Part shown: piece after piece, positions 1-64,000 of the stretch
Numbering within the stretch: position 1 is the first letter of the stretch
Layout: each line of letters opens with the position of its first letter
IMG/VR virus record: IMGVR_UViG_3300024978_000007
Length of the DNA stretch: 64,000 nt
Strand: one strand, 5' to 3'
From: a virus
Made by a program: the position numbers and the translations under genes
The notes under the pieces: generated by a model
What the model was told of the DNA's origin: nothing
Seen by the model: the letters and a program-made list of their open reading frames with translations, nothing else
Database searches by the model: none

Positions 1-141
1 GCATGCCATGACCCGCAGCATCCGCGATGGCTTTGGCGACACGATCCACCACATCCTCGGCCACCCTTTCCTGCCCTGACGCATAAGCCCGCTCGCGAAT
101 CGGCGTCTCCGGCTGCGGGCAGTTTTCAATGGGCGTCGTCA

Positions 142-1062
142 TCACGCATCCCCCGGCCGCGGCAGCCCGAACACCTCAGCCAGCTGCTCCAGCAGGCGGC
201 GCAGTTCGGTGGTCATCAGGAACAGGGCGGCGGCGGCTTCGTCGTGGGCGTCCTGCAGGCTGTCGCCCAGCGTGTCCAGCACCACGTCGAGGAAGCGCAG
301 CTTGTGCAGCACCAGGTCTTCGCCCAGCACGAAGCTGATACGGTCGTCGTAGACCAGGCCCAGCTTGAACACCTGCTTGCCGCTGCGCAGGTGTTCCTTG
401 ACCTCCTCGGCGTCCATGTCCTGCCGGCGGGCACGGATGACGGCGCCTGCGGCGGTGGCGGGGTCGCGCAGTTCGCACTCGTCGCCCAGGGCGAAGCCGG
501 CCGGCAGGCGGCCGGTGGCCAGCCAGTCGGTCAGCAGCACGCGCGGGCCTTCCTCCGGTGCCGGCGGCACGGCGGGGAAGCTGCCCAGCGCCTCGCGCCA
601 GCAGGTGAGCACGGTGTCGGCCTGCTTGCGGCTGGCGGTGTCGATCACCAGCCAGCCGTTGGCAATGTCGGCATAGGCGGCGGTGCGCGAGCTGCGCACG
701 AAGGCGCGCGGCAGCAGCTCGGTCAGCAGATCCTCGCGGATGCGCTTGCGCTCGCGGCCGCCGACGTTGCGGCCTTCCTGCTCGGTGATCTGGCGCACCT
801 TGCGCTGCAGGGCATCGGTGAGCACGGCGGGTGGCAGCAGTTTGTCTTCGCCGCCCAGCATGGCCAGCGTGCAGCCGTTCTCGGTGAGCGTGAGGCTATC
901 CCAGCCGTCAGCGCGCCCCACCGGCGGCACGAAGCCGCGGGTGAACAGCTCCAGCGGGCCGCAGGGGCGCAGGCGACGGTCGTCCAGCGCCTCGTCCAGG
1001 CGCTGCAGGTCGTCGGCCACGGCGGGCGAGAATCGGAACAGGGTGAGGTTGCGGAAGAACAT
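142..1062 (-). CDS. rdgC: Recombination-associated protein RdgC
   Basis: MFFRNLTLFRF N-terminus, EDKLLPPAV and GKQVFKLGLVYDDRISFVLGEDLVLHKLRF motifs; 306 aa. Confidence 0.9.
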   Translation of the reverse strand: MFFRNLTLFRFSPAVADDLQRLDEALDDRRLRPCGPLELFTRGFVPPVGRADGWDSLTLTENGCTLAMLGGEDKLLPPAVLTDALQRKVRQITEQEGRNVGGRERKRIREDLLTELLPRAFVRSSRTAAYADIANGWLVIDTASRKQADTVLTCWREALGSFPAVPPAPEEGPRVLLTDWLATGRLPAGFALGDECELRDPATAAGAVIRARRQDMDAEEVKEHLRSGKQVFKLGLVYDDRISFVLGEDLVLHKLRFLDVVLDTLGDSLQDAHDEAAAALFLMTTELRRLLEQLAEVFGLPRPGDA

Positions 1063-1065
1063 GGC

Positions 1066-1311
1066 TCAGCCCCTCCGCAGGTTGGCAGCGCGGCGCCGCC
1101 GGCGTGCGGTCTTGCCGGCCGGCGGGCGGGTGGTGCGCACGTGCTGGAATGGCTTGCGGGCGCCGGTGCGGTCCCTGCCCTTGCCGCGCCTGTCGCGGCG
1201 GCCGGTAGTGGTGTGGGCTTGTTCGGTAGGCAGGCGCGGCAGGGGCGCGGCGTTGCTCATCAGCGACAACGCCATGGCGACCAGGTGGGATAGCGGGGTG
1301 CGTTTGTGCAT
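1066..1311 (-). CDS. Hypothetical basic protein
   Basis: AGGA RBS-like motif before the ATG; fills the gap in the operon. Confidence 0.5.
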   Translation of the reverse strand: MHKRTPLSHLVAMALSLMSNAAPLPRLPTEQAHTTTGRRDRRGKGRDRTGARKPFQHVRTTRPPAGKTARRRRRAANLRRG

Positions 1312-1334
1312 GGTGGGTTCCTAAGCGGTAGTGG

Positions 1335-1580
1335 TCAGGCGCGCTTGCCGGCGCGGCGGTGGTGGATAAGGTGGTACTCGGCCACGCGCACGATGTGCCG
1401 GCGGCGGTCGCGCACCTTGACCATCTGCATGCCGATGGCGATGCCGTGGTCGGTTTTCAGCTCGTGCATGCGGGCGCTCACGCAGATCACGCCGCAGCGG
1501 CGAATCAGGTGCATGGTGGTGGCCGGGCCTCGTCGCAGCTCGGCAAGGATGGCCTCGTGCTGGGGGCTGAGTTGGGACAT
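1335..1580 (-). CDS. Small winged-helix DNA-binding protein
   Basis: ILAELRRGPATT...GVICVSARMHELK pattern; GGAGG RBS upstream. Confidence 0.6.
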   Translation of the reverse strand: MSQLSPQHEAILAELRRGPATTMHLIRRCGVICVSARMHELKTDHGIAIGMQMVKVRDRRRHIVRVAEYHLIHHRRAGKRA

Positions 1581-1582
1581 GC

Positions 1583-1819
1583 TCAGTCCTCCCACGCGAT
1601 GCAGCTGGGCGTGCGGCACTGGCCCTTGCTGTGCACGATGGCGCCGGCCTCGTCGTACTCCACCTGCACGCTGCAGCGCGAGCCGCAGGCGGTGCAGCGG
1701 TAGCTGCCGCTGGTGGCGCTGTAGCGACTGGCCAGGCGCAGCACGTTGCGCTTGGCGGCCTTGCCGGCGACGCTGTCCATGATCGCCGGCGGCACGAACA
1801 TTTCAGCGGGCGCGAGCAT
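1583..1819 (-). CDS. Hypothetical Cys-rich (zinc-ribbon-like) protein
   Basis: CTAC and CRTPSC pairs; GGAGG RBS. Confidence 0.55.
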   Translation of the reverse strand: MLAPAEMFVPPAIMDSVAGKAAKRNVLRLASRYSATSGSYRCTACGSRCSVQVEYDEAGAIVHSKGQCRTPSCIAWED

Positions 1820-2090
1820 GGAGGGCCTCCTCGGTGGACTGGTTGAGCGCGGCCAGCAGCGCGTCGGCGTAGCGCACGGCGCGCGTGGCGTAGATGTCGG
1901 CGTTGCTGGTGCTTTGGGTGGTGGCGGGGCTGGCGGCGAGCAGGCCCTGCAGGGCAGCCTTGGCCGTCTCGTAGCGCATGCGGTCGATCACGGTCATGGC
2001 CGATTCGCGGAACGCCGTGACATCCTCCGGGCACTCCGGCATCGGCGACATGGCGGCGGCGAGTGCCCGTGGCAGGTATCCATTCGTCAT
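1803..2090 (-). CDS. Hypothetical phage protein
   Basis: AKAALQGLLA...AVRYADALLAAL motif common in phage early genes; ATGA overlap with the upstream gene. Confidence 0.6.
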   Translation of the reverse strand: MTNGYLPRALAAAMSPMPECPEDVTAFRESAMTVIDRMRYETAKAALQGLLAASPATTQSTSNADIYATRAVRYADALLAALNQSTEEALHARAR

Positions 2091-2575
2091 CGCTGCGCCC
2101 TCCCCTTCGCCGCGCGCATCGGCCGCACGTTGTCGCGGCGCGGGGCCAGCGGCAGCGGCAGGGTTTCGCCCAGCTCGCCCCAGGCGCGCACGGCGTCGGG
2201 CAGGCTGGCGCACCAGCCGGTGCAGCGGCGGCACGGGCACTCGAGCTGATGGCGGTCGGCGATCACGGCGAACTGCACGCCCTCGCGCTGGGTGCTGCCG
2301 CTGGCCACGTAGTGGCGCGGCTCGGTCTTGCAGGTGCCACAGGCGGCGAAGGTGCCGCGCGGGTGGGTGATCTGGCGCTGTTTCATGGGCAGGTGCACTC
2401 CTCTGATGGTTCGCGCCGCGGCGAGCCAGCGATAAGCGGTGGGTCTGGAAACCGGGAAGCGATCGCACACGTCGTCGACGGACGGCATCACGTGCTGGTC
2501 ACTCATCCAGAAGGCGAAGCGCAGCATCTTCTCGACCAGCGCGTCGCGGTTCTTGGTGCGCGTGCGCGGCGTCAT
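2087..2575 (-). CDS. HTH plus zinc-finger protein (possible fusion)
   Basis: N-terminal VSRPTAYRW helix-turn-helix; C-terminal CGTC...CPC..C. Confidence 0.55.
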   Translation of the reverse strand: MTPRTRTKNRDALVEKMLRFAFWMSDQHVMPSVDDVCDRFPVSRPTAYRWLAAARTIRGVHLPMKQRQITHPRGTFAACGTCKTEPRHYVASGSTQREGVQFAVIADRHQLECPCRRCTGWCASLPDAVRAWGELGETLPLPLAPRRDNVRPMRAAKGRAQR

Positions 2576-2982
2576 CGGCCCACCTCGCGCACCGGTTCGG
2601 GCTCGTCGTCGATCAGCTTCATCAGCTCGCGGCCGAGCGGGGACAGGCGCAGGCACTTGTCGCCGTCATCGCACAGGCAGTGCTCGCCGCAGCCGCCGTC
2701 CGGCGCGTCGAACGGCTCCAGCAGCTCGCTCTCCAGCGCGTATTCCTCGGCATCGGCGCCGTCGATATCGCAGCCGCCATCCGTGCGCGCAGCGGCCAGC
2801 ATCCGCGCCGCGTAGCGCGCCACGCCTTCGCTGTAGGGGATGCGCAGCGCGGCGGCCAGCTGCTGAAACAGCACCAGCGCCTTTTCGTGCGGCAGGAAGT
2901 TGTAGCCGGCGCCCACGTAGACGGCGATGCGGCCATCGGGTTGGCGCTCGGCGAGCGGGCGGAAGGTGGTGGGCGCGTTCAT
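2572..2982 (-). CDS. Hypothetical protein
   Basis: Coupled by ATGA overlaps on both sides. Confidence 0.55.
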   Translation of the reverse strand: MNAPTTFRPLAERQPDGRIAVYVGAGYNFLPHEKALVLFQQLAAALRIPYSEGVARYAARMLAAARTDGGCDIDGADAEEYALESELLEPFDAPDGGCGEHCLCDDGDKCLRLSPLGRELMKLIDDEPEPVREVGR

Positions 2983-3323
2983 GCCAACTTGCCATGGTGG
3001 CGCTTGAGCCACTCACCAAACTCTGTGCCAGAGTCCGCGGCGAGGAAGTCTCGATAGCGCTTCGACGACCGGGTGAGCTGCGGCGGCTTCGGGCTGTGCT
3101 GCTCCATGTACGCGATGCCTGCCGGCGTCACCTGAAAAAGGTCGTCGCCGCCCGTCAATGCGTTGCCGGTATGGCGCGTCATCAGCCCTCGGATCACCAG
3201 GTCGACGCACTGGTCGTAATCCTTCGAACCCGGCCCGGTGACGAAATGGTTGCGGTAACGCTCACCCTGGCCGAACTGGTCGACGCCGAGGCTGTGTTGC
3301 AGGATGTGCAGATCGTGGTTCAT
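2979..3323 (-). CDS. Conserved hypothetical phage protein
   Basis: ILQHSLG..YRNHFVT...TRSSKRYRDFL..D...FGEWL pattern; GGAGGG RBS. Confidence 0.65.
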   Translation of the reverse strand: MNHDLHILQHSLGVDQFGQGERYRNHFVTGPGSKDYDQCVDLVIRGLMTRHTGNALTGGDDLFQVTPAGIAYMEQHSPKPPQLTRSSKRYRDFLAADSGTEFGEWLKRHHGKLA

Positions 3324-4285
3324 CCCACCCTCCTCACGGCATCCAGATCCGCGTGCTCGCGCAGCACGTGGCGCACCACGGCGGCGGCTTGCGCGCCGTA
3401 GACATTGGCGGTGGTGGATTTCTTGGCGTGGCGGGCCAGGTGCTGGCCGGCTTCCAGGCCCAGGGTTTCCACCACGTCGCCCACGCGGCGGTGGCGCAGC
3501 AGTTGCGGGTTGAGGTGGGCGATGCCGGCGGCGGCGCCCAGGGTGCGGATGCGGTTGTAGGCCTGCTGGCGGGTGATGCGGGTGCCGCGGTTGCTCACGA
3601 ACATGGCCTGCTCGCGCTCGGCCGCCATCGCCGGGCGCACGGCCAGCCAGTCGGCCAGCCACGCCACGCTGCGCGCGTTGATCGGCACCACGGCCGGCTT
3701 GCCGCCCTTGCCCACCATGCACAGCTCGCCGCGCGCCAGATCCACGCTGTTGCGCGGGCGATACACCGGGCCGGGCAGGTCCAGCGCGGTGGCATCGCTT
3801 ACGCGCAGCGCGCCATCCAGCATCAGGCGCATCATGGCGCGGTCGCGCAGTTGCATCGGCGTGCGCGTGGGCAGGGTTTCCAGCAGCGCCATCAGCGGCG
3901 CCAGCTCCGGCGCGATCTGCGGCAGCGCCACGAAACGCACGTCGCTGTCTTTCGTCGGGTCGTGGTGCAGCCAGCCCTCGCGGTTGGCGTGCGCCACCAG
4001 TTGGCGCAGCACCACCAGCTTGCGCGCCTGGCTGCGCGGGGAAAGCCCGCGGTGGCCCAGCCGATCCAGCCAGCGTTCCACCAGGCGTTCGCCCAGCAGG
4101 CCGATCAGCTCCACGCCCTGCAGCGCGGCAAACTCGGCGAAGTCGTGCAGGTCGCCGCCGTAGGCCACCAGCGTGTTGATCGCCGCGCCGCGCAGGCGCT
4201 TGCGCTGCAGGTAGTGTTCGATCGCCTGCGCCATCGTCACGGGCGCCACGGCGTGGCCGGCCAGGGTGATGAGGTTGGCGGTCAT
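3320..4285 (-). CDS. XerD-like tyrosine recombinase 1 (degenerate HxxR motif)
   Basis: NTLVAYGGDL, RDRAMMRLMLDGALRVSD, GKGGK, ITRQQAYNRI, NPQLLRH, RHAKKSTTANVY. Confidence 0.88.
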   Translation of the reverse strand: MTANLITLAGHAVAPVTMAQAIEHYLQRKRLRGAAINTLVAYGGDLHDFAEFAALQGVELIGLLGERLVERWLDRLGHRGLSPRSQARKLVVLRQLVAHANREGWLHHDPTKDSDVRFVALPQIAPELAPLMALLETLPTRTPMQLRDRAMMRLMLDGALRVSDATALDLPGPVYRPRNSVDLARGELCMVGKGGKPAVVPINARSVAWLADWLAVRPAMAAEREQAMFVSNRGTRITRQQAYNRIRTLGAAAGIAHLNPQLLRHRRVGDVVETLGLEAGQHLARHAKKSTTANVYGAQAAAVVRHVLREHADLDAVRRVG

Positions 4286-4494
4286 GGCTGGTCCTCGCCG
4301 GTGGTGTCGGCAGGCATGTCGCTGCGGTCGATCCATTCCATGAGCCGCGCGGTCAGCCAGTAGCAGAGGCTGGCAAGCCCGATAAGGAAGGCGAACAGGC
4401 AGAGCAGGACCAGGGCGGCCACCCAGCCGCCGACGCAGTACATCGCGGCGGTGTAGCCGACCAGGGCGAGCGGGATCAGCGTGCGGGTCTTCAT
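4282..4494 (-). CDS. Small membrane protein
   Basis: Long hydrophobic stretch; overlap-coupled. Confidence 0.55.
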   Translation of the reverse strand: MKTRTLIPLALVGYTAAMYCVGGWVAALVLLCLFAFLIGLASLCYWLTARLMEWIDRSDMPADTTGEDQP

Positions 4495-4784
4495 GCGCCA
4501 CCGCCCGCGCGCTGCAGCGTCTCTTTCAGGGCCACCATGGCGCGCTCGCACTCCAGTCGCTCGGCGGCGCCGAAACCGTAGGTGGTGCCTAGTTTCTCGA
4601 AGGCCTTGATGACGCGGTTTCCCGCTGCCACCAGTTCATCGGCCAGGCCCAAGCTATCGGCGGCACCCTGCAGATGCATTTCGCACAAGCCGGCATGACC
4701 AGGTGCTTCCATGGCCCGGAACTGCTTGGCCGACTCACTCAGCGCGTGTTGGCAGCCTTCGATCGTCGTTCGTAGCGTCGTCAT
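4491..4784 (-). CDS. Hypothetical protein
   Basis: Overlap-coupled 97-aa ORF. Confidence 0.55.
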   Translation of the reverse strand: MTTLRTTIEGCQHALSESAKQFRAMEAPGHAGLCEMHLQGAADSLGLADELVAAGNRVIKAFEKLGTTYGFGAAERLECERAMVALKETLQRAGGGA

Positions 4785-4915
4785 CGGGCACCGCCCAAGC
4801 TGACCACGATCAGCGCGACGAGCAGCAGAAGGCAGGCGACGACGGCGAAGCCGGCGCCCAAGGGCAGCAGCTCGGCCGGCGGCGCGCCGTGGCGGCGTTC
4901 CGTGCGGCCGCTCAC
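4781..4915 (-). CDS. Small membrane peptide
   Basis: GTGA overlap start; hydrophobic C-terminus. Confidence 0.4.
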   Translation of the reverse strand: MSGRTERRHGAPPAELLPLGAGFAVVACLLLLVALIVVSLGGAR

Positions 4916-5103
4916 GACGCCACCGCCCGCAGCTGTTGCTGCAGCGAGTGCCACAGGCGGCGTGCGGCCTGCTCGGCCTGCGCCTGGTTGTTGAACAGGT
5001 TGCCGGTGCGGGCTTTCAGCGCGCCGCTGGTGCCGATCACCTGGCCGCGCCATAAGCCGCCCTCGCGCTCGCCGTGGAAATAGACGTCCATGGGTTTTTT
5101 CAT
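4912..5103 (-). CDS. Hypothetical protein
   Basis: ATGA-coupled ORF beginning MKKPMDVYF. Confidence 0.5.
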   Translation of the reverse strand: MKKPMDVYFHGEREGGLWRGQVIGTSGALKARTGNLFNNQAQAEQAARRLWHSLQQQLRAVAS

Positions 5104-5387
5104 GCGCGTGCTCCCGGCGCGTACCAGGCGGGTCGGAACCGTTCGCCGGCCAGGTCGCCCGCCATCAGCCACAGCGCCGGCACGGCCAACACCTTGGCCA
5201 TGGCGCCGATCTGCAGCGGGTCCGGCGGCGTGCTGCCGCCCATTTCCAGCGAGGCCAGCCGTTTGGGGGTGATGCCGGCGGCGGTGGCCAGATCCTCCGG
5301 CGCCATCCGGGCGTGCTCGCGCGAGGCGCGCAGGCGCTGGGCGAAGCTGTCCGCGTGGGCGTTGTGCTGGCGGGTCTCGGCGCGCAT
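5100..5387 (-). CDS. XRE-family HTH regulator
   Basis: FAQRLRASRE..RMAPEDLATAAGITPKRLASLEMG...MAKVLAVPALWL. Confidence 0.8.
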   Translation of the reverse strand: MRAETRQHNAHADSFAQRLRASREHARMAPEDLATAAGITPKRLASLEMGGSTPPDPLQIGAMAKVLAVPALWLMAGDLAGERFRPAWYAPGARA

Positions 5388-5833
5388 CAGGCGAGCCTCC
5401 CGCGCGTGCTGGCTTCGCCCGCGATCATCAGCAGGTCGAACACCGCGTCGCCCACGCTCAGCTTCCAGCCGGGCAGCTCCAGGTTCTTCAGCGTGCCGGG
5501 AAACTCCCGGAACGCCGCCACCGCAGCGGCCTGCGCGCCCTTGGGCGTGATCACCGTGCACACCGGCATTTCGCGCGAGCCCTCGCGCCACAGCGTCACC
5601 GCATAGCTGCGCATGGCGCCGTGCGCCTGCACCATCTTGTGCAGCATGCCGCGCGTGCAGCCCAGGTCCGCCGCCACCGATTTCAGGGTGGCCTTGATCC
5701 GCTTTGCCGCGGCTACCGCTTCGGCGGCTTCCGCGCAGCGTTCCGGCGTGGCCGGCCCCACGTACAGGGGGGGGGTCTGGCGGCGCGTGGTGGTGGCCGC
5801 GTCGATGGCCGGGTGGGTGATGGGCGCTTCCAT
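5387..5833 (-). CDS. Hypothetical protein with HTH-like segment
   Basis: TLKSVAADLGCTRGML; TGATG-coupled. Confidence 0.5.
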   Translation of the reverse strand: MEAPITHPAIDAATTTRRQTPPLYVGPATPERCAEAAEAVAAAKRIKATLKSVAADLGCTRGMLHKMVQAHGAMRSYAVTLWREGSREMPVCTVITPKGAQAAAVAAFREFPGTLKNLELPGWKLSVGDAVFDLLMIAGEASTRGRLA

Positions 5834-6003
5834 CAGCGCGCCCTCCCCTGCTTGGCCAGGCCGCCGAGGATCAGCGGATAGCCGGGGCGGTGCAGGCGCA
5901 GCGCGTCGATCAGGCGCAGCGGCATGCAGGGATACCAGCGGAGCAGCGCGCACTGCGCGGCGGCCAGTTGGCGGCGGCGCGGCGGTTGGGTTACAGTGGG
6001 CAT
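5833..6003 (-). CDS. Small hypothetical protein
   Basis: TAGGAG RBS, starts MPTVTQ, stop overlaps the next ATG. Confidence 0.45.
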   Translation of the reverse strand: MPTVTQPPRRRQLAAAQCALLRWYPCMPLRLIDALRLHRPGYPLILGGLAKQGRAR

Positions 6004-6036
6004 GTCTTCCGTACTCCTAAGCGCGGTGGGCAAACC

Positions 6037-6075
6037 GAACGCCTGGGGTTGCCGCCCCGGGCGTTCTTCGTTTTT
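6037..6075 (+). terminator. Intrinsic terminator-like hairpin facing the antisense direction
   Basis: GAACGCCTGGGG-ttgccg-CCCCGGGCGTTC followed by TTCGTTTTT. Confidence 0.55.
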
Positions 6076-6089
6076 GGCAGCAGACGCTG

Positions 6090-6172
6090 CGCTGATGGCC
6101 CGGCGATGGGCGTTGCAACCCACAGGAAAGGGAGAGCCGTCCCGCCCTGTCTTTATCGCCAGGCCATCAGCG
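6090..6172 (-). ncRNA. Candidate structured small RNA (C4/CI-like architecture)
   Basis: 18-bp closing stem (6090-6107 with 6155-6172); its single mismatch is G-U on the minus strand. Two internal hairpins; intergenic. Confidence 0.5.
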
Positions 6173-6185
6173 AAACGTCCGGCGG

Positions 6186-6425
6186 TCATTGCATGTAGTC
6201 CTCGACGCGGATGCCGGCGATCGCATCGTTGAGCGAGCCGCGCGGCAGGCCGTAGGTTTCGCGCGCCGCCGCCATGGACACCAACGACCGCCGCGCGGCG
6301 CGCCAGCGGTACACCGCCGCCAGCCGCGGGCGGCCTTCGCGCTGGGCGGTGTCGGCCAGCACCTGCAGCTCCTGACAGGCATCCGCTGCTTCCGCCATGC
6401 GCTTGAAGCTGCGCCCGCGCATCAC
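6186..6425 (-). CDS. Hypothetical protein
   Basis: Overlaps the stop of the cII-like gene. Confidence 0.45.
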   Translation of the reverse strand: MMRGRSFKRMAEAADACQELQVLADTAQREGRPRLAAVYRWRAARRSLVSMAAARETYGLPRGSLNDAIAGIRVEDYMQ

Positions 6426-6991
6426 TTCACGCTCCGCAGCGGCTGGCTGTCGCCCAGCACGTGCTGGTGGATGCTGCTTTTGAGCGTCACGGCGTAGGCC
6501 TGCAACGCGTCCAGTTCGGCCAGCGCGGCGCTGGCGTGCGCGGCATCGCCGGCATCCATGCGGCCGTCGTCCAGCATCGGCGCCAGGCGGTTCACGGTGT
6601 CGCCCAGGTGGCGCAGCAGTTCGCCCAGCTGCTGTTGCTGGCCGGCGGGCGTGGGTTGCGGCTGCGGCGCGGCCAGCAGGCCCAGGCGGTGGCTCAGGTC
6701 CGCCAGCAGGTGGCTGCGGTACGGCTGCGGCAGCGCGAGGATCAGCGCCTCCTCGATGTCCACCGCCATGCGCACGCGGCCGTCCAGCATGCGCTTCACC
6801 GTCTGCCGGTTGGCCTCGCTGTCGGCGTACGGGTCGGCGCTGCTGGCAAAGGTCACGCTGCGCGCGTGCAGCGCGGTGCGCTCGTGGTACAGGTCCGCCA
6901 CCGTCTGCGCGTAGGTGCGCTCGGTGAGCGCGCTGCGGCTGATGGCCAGCAGCACGTGCTCGGCAATGAGCTGGCTGCGCGACTCACGCAT
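6422..6991 (-). CDS. CII-like phage regulatory protein
   Basis: Lies downstream of the cro genes; EEALILALPQPYRSHLLADL...GELLRHLGD helical pattern. Confidence 0.5.
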   Translation of the reverse strand: MRESRSQLIAEHVLLAISRSALTERTYAQTVADLYHERTALHARSVTFASSADPYADSEANRQTVKRMLDGRVRMAVDIEEALILALPQPYRSHLLADLSHRLGLLAAPQPQPTPAGQQQQLGELLRHLGDTVNRLAPMLDDGRMDAGDAAHASAALAELDALQAYAVTLKSSIHQHVLGDSQPLRSVK

Positions 6992-7289
6992 GGCCGTGCA
7001 CCCCGTGCACCAGCGCCAGGTCCATCGCCATGTCGGCGCTGGCCGCTTCAAAGGCATCGCACACCAGGTCCGGCGCGGTGCCCAGGCGGTAGGCGCGCTG
7101 GGTGAGCATCTCGGCGATGATCGCGTGCACGCCCTCCACCGTGGCCACGCCCTCGCGGCGGATCCGCGCATTGAGCGCGCGCAGGGTCATGGCCTCGTGC
7201 GCGGTGGCGTGGGTCAGGCGGGCGAAGGCGCGGCGCTGGGCCTCGTTCATCGGCGGCATGCCGTCCGCTTCCAGCTGCAGTTCAGACAT
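6984..7289 (-). CDS. Hypothetical protein
   Basis: GGAGG RBS; overlaps the serine recombinase stop. Confidence 0.55.
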   Translation of the reverse strand: MSELQLEADGMPPMNEAQRRAFARLTHATAHEAMTLRALNARIRREGVATVEGVHAIIAEMLTQRAYRLGTAPDLVCDAFEAASADMAMDLALVHGVHGHA

Positions 7290-8061
7290 GGGCTGAAACC
7301 TCCGGGTCAGGCGTGGCGGTGGCGCCGGTGGCAAGCTGAGCCATCGGTAACTTGCGGAGCGTTTCGTGATGGGTGCGCAGTTCGCGCAGGGTGTTCGGGC
7401 TCCAGCGCGGCCGGCCGGTGGGGCTGGGGATGGCACGTCCGTTCAGCATGTCCGCGACGCGGCGCAGGCTGATGCCGTGCTTCAGGTCATCCACCACGTC
7501 ATCGCGCACCGGCCACGTTTCCGGGTCGCGCAGCAACAGGCGTTCCGCCTGGTCGCCCTCGCCCACCGTGATGGACGTGCAGCCGAACGGCACGTGGCCG
7601 TATACCCTGCCCTGCTCGCGCAGCGCGGCGTTGCACTCGGTGGCGCGCTGCACGGCCAGGTCGCGCTCGTACTGCGCGGCCGCCAACTGGATGGTCAGGC
7701 TGAGCTTGCCGGCCGGCGTGCTGGAGTCGATCAGCTCGCTGATGCTGTGCACGGTGGCGCCGGTGCGCTCGGCCGTGCGGAAGAACGTGAGGCCGTCCAG
7801 CGCATCGCGGAACAGGCGGTCCAGGCGGATCACCACCACGCCCTGCGCGGTGCCGGCTTTCAGCGCGTCCAACACCTGCCGGCCCCCTGCCCGCTTGGCC
7901 AGCGGCACGCTGGCACTCACGCCTTCGTCGGCGATCGCGTCCACCAGCGTGTGGCCGTGCAGGTCGCAATAGGCGATCAGGCGCGCGGTCTGCTGGCCCA
8001 GGCTCACGCCGTCCTTGGCCTGCTCCTCGGTGGAGACGCGGATGTAGCCGACGAGCTTCAT
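7282..8061 (-). CDS. Serine site-specific recombinase (resolvase domain plus short recombinase domain)
   Basis: GYIRVSTEEQ (catalytic Ser), DEGVSA, VVVIRLDRLFR, GRVYGHVPFG, SLRRVADMLNGRAIPSPTGRPRWS. Confidence 0.92.
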   Translation of the reverse strand: MKLVGYIRVSTEEQAKDGVSLGQQTARLIAYCDLHGHTLVDAIADEGVSASVPLAKRAGGRQVLDALKAGTAQGVVVIRLDRLFRDALDGLTFFRTAERTGATVHSISELIDSSTPAGKLSLTIQLAAAQYERDLAVQRATECNAALREQGRVYGHVPFGCTSITVGEGDQAERLLLRDPETWPVRDDVVDDLKHGISLRRVADMLNGRAIPSPTGRPRWSPNTLRELRTHHETLRKLPMAQLATGATATPDPEVSAHV

Positions 8062-8354
8062 GCGGCTGCCCATATGCGTGGAATGGAAACGCGCCGGGCA
8101 AAGGCGCCAGTGGGCAGCCCAACATCCAGCGTGCGCCGCGGTGCACGCGCCGCCGCAGGAAAAATGTCCTCGATGTCGATATTGGGGAGCAGCTTGGTGA
8201 TCGCGATCGCGCGCCGCGGCGACGGATGGTTGCGGTTGCATTCCCAGTCCGAAACGGCCTGCTTGGTCACGCCCAGCAGATCGGCAAGCGCCTGTTGCGT
8301 GAGGTTGGCGGCTTCCCGCGCATCGCGCAGGGCGGCGTTGGGCAAGGATTTCAT
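8058..8354 (-). CDS. Cro-like HTH protein 2
   Basis: LRDAREAANLTQQALADLLGVTKQAVSDWE. Confidence 0.85.
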   Translation of the reverse strand: MKSLPNAALRDAREAANLTQQALADLLGVTKQAVSDWECNRNHPSPRRAIAITKLLPNIDIEDIFPAAARAPRRTLDVGLPTGAFARRVSIPRIWAAA

Positions 8355-8575
8355 GCGGCCGCCCTGCCCGACTCGGTCGGATAGATATGCTCGATCTTGA
8401 GTCCCGGCAGCAGGCGGATCAGCGCCAGCGCCTTGCGCGGCGCCGGTTCGTCCGTGCCTGTCTCCCACCGCGACACCGCTCCCTTGCTGACGCCAAGGGC
8501 ATCGGCGACGTTCTGCTGCGTGAGGCTTTTGCGCAGGCGCGCCTCTTTGATCGGATTGGGTTTCGCTGTGCTCAT
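8351..8575 (-). CDS. Cro-like HTH protein 1
   Basis: IKEARLRKSLTQQNVADALGVSKGAVSRWE; divergent from the repressor. Confidence 0.85.
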   Translation of the reverse strand: MSTAKPNPIKEARLRKSLTQQNVADALGVSKGAVSRWETGTDEPAPRKALALIRLLPGLKIEHIYPTESGRAAA

Positions 8576-8654
8576 AGCTGAAGTTTCGGACAGCGCAACC
8601 CATTTGTCAAGTACAGCGCAACCACAAAGTTGCGCGCCTCTATACGCTTGCCGC
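8576..8654. promoter_or_regulatory. Divergent cro/repressor promoter-operator region
   Basis: ACAGCGCAACC repeated at 8590 and 8613; palindrome GCGCAAC-N6-GTTGCGC at 8616-8635; minus-strand TTGACA at 8610-8605. Confidence 0.7.
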
Positions 8655-9005
8655 ATGAACACATTCGGCGGGCGGCTGCGAGCCGCTAGACATAACGCCA
8701 ACCTGACTCAGGAGCGCTTGGGGGAGCGCGTAGGGGTGAGCAAGGGCGCCATCTCCCGATGGGAGAGCGATCAGGACCAACCGCAGTTCGCGGTGCTGCA
8801 GCCACTTCGGTGCGCGCTGCGGGTTTCGCTTGACGAGCTGGTTTGTGGTTACATGCAAGGCACGGCGGGCGGCGTGGCGGACCCCTACGCCAAAAGCGAC
8901 CCACCCAATACCGCTGAGTGGGCGCTGCTCGTCCATCTTCGCCGCGAACCACCGTCAAAGCTTGGCGCGTTGCTGGAATTTCTCGGGGTCCAGGTCGAAT
9001 ACTGA
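8655..9005 (+). CDS. CI-like XRE repressor lacking an S24 peptidase domain
   Basis: FGGRLRAARHNANLTQERLGERVGVSKGAISRWE; 116 aa; divergent from the cro genes. Confidence 0.8.
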   Translation: MNTFGGRLRAARHNANLTQERLGERVGVSKGAISRWESDQDQPQFAVLQPLRCALRVSLDELVCGYMQGTAGGVADPYAKSDPPNTAEWALLVHLRREPPSKLGALLEFLGVQVEY

Positions 9006-9022
9006 AAAATCAGGAGACAGGG

Positions 9023-9427
9023 ATGAGAGTTCCGTTGGTGATGCTGTTGGTTTCGATCAGCACTATCGCAATGGCCGCATGTTCGGTCCGCCCCGATGGC
9101 AGCAATGGCCTGCAGCGCGCGTTCGATGTGCCGGGTGTGAAATACGAGCAGGCATATCACCGTGCCGACAGCTACTTCCGACAGTGCGTGCGCGGTTTCG
9201 TCGGTTTGAGTCCCAACGTCACCACCGGGAATATCTACGCCGATTCGAACAGTGCGGAGCTGCAGACGATGAACGGCAGCGGCATCATCGTGGCGCGCGT
9301 AAACATCGCGGCCACCACCACCGGCAGCCATGTCAATGTGGTCACGATTCGTGCGCCGGCATGGAACGCCAAGGATCTGGACGCGATCCAAGCAGCCGTA
9401 AAAAGCGGCGATATCGTCTGCAAATAG
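9023..9427 (+). CDS. Lipoprotein, candidate lysogenic-conversion or superinfection-exclusion protein
   Basis: AGGAG RBS; signal peptide with lipobox IAMAA-C; directly downstream of the repressor. Confidence 0.65.
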   Translation: MRVPLVMLLVSISTIAMAACSVRPDGSNGLQRAFDVPGVKYEQAYHRADSYFRQCVRGFVGLSPNVTTGNIYADSNSAELQTMNGSGIIVARVNIAATTTGSHVNVVTIRAPAWNAKDLDAIQAAVKSGDIVCK

Positions 9428-9445
9428 CGTCGCCGCGCGAGCGGG

Positions 9446-9757
9446 TCAACGCTCCGCCTTGGCACACTCCGCCGTCACCGGCACCTTCGCCGCCGTCTGC
9501 CACCACCACACCAGGCACTCCATGCGCACGGCGCAGCTTTCGTATGCCGCGCGCCAGGCGCTGCCGTTCTCCACGATGTCGCGCACCTGCGCGGTGCGGC
9601 GCACGGTGGCCGCCGTGCACAACTGCATCAGCGGCGCCGGCGGGGTGAGCAGCTCAATTTTTGTGCGGGTGGTTACGGTCGGCGCAGGGGCGACCGTCGA
9701 GCACGCAGCCAACATCATCAGGCACGGCAAGATCCAGTAGCGATTTGGCTGCAGCAT
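9446..9757 (-). CDS. o-spanin (Rz1-like lipoprotein)
   Basis: Lipobox MLAA-C; Pro-rich (TPPAPLMQLC); overlaps the 3' end of Rz. Confidence 0.75.
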   Translation of the reverse strand: MLQPNRYWILPCLMMLAACSTVAPAPTVTTRTKIELLTPPAPLMQLCTAATVRRTAQVRDIVENGSAWRAAYESCAVRMECLVWWWQTAAKVPVTAECAKAER

Positions 9758-10109
9758 TGGTCCTCTCCAGCTCGGCAAGCTTGGTGCGAATGGCGGCATC
9801 CTGCGCGGTGGCATGGCCCAGGCGTTGCTGCAGCCCGTCCAGCGCCTTGCTGTCGGTCTCGCGCAGGGCTTTGAGCCCGGCGATCGCCGCATCCTGGTCC
9901 CGGTTGGCCTGCACCTGCTGGTTGAGCGTGGCGGCCATGCCTCCCAGCTGTCCGCTGAGGTCGGTGACCGTGCGCGCCAGGCGGTACCGCTGCAGGGTGC
10001 TGCTGACCGCGTAGCCGGCCAGCGCCACCACCAAGGCGATCAGCGCGTACTCGATCCACAGGCGCGCTCGCGCGCCGACAAAGGCCAGGGCCTTACTGAG
10101 TAGGTTCAT
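9654..10109 (-). CDS. i-spanin (Rz-like)
   Basis: N-terminal TM helix, coiled coil, C-terminal LAVPDDVGCVL. Confidence 0.75.
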   Translation of the reverse strand: MNLLSKALAFVGARARLWIEYALIALVVALAGYAVSSTLQRYRLARTVTDLSGQLGGMAATLNQQVQANRDQDAAIAGLKALRETDSKALDGLQQRLGHATAQDAAIRTKLAELERTNAAAKSLLDLAVPDDVGCVLDGRPCADRNHPHKN

Positions 10110-10452
10110 CGTCGTGACTCCGGTTCAAGCCGAGCTTGTTCCACACGAGCCGCTGCAGTACCTGGATGCTGGCCGAGGCGCCCAGCCAGCCGCACACGCC
10201 CACCGTCACCGCCGTCCACTGCTGGCTCAGGCCCGCGGATTGGCACAGCCACATCGCGAGCAGGCCGACAAAGCCGGCCGACGAGCCCTCCACCAGCGCC
10301 CGCCAGCCGCTCAGGCGCGCGCCGCTGTCCATCGTGCGCATGATGTAGCCGAGCACCCCGGCCACCGCGGCGAAGAACGAGTAGGCCGCCGCCTGCAGCC
10401 AGCCGCCGGCGGCGAGCCACCAGCCACTGATCGGGCCGCCGGGCTCGATCAT
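10093..10452 (-). CDS. Holin
   Basis: Three hydrophobic helices; lies between the endolysin and the spanins. Confidence 0.75.
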   Translation of the reverse strand: MIEPGGPISGWWLAAGGWLQAAAYSFFAAVAGVLGYIMRTMDSGARLSGWRALVEGSSAGFVGLLAMWLCQSAGLSQQWTAVTVGVCGWLGASASIQVLQRLVWNKLGLNRSHDDEPTQ

Positions 10453-11078
10453 GCGACGGTGGCCAGGTAGGTCTTGGGCGTGACGATCGCCAGGCGCGGC
10501 GCGGGCGCGATGCCGCCCAGCGCCATCACATAGGCGCGGTCGATCACGCCGGTGTCGTCGACTTGCGCGCCATCCTGCGTGCCCATCACGCGCGCGGTCC
10601 AGCCCTTGCCGAAGGTGCCGAACGTGGGCAGGCCACGCAAGAACTGCAGCCGCGCGTGGCACAGCGCATCGGTGAGCGCGGTGGCCCGGTACTGCGCGTC
10701 GTAGCGCGCGGCCGCGGCCAGCGTGACGCGCCCGGCCACGCCGTCCTCCTCCACGCCCACGATGCGCTGCAGCGTGCGTACGGCGCGGCCCACGCCACTG
10801 TTCACGGCGAAATCGAATACGGCGTAGTCCACGCCAGCCGGCAGCTCGTCGCCGCGCGTGGTGGCCCAGTAGCGGCGGCGATAGATCGCCGCGCGCTCGG
10901 CTTCGGTGCTCAGGCGCACGCTCTGCCGCGGCAGGCGCCGTGCCTCGCGGTCCTCGTCGTACACGCGCTGGGTGATTCCGCACATGGTGGCGCCGCCGGG
11001 GTCGCGCGGGTGGTCTGAGAATGACCCCTCATAGACCAGGGTCAGGGCCAGGCACGTGGGGAAGTGGGCGGCGCTCAT
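10449..11078 (-). CDS. Endolysin, glycoside hydrolase family 108
   Basis: YEGSFSDHPRDPGGATMCGITQ and GVDYAVFDFAVNSGVGRAVRTLQ. Confidence 0.9.
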   Translation of the reverse strand: MSAAHFPTCLALTLVYEGSFSDHPRDPGGATMCGITQRVYDEDREARRLPRQSVRLSTEAERAAIYRRRYWATTRGDELPAGVDYAVFDFAVNSGVGRAVRTLQRIVGVEEDGVAGRVTLAAAARYDAQYRATALTDALCHARLQFLRGLPTFGTFGKGWTARVMGTQDGAQVDDTGVIDRAYVMALGGIAPAPRLAIVTPKTYLATVA

Positions 11079-11156
11079 GGCGGCCAGCGTGGTGGGCCGC
11101 GCGCGCCGAATCCATGCGGGGATGTGCCAGCGCGTGCCAGGCGCTATGCTCCGGCG

Positions 11157-11378
11157 ATGGTCAAGGTAAGAGCCCTGCTGCGCACTGGCGTCAACATCGA
11201 ACTCGAGTACCCGGACAGCTTCTTCGATGCCGCCATGCGCCTGCACGTGAAGGGCCGGCGCGGGCAGGAAATCGTGGCGGAGTTGATCGACCACGACTGG
11301 CCCGCGCCGCTGTTGACCGTCGACGTGATCCTCAACGGCGGGCAGCCGGGGGCGAAAAGCCTGCGGTTGTGGTGCTGA
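11157..11378 (+). CDS. Small moron-like hypothetical protein
   Basis: Opposite strand between tail and lysis genes; TATGCT -10-like hexamer 6 nt before the ATG. Confidence 0.5.
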   Translation: MVKVRALLRTGVNIELEYPDSFFDAAMRLHVKGRRGQEIVAELIDHDWPAPLLTVDVILNGGQPGAKSLRLWC

Positions 11379-11383
11379 ACTGC

Positions 11384-11551
11384 TCAGTTCCCTTTGCTGG
11401 CCTCGATCGCGGCCCGCACTTCATCCTGCCAGCGCTGCGCCGCATCCGTGCGCGCTTCCAGCGCCGCCACGCGGGCCTGCAGCGCCGCGATCTTGCGCCG
11501 CGCCACGACAACGGCCAGCACCAGCCCCGCCCCGACGATCAGCGCGATCAT
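11384..11551 (-). CDS. Small TM plus coiled-coil protein
   Basis: MIALIVGAGLVLAVVV followed by KIAALQARVAALE. Confidence 0.5.
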   Translation of the reverse strand: MIALIVGAGLVLAVVVARRKIAALQARVAALEARTDAAQRWQDEVRAAIEASKGN

Positions 11552-11871
11552 GGCAGCGGCTCCCGGGACAACACGATGCGCTCGCGGGCGAGCTGGGCCA
11601 CGTAGCCGGCCGCCACCGGCGCCACCGTACCGATGAACGATTGCAGCAGGTTGCCGTTGTCGTCGTGCGAGTAGATCCGGTGCAGGTTGTCCAGCAGGCC
11701 GGCCGAGTTGAGCCGCACTGCCTGAGCGAACAACTGGTCTGCCAGCGTGGCATCGGCCAGCGCCTTCACGTCCACGCCGACGATGAAGCTGGTCAGCATC
11801 GCCAGGTCGTCGGGGTTCACGTTGGCGAGGAAGGTTGGGTAGTCGATCGGTTGCATGGTGGTCTCCATCAA
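11548..11871 (-). CDS. Hypothetical protein
   Basis: Overlap-coupled downstream of the fibre genes. Confidence 0.55.
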   Translation of the reverse strand: MMETTMQPIDYPTFLANVNPDDLAMLTSFIVGVDVKALADATLADQLFAQAVRLNSAGLLDNLHRIYSHDDNGNLLQSFIGTVAPVAAGYVAQLARERIVLSREPLP

Positions 11872-12389
11872 AGCCCGAGGGCGGAAAGTTTGGCGGCGCT
11901 GTCGATCTGCGCGGCCAGCGCGGAGGCGCAGCCCTGGGCCACGCGCGCCAGCTCGCCCTGCGCCCAGACGTAACCCTGGTCGCCGGCGGTGTCGTAGTAG
12001 CCCGCGCCGTAGGCGGCGCCCGGCTCACCCGGTGCGCCCGTGCCGCTGGCCCAGCCCTCGGGCAGGTGGTCGGCATCGATCGCGGTACCGGCCGGCGGGA
12101 TGTACTTCACCCAGCCGTCGTAGAGCGTATGCGTGCCCGCCAGCACGCCGGAGAGAGCCACGCTGTGCGTGCTGTCGCTGGTCGCGGTGGGTGCCGCAGT
12201 GGCTTCGGCCAGCACCGGCAGGCCCTGCGCGTCGATCAGGTAGGCCCATGCGGACATCACCAGCATGGCGCCGTCGTTGCTCACCGTAGTCAGCGGCACG
12301 CGGGCAAAGCGCCCGCCGTCCAGCGCAAAGTCGAAGATGGGCGCGCCGGCAGGCCGGTTGGGGATGGTGGTGATGGGTGTGGCTTGCAT
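11868..12389 (-). CDS. Hypothetical tail-fibre-associated protein
   Basis: GAGGA RBS immediately after the fibre gene. Confidence 0.55.
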   Translation of the reverse strand: MQATPITTIPNRPAGAPIFDFALDGGRFARVPLTTVSNDGAMLVMSAWAYLIDAQGLPVLAEATAAPTATSDSTHSVALSGVLAGTHTLYDGWVKYIPPAGTAIDADHLPEGWASGTGAPGEPGAAYGAGYYDTAGDQGYVWAQGELARVAQGCASALAAQIDSAAKLSALGL

Positions 12390-12398
12390 GGCGTGTCC

Positions 12399-15300
12399 TC
12401 AGGCCTTGATCGTGTTGTGGGTGGAAATGCGCAGGTGCGCGACGGCGCCGGCGAGGAACGAATGGCCGCCGGTGGAAATGCGCACCACGGCTCGCTCGCC
12501 GGGCAGCAGCTCCACGTTGATCACGCGCTGCCAGCCGGAGTCGGTCCACAGGTCGTGGCCGTAGACCATCGGGGCCTGGATGCTTTCACCGGTGCGCACC
12601 GTGACCGGGGTGGAAAGCGAGCAGTCCAGTGTGGAGCCATCGGCCACTGTGATCCGGCAGCATGGCTGCGACATGATCCGCGGGCGGCGCCGCACGAAGT
12701 GCCAGCCGTCCTGCCCGCGCAGGATGCATGGCCACCACCAGCGCCAACGCTGCGCCAGTTGCCGCGCGGTGAGTCCGCGGCGCAGCAGCATGTCCGCCGC
12801 CACGCAGCCGCTGATGCCGCCGCCGCCGGATCCACCGCCGCTGCTGCCGGAGGTGGGGATGGTCACCACGCCGGCGTTGTAGGCGTCGTCGAAGCTGTTC
12901 ACCGTGTTCTGGTTTGTGCCGGCAAACCACGTCGGCGAACCGCCGGCGTAGTTGTCGCGGGTGTAGATGTAATAGCTGCTGCTGGTGGCCAGGCCCGTCA
13001 CCGCGTTGAGCTTGGCGCTGTATGACACGCTGGCCGACCCCATCTGGATCGTGTGCGCGTTGATGTCCACCGCCCCGCCACCGTTGGCAGTCAGCGCCAC
13101 CGCGCTGCGCGTGATGCCAAGGTTGCGGGTAATCGACGAAATCAAGTTCCGCTGATCGCCGATCTGCTGGCCGCTCCCCGGATTCGTGAGCTGGTTGCCG
13201 AACTGCGAGGCAAAGTCGTTGAACGGCGTCGCGACGCTGCCGACCTCAAGTTTCAGGTTGCGCCACGTCGCGACAGAGTTCGCGGACATGGTGCCAGCGA
13301 ACCGCACCACTACGGTGATGGACGCCGTACCGCTTGGCGGAGCCTGCGTCACGCTGTAGCGCGCCAGCGGCCCGATCACCGCCGTCACATGCGGGCGGAT
13401 CGAGGTATTGATTTCCGTGCCGGAAGCATTGAGAAACCGTAGTTCGATAAACGGCGTGGCCGTCGCCGCCGTCTGCATGCACAGGTCCGCCGACAGCGTC
13501 ACCGGCGAGACCGTGCACGGCACGATGAAGCTGAATCCTTGGTCGACGGCACCCGTTCCAGGAAACCAGCAAACGAACTCTGGGCCCACGTTGCCAAGGG
13601 TGTCGTCGGCTACCACCTGCATCTGCTGCTGCGCACCGCCGATCCATGAGAAGCCCGGCAGCCCGCTAAACCCGAGCGCACCGGAAGGGTTGGGAATCAG
13701 GTTCTGGCCGGGCTGCGCGATGCCAGTTTGTTTTGCCGGATTGTAGATCGCGCCGAACTTGGCGGCGCCGTCCGGCACTTCGTCGAGGCTGCTGGGGTAC
13801 TGCGTGCACACCACGTTGTCCACGTAATACGTGCCCGCGGTATGACCGTTGGCGACAAGGATCGTACGCGCGTAGACCGTACCTGCTGGCGCCGTGCCCA
13901 AGGCATATGATCCGGCCGTGGTGGTGCCGGTAACTAGGGTTCCTGTCGTCGCCGATATTTCGACTAGTGACGCATTGACCCAACTGATCGCGACAGCGCA
14001 TGATCCATTTGCACCGGCCGCCTTGATGAGCGCCTGCGTTTTGTAGACCTGCCCCGGGCCACATGCGGCCAGCCCATTGTTGCGGAAAACCTGGATTCCG
14101 CCCGACCCGGCGGGGTGCACTGCCGAGTTAGGGCCGACGCCCGGCGTGTTGCCTGCAGTGTCGATGGCCCAGCCGCTGCCGGGGTCTGCATTCCAGCCAT
14201 AACCGGTGGGCGCGATGTCGAAGCCGCCGTTGATAACCGGCAATTGCGACACCTGGCCCGTGGCGGTGTTGGCGGTGGCTTGCGCGGTATCCGCCTTCGA
14301 CTTCGCAGCGGCGTAGATGGCGTTGAGCAGAGTGGTCTTGGCCGTATAGGCAGTCGTCCAGTTGCTGTCCCATGTCGCGCGGGTGATGGCCGTGGTGCCG
14401 GTGATACCGGTCCACACGAACGAGGCGTCGAGCACGCCGACCGTCGTCTTGAGGTAGTTTTTCAGCGCCGTGATGGCGCCGTCGTAGTTGGCCTTCTCGG
14501 TGGTGATTCCGTAGCTGGTGGCCTGCGCGTCGATGCCGGATTGCTCGGCGGTGAGCGTGTTGTAGCGCTGCTTCGACTGGACCTTCTCGTCGGCCGTGAG
14601 CTTGCCGTCGCTGGCGATGTCCGTCAGCTGGTTGAGCGCGGTGGCGGCATCGGCGCTTGCCGCGTTGGCTTCGGCCTGCGCCGCCGCCGCGGCCGCCTCG
14701 ATCGAAAAGGCGGTGGCCGTCGATCCCTGCTCGAACTTCACGCGGCGCCACGCGAGCGTCGCCCACGTCGCCGCTTCTGCCACCACCCGCACCCGGGCGG
14801 TGACAGCACCAGCGCCTGGTGTGTTGGTCGAGGTCGGGCGGTGCCATGCCCCATCCACAACCACAAGTCCGTTCGCGCCATCGGTCACGACGCCGCCGAT
14901 GCTGTTGTAGTACTGCACGTCCAGATAGTACGTGCCGGTAGCCGCAGCATCGGCGAACATATCCGCTGAGGCGGTGTAGGGCTTTCCAGCTGTCACTGGG
15001 ATCGGGTCGGTTTGGTAGGCGTACGTGCCGCTGGCTCCAGGCGCCGCCGCCCGCAGCTGGTAGCCATCCGGCGCAGACACCGAGCTGATCGCGGTCGATC
15101 CTGTCCAGCCTGCGGAGCCGTTCTCGCCCGAGGTGTTGGGGACGAGGTTGGCGGCTGGGTAGAGGGCGGAGTTCGCCGATGCTTGCGCCGCGTCGGATTT
15201 TGTTTTTGCCGCCGCATAGATCGCATTAAGCAGCGCCGTCTTGGCGGTATAGACCGTCGTCCAGGTGCTGTCCCATGTCGTGCGCGTAATGGCGGTGGTG

Positions 15301-15821
15301 CCGGTGGTGCCGGTCCACACAAACGACGCGTCGAGCACGCCGACTGTGTCTTTGAGGTAGCTCTTGAGCGACGTGATGGCGCTGTCGTAGTTGGTTTTCT
15401 CGGTGGTGATTCCGTAGCTGGTGGCCTGCGCGTCGATGCCGGATTGTTCGGCGGTGAGCGTGTTGTAGCGCTGCTTCGATTCGATCTTTTCCAGCGCCGT
15501 CAGCTTGCCGTCGCTGGCGATGTCGGTGAGCTGGTTCAGTGCACTGGTGGCGTCGGCTTGGGCGTCACTGGCCGCCGTCGACAGGTCGCTCAGCGTGATG
15601 TTGCCAGCCGCCACGTCCGGCACCACGGCGGTGTGAAGCACCCAGGCGGAGGGTGCGCCACACGCGGAAATGTCGCGCACTTCCACGTCGTAGGTCTTGT
15701 CGCGGTCAAGGCCTTCCAGTCGCAGCTCGGCCACCGGCGAGCAGGTGGCGATATCGCTCCATGCCGTGGTGCCGGTGACGCGCCAGCGCACCTCGCGCAG
15801 GATGGCGGACGAGGCGGCCAT
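12399..15821 (-). CDS. Tail fibre / receptor-binding protein: FN3, two helical repeats, three CBM-like domains, C-terminal Hint domain
   Basis: FN3-like YDVEVRDIS; NLVPN/NLIPN...KFEQG/KLEVG modules; Gly/Ser linker then C1006...H1135-N1136-T. Confidence 0.85.
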   Translation of the reverse strand: MAASSAILREVRWRVTGTTAWSDIATCSPVAELRLEGLDRDKTYDVEVRDISACGAPSAWVLHTAVVPDVAAGNITLSDLSTAASDAQADATSALNQLTDIASDGKLTALEKIESKQRYNTLTAEQSGIDAQATSYGITTEKTNYDSAITSLKSYLKDTVGVLDASFVWTGTTGTTAITRTTWDSTWTTVYTAKTALLNAIYAAAKTKSDAAQASANSALYPAANLVPNTSGENGSAGWTGSTAISSVSAPDGYQLRAAAPGASGTYAYQTDPIPVTAGKPYTASADMFADAAATGTYYLDVQYYNSIGGVVTDGANGLVVVDGAWHRPTSTNTPGAGAVTARVRVVAEAATWATLAWRRVKFEQGSTATAFSIEAAAAAAQAEANAASADAATALNQLTDIASDGKLTADEKVQSKQRYNTLTAEQSGIDAQATSYGITTEKANYDGAITALKNYLKTTVGVLDASFVWTGITGTTAITRATWDSNWTTAYTAKTTLLNAIYAAAKSKADTAQATANTATGQVSQLPVINGGFDIAPTGYGWNADPGSGWAIDTAGNTPGVGPNSAVHPAGSGGIQVFRNNGLAACGPGQVYKTQALIKAAGANGSCAVAISWVNASLVEISATTGTLVTGTTTAGSYALGTAPAGTVYARTILVANGHTAGTYYVDNVVCTQYPSSLDEVPDGAAKFGAIYNPAKQTGIAQPGQNLIPNPSGALGFSGLPGFSWIGGAQQQMQVVADDTLGNVGPEFVCWFPGTGAVDQGFSFIVPCTVSPVTLSADLCMQTAATATPFIELRFLNASGTEINTSIRPHVTAVIGPLARYSVTQAPPSGTASITVVVRFAGTMSANSVATWRNLKLEVGSVATPFNDFASQFGNQLTNPGSGQQIGDQRNLISSITRNLGITRSAVALTANGGGAVDINAHTIQMGSASVSYSAKLNAVTGLATSSSYYIYTRDNYAGGSPTWFAGTNQNTVNSFDDAYNAGVVTIPTSGSSGGGSGGGGISGCVAADMLLRRGLTARQLAQRWRWWWPCILRGQDGWHFVRRRPRIMSQPCCRITVADGSTLDCSLSTPVTVRTGESIQAPMVYGHDLWTDSGWQRVINVELLPGERAVVRISTGGHSFLAGAVAHLRISTHNTIKA

Positions 15822-25757: not shown

Positions 25758-26170
25758 GCGCTGATGGCCCCCTCGACTTCACGCTGGATCACCATCAGCG
25801 GCTGCTCGCTTTCCACCGCGTCGTCGATGAATGGCCGCGGCTTGTGGAACACCATGCGGTGTTTGCCGCGCCCGGCCCAGCTCGACACGTAGCCGCTGTG
25901 GATCGCGGCGGCATAGGCGGCCGTATTGAAGATGTACGCCACGGTGGGCGACTCGATCTGCATGCCCTGGTTGGCGCGCAGGCCGCCTGGCGTGCGCACC
26001 GGCACGGGATACGTCCACGGCGCCGCCTTGCGGCTGCCGCTCAGGTTCTTGATCGCCGCACGGTTCACCGCCGTGGCGGCTTTCTTCATGCCGCGGCTCA
26101 GCGCCGCATCCAGCGCCTTGACCAACGCCAGCAGGCGCTTGCTCATCTGCGCGGGCGTGTAGGCGGCCAT
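25748..26170 (-). CDS. HK97 gp10-like tail completion protein
   Basis: VPVRTPGGLRAN...NTAAYAAAIHSG...KPRPFIDDAV. Confidence 0.75.
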   Translation of the reverse strand: MAAYTPAQMSKRLLALVKALDAALSRGMKKAATAVNRAAIKNLSGSRKAAPWTYPVPVRTPGGLRANQGMQIESPTVAYIFNTAAYAAAIHSGYVSSWAGRGKHRMVFHKPRPFIDDAVESEQPLMVIQREVEGAISAWA

Positions 26171-26661
26171 CAGCCCACCCCGATGACGCTGGTGGTGGTG
26201 AGCGGGTAGCGGCCGGTTTCCACCACGCCGGCGGCCAGGCCGCTGCCCTCGAACAGCGTGGTGTCGTCCACGCCACTGGCGCGCAGCGACTCGGCCAGCC
26301 AGTACAGCGCATTCTGCAGCGCCTCCTCGGCTTTCTTGCGCAGCTCGGCCAGCACCATGGCTTCATCCTTGTTGCTGCCGGATGCCGCATTGCTCTCGTA
26401 GTACGCATAGCGCCGGCGGTACAGCACCATGGACGAATACTGCACCTCGGCCTGGCGTGCGCTGTCCTCGGCGTAGCTGCCGGACGGCATGGCGCCGTAG
26501 ACCGTCGCGCCGCACTTCTGCTCCACCCACAGGCTGGCGGATTTCAGCACGCGCGCCAGGTAGCCCGTGGCCGGCGTGTCGAAATCCGCAGGCATGCCGA
26601 ACTGCGAGGCGGTGAATCCCTCGTCTTGCAGGTCCGCGATGGTGGCCTTGGGTGCGCTCAT
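26170..26661 (-). CDS. Head-tail connector protein
   Basis: Follows the capsid gene; helical; similarity inferred from position. Confidence 0.55.
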   Translation of the reverse strand: MSAPKATIADLQDEGFTASQFGMPADFDTPATGYLARVLKSASLWVEQKCGATVYGAMPSGSYAEDSARQAEVQYSSMVLYRRRYAYYESNAASGSNKDEAMVLAELRKKAEEALQNALYWLAESLRASGVDDTTLFEGSGLAAGVVETGRYPLTTTSVIGVG

Positions 26662-26674
26662 GCTGCCTCGTTCG

Positions 26675-26706
26675 AAAAATGCCGCGCGGGGTGACCGCGC
26701 GGCATT
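26675..26706 (-). terminator. Intrinsic terminator after the capsid gene
   Basis: 12-bp perfect inverted repeat AATGCCGCGCGG/CCGCGCGGCATT with a U-run on the minus strand. Confidence 0.75.
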
Positions 26707-26731
26707 CGTGGATGCCTGCCCGGTTGACCGA

Positions 26732-27805
26732 TCAGGTGAACTTGACGCGCGCTACCTGAGCGGTATCGCCGATCGCTGCATTCGCCTGGAACGTGCCCAC
26801 GTAGTCGCTGGCGCGCACGTAGATGTTGCGGGCCGACTCGATGGTCAGGTCCATCCAGTTGCCGCGCTTCAGCTTGCGGCCCGGCAGCACCAGGTAATAG
26901 CCACCGAGATCGGCCGGCAGGTTCGCCGTGGCGATCACCGCCTGCACGCGCACCGTGATCGGCTGCACGTTCGCCTGGTAGGCCACCACCAGGCTGCCCG
27001 CCGTGGCGGTCAGCATCTTGGTGATACGGCCCACGTCTTCCGGCGCGCAGTAGATCAGGAAGCCCGCGTTGCTGCCGGCGCCATAACCCTTGCCCTCCAC
27101 CGCACGCAGGATCTTCGCGGCGGCCTTGTTCAAGGTCTTGGTGTCGTCGGTGTCGAATGCCACGTCGACGCCGCTGCTCAGCGCGGTGAACAGGTCGTAG
27201 TGCCAGCTGGCCAGCTTGTCCTGCGCTTTGGCGTTGAACTCCGCCACGGTGTCGCTGACCGCCCACCACTTCTGGAAGCGCAGCCAGTCGTCCAGGATGC
27301 CCACGCCATCGGCGAAGGTGCACACGCTGACGCTCATCTTGCTGTCGGTCACGCCGCGGCGAATCTTCACCTCGGCACCCGGCTTGTACTGCTGGAACGT
27401 GATGCCGTTGTTCGCGTCCAGGATCTCGAACGTATCCTGGTTGCTCGAGCGCATGTCCACCAGGTCGAAAGCCTGCTGGTAGCCCAGGTCCATGTCCGGC
27501 ATGTTGGTGTGGAAGAACTCCACCACGCGGTTGCTGGCGTCGACCAGGTTGGGGTTGTCGCCGGGCACCACCCACTTGGTGGACAGGTGCGCCTTGACGC
27601 GCTCCACGCTGGGCACCACCAGGTTGCCATCCTTGCCGCCGATGACCTTGATGCCGTCCACCGTGGCGATGCGCGGCGAACCACCCAACTCGCCGAACAG
27701 GGCCGGCAGGTTGAAGTCGGTGTTGATCGCCTGTTCCAGGGCCTTGAGCTGCTCGCCCGGGTCGGCAATGGTGCCGAGCTTTTCGAACTTGCTGAAAGTG
27801 CGCAT
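26732..27805 (-). CDS. Major capsid protein
   Basis: 357 aa; follows protease and cement genes and is followed by a terminator. Confidence 0.75.
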   Translation of the reverse strand: MRTFSKFEKLGTIADPGEQLKALEQAINTDFNLPALFGELGGSPRIATVDGIKVIGGKDGNLVVPSVERVKAHLSTKWVVPGDNPNLVDASNRVVEFFHTNMPDMDLGYQQAFDLVDMRSSNQDTFEILDANNGITFQQYKPGAEVKIRRGVTDSKMSVSVCTFADGVGILDDWLRFQKWWAVSDTVAEFNAKAQDKLASWHYDLFTALSSGVDVAFDTDDTKTLNKAAAKILRAVEGKGYGAGSNAGFLIYCAPEDVGRITKMLTATAGSLVVAYQANVQPITVRVQAVIATANLPADLGGYYLVLPGRKLKRGNWMDLTIESARNIYVRASDYVGTFQANAAIGDTAQVARVKFT

Positions 27806-27818
27806 GTGGGCTGGCTCC

Positions 27819-28166
27819 TTAGGCCGCGAAAGCGTTGAAGGCGATCAGGCCGGTGGTGGCGTCGCCCGACAGCGCCGGTTCGATCGCATAACCGACCAGC
27901 GTGTTCGAAGTGGCCACGTTGGTGAACGCCTTGGCCGCGTTGTCCCAGTACACCTTGTCGCCCACGGCCAGTGCCACGGCCGCCTTGGCGCCGCCGCTGA
28001 TCTCGGCTTCATACGTGAAGCCGTTCAGCGCGTTGGCGTCCGCCGTGCTGGTGGGGATGAGCAGGTGCGAATTGATCAGCACCGGCACGTGCGCGGTGGT
28101 GGCCGCGGTGTGCGACATCTGCAGGGTCTTGATCTGCGATGCCGGGGAGCGAACTTGCAGGCCCAT
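27819..28166 (-). CDS. Capsid cement/decoration protein (DUF2190-like)
   Basis: LAVGDKVYWDNAAKAFTNVATSNTLVGYA. Confidence 0.8.
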   Translation of the reverse strand: MGLQVRSPASQIKTLQMSHTAATTAHVPVLINSHLLIPTSTADANALNGFTYEAEISGGAKAAVALAVGDKVYWDNAAKAFTNVATSNTLVGYAIEPALSGDATTGLIAFNAFAA

Positions 28167-28178
28167 GGTGCTGTCTCC

Positions 28179-29264
28179 TCAGGCCGCCAGGGCCGGGTTG
28201 TTGATCGGGGAATCGGCCGGCGCCGCCTGGGTGCCGGGGCCGCCGGCATTGGTGTTCGCGCCCTTGATCGCGCCGCTGCCCGGCAGGCGCTTCTCGTAGC
28301 CCTTCTGCATGGTCTGCAGGCGCTCCACGCTGAACTCGCCCAGGAACGCCTTGGCGGCGGCCACGTCTTCCGGCGTGTCGCCGGTCATCTTCAGCTGCCG
28401 CTCGAGGGCAATCACCTCGTCGACCAGCGCGGTCTTGAACGCCTTGGCGTCGGCCACGTAGGCCTTGAGCTGTGCCGGGTTCTCCACCAGCGCGGCGTCG
28501 TCGCCCAGTGCGGTCTTGATTGCGGCCAGCGCGGTGGTGGCCTTGTCGCCGGATGCAGCCTTGGCATTCAGCGCGTCGAAGTCTTCCTGCTTGATGTCCA
28601 TGACATGCTCCAGCGTGGGGTCAGGGGTTTCGGGTGATTCGTGGGTTGCGCCTTTGACGGCACGGGCGCCGGGCTGGGAGCCCAGCCACACCAGCGACAT
28701 TTCCAGCGCCTTGGCCGGGCCCATCCAGCGGCGCGCGGTCAGCTCGTTGCCTTGCGCGTCCGTCACTTTCTGCAGCGACTGCGCGGTGAAGCCGATGGAT
28801 ACGTCGCCGGCAATGCCGGCGTCCTGCTTGATCAGCAGGCTGGCGTTGTCGGGGGTCTTCGCGAAAAACGCGGATGCCAGCAGCAGCTTGGCCTGGCTAC
28901 GATCCGGGGGCAGCTGCAGGTCGGGCTCGCGCAGCAGCGTGCGCGCCTCGTCCAGGCTCATGGTCTTGGTGCTGGTGGCGTAGACGCGGCCCTCGGCCGG
29001 GCCACCATCACCCTGCCAGCTGCTGGGGTGCTTGATGTACACCCCTTTGCCCGGCAGGGTGCGTGCGAAGTCGTCCAGCACACTCTCGTCGAAAATCTCG
29101 TTGTCGCGGTCGATGCAGTTGTGCGCCAGCACGTACTCGCGAACCTGCAGCTCGTCGGCGGCGAAATCGCGCAGCGTGTATGCGCGGATGGCAGCCAGCG
29201 CGGCATCATCTGCCGCCTCGGCCGCCTTCACGCGCAATGCCAGCGATTTCTGCTGCACACTCAC
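28179..29264 (-). CDS. Prohead protease with C-terminal scaffold
   Basis: IDRDNEIF, KHP, DVSIGF and EMSLVWLGSQPGA; Ala/Lys-rich tail. Confidence 0.75.
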   Translation of the reverse strand: MSVQQKSLALRVKAAEAADDAALAAIRAYTLRDFAADELQVREYVLAHNCIDRDNEIFDESVLDDFARTLPGKGVYIKHPSSWQGDGGPAEGRVYATSTKTMSLDEARTLLREPDLQLPPDRSQAKLLLASAFFAKTPDNASLLIKQDAGIAGDVSIGFTAQSLQKVTDAQGNELTARRWMGPAKALEMSLVWLGSQPGARAVKGATHESPETPDPTLEHVMDIKQEDFDALNAKAASGDKATTALAAIKTALGDDAALVENPAQLKAYVADAKAFKTALVDEVIALERQLKMTGDTPEDVAAAKAFLGEFSVERLQTMQKGYEKRLPGSGAIKGANTNAGGPGTQAAPADSPINNPALAA

Positions 29265-29647
29265 TTCGTGCGCGCCTCGCGTACTGGCTTGATGTTGGCC
29301 ACGCGCCAGGCGGCCTGCTCACCGTCGAGCGGGCCGGTGTAGTCCGGGTGGCGGAAGTCGGTGGCCGCAATCTTTTCGACGGCGGGGATCTTCCCGGCGC
29401 CTTTCGGCGCCGGGTCGACCTTTTCACCACCGCCCGTGGGAGTCTTGTCGCCCTGCTCGTCGCCGGCGCCACCGTCCAGCGCGATCAGCGCGGCGTCGAT
29501 GGCCGCCAGCGCGGTCGCACGATTCTTGCCGGCCGTTTCCTGCGCCTGCAGTTCCACCAGGCTTTCGCGGTCCAGCGCCGGCAGCTGCTCGGTGAGCTTG
29601 TCCACCGACAGGTCCAGCACGTCACTGATCTGGTTCTTGTCCATCAC
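29261..29647 (-). CDS. Hypothetical head-module protein
   Basis: Coupled to the protease gene. Confidence 0.55.
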   Translation of the reverse strand: MMDKNQISDVLDLSVDKLTEQLPALDRESLVELQAQETAGKNRATALAAIDAALIALDGGAGDEQGDKTPTGGGEKVDPAPKGAGKIPAVEKIAATDFRHPDYTGPLDGEQAAWRVANIKPVREARTK

Positions 29648-29757
29648 ATGGCAGCCTCTGCGCGCAGATGTGCGACTCAGTAGGCTGCATCAGACTTCAA
29701 CACCGCGATGCGTTTCCATGCGCGGATGTGCCACCGCAGCGGCAGCTCCCGACCCCG

Positions 29758-31917
29758 CTAATCCGCCCTGCCCGCGATCACGCAGAAACACCCCGGGTGC
29801 GAATCGCGCACGGGGATCGGACCGGTGGCTACGTCGTAGGGGCCGGCGGCTTCGATGGCGGTGCAGATGCTGCAGGCTTCGGGGGCCAGCATCCAGTCGT
29901 AGCGGGCAATGCCCATGTCGGCCAGCGCCTTTTTCTGGCCCATGGCGTGGCTGGCGGCGATCTCACTGCCAGCCAGGCGCTCCCAATCGTAGGCGTGGGC
30001 CTCGAACTTCTTGCGCAGCTCGGCGGCGACTTGCCGCGGGTTGGTGCCGTTGTATGCACCATCGGCCAGGGCCTTCACGATGTCATCCTCGTACACGCGC
30101 ACCGTGGTCTTCTGCAGCACGGCGTGCAGCTCGGCCGGCAGTGCGGCGGCGCGCTGCTCGCGGGCAGCAGCAATGATTTCCTCGGCGCGATCTTCGGCGT
30201 TCTCGGCGGCGGTGGTGTTGGCGATGCCGCGGATCCACGCCTCCAGCGCCTGCTTCACCAGCGCGCTGCCGGCGCCGGAGTGATCCAGCACGAATTGGGT
30301 CTGCAGTTGCAGCAGTTGCTGCAGCAGCGCAGTGGCGTCGAAGGCAAACGCGGCCTTGGTGGTGGGCAGGTCGAGCAGCTGCAGCGTGTCGTCGGCCAAC
30401 TTGTCCCATGCCGCCATCAGCGCGTCGCGCGTGGTGCGCACCAAGCGCGGCAGGGCCGGGTCGTCGATTGCCCAGGTTTCGGCGGCGGCCTTGTGCTGGT
30501 GGGCCGGTGCGCCCTTGAGCGCGGTGCGCAGGGCATCGCGGGTGATGTCGTCCATGCCGGCGAACAGGCTGAGCAGCGTGGTCTTGGCCGGCGCGTCGTC
30601 CGGCGCGGGCTGCTTCGGGTCGGGCGGCGGCGCGTGGCCGCCGTTGGCCTGCATCATCTGCGTCTGCGCGGTGAGGAACGCGGCCTGCGCGCGCTTCAGC
30701 TCGTCGCGCAGGTTCGGCAGGCGCTGGGTGAGCTGCCAGTCACCGGGGCGCCAGGTGATACCGCGGCCGCGCAACCACGCTTCCGCCAGCCGCGTCATGC
30801 CGGGGCGGCGGGCCTCCCACCGCGTCTTGCTTTCCTGCAGCACCACCTCGGCCTGGTTGTCCGCCATGCGCTCGGCGGTGGAGAACTGCATGCCCAGCAT
30901 CCACGCCGGCAGTCCGGCCTTGGCCAGGATCTGCTCCAGCATGTGGCGAGCCGGCATCTCGATGCTGATCACCTTGCCGTCGCCGCCGATGATGCTCACG
31001 GCAATCTCGTCGTCGCTGCCCACGGCGGTCACGAAATCGGCGCTGTTGCCGTTGCGCTTGGCGGTCAGCGCGGCCTGCAGGTTGTCGCTGAGCAACTTGC
31101 GGCGCCTGTCCAGCGCGTCATCCTTCAGCGCGCGGTTCTTGGTCTTGTAGTTCACGTGGAACACCGGGTCGCCGAAGCGGTCCCACACCTGCCCGGTGGC
31201 GTTGTGCATCTTCAGCAGGATCTGCCCCACGAACTCGATGCTGCGCAGCAGGCTCACGCCATACGGCCCATCGTTCTCCGGGTTGAACGCGGCGTAGACC
31301 ATGCTGGCCGGGTCCAGCAATGTGTAGCCCTTGCCCTGGATGATGCTGGCGTTGAGCTGCCGCCCGTTGTTGCGCAGCACTGTTTCCACCGCGTCGGTGC
31401 CGTCGCGGCGGCCGGTGGCGTTGGGCAGCGGCGGCAGGTACCACGTCTGCAGCTGACCGCTGGCCGGGTCGCGGTGAAACAGCACGCCCTTGCTGTCGGC
31501 CACGCGCAGCCCGATCAGCTCGCGCCCGCGGCGGTCGAACACCATCTCGCCCACCGCGCAACCCTGCTCGTACAGCTCGTTGCCTTGCGCCGCGAAAAAC
31601 GCCTGCAGGCCCGCCTGCAGGTCGCCCACGGGGATGCCGCCGATCAGCTCGCGCTCGATCAGCTGCACCAGCTTGTCGTTGCCGCCCTCCACCGCGATGA
31701 TGCCATCCATCGTCACCATGCGATTGATCGCGCCATCGAGCACGCCCAGCGCCTCGCGCAGAGCCTCCAAATGCCATGGATTAGTCACGCGCGGGACAAA
31801 TCCTGACAACGCCTGGCTCCATGGCCCCATAGACATACCGACACGAACCAAAGCGCTACTTTCGGGGTGAGCAGCCTTCTTGGACGAAAACCAGCTGCGT
31901 GGATCAAATGCGTTCAT
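29758..31917 (-). CDS. Portal protein (DUF935-like) fused to a MuF-like head morphogenesis domain
   Basis: NPENDGPYGVSLLRS portal motif; Pro-rich linker; C-terminal SEIAASH...YDWMLAPEACSIC...HPGCFC. Confidence 0.8.
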   Translation of the reverse strand: MNAFDPRSWFSSKKAAHPESSALVRVGMSMGPWSQALSGFVPRVTNPWHLEALREALGVLDGAINRMVTMDGIIAVEGGNDKLVQLIERELIGGIPVGDLQAGLQAFFAAQGNELYEQGCAVGEMVFDRRGRELIGLRVADSKGVLFHRDPASGQLQTWYLPPLPNATGRRDGTDAVETVLRNNGRQLNASIIQGKGYTLLDPASMVYAAFNPENDGPYGVSLLRSIEFVGQILLKMHNATGQVWDRFGDPVFHVNYKTKNRALKDDALDRRRKLLSDNLQAALTAKRNGNSADFVTAVGSDDEIAVSIIGGDGKVISIEMPARHMLEQILAKAGLPAWMLGMQFSTAERMADNQAEVVLQESKTRWEARRPGMTRLAEAWLRGRGITWRPGDWQLTQRLPNLRDELKRAQAAFLTAQTQMMQANGGHAPPPDPKQPAPDDAPAKTTLLSLFAGMDDITRDALRTALKGAPAHQHKAAAETWAIDDPALPRLVRTTRDALMAAWDKLADDTLQLLDLPTTKAAFAFDATALLQQLLQLQTQFVLDHSGAGSALVKQALEAWIRGIANTTAAENAEDRAEEIIAAAREQRAAALPAELHAVLQKTTVRVYEDDIVKALADGAYNGTNPRQVAAELRKKFEAHAYDWERLAGSEIAASHAMGQKKALADMGIARYDWMLAPEACSICTAIEAAGPYDVATGPIPVRDSHPGCFCVIAGRAD

Positions 31918-32483
31918 GATGTACCCCTATGCAAATGGCGCCAACGCTTCCCCAAAAGGATGGCAGAGACGTGCGACTGATTAATTCCAAACATCTTGGC
32001 AATGTCTTTTTGAAGCAACCTCGCCCGGCGTAACTCAAAGATTGTGGCCACGTCGGCCTCGCTGATTTTGGCCATGCGGTGGCACGAGCCGACTAGCCCA
32101 ATGTGTGCCGGGTTCTTGGCTAGCCCAGTCTTCAGCGCGTGGGCTCTATTGCCACTGACCGTCACCCATTCAAGGTTCGTCGGCTGGTTTTCTGATTTAA
32201 TGCCATTGCGATGGTTCACCTCGAAGAGCCCTTCACGCGGTGGCGTCCCGTGAAAAGCGAGGCAAACCACCCGATGCACCATCGCCGTCGTGCGGCGGCT
32301 CCCGTCCCACATCTCGCACATGAGGTAACCTCTCGCATCAGGCCACTCTGCGAGCTGTCGTTCCTGTTTAGAATTGCGAAAGTTGGTGTTTATTACGTGC
32401 CCGGCTTTCGTGGCACGGTAACGGCCAGATGCGAGGCAACTCAGGATGAACCTGTCGAGGGAACCCGTATGCGGCCAGCTCAT
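31914..32483 (-). CDS. Free-standing HNH endonuclease 2 with C-terminal HTH
   Basis: VHRVVCLAFHG, EVNHRNGIKSENQPTNLEWVT..N; lower GC. Confidence 0.9.
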   Translation of the reverse strand: MSWPHTGSLDRFILSCLASGRYRATKAGHVINTNFRNSKQERQLAEWPDARGYLMCEMWDGSRRTTAMVHRVVCLAFHGTPPREGLFEVNHRNGIKSENQPTNLEWVTVSGNRAHALKTGLAKNPAHIGLVGSCHRMAKISEADVATIFELRRARLLQKDIAKMFGINQSHVSAILLGKRWRHLHRGTS

Positions 32484-32484
32484 C

Positions 32485-32886
32485 TCAATGCACCAGGAAT
32501 AGCGTGTCGTTGCGGGCAAATACACGGTTCCACCGCGCCTCCATCATCGACAGCAGATCTTCAGCCGGCATGCCGCTGACCATCGCCATAGCGATCACCT
32601 CCATGAAACCCATGCGCATGTCGTGACCCTTCACGCGTTCCAACACCAGCAAGATCAGCATGCCGGCATTGTTCACCTGGCCTAGCGCTTCCGTCTGTTG
32701 GGCAGCGGCGATCAGCTCGGCGGCCAGCTTGCAGCCGGTGGCATGGTCGGTGGCATAGTCCCCGGTGGGCTTGGGCAGGCGCCAGCGATTGGTGGCGCGG
32801 TCGGTGGTGGTGTGAAAACTCAGGGTGTTCAGCGGGTGCGTGCGCAGGTGGTCGGCTTCGGCGCGCAATTCGGCGGCAGTACGCAT
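32485..32886 (-). CDS. Hypothetical protein behind a C4/ash-type leader
   Basis: ATAGGAG RBS; begins MRTAAEL; 133 aa. Confidence 0.65.
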   Translation of the reverse strand: MRTAAELRAEADHLRTHPLNTLSFHTTTDRATNRWRLPKPTGDYATDHATGCKLAAELIAAAQQTEALGQVNNAGMLILLVLERVKGHDMRMGFMEVIAMAMVSGMPAEDLLSMMEARWNRVFARNDTLFLVH

Positions 32887-32923
32887 GGGCAAGGCTCCTA
32901 TCGTCGATGGAGTCCGGCACCAC

Positions 32924-33171
32924 GCTGCTAAACGGGTGACGGACGACGCAGGGTTAGCAGACCGGTAGGAGTCACCGGCAGGGCCGAAGCCCTCCCCACG
33001 CCGCCCGCCATAGACTGGCTGGCTTTGGCCCATTGCTGCGAGTGGACGGCCAAAACAAAAGCGCCGGCATCGGAGGATGGGCGCTTGCGCGCTCCTGAAC
33101 AGGCTGCTAAACCCGGTCGCCGATTGTGCGGCGACGGGAATAGCCTGCGCCAAGGGCCGCCGACTTGTCAA
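32924..33171 (-). promoter_or_regulatory. C4/ash-type attenuator leader (promoter, 5' hairpin, repeated target sites, terminator)
   Basis: TTGACA-N18-CAGGCT; hairpin 33116-33135; GTTTAGCAGC twice (33112-33103 and 32933-32924); internal complement CTGCTAAC; terminator 33052-33085; cUUCGg hairpin. Confidence 0.65.
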
Positions 33172-33222
33172 CAGGGCATATTTGGTTTTTGATAGGCGCT
33201 GCACTATCACAGGGGAAAGATC

Positions 33223-33495
33223 ATGGCATTGATGCTCATCGTGGCAATGCTGCTGGGTTGCATTCCGGCCGCCATCGCGCATTCCAAAGGCAGGGATTTC
33301 ATGTTGTGGTGGATTTACGGCACCCTGCTTTTCATCGTGGCGCTGATTCACGTGCTCTGCATTGGCCGCACGCCGCAAGCGGTGGAAAAAAAGCAAATCG
33401 ACAGCGGCATGAAGAAATGTCCTCGATGCGCCGAGTTCGTGAAGGCCGACGCAACAGTGTGTCGATACTGTCAAGGTGAATTCGGAGATGCCTAA
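33223..33495 (+). CDS. Moron: membrane protein with C-terminal zinc ribbon
   Basis: GCIPAAIAHSKGRDFMLWWIYG two TM helices; KKCPRCAEFVKADATVCRYC. Confidence 0.8.
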   Translation: MALMLIVAMLLGCIPAAIAHSKGRDFMLWWIYGTLLFIVALIHVLCIGRTPQAVEKKQIDSGMKKCPRCAEFVKADATVCRYCQGEFGDA

Positions 33496-33497
33496 TC

Positions 33498-35384
33498 TCA
33501 TGCCGCCCGCGCCTCCGCACCGCAACTGAACACATCAACCTGACTACCCACTTCATCGAATACTTTGCGCAGCATCTGCATGCGGCGCGCGTCGATGTCG
33601 TGGTCGTCCTTCTTCGCGTAGATCGGCCACTTGGTGCCCGCGCGGGCGGTGTGGTTGGTCATGTGGTTGAGCACTTCCACGTCGTAGGCCATGGCGTAGC
33701 CGGCCGACTGTAGGCGTCGGCTGATACATTGCGTCGCGAAGTGCTTGGCCGGGGCGCGCACGATGCTCTCGCCGCTGCCGTCGTCTTTCGCGGTGTCCAC
33801 CAGCGGCTCGCCGTCTTCGCCGATGCAGTCCACGGCGTTGGAGAACTGCAGGCCGGTCATCACCTCGTCGAAGTGCATGTCTGCATAGGCTTCCATGGTC
33901 TGCAGATCCTTCACGACCACGGTGCCGGCGCTGCCCAGGTCGACGCCCCAGTGCGGCAGGCCGCCGAACAGCTCCTGCAGGCAATAGATCAGCTCGCGCT
34001 GGATGTAGTAATCCACGCCGCGGGCCTGCACGCGCAGCACGTCGACCAGCTGCGGACCGCGCTGTTCGCTCAGGATGATTTCGGTCGGGTCGTTGGTTTC
34101 GCCCAGGTCGGCGCCGGCCCAGTACACGCCGGCGGTGGCGCCGGTGAGGTGTTCGCGCAGCACGGCGCGCATGACCTCGCGGCGCTCGGCGTCGTTGCGG
34201 CTGGCAAACGGGGCCAGCGGCAGGCTGATGTCGCACAGCCAGTCGTAGCTGCCGCTCTTGCGGCCTTGCTCCACGTGGAGCACAACGCGTTTCACGCCCA
34301 CGTTGAACTCGCCGCGCTGGCGGTCGATGTTGATCGACAGCACGCGGTAATCCGGCAGGTCGTGCACGTTGGGCAGGATGGTGTCCCAGCTCCACACGGG
34401 GTTTTCGGCTTCGCCCCACTCCCCCAGCACGTTGCGCTTGTAGCCCGGCGTGTGCCGGCCGCCGAAGTCGCGGATGAACTGCGCGTCGCGCTCGGGCGTC
34501 CAGAACGGCGGCGGCATCAGGGTCTTGGGCCAGAGGAACAGGCGGCGGCCCGGCTTGCCTTGCGGCAGATTCACCACGGCGTCGTTGCACATGGCGAAAA
34601 AGCCGGTGCTGCGGTCGCCATCGGGCACGCTGTAGGTACGTTTCACACAGCCAGGCTCACACGAGCGCCAGAACTCCGACCACTGCACCGCGCGCTTGAG
34701 CTTGGCCGCCTCGTCGACCAGCGCCATGGCGTTCACGTGCACGCCGCGGAACGCTTCGCCATCGTGGCCGGCAGGGCGGTAGTAGACGCGGCCCACGCCG
34801 GGCTTCTCGCTCTCGCCCAGAGGGATGGTGAGGAACCGCTGCATCATGTGCGGCGTGCGCTTGGGCTTGAGCCAGAACTGGCTGAGCAGCGAGCCGCTGG
34901 CCTTGTCGCCTCCTTCCTGCGCGCCCACCTGCGTTTCGATCGCGAGAATGATTTCGTCCAGGTGCGTTTGCTGCGGCGCGCCCACCAGCATCCACGGCCG
35001 GCGCACGGTGAAGCCCATGGAGGTGCACTGGCCCCAGAGGATCAGCACGGTGATCTCGCGCGTCTTGCCCACCTCGGCGCCGTCCTGATGCACCACGTCT
35101 TGCCGCCAGCTGCGCGCGCTTTCGCGCTGGTAGTCGAAGAACTGCCACGGCTCGCCGGTGCGTGGTTCCACGAGGAACGTCTCGGCCCAGCGCACCGGGT
35201 CTTCGAACACGAACAGGAACATCGCCTGTTCCAGCGTCACGCCGTAGTCGCCGCGGGACAGCGCCTGCCACGCCCAGCCTTGCTTGCACAGCCACGCCTC
35301 GAACTCGTCCGGCGCAAACACGCCGCGCTCGTCCATCTGGCGCAGCACGTCGTGGTCGGCGGTGGGCAGGCGGCGCTTAGCCAT
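33498..35384 (-). CDS. Terminase large subunit
   Basis: FFDYQRE (Q motif), GAEVGKT (Walker A-like), ALVDEAA (Walker B), GADLGETNDPT nuclease motif, DDHDIDA. Confidence 0.88.
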   Translation of the reverse strand: MAKRRLPTADHDVLRQMDERGVFAPDEFEAWLCKQGWAWQALSRGDYGVTLEQAMFLFVFEDPVRWAETFLVEPRTGEPWQFFDYQRESARSWRQDVVHQDGAEVGKTREITVLILWGQCTSMGFTVRRPWMLVGAPQQTHLDEIILAIETQVGAQEGGDKASGSLLSQFWLKPKRTPHMMQRFLTIPLGESEKPGVGRVYYRPAGHDGEAFRGVHVNAMALVDEAAKLKRAVQWSEFWRSCEPGCVKRTYSVPDGDRSTGFFAMCNDAVVNLPQGKPGRRLFLWPKTLMPPPFWTPERDAQFIRDFGGRHTPGYKRNVLGEWGEAENPVWSWDTILPNVHDLPDYRVLSINIDRQRGEFNVGVKRVVLHVEQGRKSGSYDWLCDISLPLAPFASRNDAERREVMRAVLREHLTGATAGVYWAGADLGETNDPTEIILSEQRGPQLVDVLRVQARGVDYYIQRELIYCLQELFGGLPHWGVDLGSAGTVVVKDLQTMEAYADMHFDEVMTGLQFSNAVDCIGEDGEPLVDTAKDDGSGESIVRAPAKHFATQCISRRLQSAGYAMAYDVEVLNHMTNHTARAGTKWPIYAKKDDHDIDARRMQMLRKVFDEVGSQVDVFSCGAEARAA

Positions 35385-35575
35385 GGTTAAACCTTCTTCC
35401 AATCCTTGGGTGGGCGATCCCCTGCGGCAAGACAAACTGGGCACCAATAGCGAGCGTTGCCTTTTCGCGTTGTCCAGCGTGCTGCAAGGTCGCCACTGTT
35501 GAACTTATGGCCAGCCCGGCAACGTCGTTCGTAGGTGCTTTCAGCGTGTTGCATAGCGACTCCACGGTCTACAAC

Positions 35576-36403
35576 TCATTCATCGCTCGGCGCCGGCAGC
35601 TTGCGCTGAGCGCGGTTGAAGATGGCGCCCAGCAGCGACTGCAGACCGCCGGCGGCCTCGTCGTCGTCTTTCAATTTCTCGCGGGCACGCGGCGTGGCCA
35701 TCAGCTCGGCGAGGTTGATGCCCAGCGATTCGTTGAGCTTGATCAGGTGCACCAGGATCGGGTTGGGTTTCATGTCGGCAACCATCGGTTTGCCGTCCTG
35801 GTCGCGCACCACGTCGCCATCCCGGGTGATCACCGGAATCTCGATCAGCAGGCCACGCTCGGCGATCTCCTCGCGGATCTGCCGCAGCAGCTGGAAATTG
35901 CCTGCCATCTCGGTGGCAAGCAGGCCGTGCATACCGTCCATGTCGCCCTCGGTGAAGGCGGACATCAGCGAATCCAGCGCGTGCACGTAGACGGTTTTGT
36001 CCAGGCAGCTGCCACCGGCGCGGGTGAGGCCATCCAGCACCAGGCTGCACGGCGCCTCGGTGCGGTCGGGGTTGTCGGGGTGGAACGGGCACGTGGTCAC
36101 GCACGGCTTGCCGAACATCTTGGCGATGCTGGTGGCGCCGCTGGCGAACTGCGCGCGGTTGATGGCGCTGTAGCGGCCATGCTTCCACGCGTTGCGGCTG
36201 CTGGCCGCCTTGCCCTCGTCGGTGATCGGGCCGGTGGCGGCGGCCGCGGCGGCTGGCAGGTTGTCGCGGCGCTGTTGCACGGCTTCCTCGCTCATGGTGT
36301 AGCCCGATTTCGGCGCCGAAGCGCCCGCCGGTGACGCCTTGCGCCGCTGCTCCAGCGCGGCCGGCGACAGCGTGTATGGGCGTTTTGTCGGTTTGTCCGT
36401 CAT
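35576..36403 (-). CDS. Probable terminase small subunit
   Basis: TGPITDEGKAASSRNAWKHG motif and PNPILVHL; upstream of terL. Confidence 0.7.
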   Translation of the reverse strand: MTDKPTKRPYTLSPAALEQRRKASPAGASAPKSGYTMSEEAVQQRRDNLPAAAAAATGPITDEGKAASSRNAWKHGRYSAINRAQFASGATSIAKMFGKPCVTTCPFHPDNPDRTEAPCSLVLDGLTRAGGSCLDKTVYVHALDSLMSAFTEGDMDGMHGLLATEMAGNFQLLRQIREEIAERGLLIEIPVITRDGDVVRDQDGKPMVADMKPNPILVHLIKLNESLGINLAELMATPRAREKLKDDDEAAGGLQSLLGAIFNRAQRKLPAPSDE

Positions 36404-36408
36404 CCGCG

Positions 36409-36789
36409 CTATTTCTCACGGGTGGCCGGTGCAGTTCCATGCGCGCATGTGCCGCGGTGGCGGGCGGCGATGCGCTGCACCTGGGTGTGGCTCATGCACA
36501 TGCGCCGCGCGATCTCGCGCTGGCTCACGTCTTGGTCGAGCAGCGTGGTGATCATGTTTTCCAGCGTGGGGCCGCCCAGGGCGTTGAAGAACGTGCGCCG
36601 CGATGGCACCCACACCGCGCCGTTGCCGAATTCGTCCAGCACCACCATCAGCGCCTCCAGCCCGGCACGCTGGGCGATCAGCAACCACAGCTCCTGCGTG
36701 GTCGATGGGTGATGCACGGCGGCCGCGTCGAGCAACTGACGCTCGAACGCGGTCGGGGCTTCACCCGGTCGGGAGAACACTGGATCCAT
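36409..36789 (-). CDS. Mor/C-like late transcription activator
   Basis: IAQRAGLEALMVVLDEFGNGAVWVPS followed by an HTH (SQREIARRMCMSHTQVQRI). Confidence 0.75.
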   Translation of the reverse strand: MDPVFSRPGEAPTAFERQLLDAAAVHHPSTTQELWLLIAQRAGLEALMVVLDEFGNGAVWVPSRRTFFNALGGPTLENMITTLLDQDVSQREIARRMCMSHTQVQRIAARHRGTCAHGTAPATREK

Positions 36790-37912
36790 GGCGCTTCCTC
36801 TCGAGGTCTTGGGCCCACAGGGGCAGGTCGTCGGGCACCGTGCCCAGCGCGGCGTGCTGGCGGTGCGCTTTCAGCGTGTAGCGGTTCATGCGGTTGCTCA
36901 CCGCGAGGTAACGGCGCGTGGTTTCGATGGACTCGTGGCCCATCAACACGCGGATGCGCTCGATGTCGGTGCCGTCGTCGTAGAGCATCGTGGCGAACGT
37001 GACGCGGAAGCGGTGCACGCCCCAGCTGCCCAGCCCGGCGCGGCGCGCGGTGCGCTTCACCACGTCCTCGATCGCCTTCACCGTGACCGGGCCGCCCTTG
37101 ATGCACAGCCCGGGCCGGCCGCCGCGCGACAGGTTCACGAAAACGCTGTCGGTGCACAGATCCGGCACACGGCTGCGCGCTTCCAGCCAGCGCAGCAGCT
37201 CACGCACCACCGGCCCCTCGATCGGCACGGTGCGCTCCTTGCTGCCCTTGCCGAACACGTGCACCTGGCCCTTGCGCTCGCTGGCCAGGTCCAGCTGGTC
37301 GACGCGCAAGCCCGCTATTTCCTCGCGCCGCAGGCCGGCGGCGAGCAGCAGCAGCAGGATCGCGCGGTCGCGCTGCACCACCAGCTCGGTGTGTCCCTGC
37401 TTGACGGCGGCGAACAGCGCCTTGAGCTGCGTCGGGCTGTACTTTTTCGCCTGGGTGGAAACCCGCTTCGGCGCCTTGTAACCCTTCGTCACGTCGCTGC
37501 CTTCGCCGCGCGTGGCGAGGTAGCTGTACAGGCTGCGCACGGCCATCAGCGCCGACCGACGCGCCGATGCCGACAGCCGGCGCTTGACGTACAGCCATTT
37601 CTGCCAGTCGTCCAGCTCGCGCACCGTGATTTCGCGGAAATCGTGGCCCGCTTCCTCGGCCCAGCCCATGAACCGCGCCACAGCTTCGACGTAATCCGCC
37701 ACCGTGGTCGCCCCACGGAACCCGCGCACCACCACCAGGCACTGCACCCACAGCCAGCACGTCGCCAGCCAGCGCGAATCGCGCCACGGTCGCGCCTCCA
37801 CCGCCCGCATCGCCGACGCCAGCGGCCCACCCTCGCCCAGCAACCGCGCGCGCAGCTGCAGCTCCTGCGACGGCAGCACCAACCCAGCCGGAATCGGCGG
37901 CACTTCAACCAC
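36761..37912 (-). CDS. XerC-like tyrosine recombinase 2 (start uncertain)
   Basis: RDRAILLLLLAAGLRREE, GKGSKER, HRFRVTFATMLY, MGHESIETTRRY; complete catalytic set. Confidence 0.92.
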   Translation of the reverse strand: MVEVPPIPAGLVLPSQELQLRARLLGEGGPLASAMRAVEARPWRDSRWLATCWLWVQCLVVVRGFRGATTVADYVEAVARFMGWAEEAGHDFREITVRELDDWQKWLYVKRRLSASARRSALMAVRSLYSYLATRGEGSDVTKGYKAPKRVSTQAKKYSPTQLKALFAAVKQGHTELVVQRDRAILLLLLAAGLRREEIAGLRVDQLDLASERKGQVHVFGKGSKERTVPIEGPVVRELLRWLEARSRVPDLCTDSVFVNLSRGGRPGLCIKGGPVTVKAIEDVVKRTARRAGLGSWGVHRFRVTFATMLYDDGTDIERIRVLMGHESIETTRRYLAVSNRMNRYTLKAHRQHAALGTVPDDLPLWAQDLERKRHGSSVLPTG

Positions 37913-38215
37913 AGCGCACCCCCTCGCGGCCAAAAACCCAAAACGCTCCCCATTTTTCGAGGCCCCACCAGGTTTGGGGTCGGGCGGCATGCCCCCCTGC
38001 TTTTGAGGGGGGGTGTCCTGCACCGACCCCAGCCGACACCCCGTAGGCCGCGCCAGCACTGGGTTTCAGGCATTCGGCATCCGGGTTCTTTGTGGTCTCA
38101 CCGTAGCGTGAGACTGGAAACGAGCGCGAAGCGGGATGGATGGCGTCAGCTCGCCGTTCCGGCGGTGGATAACTCAGGCTGGGACTAGCGGAGAGAACAA
38201 CGGTTAGGCGAGTGC

Positions 38216-38830
38216 TCATGGGGAAATCCCAAGGGAAACAGCGATCTGGCGACGTATCTCGGCCACAGCCTCAGGCTCGTGCCCAGGCGGAATCGGGCGA
38301 TGGACGCGCGATGGCAGCGCCTGCCTGATCGGCTCAGCGAGGGTTTCACCTCGCGCCAGGCGGTCGAGGGCAGTGCGGTACGCCACGTCGAACGCCGTGC
38401 GCACCGCTCGCTCGTCGAGCGTGCGCAGGTTCCACGTGCCAACCGATCGCGCTGCGGCGCCGATGGCTGGATGCGTGAACTCGTGGTCGGTGTTGCGCGA
38501 CCAGGCCAATGCCTCGCGCAAAGCCTGCTGCAGATCCGGCGCCGATGGCCGGCACAGCGCAATGAACTCCTCGTCGCTCGGTGGCCAACCCGTGCCCACC
38601 TTCGACAACGCCGCCAGCCCCAGCTTGGTCGCCTCGGCTGAAACGCCAGCCGCGCGCAGCGAGGCAAACCACACACCGCGGGCATGCGGATCCTCGAACC
38701 TGTCTCGCCAGCGCTGGCCGTACTTGCGCTGGAAGATCGCGAACACCTGCGCCACAGCCATGCGCAGCGCCTGGTCCTCAGCGAGTGCCGGCGAATTCGC
38801 GGCTGAGCTGATCACCTCGCTCATAGCCAC
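38216..38830 (-). CDS. Replication protein P-like helicase loader
   Basis: WPPSDEEFIALC and HPAIGAAARSVG motifs; follows the initiator gene. Confidence 0.7.
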   Translation of the reverse strand: MAMSEVISSAANSPALAEDQALRMAVAQVFAIFQRKYGQRWRDRFEDPHARGVWFASLRAAGVSAEATKLGLAALSKVGTGWPPSDEEFIALCRPSAPDLQQALREALAWSRNTDHEFTHPAIGAAARSVGTWNLRTLDERAVRTAFDVAYRTALDRLARGETLAEPIRQALPSRVHRPIPPGHEPEAVAEIRRQIAVSLGISP

Positions 38831-39641
38831 CTCCGGTGTTGGTGTTGGTTTCAGCCGTTGCCGGCACGCCGGCGATCACGTCGTCGACGAAGCACGCGAG
38901 GAACCCCAGGTTCACCGGGTGCTGACTGCGCTGCTGTTCGCGTTTCCGCTTGGCCCGGCGCATGGCCTCGGCCAGGTTGGCATCGGTGAGCCCGTGGGCC
39001 AGCCACTCGGTCAGCTTGCCGCGGTTCATCGTGCGGATGCCGATGTGCGCGGGGATGCCCTGGTCGGCGACCCATGCCCAAAAACCACCGGCATCAATGA
39101 TCGCGCCCGCCTGCTCGCGCACGGTGCGCGTAGTAGGTGACTTTAGACTTGGGTTACCAGAATCTGCAGAAGCATCGGAGAAATCGCAGTTGCTCTGCTC
39201 TTTCTCCTCTGTGGGAGTTACTCCGTTACGTACGGCGTTAGTCACGGTAGTAACGCCGTTATTATCAGGTCGAGCAGCAGCGGCGAGTGCCCGCTTCAGC
39301 TTCTCACGATGCCGCCTCTGCCTGGCCGCGTTGGTGGCGTCCAGCTTGACCGGCTGCTTTTCCAACCAGTCGCTTATCTCGCCGTCGACAATCAACCCGC
39401 GATCGCGGATGGCGTCGACCACGGCCGTGATCTGCTCCAGGCGCCAGCCCGTGAAGTCGGCCAACGCGTGAGCATCGAACGAGGTCACCATGCCCCTTGG
39501 CGAGGCCTTCGAAGCACACTCCTTGAGATACCCCCACACCACGAAGACGTGGCCGGGCGTAACACCGTTACCGGCAGCGCGCGCCACGCCAAGCCAGCGC
39601 GGATCGCAGACCTCGCCGTGATATTGACGGAACCAATCCAT
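38778..39641 (-). CDS. Replication initiator (O-like)
   Basis: MDWFRQYHG..DPRW N-terminus; NAARQRRHREK; central VT repeats. Confidence 0.75.
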   Translation of the reverse strand: MDWFRQYHGEVCDPRWLGVARAAGNGVTPGHVFVVWGYLKECASKASPRGMVTSFDAHALADFTGWRLEQITAVVDAIRDRGLIVDGEISDWLEKQPVKLDATNAARQRRHREKLKRALAAAARPDNNGVTTVTNAVRNGVTPTEEKEQSNCDFSDASADSGNPSLKSPTTRTVREQAGAIIDAGGFWAWVADQGIPAHIGIRTMNRGKLTEWLAHGLTDANLAEAMRRAKRKREQQRSQHPVNLGFLACFVDDVIAGVPATAETNTNTGGGYERGDQLSREFAGTR

Positions 39642-39788
39642 CAGCGCGTACCCGCCGCTGAAAGCGCTGGGTCATGCGCGGCGCATCCCGACGTGGCAGG
39701 ATGGCAATGCGAGGCGGCAAGCCCCGCAAGGCGCTGTGCAGAAAAGACTTCCCACATGAGGCTCGTCCTGAGCCGGTGCGCGAACTGA

Positions 39789-39816
39789 TCCTGTCAAACT
39801 GTATATTATGTAAAAT
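39789..39816. other. dif-like Xer recombination site (candidate attP or resolution site)
   Basis: TCCTGTCAAAC-TGTATA-TTATGTAAAAT; spacer plus right arm match E. coli dif at 16 of 17 positions. Confidence 0.65.
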
Positions 39817-39893
39817 CGCGCCAGATTCGGCGGGTTTTACATCGGAATCAGACGCTTACCGGCTTTTGACGGGTCCACTTTTGGACCCGATGT

Positions 39894-40967
39894 GTGATAC
39901 CACGCCGTTACAGTCAAATGCAGCCGCCTGCTGGCAAGGGCGAGCTGCTGCATGTGGATTCGCAGGATGCGCTGGCGCGGTTTGCGCGCATCCTGCCGGG
40001 TAGTCGGGCGCCCACGACGGTTCGGCTGTACGTGGGCGTGGTGCGTCGGTGGCTGGCTTACGGTGGAGCGGCAGACCGGCTCGATGCCGCCCTGCTGCAA
40101 CGGTGGTTGAGCGATCGTCGCCGGCAGCACGCGGCGCCGGCGACGATCAACGTGGATATCAAGGCGCTGCGCGCGTTCTACGACACCATGGCGCTGATCG
40201 GTGCCGCTCCGCAAGCAGAATCGAATAATTGTCCAAAAGGGCGGCGCGTGCCGGTGCGCCTGGTGCGCTGTTTCAGCGACGAACAGGTGCTGGCGATGCT
40301 GGCGGCTCCCGATGTGTGCACGTTCGCCGGCTACCGCGACAGCGTGATGATGCGCACGCTGTGGGAGACCGGCCTGCGCGCCAGCGAGCTGGTCGGGCTG
40401 GGCCTGGGCGATGTGCTGCCCGATGCGGTGTACGTGGCATCCGGCAAAGGTGGGCGCAGCCGCTGGGTGCCGATCAGCGCGGAACTGCATGGCCTGCTGG
40501 TCGGCTACATGGCGCTGCGCGCCACCACGCGCCCCGGCAAGCGCGCGGCGCTGTGGGTGACGGTGGCAGGTCGCGCCCTGCGCAGCCGGCGCAGCGTGTG
40601 GGCCATCGTGAGCCGCTGGGCGCGCGCCACGCTGGGTAGTGCCGTGGGTTATGACCGGGTGCGCCGGGCGGCGCGCCAGCGGCCGTGGAGCGGGCAGTAT
40701 CCGCACCTGCTGCGCGCCAGCATGGCCACCACCCTGCTCCGCCACGGCTGTCCCCTGCCCGCCATCATGCAGATGCTCGGCCACACCAGCCTCGATAGCA
40801 CCGCGCGCTACCTGGCCGCGGACATCAGCCATTTGCGTGCAGCGATCGACAAGCATCCGCGGAACCATCGGTCAGCCCGCCCTGGCGAGTCGACCACGCC
40901 GGCGGGCGTGGCGGGATCCAGCGATCCACAGGGGGGAATCGGGCAAGCCGCGGAGCCCGACCAGTAG
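39894..40967 (+). CDS. XerC/D-like tyrosine recombinase 3 (start uncertain)
   Basis: RDSVMMRTLWETGLRASEL, GKGGRSRWVP, HLLRASMAT, LGHTSLDSTARY, C-terminal KHPR. Confidence 0.92.
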   Translation: MIPRRYSQMQPPAGKGELLHVDSQDALARFARILPGSRAPTTVRLYVGVVRRWLAYGGAADRLDAALLQRWLSDRRRQHAAPATINVDIKALRAFYDTMALIGAAPQAESNNCPKGRRVPVRLVRCFSDEQVLAMLAAPDVCTFAGYRDSVMMRTLWETGLRASELVGLGLGDVLPDAVYVASGKGGRSRWVPISAELHGLLVGYMALRATTRPGKRAALWVTVAGRALRSRRSVWAIVSRWARATLGSAVGYDRVRRAARQRPWSGQYPHLLRASMATTLLRHGCPLPAIMQMLGHTSLDSTARYLAADISHLRAAIDKHPRNHRSARPGESTTPAGVAGSSDPQGGIGQAAEPDQ

Positions 40968-41189
40968 CTGGTGGAACTGGTCCCGGCCCAGCCGCAGGCA
41001 CGTATCCACGCCCACGGCGGCCAGGCGCAGCCGGTATTGCTCCTCGGTGAGGCCTTTGCGCGATCGCGCCAGCACGTGGATCATGCGCACCCGGTCCCGC
41101 GTCATCTGCCAGCGCTTGCGCGCGAGCAGGTCCAGGCCGCAGCACCAGCGGTGCGCGGTTGGCTGTTGGCAGCGGGGGCAGGTGCGCAT
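40872..41189 (-). CDS. GemA-like (Mu gp16 family) protein
   Basis: IHVLARSRKGLTEEQYRLRL...L...QFHQLL. Confidence 0.6.
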   Translation of the reverse strand: MRTCPRCQQPTAHRWCCGLDLLARKRWQMTRDRVRMIHVLARSRKGLTEEQYRLRLAAVGVDTCLRLGRDQFHQLLVGLRGLPDSPLWIAGSRHARRRGRLARAG

Positions 41190-41193
41190 CGGT

Positions 41194-41445
41194 TCACTGC
41201 TCCTCGTCGTCGTCGACTTCATAGTCGCCGAGCTCGTCGAACGGCTCGTAGTCGTCCTCGCCGAATCCGGTGGCGCCGGCTACCCGATCGGCGCACACCC
41301 AGCCGCCAGCGTCCGGCAGCAGGCGGAACGCCACACCGGAAGGCATGGACGCATCCAGCCGCCGCGCGGAAATCGCGTACATGGCCAGTGCGCCGTCGAG
41401 GGTGACGTGGGCGCCGATATCGAGTTGGCGGCTGGCGTGGGTCAT
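41194..41445 (-). CDS. Hypothetical acidic-tail protein
   Basis: ATGA-coupled to the methyltransferase. Confidence 0.5.
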   Translation of the reverse strand: MTHASRQLDIGAHVTLDGALAMYAISARRLDASMPSGVAFRLLPDAGGWVCADRVAGATGFGEDDYEPFDELGDYEVDDDEEQ

Positions 41446-43373
41446 GCGGCCCTCGCGTAGAACTCGATCAGGTCGGCCAGGTCGTTGGCCACTTCGGCTT
41501 CTGCCATGTCCTGGCACACGCTGTTGCCGATCAGCTTCACTTGGTCGGTCTTGGTGATTGGGCGCCACTCGAATTCGCCGCTGCCTGGTGCGGTTTCGAA
41601 TAGGCCGCGGTCGATGATGTAGCTGTCGAGGAAGCCTTGCGCCCGGGCCAGCTCGCGGGGCACGAGCATGCGCAGGGTGATATCGGCCAGCACGTAGCCG
41701 CCCAGCAGCACCATGTCGGCGGGCTCGGGGAAGTGTTCCGGCAGGTATTCATGCAGGAAGTCGGCCACCGCCTTGGCGCGCCCGCGCAGATCCGGCGCCA
41801 GCGTGTCGGCCGGCACCTGCACGCATTGGATCAGGCCCATGCGGTCCTTCGTCGGCACCGTGTGCATCGGCTCGTCGCAGCCCTGCCACTGGCCGCCCTC
41901 GCCGTAATACTTGACCAGGTAGGCCGACACCAGCCGCTGGTTGGCTCCGCTGGCGCAGATGGTCGACACCGGATCGCGCACGTCGCGGCCGTCGCCATCG
42001 TAGAAGCCGCCGTTGGCCTGCTCGAGGAAGTGGGCCTGCATGACTGCATGGCCACCGGACGCCGTTACGGTGTTGAGCGGGGCCTGCGCACTCTTGCAAC
42101 CTGCTCCCCACCGCTTCACGCCTCCGGGTTTACCTTCGCCATGTGCTGCGGCAATCAGGCATGCCGACGACAGCGCATGCTTCACGCCACCAGCCACCAC
42201 CGTGCCCAACGGCTTGCCGATGTCCAGCGCGCGCGGTTCTTGCCCTTCGCGCTCGCCGTAGCCGGTTTGCACCAGCGTCGGCGCCACCAGCGAGAAATGC
42301 CCGCCCTTGATCTGCGCCACCTGCGTGCGCAGCGGCTCGTCGGCCGGGAACACGCGCTGGCTGCTGCTGTTGGCGTGCTCGGTCAGATAGGGCGTAACCA
42401 GGGCATGGTGCGTGCCGCCACCCGTGATCGTGCTCAGCGGCTTGTCGATACCGTGCGTCGACGTGTGCGCCTCGCTGGTGCCGCGCAGCGGCACGATGAA
42501 CGGCTGCGGGCAGTTCAGCACGTAGCGCCACATGCCCTTCGCGATGCGCTTCAGCGTGTTCGCCGCCAGCGGCTTTTTGCGGCCGAAGATGCTGCGCGCC
42601 GGCAGGCCGAAGTCGATGCACTCGGCGGCGGTACGGTACGGTTTCAGCTTGCCGCTGGCCACGGCCTTGCTGTCCGGCGCGCCGTGCGTGTCGGCGCTCC
42701 AGGTGATCGCCTTGCCGTCGCGGCGGAACTTGACCACCAGCCGCTTGCGGATGGTGGGCGCGCCCTTGTCGCAGGCGCGAATCTCGCGCCAGTCGGCGGT
42801 GTAGCCCAGGCCGCGCACCAGCGCCGCTACCGGCGCGCTGGCACCAAGGAACTCCACGATCTCGGCCATGGCCGGATGGTCGGCGGCCATGCCTGTGGTC
42901 ATCGCGGCGATGAACGCGCGGAACGTCTCGCCTTTGCGCTCGGCGATCGCGCTGCCGGTGTCGTCCAGCGGGCACCAGTTGACGAACTCTTCGACGTTCT
43001 CCATCTCGATCACGCGCGGGCTGGTGGCCAGCGCCCAGCGCACCACCACCCAGGCCAGCCCGCGGATGCGCTTGCTGCGCGGCGCCTTGCCCTTGGCCTT
43101 GCTGTGGTGCCGGCAATCCGGCGACGCCCACAGCACGCCCACCGGCCGGCCGCGCGTGGCCGCGATCGGGTCCACTTCGAACACGTCCGTCTGGTGGTGC
43201 TCCGTGTGCGGGTGGTTGGCGCGGTGCACGGCGATCGCGATGGCGTTGTGGTTAACCGCCACGTCGGGCTCGCGGTAGGCGCGGGCGATGCCGGTGGATG
43301 CGCCGCCGCCGCCGGCGAACAGATCCACCACCAGTTCCTGGTCGAAGTTGAGGAAGGCGGTGCCGTCAGCCAT
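41442..43373 (-). CDS. Orphan C5 DNA cytosine methyltransferase
   Basis: VDLFAGGGG (motif I), WASPDC (catalytic), MENVEEF, TIRKRL, IGNSVC. Confidence 0.93.
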   Translation of the reverse strand: MADGTAFLNFDQELVVDLFAGGGGASTGIARAYREPDVAVNHNAIAIAVHRANHPHTEHHQTDVFEVDPIAATRGRPVGVLWASPDCRHHSKAKGKAPRSKRIRGLAWVVVRWALATSPRVIEMENVEEFVNWCPLDDTGSAIAERKGETFRAFIAAMTTGMAADHPAMAEIVEFLGASAPVAALVRGLGYTADWREIRACDKGAPTIRKRLVVKFRRDGKAITWSADTHGAPDSKAVASGKLKPYRTAAECIDFGLPARSIFGRKKPLAANTLKRIAKGMWRYVLNCPQPFIVPLRGTSEAHTSTHGIDKPLSTITGGGTHHALVTPYLTEHANSSSQRVFPADEPLRTQVAQIKGGHFSLVAPTLVQTGYGEREGQEPRALDIGKPLGTVVAGGVKHALSSACLIAAAHGEGKPGGVKRWGAGCKSAQAPLNTVTASGGHAVMQAHFLEQANGGFYDGDGRDVRDPVSTICASGANQRLVSAYLVKYYGEGGQWQGCDEPMHTVPTKDRMGLIQCVQVPADTLAPDLRGRAKAVADFLHEYLPEHFPEPADMVLLGGYVLADITLRMLVPRELARAQGFLDSYIIDRGLFETAPGSGEFEWRPITKTDQVKLIGNSVCQDMAEAEVANDLADLIEFYARAA

Positions 43374-44172
43374 GCGCCCTGCTCCCCGCCAGCAGATCCA
43401 CGAACCACGGGGTGTGTCCTGCCGGCAGCTTGCGCAGGTCGACGTGGATCGCGTGGGTGATGATGAAGTTGCGAAGCGCCTGGTTGGTGACGCGCCAGGG
43501 GGCGCGGCCGTCCGCGGTTGGCTGGTGGGTGGGGTCGCGTTCGGCGGCGAGCATGCCCAGGTGGATCCAGCGCGTGACGGTGGTGGGATCGTGGCCGAGC
43601 AGGCTGGCGACCTCGCGGGCGGTGTAGTCGTCCTCGCGCGGGTCGCGCTGGATCGCGCGCCGTTTGCGTTGCACGACAATCGCGGCTTCCGTGCGGCGGA
43701 AGCCCTGGCGCCGCAGTGCGTGTTGCACACCGGCCGGCCGCAGGTTGCGGGTGGCGCGCAGGATATCCAGCTCAGCCGGGCTCCACGGCGCTTCGCGGAA
43801 ACGCGGGGTGGTGAGGCCAAGGTCACGCGCTCGGCGGCTCACCCACCACACCGGACGCGCCAGGCGCTTGGCCAGCGCCACCACGTCGCCCCGCTGCATC
43901 GGGCGCTGATGCGCGGTGCGGATGGCCTCGTCCATGCCCGGCTCCAGCGTCCACGACTCGCGCACCAGCGGCCGGCTGGCGCAGCGCAGGCCAAGCGCGT
44001 TGGCATGCTGGTAGATCGCCGACCGGCTGCGGTGCGGCAGCAGCGCGATCACGCCATTGATGCCGCCCGCTGGATACGCCTCGCGCAACACGCGGATCTC
44101 GCGCGTGGTCCAGGCTGCGCGGCTGATGGGCTGAGGGGGCGCCGTGCTGATGGAAGCGGTGCCGTCAGGCAT
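43366..44172 (-). CDS. Multi-HTH (Myb-like repeats plus excisionase-type HTH) DNA-binding protein
   Basis: WTTREIRVL, WTLEPG and WSPAELDIL repeats; YTAREVASLLGHDPTTVTRWI. Confidence 0.6.
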   Translation of the reverse strand: MPDGTASISTAPPQPISRAAWTTREIRVLREAYPAGGINGVIALLPHRSRSAIYQHANALGLRCASRPLVRESWTLEPGMDEAIRTAHQRPMQRGDVVALAKRLARPVWWVSRRARDLGLTTPRFREAPWSPAELDILRATRNLRPAGVQHALRRQGFRRTEAAIVVQRKRRAIQRDPREDDYTAREVASLLGHDPTTVTRWIHLGMLAAERDPTHQPTADGRAPWRVTNQALRNFIITHAIHVDLRKLPAGHTPWFVDLLAGSRAHG

Positions 44173-44761
44173 GGGGCGACTCCTCGGACTGCTCCAGCGC
44201 GTCGGCGAGGGTTGGCTGATCGTGCTGCACGCCAGGTGTCCAGTCGTAGCTGTCCAGGCTCACCAGGAAGCGCAGTGCCATAGCGGCAGCCTGTTGTGCT
44301 TCCTTGCGCACGTCGTCGGGCTTGTTCTTGTGCGGCTCATAGACCTGTTGCAGCACCGCCTTCGACAGCTCGCCGGCTTCCTCGTTGAAGACGCCGACGG
44401 CGTGCAGCGGATCGGTCGGCCACGTCGGGAACTTGCGGATCGCCTTTTCCAGCTCGTCCATGACTTCGCGGACGACAGCCGGCACCCTCGCGCGCTCGGC
44501 AGGCTTCACCTGAAACTGCTTTGGCGACGCTGCCGCTGCTTGCGCAAAAACATCAGCCTGCGCGTTCTGCGCGAGGGCGGCTATAGCCGCGCGAGCTTGC
44601 TTCTCACACTTCTCCCGCATGCCATGACCCGCAGCATCCGCGATGGCTTTGGCGACACGATCCACCACATCCTCGGCCACCCTTTCCTGCCCTGACGCAT
44701 AAGCCCGCTCGCGAATCGGCGTCTCCGGCTGCGGGCAGTTTTCAATGGGCGTCGTCATCAC
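44165..44761 (-). CDS. Protein with a MazG-like NTP pyrophosphohydrolase domain
   Basis: ELEKAIRKFP...FNEEAGELSKAVLQ...VRKEAQQAAAMALRF. Confidence 0.7.
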   Translation of the reverse strand: MMTTPIENCPQPETPIRERAYASGQERVAEDVVDRVAKAIADAAGHGMREKCEKQARAAIAALAQNAQADVFAQAAAASPKQFQVKPAERARVPAVVREVMDELEKAIRKFPTWPTDPLHAVGVFNEEAGELSKAVLQQVYEPHKNKPDDVRKEAQQAAAMALRFLVSLDSYDWTPGVQHDQPTLADALEQSEESPHA

Positions 44762-45678
44762 GCATCCCCCGGCCGCGGCAGCCCGAACACCTCAGCCAGC
44801 TGCTCCAGCAGGCGGCGCAGTTCGGTGGTCATCAGGAACAGGGCGGCGGCGGCTTCGTCGTGGGCGTCCTGCAGGCTGTCGCCCAGCGTGTCCAGCACCA
44901 CGTCGAGGAAGCGCAGCTTGTGCAGCACCAGGTCTTCGCCCAGCACGAAGCTGATACGGTCGTCGTAGACCAGGCCCAGCTTGAACACCTGCTTGCCGCT
45001 GCGCAGGTGTTCCTTGACCTCCTCGGCGTCCATGTCCTGCCGGCGGGCACGGATGACGGCGCCTGCGGCGGTGGCGGGGTCGCGCAGTTCGCACTCGTCG
45101 CCCAGGGCGAAGCCGGCCGGCAGGCGGCCGGTGGCCAGCCAGTCGGTCAGCAGCACGCGCGGGCCTTCCTCCGGTGCCGGCGGCACGGCGGGGAAGCTGC
45201 CCAGCGCCTCGCGCCAGCAGGTGAGCACGGTGTCGGCCTGCTTGCGGCTGGCGGTGTCGATCACCAGCCAGCCGTTGGCAATGTCGGCATAGGCGGCGGT
45301 GCGCGAGCTGCGCACGAAGGCGCGCGGCAGCAGCTCGGTCAGCAGATCCTCGCGGATGCGCTTGCGCTCGCGGCCGCCGACGTTGCGGCCTTCCTGCTCG
45401 GTGATCTGGCGCACCTTGCGCTGCAGGGCATCGGTGAGCACGGCGGGTGGCAGCAGTTTGTCTTCGCCGCCCAGCATGGCCAGCGTGCAGCCGTTCTCGG
45501 TGAGCGTGAGGCTATCCCAGCCGTCAGCGCGCCCCACCGGCGGCACGAAGCCGCGGGTGAACAGCTCCAGCGGGCCGCAGGGGCGCAGGCGACGGTCGTC
45601 CAGCGCCTCGTCCAGGCGCTGCAGGTCGTCGGCCACGGCGGGCGAGAATCGGAACAGGGTGAGGTTGCGGAAGAACAT
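44758..45678 (-). CDS. rdgC: RdgC (repeat copy)
   Basis: Copy of 142-1062. Confidence 0.9.
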   Translation of the reverse strand: MFFRNLTLFRFSPAVADDLQRLDEALDDRRLRPCGPLELFTRGFVPPVGRADGWDSLTLTENGCTLAMLGGEDKLLPPAVLTDALQRKVRQITEQEGRNVGGRERKRIREDLLTELLPRAFVRSSRTAAYADIANGWLVIDTASRKQADTVLTCWREALGSFPAVPPAPEEGPRVLLTDWLATGRLPAGFALGDECELRDPATAAGAVIRARRQDMDAEEVKEHLRSGKQVFKLGLVYDDRISFVLGEDLVLHKLRFLDVVLDTLGDSLQDAHDEAAAALFLMTTELRRLLEQLAEVFGLPRPGDA

Positions 45679-47935
45679 GGCTCAGCCCCTCCGCAGGTTG
45701 GCAGCGCGGCGCCGCCGGCGTGCGGTCTTGCCGGCCGGCGGGCGGGTGGTGCGCACGTGCTGGAATGGCTTGCGGGCGCCGGTGCGGTCCCTGCCCTTGC
45801 CGCGCCTGTCGCGGCGGCCGGTAGTGGTGTGGGCTTGTTCGGTAGGCAGGCGCGGCAGGGGCGCGGCGTTGCTCATCAGCGACAACGCCATGGCGACCAG
45901 GTGGGATAGCGGGGTGCGTTTGTGCATGGTGGGTTCCTAAGCGGTAGTGGTCAGGCGCGCTTGCCGGCGCGGCGGTGGTGGATAAGGTGGTACTCGGCCA
46001 CGCGCACGATGTGCCGGCGGCGGTCGCGCACCTTGACCATCTGCATGCCGATGGCGATGCCGTGGTCGGTTTTCAGCTCGTGCATGCGGGCGCTCACGCA
46101 GATCACGCCGCAGCGGCGAATCAGGTGCATGGTGGTGGCCGGGCCTCGTCGCAGCTCGGCAAGGATGGCCTCGTGCTGGGGGCTGAGTTGGGACATGCTC
46201 AGTCCTCCCACGCGATGCAGCTGGGCGTGCGGCACTGGCCCTTGCTGTGCACGATGGCGCCGGCCTCGTCGTACTCCACCTGCACGCTGCAGCGCGAGCC
46301 GCAGGCGGTGCAGCGGTAGCTGCCGCTGGTGGCGCTGTAGCGACTGGCCAGGCGCAGCACGTTGCGCTTGGCGGCCTTGCCGGCGACGCTGTCCATGATC
46401 GCCGGCGGCACGAACATTTCAGCGGGCGCGAGCATGGAGGGCCTCCTCGGTGGACTGGTTGAGCGCGGCCAGCAGCGCGTCGGCGTAGCGCACGGCGCGC
46501 GTGGCGTAGATGTCGGCGTTGCTGGTGCTTTGGGTGGTGGCGGGGCTGGCGGCGAGCAGGCCCTGCAGGGCAGCCTTGGCCGTCTCGTAGCGCATGCGGT
46601 CGATCACGGTCATGGCCGATTCGCGGAACGCCGTGACATCCTCCGGGCACTCCGGCATCGGCGACATGGCGGCGGCGAGTGCCCGTGGCAGGTATCCATT
46701 CGTCATCGCTGCGCCCTCCCCTTCGCCGCGCGCATCGGCCGCACGTTGTCGCGGCGCGGGGCCAGCGGCAGCGGCAGGGTTTCGCCCAGCTCGCCCCAGG
46801 CGCGCACGGCGTCGGGCAGGCTGGCGCACCAGCCGGTGCAGCGGCGGCACGGGCACTCGAGCTGATGGCGGTCGGCGATCACGGCGAACTGCACGCCCTC
46901 GCGCTGGGTGCTGCCGCTGGCCACGTAGTGGCGCGGCTCGGTCTTGCAGGTGCCACAGGCGGCGAAGGTGCCGCGCGGGTGGGTGATCTGGCGCTGTTTC
47001 ATGGGCAGGTGCACTCCTCTGATGGTTCGCGCCGCGGCGAGCCAGCGATAAGCGGTGGGTCTGGAAACCGGGAAGCGATCGCACACGTCGTCGACGGACG
47101 GCATCACGTGCTGGTCACTCATCCAGAAGGCGAAGCGCAGCATCTTCTCGACCAGCGCGTCGCGGTTCTTGGTGCGCGTGCGCGGCGTCATCGGCCCACC
47201 TCGCGCACCGGTTCGGGCTCGTCGTCGATCAGCTTCATCAGCTCGCGGCCGAGCGGGGACAGGCGCAGGCACTTGTCGCCGTCATCGCACAGGCAGTGCT
47301 CGCCGCAGCCGCCGTCCGGCGCGTCGAACGGCTCCAGCAGCTCGCTCTCCAGCGCGTATTCCTCGGCATCGGCGCCGTCGATATCGCAGCCGCCATCCGT
47401 GCGCGCAGCGGCCAGCATCCGCGCCGCGTAGCGCGCCACGCCTTCGCTGTAGGGGATGCGCAGCGCGGCGGCCAGCTGCTGAAACAGCACCAGCGCCTTT
47501 TCGTGCGGCAGGAAGTTGTAGCCGGCGCCCACGTAGACGGCGATGCGGCCATCGGGTTGGCGCTCGGCGAGCGGGCGGAAGGTGGTGGGCGCGTTCATGC
47601 CAACTTGCCATGGTGGCGCTTGAGCCACTCACCAAACTCTGTGCCAGAGTCCGCGGCGAGGAAGTCTCGATAGCGCTTCGACGACCGGGTGAGCTGCGGC
47701 GGCTTCGGGCTGTGCTGCTCCATGTACGCGATGCCTGCCGGCGTCACCTGAAAAAGGTCGTCGCCGCCCGTCAATGCGTTGCCGGTATGGCGCGTCATCA
47801 GCCCTCGGATCACCAGGTCGACGCACTGGTCGTAATCCTTCGAACCCGGCCCGGTGACGAAATGGTTGCGGTAACGCTCACCCTGGCCGAACTGGTCGAC
47901 GCCGAGGCTGTGTTGCAGGATGTGCAGATCGTGGT

Positions 47936-48901
47936 TCATCCCACCCTCCTCACGGCATCCAGATCCGCGTGCTCGCGCAGCACGTGGCGCACCACGGCGG
48001 CGGCTTGCGCGCCGTAGACATTGGCGGTGGTGGATTTCTTGGCGTGGCGGGCCAGGTGCTGGCCGGCTTCCAGGCCCAGGGTTTCCACCACGTCGCCCAC
48101 GCGGCGGTGGCGCAGCAGTTGCGGGTTGAGGTGGGCGATGCCGGCGGCGGCGCCCAGGGTGCGGATGCGGTTGTAGGCCTGCTGGCGGGTGATGCGGGTG
48201 CCGCGGTTGCTCACGAACATGGCCTGCTCGCGCTCGGCCGCCATCGCCGGGCGCACGGCCAGCCAGTCGGCCAGCCACGCCACGCTGCGCGCGTTGATCG
48301 GCACCACGGCCGGCTTGCCGCCCTTGCCCACCATGCACAGCTCGCCGCGCGCCAGATCCACGCTGTTGCGCGGGCGATACACCGGGCCGGGCAGGTCCAG
48401 CGCGGTGGCATCGCTTACGCGCAGCGCGCCATCCAGCATCAGGCGCATCATGGCGCGGTCGCGCAGTTGCATCGGCGTGCGCGTGGGCAGGGTTTCCAGC
48501 AGCGCCATCAGCGGCGCCAGCTCCGGCGCGATCTGCGGCAGCGCCACGAAACGCACGTCGCTGTCTTTCGTCGGGTCGTGGTGCAGCCAGCCCTCGCGGT
48601 TGGCGTGCGCCACCAGTTGGCGCAGCACCACCAGCTTGCGCGCCTGGCTGCGCGGGGAAAGCCCGCGGTGGCCCAGCCGATCCAGCCAGCGTTCCACCAG
48701 GCGTTCGCCCAGCAGGCCGATCAGCTCCACGCCCTGCAGCGCGGCAAACTCGGCGAAGTCGTGCAGGTCGCCGCCGTAGGCCACCAGCGTGTTGATCGCC
48801 GCGCCGCGCAGGCGCTTGCGCTGCAGGTAGTGTTCGATCGCCTGCGCCATCGTCACGGGCGCCACGGCGTGGCCGGCCAGGGTGATGAGGTTGGCGGTCA
48901 T
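47936..48901 (-). CDS. XerD-like recombinase 1 (repeat copy)
   Basis: Copy of 3320-4285. Confidence 0.88.
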   Translation of the reverse strand: MTANLITLAGHAVAPVTMAQAIEHYLQRKRLRGAAINTLVAYGGDLHDFAEFAALQGVELIGLLGERLVERWLDRLGHRGLSPRSQARKLVVLRQLVAHANREGWLHHDPTKDSDVRFVALPQIAPELAPLMALLETLPTRTPMQLRDRAMMRLMLDGALRVSDATALDLPGPVYRPRNSVDLARGELCMVGKGGKPAVVPINARSVAWLADWLAVRPAMAAEREQAMFVSNRGTRITRQQAYNRIRTLGAAAGIAHLNPQLLRHRRVGDVVETLGLEAGQHLARHAKKSTTANVYGAQAAAVVRHVLREHADLDAVRRVG

Positions 48902-49715
48902 GGCTGGTCCTCGCCGGTGGTGTCGGCAGGCATGTCGCTGCGGTCGATCCATTCCATGAGCCGCGCGGTCAGCCAGTAGCAGAGGCTGGCAAGCCCGATA
49001 AGGAAGGCGAACAGGCAGAGCAGGACCAGGGCGGCCACCCAGCCGCCGACGCAGTACATCGCGGCGGTGTAGCCGACCAGGGCGAGCGGGATCAGCGTGC
49101 GGGTCTTCATGCGCCACCGCCCGCGCGCTGCAGCGTCTCTTTCAGGGCCACCATGGCGCGCTCGCACTCCAGTCGCTCGGCGGCGCCGAAACCGTAGGTG
49201 GTGCCTAGTTTCTCGAAGGCCTTGATGACGCGGTTTCCCGCTGCCACCAGTTCATCGGCCAGGCCCAAGCTATCGGCGGCACCCTGCAGATGCATTTCGC
49301 ACAAGCCGGCATGACCAGGTGCTTCCATGGCCCGGAACTGCTTGGCCGACTCACTCAGCGCGTGTTGGCAGCCTTCGATCGTCGTTCGTAGCGTCGTCAT
49401 CGGGCACCGCCCAAGCTGACCACGATCAGCGCGACGAGCAGCAGAAGGCAGGCGACGACGGCGAAGCCGGCGCCCAAGGGCAGCAGCTCGGCCGGCGGCG
49501 CGCCGTGGCGGCGTTCCGTGCGGCCGCTCACGACGCCACCGCCCGCAGCTGTTGCTGCAGCGAGTGCCACAGGCGGCGTGCGGCCTGCTCGGCCTGCGCC
49601 TGGTTGTTGAACAGGTTGCCGGTGCGGGCTTTCAGCGCGCCGCTGGTGCCGATCACCTGGCCGCGCCATAAGCCGCCCTCGCGCTCGCCGTGGAAATAGA
49701 CGTCCATGGGTTTTT

Positions 49716-50003
49716 TCATGCGCGTGCTCCCGGCGCGTACCAGGCGGGTCGGAACCGTTCGCCGGCCAGGTCGCCCGCCATCAGCCACAGCGCCGGCACG
49801 GCCAACACCTTGGCCATGGCGCCGATCTGCAGCGGGTCCGGCGGCGTGCTGCCGCCCATTTCCAGCGAGGCCAGCCGTTTGGGGGTGATGCCGGCGGCGG
49901 TGGCCAGATCCTCCGGCGCCATCCGGGCGTGCTCGCGCGAGGCGCGCAGGCGCTGGGCGAAGCTGTCCGCGTGGGCGTTGTGCTGGCGGGTCTCGGCGCG
50001 CAT
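49716..50003 (-). CDS. XRE HTH regulator (repeat copy)
   Basis: Copy of 5100-5387. Confidence 0.8.
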   Translation of the reverse strand: MRAETRQHNAHADSFAQRLRASREHARMAPEDLATAAGITPKRLASLEMGGSTPPDPLQIGAMAKVLAVPALWLMAGDLAGERFRPAWYAPGARA

Positions 50004-51037
50004 CAGGCGAGCCTCCCGCGCGTGCTGGCTTCGCCCGCGATCATCAGCAGGTCGAACACCGCGTCGCCCACGCTCAGCTTCCAGCCGGGCAGCTCCAGGT
50101 TCTTCAGCGTGCCGGGAAACTCCCGGAACGCCGCCACCGCAGCGGCCTGCGCGCCCTTGGGCGTGATCACCGTGCACACCGGCATTTCGCGCGAGCCCTC
50201 GCGCCACAGCGTCACCGCATAGCTGCGCATGGCGCCGTGCGCCTGCACCATCTTGTGCAGCATGCCGCGCGTGCAGCCCAGGTCCGCCGCCACCGATTTC
50301 AGGGTGGCCTTGATCCGCTTTGCCGCGGCTACCGCTTCGGCGGCTTCCGCGCAGCGTTCCGGCGTGGCCGGCCCCACGTACAGGGGGGGGGTCTGGCGGC
50401 GCGTGGTGGTGGCCGCGTCGATGGCCGGGTGGGTGATGGGCGCTTCCATCAGCGCGCCCTCCCCTGCTTGGCCAGGCCGCCGAGGATCAGCGGATAGCCG
50501 GGGCGGTGCAGGCGCAGCGCGTCGATCAGGCGCAGCGGCATGCAGGGATACCAGCGGAGCAGCGCGCACTGCGCGGCGGCCAGTTGGCGGCGGCGCGGCG
50601 GTTGGGTTACAGTGGGCATGTCTTCCGTACTCCTAAGCGCGGTGGGCAAACCGAACGCCTGGGGTTGCCGCCCCGGGCGTTCTTCGTTTTTGGCAGCAGA
50701 CGCTGCGCTGATGGCCCGGCGATGGGCGTTGCAACCCACAGGAAAGGGAGAGCCGTCCCGCCCTGTCTTTATCGCCAGGCCATCAGCGAAACGTCCGGCG
50801 GTCATTGCATGTAGTCCTCGACGCGGATGCCGGCGATCGCATCGTTGAGCGAGCCGCGCGGCAGGCCGTAGGTTTCGCGCGCCGCCGCCATGGACACCAA
50901 CGACCGCCGCGCGGCGCGCCAGCGGTACACCGCCGCCAGCCGCGGGCGGCCTTCGCGCTGGGCGGTGTCGGCCAGCACCTGCAGCTCCTGACAGGCATCC
51001 GCTGCTTCCGCCATGCGCTTGAAGCTGCGCCCGCGCA

Positions 51038-51607
51038 TCACTTCACGCTCCGCAGCGGCTGGCTGTCGCCCAGCACGTGCTGGTGGATGCTGCTTTTGAG
51101 CGTCACGGCGTAGGCCTGCAACGCGTCCAGTTCGGCCAGCGCGGCGCTGGCGTGCGCGGCATCGCCGGCATCCATGCGGCCGTCGTCCAGCATCGGCGCC
51201 AGGCGGTTCACGGTGTCGCCCAGGTGGCGCAGCAGTTCGCCCAGCTGCTGTTGCTGGCCGGCGGGCGTGGGTTGCGGCTGCGGCGCGGCCAGCAGGCCCA
51301 GGCGGTGGCTCAGGTCCGCCAGCAGGTGGCTGCGGTACGGCTGCGGCAGCGCGAGGATCAGCGCCTCCTCGATGTCCACCGCCATGCGCACGCGGCCGTC
51401 CAGCATGCGCTTCACCGTCTGCCGGTTGGCCTCGCTGTCGGCGTACGGGTCGGCGCTGCTGGCAAAGGTCACGCTGCGCGCGTGCAGCGCGGTGCGCTCG
51501 TGGTACAGGTCCGCCACCGTCTGCGCGTAGGTGCGCTCGGTGAGCGCGCTGCGGCTGATGGCCAGCAGCACGTGCTCGGCAATGAGCTGGCTGCGCGACT
51601 CACGCAT
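51038..51607 (-). CDS. CII-like protein (repeat copy)
   Basis: Copy of 6422-6991. Confidence 0.5.
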   Translation of the reverse strand: MRESRSQLIAEHVLLAISRSALTERTYAQTVADLYHERTALHARSVTFASSADPYADSEANRQTVKRMLDGRVRMAVDIEEALILALPQPYRSHLLADLSHRLGLLAAPQPQPTPAGQQQQLGELLRHLGDTVNRLAPMLDDGRMDAGDAAHASAALAELDALQAYAVTLKSSIHQHVLGDSQPLRSVK

Positions 51608-51897
51608 GGCCGTGCACCCCGTGCACCAGCGCCAGGTCCATCGCCATGTCGGCGCTGGCCGCTTCAAAGGCATCGCACACCAGGTCCGGCGCGGTGCCCA
51701 GGCGGTAGGCGCGCTGGGTGAGCATCTCGGCGATGATCGCGTGCACGCCCTCCACCGTGGCCACGCCCTCGCGGCGGATCCGCGCATTGAGCGCGCGCAG
51801 GGTCATGGCCTCGTGCGCGGTGGCGTGGGTCAGGCGGGCGAAGGCGCGGCGCTGGGCCTCGTTCATCGGCGGCATGCCGTCCGCTTCCAGCTGCAGT

Positions 51898-52677
51898 TCA
51901 GACATGGGCTGAAACCTCCGGGTCAGGCGTGGCGGTGGCGCCGGTGGCAAGCTGAGCCATCGGTAACTTGCGGAGCGTTTCGTGATGGGTGCGCAGTTCG
52001 CGCAGGGTGTTCGGGCTCCAGCGCGGCCGGCCGGTGGGGCTGGGGATGGCACGTCCGTTCAGCATGTCCGCGACGCGGCGCAGGCTGATGCCGTGCTTCA
52101 GGTCATCCACCACGTCATCGCGCACCGGCCACGTTTCCGGGTCGCGCAGCAACAGGCGTTCCGCCTGGTCGCCCTCGCCCACCGTGATGGACGTGCAGCC
52201 GAACGGCACGTGGCCGTATACCCTGCCCTGCTCGCGCAGCGCGGCGTTGCACTCGGTGGCGCGCTGCACGGCCAGGTCGCGCTCGTACTGCGCGGCCGCC
52301 AACTGGATGGTCAGGCTGAGCTTGCCGGCCGGCGTGCTGGAGTCGATCAGCTCGCTGATGCTGTGCACGGTGGCGCCGGTGCGCTCGGCCGTGCGGAAGA
52401 ACGTGAGGCCGTCCAGCGCATCGCGGAACAGGCGGTCCAGGCGGATCACCACCACGCCCTGCGCGGTGCCGGCTTTCAGCGCGTCCAACACCTGCCGGCC
52501 CCCTGCCCGCTTGGCCAGCGGCACGCTGGCACTCACGCCTTCGTCGGCGATCGCGTCCACCAGCGTGTGGCCGTGCAGGTCGCAATAGGCGATCAGGCGC
52601 GCGGTCTGCTGGCCCAGGCTCACGCCGTCCTTGGCCTGCTCCTCGGTGGAGACGCGGATGTAGCCGACGAGCTTCAT
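51898..52677 (-). CDS. Serine recombinase (repeat copy)
   Basis: Copy of 7282-8061. Confidence 0.92.
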   Translation of the reverse strand: MKLVGYIRVSTEEQAKDGVSLGQQTARLIAYCDLHGHTLVDAIADEGVSASVPLAKRAGGRQVLDALKAGTAQGVVVIRLDRLFRDALDGLTFFRTAERTGATVHSISELIDSSTPAGKLSLTIQLAAAQYERDLAVQRATECNAALREQGRVYGHVPFGCTSITVGEGDQAERLLLRDPETWPVRDDVVDDLKHGISLRRVADMLNGRAIPSPTGRPRWSPNTLRELRTHHETLRKLPMAQLATGATATPDPEVSAHV

Positions 52678-52970
52678 GCGGCTGCCCATATGCGTGGAAT
52701 GGAAACGCGCCGGGCAAAGGCGCCAGTGGGCAGCCCAACATCCAGCGTGCGCCGCGGTGCACGCGCCGCCGCAGGAAAAATGTCCTCGATGTCGATATTG
52801 GGGAGCAGCTTGGTGATCGCGATCGCGCGCCGCGGCGACGGATGGTTGCGGTTGCATTCCCAGTCCGAAACGGCCTGCTTGGTCACGCCCAGCAGATCGG
52901 CAAGCGCCTGTTGCGTGAGGTTGGCGGCTTCCCGCGCATCGCGCAGGGCGGCGTTGGGCAAGGATTTCAT
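52674..52970 (-). CDS. Cro-like 2 (repeat copy)
   Basis: Copy of 8058-8354. Confidence 0.85.
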   Translation of the reverse strand: MKSLPNAALRDAREAANLTQQALADLLGVTKQAVSDWECNRNHPSPRRAIAITKLLPNIDIEDIFPAAARAPRRTLDVGLPTGAFARRVSIPRIWAAA

Positions 52971-53191
52971 GCGGCCGCCCTGCCCGACTCGGTCGGATAG
53001 ATATGCTCGATCTTGAGTCCCGGCAGCAGGCGGATCAGCGCCAGCGCCTTGCGCGGCGCCGGTTCGTCCGTGCCTGTCTCCCACCGCGACACCGCTCCCT
53101 TGCTGACGCCAAGGGCATCGGCGACGTTCTGCTGCGTGAGGCTTTTGCGCAGGCGCGCCTCTTTGATCGGATTGGGTTTCGCTGTGCTCAT
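52967..53191 (-). CDS. Cro-like 1 (repeat copy)
   Basis: Copy of 8351-8575. Confidence 0.85.
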   Translation of the reverse strand: MSTAKPNPIKEARLRKSLTQQNVADALGVSKGAVSRWETGTDEPAPRKALALIRLLPGLKIEHIYPTESGRAAA

Positions 53192-53270
53192 AGCTGAAGT
53201 TTCGGACAGCGCAACCCATTTGTCAAGTACAGCGCAACCACAAAGTTGCGCGCCTCTATACGCTTGCCGC

Positions 53271-53621
53271 ATGAACACATTCGGCGGGCGGCTGCGAGCC
53301 GCTAGACATAACGCCAACCTGACTCAGGAGCGCTTGGGGGAGCGCGTAGGGGTGAGCAAGGGCGCCATCTCCCGATGGGAGAGCGATCAGGACCAACCGC
53401 AGTTCGCGGTGCTGCAGCCACTTCGGTGCGCGCTGCGGGTTTCGCTTGACGAGCTGGTTTGTGGTTACATGCAAGGCACGGCGGGCGGCGTGGCGGACCC
53501 CTACGCCAAAAGCGACCCACCCAATACCGCTGAGTGGGCGCTGCTCGTCCATCTTCGCCGCGAACCACCGTCAAAGCTTGGCGCGTTGCTGGAATTTCTC
53601 GGGGTCCAGGTCGAATACTGA
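53271..53621 (+). CDS. CI-like repressor (repeat copy)
   Basis: Copy of 8655-9005. Confidence 0.8.
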   Translation: MNTFGGRLRAARHNANLTQERLGERVGVSKGAISRWESDQDQPQFAVLQPLRCALRVSLDELVCGYMQGTAGGVADPYAKSDPPNTAEWALLVHLRREPPSKLGALLEFLGVQVEY

Positions 53622-53638
53622 AAAATCAGGAGACAGGG

Positions 53639-54043
53639 ATGAGAGTTCCGTTGGTGATGCTGTTGGTTTCGATCAGCACTATCGCAATGGCCGCATGTTC
53701 GGTCCGCCCCGATGGCAGCAATGGCCTGCAGCGCGCGTTCGATGTGCCGGGTGTGAAATACGAGCAGGCATATCACCGTGCCGACAGCTACTTCCGACAG
53801 TGCGTGCGCGGTTTCGTCGGTTTGAGTCCCAACGTCACCACCGGGAATATCTACGCCGATTCGAACAGTGCGGAGCTGCAGACGATGAACGGCAGCGGCA
53901 TCATCGTGGCGCGCGTAAACATCGCGGCCACCACCACCGGCAGCCATGTCAATGTGGTCACGATTCGTGCGCCGGCATGGAACGCCAAGGATCTGGACGC
54001 GATCCAAGCAGCCGTAAAAAGCGGCGATATCGTCTGCAAATAG
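53639..54043 (+). CDS. Lipoprotein (repeat copy)
   Basis: Copy of 9023-9427. Confidence 0.65.
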   Translation: MRVPLVMLLVSISTIAMAACSVRPDGSNGLQRAFDVPGVKYEQAYHRADSYFRQCVRGFVGLSPNVTTGNIYADSNSAELQTMNGSGIIVARVNIAATTTGSHVNVVTIRAPAWNAKDLDAIQAAVKSGDIVCK

Positions 54044-54061
54044 CGTCGCCGCGCGAGCGGG

Positions 54062-54373
54062 TCAACGCTCCGCCTTGGCACACTCCGCCGTCACCGGCAC
54101 CTTCGCCGCCGTCTGCCACCACCACACCAGGCACTCCATGCGCACGGCGCAGCTTTCGTATGCCGCGCGCCAGGCGCTGCCGTTCTCCACGATGTCGCGC
54201 ACCTGCGCGGTGCGGCGCACGGTGGCCGCCGTGCACAACTGCATCAGCGGCGCCGGCGGGGTGAGCAGCTCAATTTTTGTGCGGGTGGTTACGGTCGGCG
54301 CAGGGGCGACCGTCGAGCACGCAGCCAACATCATCAGGCACGGCAAGATCCAGTAGCGATTTGGCTGCAGCAT
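54062..54373 (-). CDS. o-spanin (repeat copy)
   Basis: Copy of 9446-9757. Confidence 0.75.
   Translation of the reverse strand: MLQPNRYWILPCLMMLAACSTVAPAPTVTTRTKIELLTPPAPLMQLCTAATVRRTAQVRDIVENGSAWRAAYESCAVRMECLVWWWQTAAKVPVTAECAKAER

Positions 54374-64000: not shown

Follow-up and report, generated by a model that had tools for sequence, protein, structure and literature searches.

What does a tailed phage that encodes its own Xer-like recombinase do with half of a bacterial dif site? This question is raised by positions 39789-39842 of the window, the 64-kb stretch of viral DNA analysed here, where a dif-like sequence lies beside a tyrosine recombinase gene (int; its product is called IntA below). 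A preliminary description of the locus had proposed that the phage may integrate at, or resolve multimers through, a dif-type site by using its own Xer paralogue together with host XerD. The 28-mer is very probably the attP core of a temperate phage of Rhodanobacteraceae (Xanthomonadales) that inserts in dif, with IntA as the most likely enzyme. The familiar elements that use dif, known as IMEX, include CTXphi, VGJphi and TLCphi of Vibrio, phiLf and the Cf phages of Xanthomonas, and the gonococcal genetic island. By definition IMEX carry no integrase; they comprise small filamentous, tailless or satellite elements, double-jelly-roll phages and islands (PMC12715192, PMC4246890, PMC6744903, PMC5357621).

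The phage genome and its dif-like site

The window holds a single genome of 44,616 bp, repeated to 1.4 lengths: each base i is identical to base i+44616, and positions 44617-64000 repeat 1-19384 exactly. PHROG matches were obtained for a portal protein (3.5e-49), a tape measure protein of 1037 aa (5.6e-125), central tail fibre J (1.4e-80), a minor tail protein (5.5e-53) and an endolysin (5.2e-47), and an HTH (Cro/CI-like) regulator is also encoded. By this complement of portal, tape measure, tail, lysis and lysogeny genes, the window is a tailed, siphovirus-type temperate phage (Caudoviricetes). Nearly all of its genes are on the minus strand. The closest IMG/VR record (G001) is 98% identical around attP, and a megablast search of GenBank phages with 4 kb around the site gave no match. 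The early region further encodes a 794-aa protein (41442-43826, minus strand) in which a C-5 cytosine methyltransferase domain has long flanks (PHROG DNA methyltransferase, 3e-81). The features at and around the site are as follows.

38216-38830: P-like helicase loader (PHROG, 2e-22)
38778-39641, minus strand: O-like replication initiator (PHROG replication initiation protein, 7.5e-6, a weak match); first gene on the other side of attP
39789-39799, plus strand: attP core, phage-specific left arm TCCTGTCAAAC, in the place of a XerC arm, which it does not resemble
39800-39805, plus strand: attP core, central (overlap) region TGTATA, the same as the host dif central region
39806-39816, plus strand: attP core, XerD-binding-arm mimic TTATGTAAAAT, identical at 11/11 positions to the commonest Rhodanobacteraceae dif arm
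39808-39842: imperfect palindrome (hairpin) ATGTAAAATCGCGCC...GGCGGGTTTTACAT, overlapping the outer XerD arm
39871-39888, plus strand: hairpin GGGTCCA-CTTT-TGGACCC, directly upstream of the int start codon
39894-40967, plus strand: IntA, a 357-aa Xer-like simple tyrosine recombinase with a core-binding and a catalytic domain, 77 bp from the XerD arm
40872-41222, minus strand: gene of 116 aa that converges on int and shares 96 nt with its 3' end (40872-40967)

The spacer, the XerD arm and the other sequences that had been reported at this locus were found exactly where they were said to be, including TTTTACAT at 39835-39842. The 17-mer TGTATATTATGTTAAAT, which comprises the central region and XerD arm of E. 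coli dif, has a single match in the window, with one mismatch, when up to three are allowed, and no match in 100 dinucleotide-preserving shuffles. For an almost pure A+T 17-mer in a genome of 68% G+C, the number of chance matches expected is roughly 1e-6, and the match is far beyond chance. The agreement of the XerD arm with dif, given earlier as 10/11, holds for E. coli; against the host lineage it rises to 11/11. The central region and XerD arm together match host dif at 17/17 positions, and the single difference from E. coli is a variant of the host lineage. On the other side, the left arm agrees with the XerC arm at only 3-4 of 11 positions, and the idea that it is a XerC arm in disguise was rejected. 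A resemblance of the left arm to TTATGTCAAAT (8/11 by eye), as though it were a direct-repeat copy of the XerD arm, is absent in distant relatives and is probably meaningless.

To the right of the core, the XerD arm had been described as forming a hairpin with 39835-39842. The inverted repeat is present but longer than was claimed, extending as an imperfect palindrome over 39808-39842. As DNA, it folds with -10.7 kcal/mol (z = -3.4), and none of 200 shuffles folds as well. A hairpin or inverted repeat also stands just right of the XerD arm at six related loci (L003-L006, L053 and L054), each time with a different sequence; both halves are altered without compensation in variant L051; and the motif was not found beyond a Rhodanobacteraceae subclade. 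The palindrome is a candidate for an accessory binding site or for a weak terminator that works in both directions; as a functional structure it is not relied on here, given the uncompensated variant and the restriction to one subclade. The same subclade shows a weak inverted motif resembling the XerD arm (TTTCACRTAA), 17-19 bp right of the arm.

The setting of the site bears on two further readings, in which it would be mainly a cer/psi-like multimer-resolution site or a chance AT-rich promoter region. It had been placed in a gap inside a single minus-strand operon; the recombinase on its right proved to be on the plus strand, and the gap is a divergent intergenic region, as would suit a promoter. 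The left arm, moreover, contains TTGACA on the minus strand. A promoter and terminator scan of 39500-40100 nevertheless returned nothing on either strand and no sigma-70-like promoter, so that this TTGACA is not part of a recognisable one; an Rfam search of 39400-40100 matched no family. The cer and psi sites possess both Xer arms and approx. 180 bp of accessory sequence and resolve multimers at directly repeated copies. Both Xer arms would be expected of a resolution site, and here the XerC arm is missing. Plasmids do use dif-like sites for resolution (PMC5357621); however, the prophage junctions described below fall exactly at the site and contradict resolution or promotion as its sole function. 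As accounts of the main role of the site, these readings can scarcely be credited, while an extra role in resolution besides integration is possible.

Related prophages are integrated at dif

A protein-guided scan of species-representative genomes found relatives of IntA with 78-80% identity in Rhodanobacter glycinis, Dyella sedimenti, D. amyloliquefaciens and D. ginsengisoli. At all four loci, homology to the phage begins at window positions 39800-39860 and continues rightward, over int and on into the early genes, and the DNA to the left is unrelated host sequence. The int-side junction (attL) reads (A)TT(T/G)CGCATAA-TGTATA-TTATGTAAAAT followed by int, and is a complete 28-bp dif. In three of the genomes, the far junction (attR) reads CTGTCAAAC-TGTATA-TTATGT(AAAAT or CAACT) and is followed by host DNA. 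The distance from attL to attR is 41.5-44.6 kb in R. glycinis, D. amyloliquefaciens and D. ginsengisoli, and each of these three lysogen genomes has precisely two copies of the 12-mer TGTATATTATGT. The arm CTGTCAAAC is identical at attR of three prophages and recurs in 10 metagenome contigs. Several metagenome contigs show attR-type junctions with varied host flanks and XerD-arm variants. Free forms, with phage genes on both sides of attP, are represented by the window, by G001 (which has terminal repeats) and by L052, L054, L105, L106 and L108.

The hexamer TGTATA is common to attP, attL, attR and host dif. In R. glycinis, the XerD arm of attL is the phage version (AAAAT) and that of attR the host version (CAACT); this difference confines the crossover to TGTATATTATGT, in keeping with an exchange at the central region, and TGTATA is the probable zone of strand exchange. 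Thus, attP is a half-dif, attB is dif, exchange takes place within 12 bp, attL is a complete dif, and attR is without the XerC arm. The proposal that the phage integrates at a dif-type site is borne out: attL and attR of related prophages coincide exactly with the 28-mer, within the one dif that the host chromosome possesses, and not with tRNA genes. An empty attB with matching flanks was absent from 29 dif loci of the family, because terminus flanks are not conserved between species, and the predicted empty junction of R. glycinis had no exact match in metagenomes.

The locus of D. sedimenti (L004, NZ_JAKWJO010000003.1, 9880-11270) differs in that only int and the 116-aa gene are left beside a single dif. 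The 12-mer occurs only once, and no further phage gene lies within 10 kb. The locus is a decayed prophage, the phage-derived XerD arm of which has been left in the working dif of the host. It was also considered as a test of whether Int and attP form a portable cassette; as a mere remnant, it is uninformative on modularity.

The gene map agrees with the suggestion that integration would cut the early genes from the O- and P-like and late genes; in the prophage, the O-like and P-like genes come to adjoin attR. In the free genome, the early minus-strand transcript is antisense to int; beyond int it crosses attP and continues with the O/P-like and late genes. The 116-aa gene has homologues adjoining int in L003-L006 (61-83% identity by tblastn) and no significant Pfam or PHROG match; it is possibly a directionality or regulatory factor.

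The target is the single chromosomal dif at the terminus

The 18-mer of dif, with at most one mismatch allowed, is single-copy in 42 of 61 Rhodanobacteraceae genomes. The consensus of 30 dif loci is A(T/C)T(G/T)CGCATAA-TGTATA-TTATGT(A/C)AAAT, and the arm carried by the phage, TTATGTAAAAT, is found in half of them (15/30). Comparison with the dif sites of the host family, which had been suggested as a check, therefore gives the full 17/17 agreement noted above. The host of the window itself is placed solely through the family of its prophage relatives. In lysogens G002 and G004, attL is the sole full dif, and in R. glycinis the phage copy of the arm in attL completes the only full dif of the genome. 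Unusual XerD arms (TTATGTCAACT, TTATGTCCAAT, TTATGTCTACT and TTATGTCGTCT) were seen at the family dif sites L028 and L046-L048; some of these loci, instead of being native dif, could mark the junctions of other elements inserted there.

The R. glycinis prophage is located at the terminus. In the 80 kb on one side of it, GGGNAGGG occurs 13 times on the top strand and never on the bottom strand, as against 1 and 10 times on the other side, and GC skew flips sign across the prophage; both switches indicate insertion at the point where KOPS converge. The prophage's own GGGNAGGG motifs (6 vs 2, and 11 vs 2 in the window phage) point towards attL, which is the direction that FtsK would need in order to reach the rebuilt dif. 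This bias may partly reflect coding-strand composition (control motif, 1 vs 6).

Int and a half-dif remain linked across the wider family

In every relative examined, down to 38% Int identity, a dif or half-dif is located 65-147 bp upstream of int. The distant members (38-55%) are a Thioalbus denitrificans prophage, P0038, P0043, P0046, P0057, P0079, P0085, P0086 and KY697807. The motif is thus conserved in relatives, as it should be if the preliminary description was right, and its central region tracks the dif variants of the hosts: a phage with a 76%-identical Int has the central region TGTCTA, as do some host dif sites, with GGTCAAAC as its left arm, and central regions differ between hosts among the 38-55% relatives. 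The left arm also differs in distant relatives, where it is TCCTAAACAAA, GCCTAAATAGC, ATAATAACCAA, GTGGAAGCTTA or ACCTAAGCCAC. Phage-type contigs, with phage genes on both sides of the site, carry the left arms GCCTAAATAGC, ATAATAACCAA and GTGGAAGCTTA, which are unrelated to the XerC arm.

The Thioalbus denitrificans prophage (39.7 kb) is bounded by AGTTCGCATAA-TATAGA-TTATGTTAAAT on the int side and by TCCTAAACAAA-TATAGA-TTATGTTAAAT at the far end, where a P-like gene again adjoins attR. Microcystis phage MACPNOA1 (L109, GenBank KY697807.1, 1950-2110), the sole GenBank phage found by protein search, encodes an Int of the IntA clade (48%), which is preceded by ACCTAAGCCAC-TGTATA-TTATGTCAAAC. 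This half-dif is of proteobacterial type, so that the true lysogenic host may not be Microcystis but a proteobacterium present in the culture.

IntA is a simple tyrosine recombinase outside XerC and XerD

The Xer-like recombinase that had been noticed beside the site is intact, and its position next to the XerD arm is retained in relatives. Its likely start is the GTG at 39894, given that the N-terminal MIPRRY is kept with synonymous changes. Pfam domains Phage_integrase (5e-22) and Phage_int_SAM_1 span residues 29-310 of 357, and alignment to the structures of XerA and XerD begins at approx. residue 17 of a 349-aa query. This coverage leaves no room for an arm-binding domain. Heterobivalent integrases of the lambda type have an N-terminal arm-binding domain, arm-type sites and an attP of approx. 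250 bp. No arm-type repeats of such an attP were identified here, other than the weak inverted motif resembling the XerD arm that close relatives show at +17 to +19.

The catalytic set R-K-H-R-H-Y is intact: R162, K185, H271, R274, H297 and Y306 show no variation when host XerC and XerD, to which IntA is 26-29% identical, are included in the alignment. Members of the IntA family share a conserved insertion of approx. 12 residues (...RPWSGQY) before the HxxR motif. IntA scores 127 bits with the XerC model (cut-off 335), 120 with XerD (330) and 40 with XerS (267), the XerC and XerD cut-offs being those of NCBIfam equivalogs. In a maximum-likelihood tree, IntA and its relatives form a monophyletic clade of their own (99/97 support) outside XerC and XerD. 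Judged by domains, scores and phylogeny, IntA is a simple (Xer-like) tyrosine recombinase and not an orthologue of XerC or XerD, both of which are encoded in all four host genomes (three lysogens and the D. sedimenti remnant).

The hairpin directly upstream of int has a stem that covaries in relatives at 48-55% Int identity, with GGG...CCC and the following GTGATA invariant, and it matched no Rfam family. It may be an RBS-occluding element and is a candidate for translational or transcriptional control of int.

Mechanism of integration and the enzymes involved

The junctions point to site-specific recombination of the tyrosine-recombinase type between attP and chromosomal dif, with strand exchange that would take place in or at the 6-bp TGTATA. 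The half-dif of attP brings only the central region and the XerD arm to the reaction. In the integrated form, the host XerC arm, the central region and the phage XerD arm are joined at attL into a complete dif, which presumably works as such, so that the lysogen would still resolve chromosome dimers. The phage arm, the central region and the host XerD arm meet at attR; without a XerC arm, this junction should be a poor substrate for XerCD, and the prophage would thereby be shielded from FtsK-XerCD excision. The XerD arm would be kept in attP because dif must be rebuilt at attL, and it can be explained in this way without XerD taking part in integration. Catalysis by IntA is strongly suggested by the canonical position of its gene and by the linkage of gene and site over deep divergence.

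How far host proteins might share in the reaction is a matter on which the arms of attP can be read in two ways. Closest to the preliminary description is a hybrid synapse in which host XerD would occupy the XerD arms and host XerC the XerC arm of dif, with IntA replacing XerC on the phage arm. Such a complex would account for the 11/11 agreement of the attP XerD arm with host dif and for a phage-specific left arm that is unlike the right one, as expected with two different proteins; it also fits the place of IntA in the Xer-like group, its 26-29% identity to XerC and XerD, and the presence of both host proteins in every host genome. However, the rebuilding of dif at attL explains the retained XerD arm equally well, the left arm varies across the Int family and leaves no evident conserved contact with IntA, and in the tree IntA neither falls within XerC nor is its sister group. 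The hybrid complex is therefore possible, if rather unlikely. The left arm is also awkward for a single recombinase acting on four half-sites, being neither symmetric to the right arm nor conserved in the family. If the hybrid synapse did exist, a phage subunit would sit in the machine for dimer resolution and would control integration and excision at dif; it would be the first heteromeric recombinase made of viral and cellular tyrosine recombinases.

It could also be supposed that the phage behaves as a pure IMEX, which host XerCD alone would integrate, with IntA left to another task (excision, regulation or dimer resolution). Vibrio phages devoid of an integrase do use 17-bp dif mimics with a single arm (PMC12715192), and XerCD can recombine sites in which one arm is defective, given an activator (PMC6744903). 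The activator XafT/DUF3653, though, was not detected in G001 (six frames) or in 27 window ORFs scanned against Pfam, and the missing arm is that of XerC, the default active partner. Moreover, int and the site are 65-147 bp apart in all relatives down to 38% identity, which is the canonical int-attP layout. Integration by XerCD alone is accordingly considered very improbable.

IntA is one of four recombinases in 44.6 kb; the other three are listed here.

36761-38059, minus strand: tyrosine recombinase IntB, catalytic domain recognisable
3320-4501, minus strand: tyrosine recombinase IntC, catalytic domain recognisable
7282-8241, minus strand: serine recombinase of 319 aa with Resolvase and Recombinase domains

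One of these might act at the site, alone or paired with IntA. An IntB-like gene stands 1.5-2 kb beyond (left of) attP in the window and in the distant relatives L082 and L083, and IntB, IntC and the serine recombinase are mostly conserved in the Dyella and Rhodanobacter prophages, so that presence or absence cannot single out IntA. Nevertheless, IntA alone is found directly at the site throughout the relatives, and at dif in D. sedimenti the remnant keeps IntA with none of the others within 10 kb. As regards the serine recombinase, the 17 bp that attP and attB share, with a 6-bp spacer among them, bear the signature of tyrosine recombinases instead. It is highly improbable that any of the three, rather than IntA by itself, acts here.

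Comparison with known systems

With IntA as the likely enzyme, the phage shares with IMEX its insertion in dif via an attP that mimics dif, whereby one junction is dif and the other a defective pseudo-dif. As was proposed for the gonococcal island (PMC6744903), degeneracy of an arm plausibly blocks FtsK-dependent excision, an analogy that would extend to attR. The phage departs from IMEX in that it is tailed, 44.6 kb long and equipped with a dedicated Xer-like recombinase gene next to attP, and in that no XafT/DUF3653 was found. In the one-armed dif phages, attP likewise consists of the central region and a single Xer arm (17 bp) rather than a full 28-bp dif; those phages, however, have xafT and rstR at their ends and use host XerCD, whereas here the neighbouring gene encodes a tyrosine recombinase (PMC12715192). 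IMEX of the TLCphi type employ XafT and have a defective XerD arm, while in the present attP the XerD arm is intact and the XerC arm missing.

IntA can also be compared with other simple recombinases. Like XerS/difSL and XerH/difH, it is a two-domain Xer-like protein encoded beside an asymmetric site on which it presumably acts. Unlike XerS and XerH, which are chromosomal enzymes of dimer resolution, it is phage-borne, and its target is a classical XerCD-type dif. That Xer-like enzymes can mobilise elements is known from XerT of Helicobacter TnPZ (PMC5357621, PMC8138268). Simple tyrosine-recombinase integrases were present in 27 of 437 phages surveyed; the survey assigns few phage enzymes to the Xer subgroup and makes no mention of dif as a target (PMC8138268), nor was a dif target for phage simple recombinases reported in the searchable literature. 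The Int of mycobacteriophage Brujita resembles IntA as a phage integrase without an arm-binding domain, but integrases of the Brujita type belong to another subgroup and target tRNA genes. As with the tRNA-targeting integrases of lambda, P4 and HP1, attP copies the part of the target that is displaced, and the target is rebuilt at one junction; in the present case, the target is a protein-binding recombination site and not a gene, and IntA is without the arm-binding domain of those enzymes. Carnoy and Roten observed that integrase or transposase genes often flank dif, which was not analysed further there (PMC2731167). No account of a tailed phage that targets dif by means of a Xer-like integrase of its own was found in the literature searched.

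Significance

The combination of a half-dif attP with a dedicated Xer-like integrase defines a clade of tailed phages that is represented in Rhodanobacter, Dyella and Thioalbus, in many metagenome contigs and by one GenBank phage. Since the dif target is widely conserved, the integrase could serve genome engineering, and an Xer-like int together with a half-dif would provide a base-precise marker of prophage borders at the terminus. The system raises the questions of how directionality is achieved without an arm-binding domain, whether viral and host Xer proteins cooperate, and how an insert of 40-45 kb beside dif is reconciled with dimer resolution guided by FtsK and KOPS. For these bacteria and their viruses, phages of the IntA clade would represent a second route to the dif hotspot, in which a phage has repurposed an enzyme of the Xer type.
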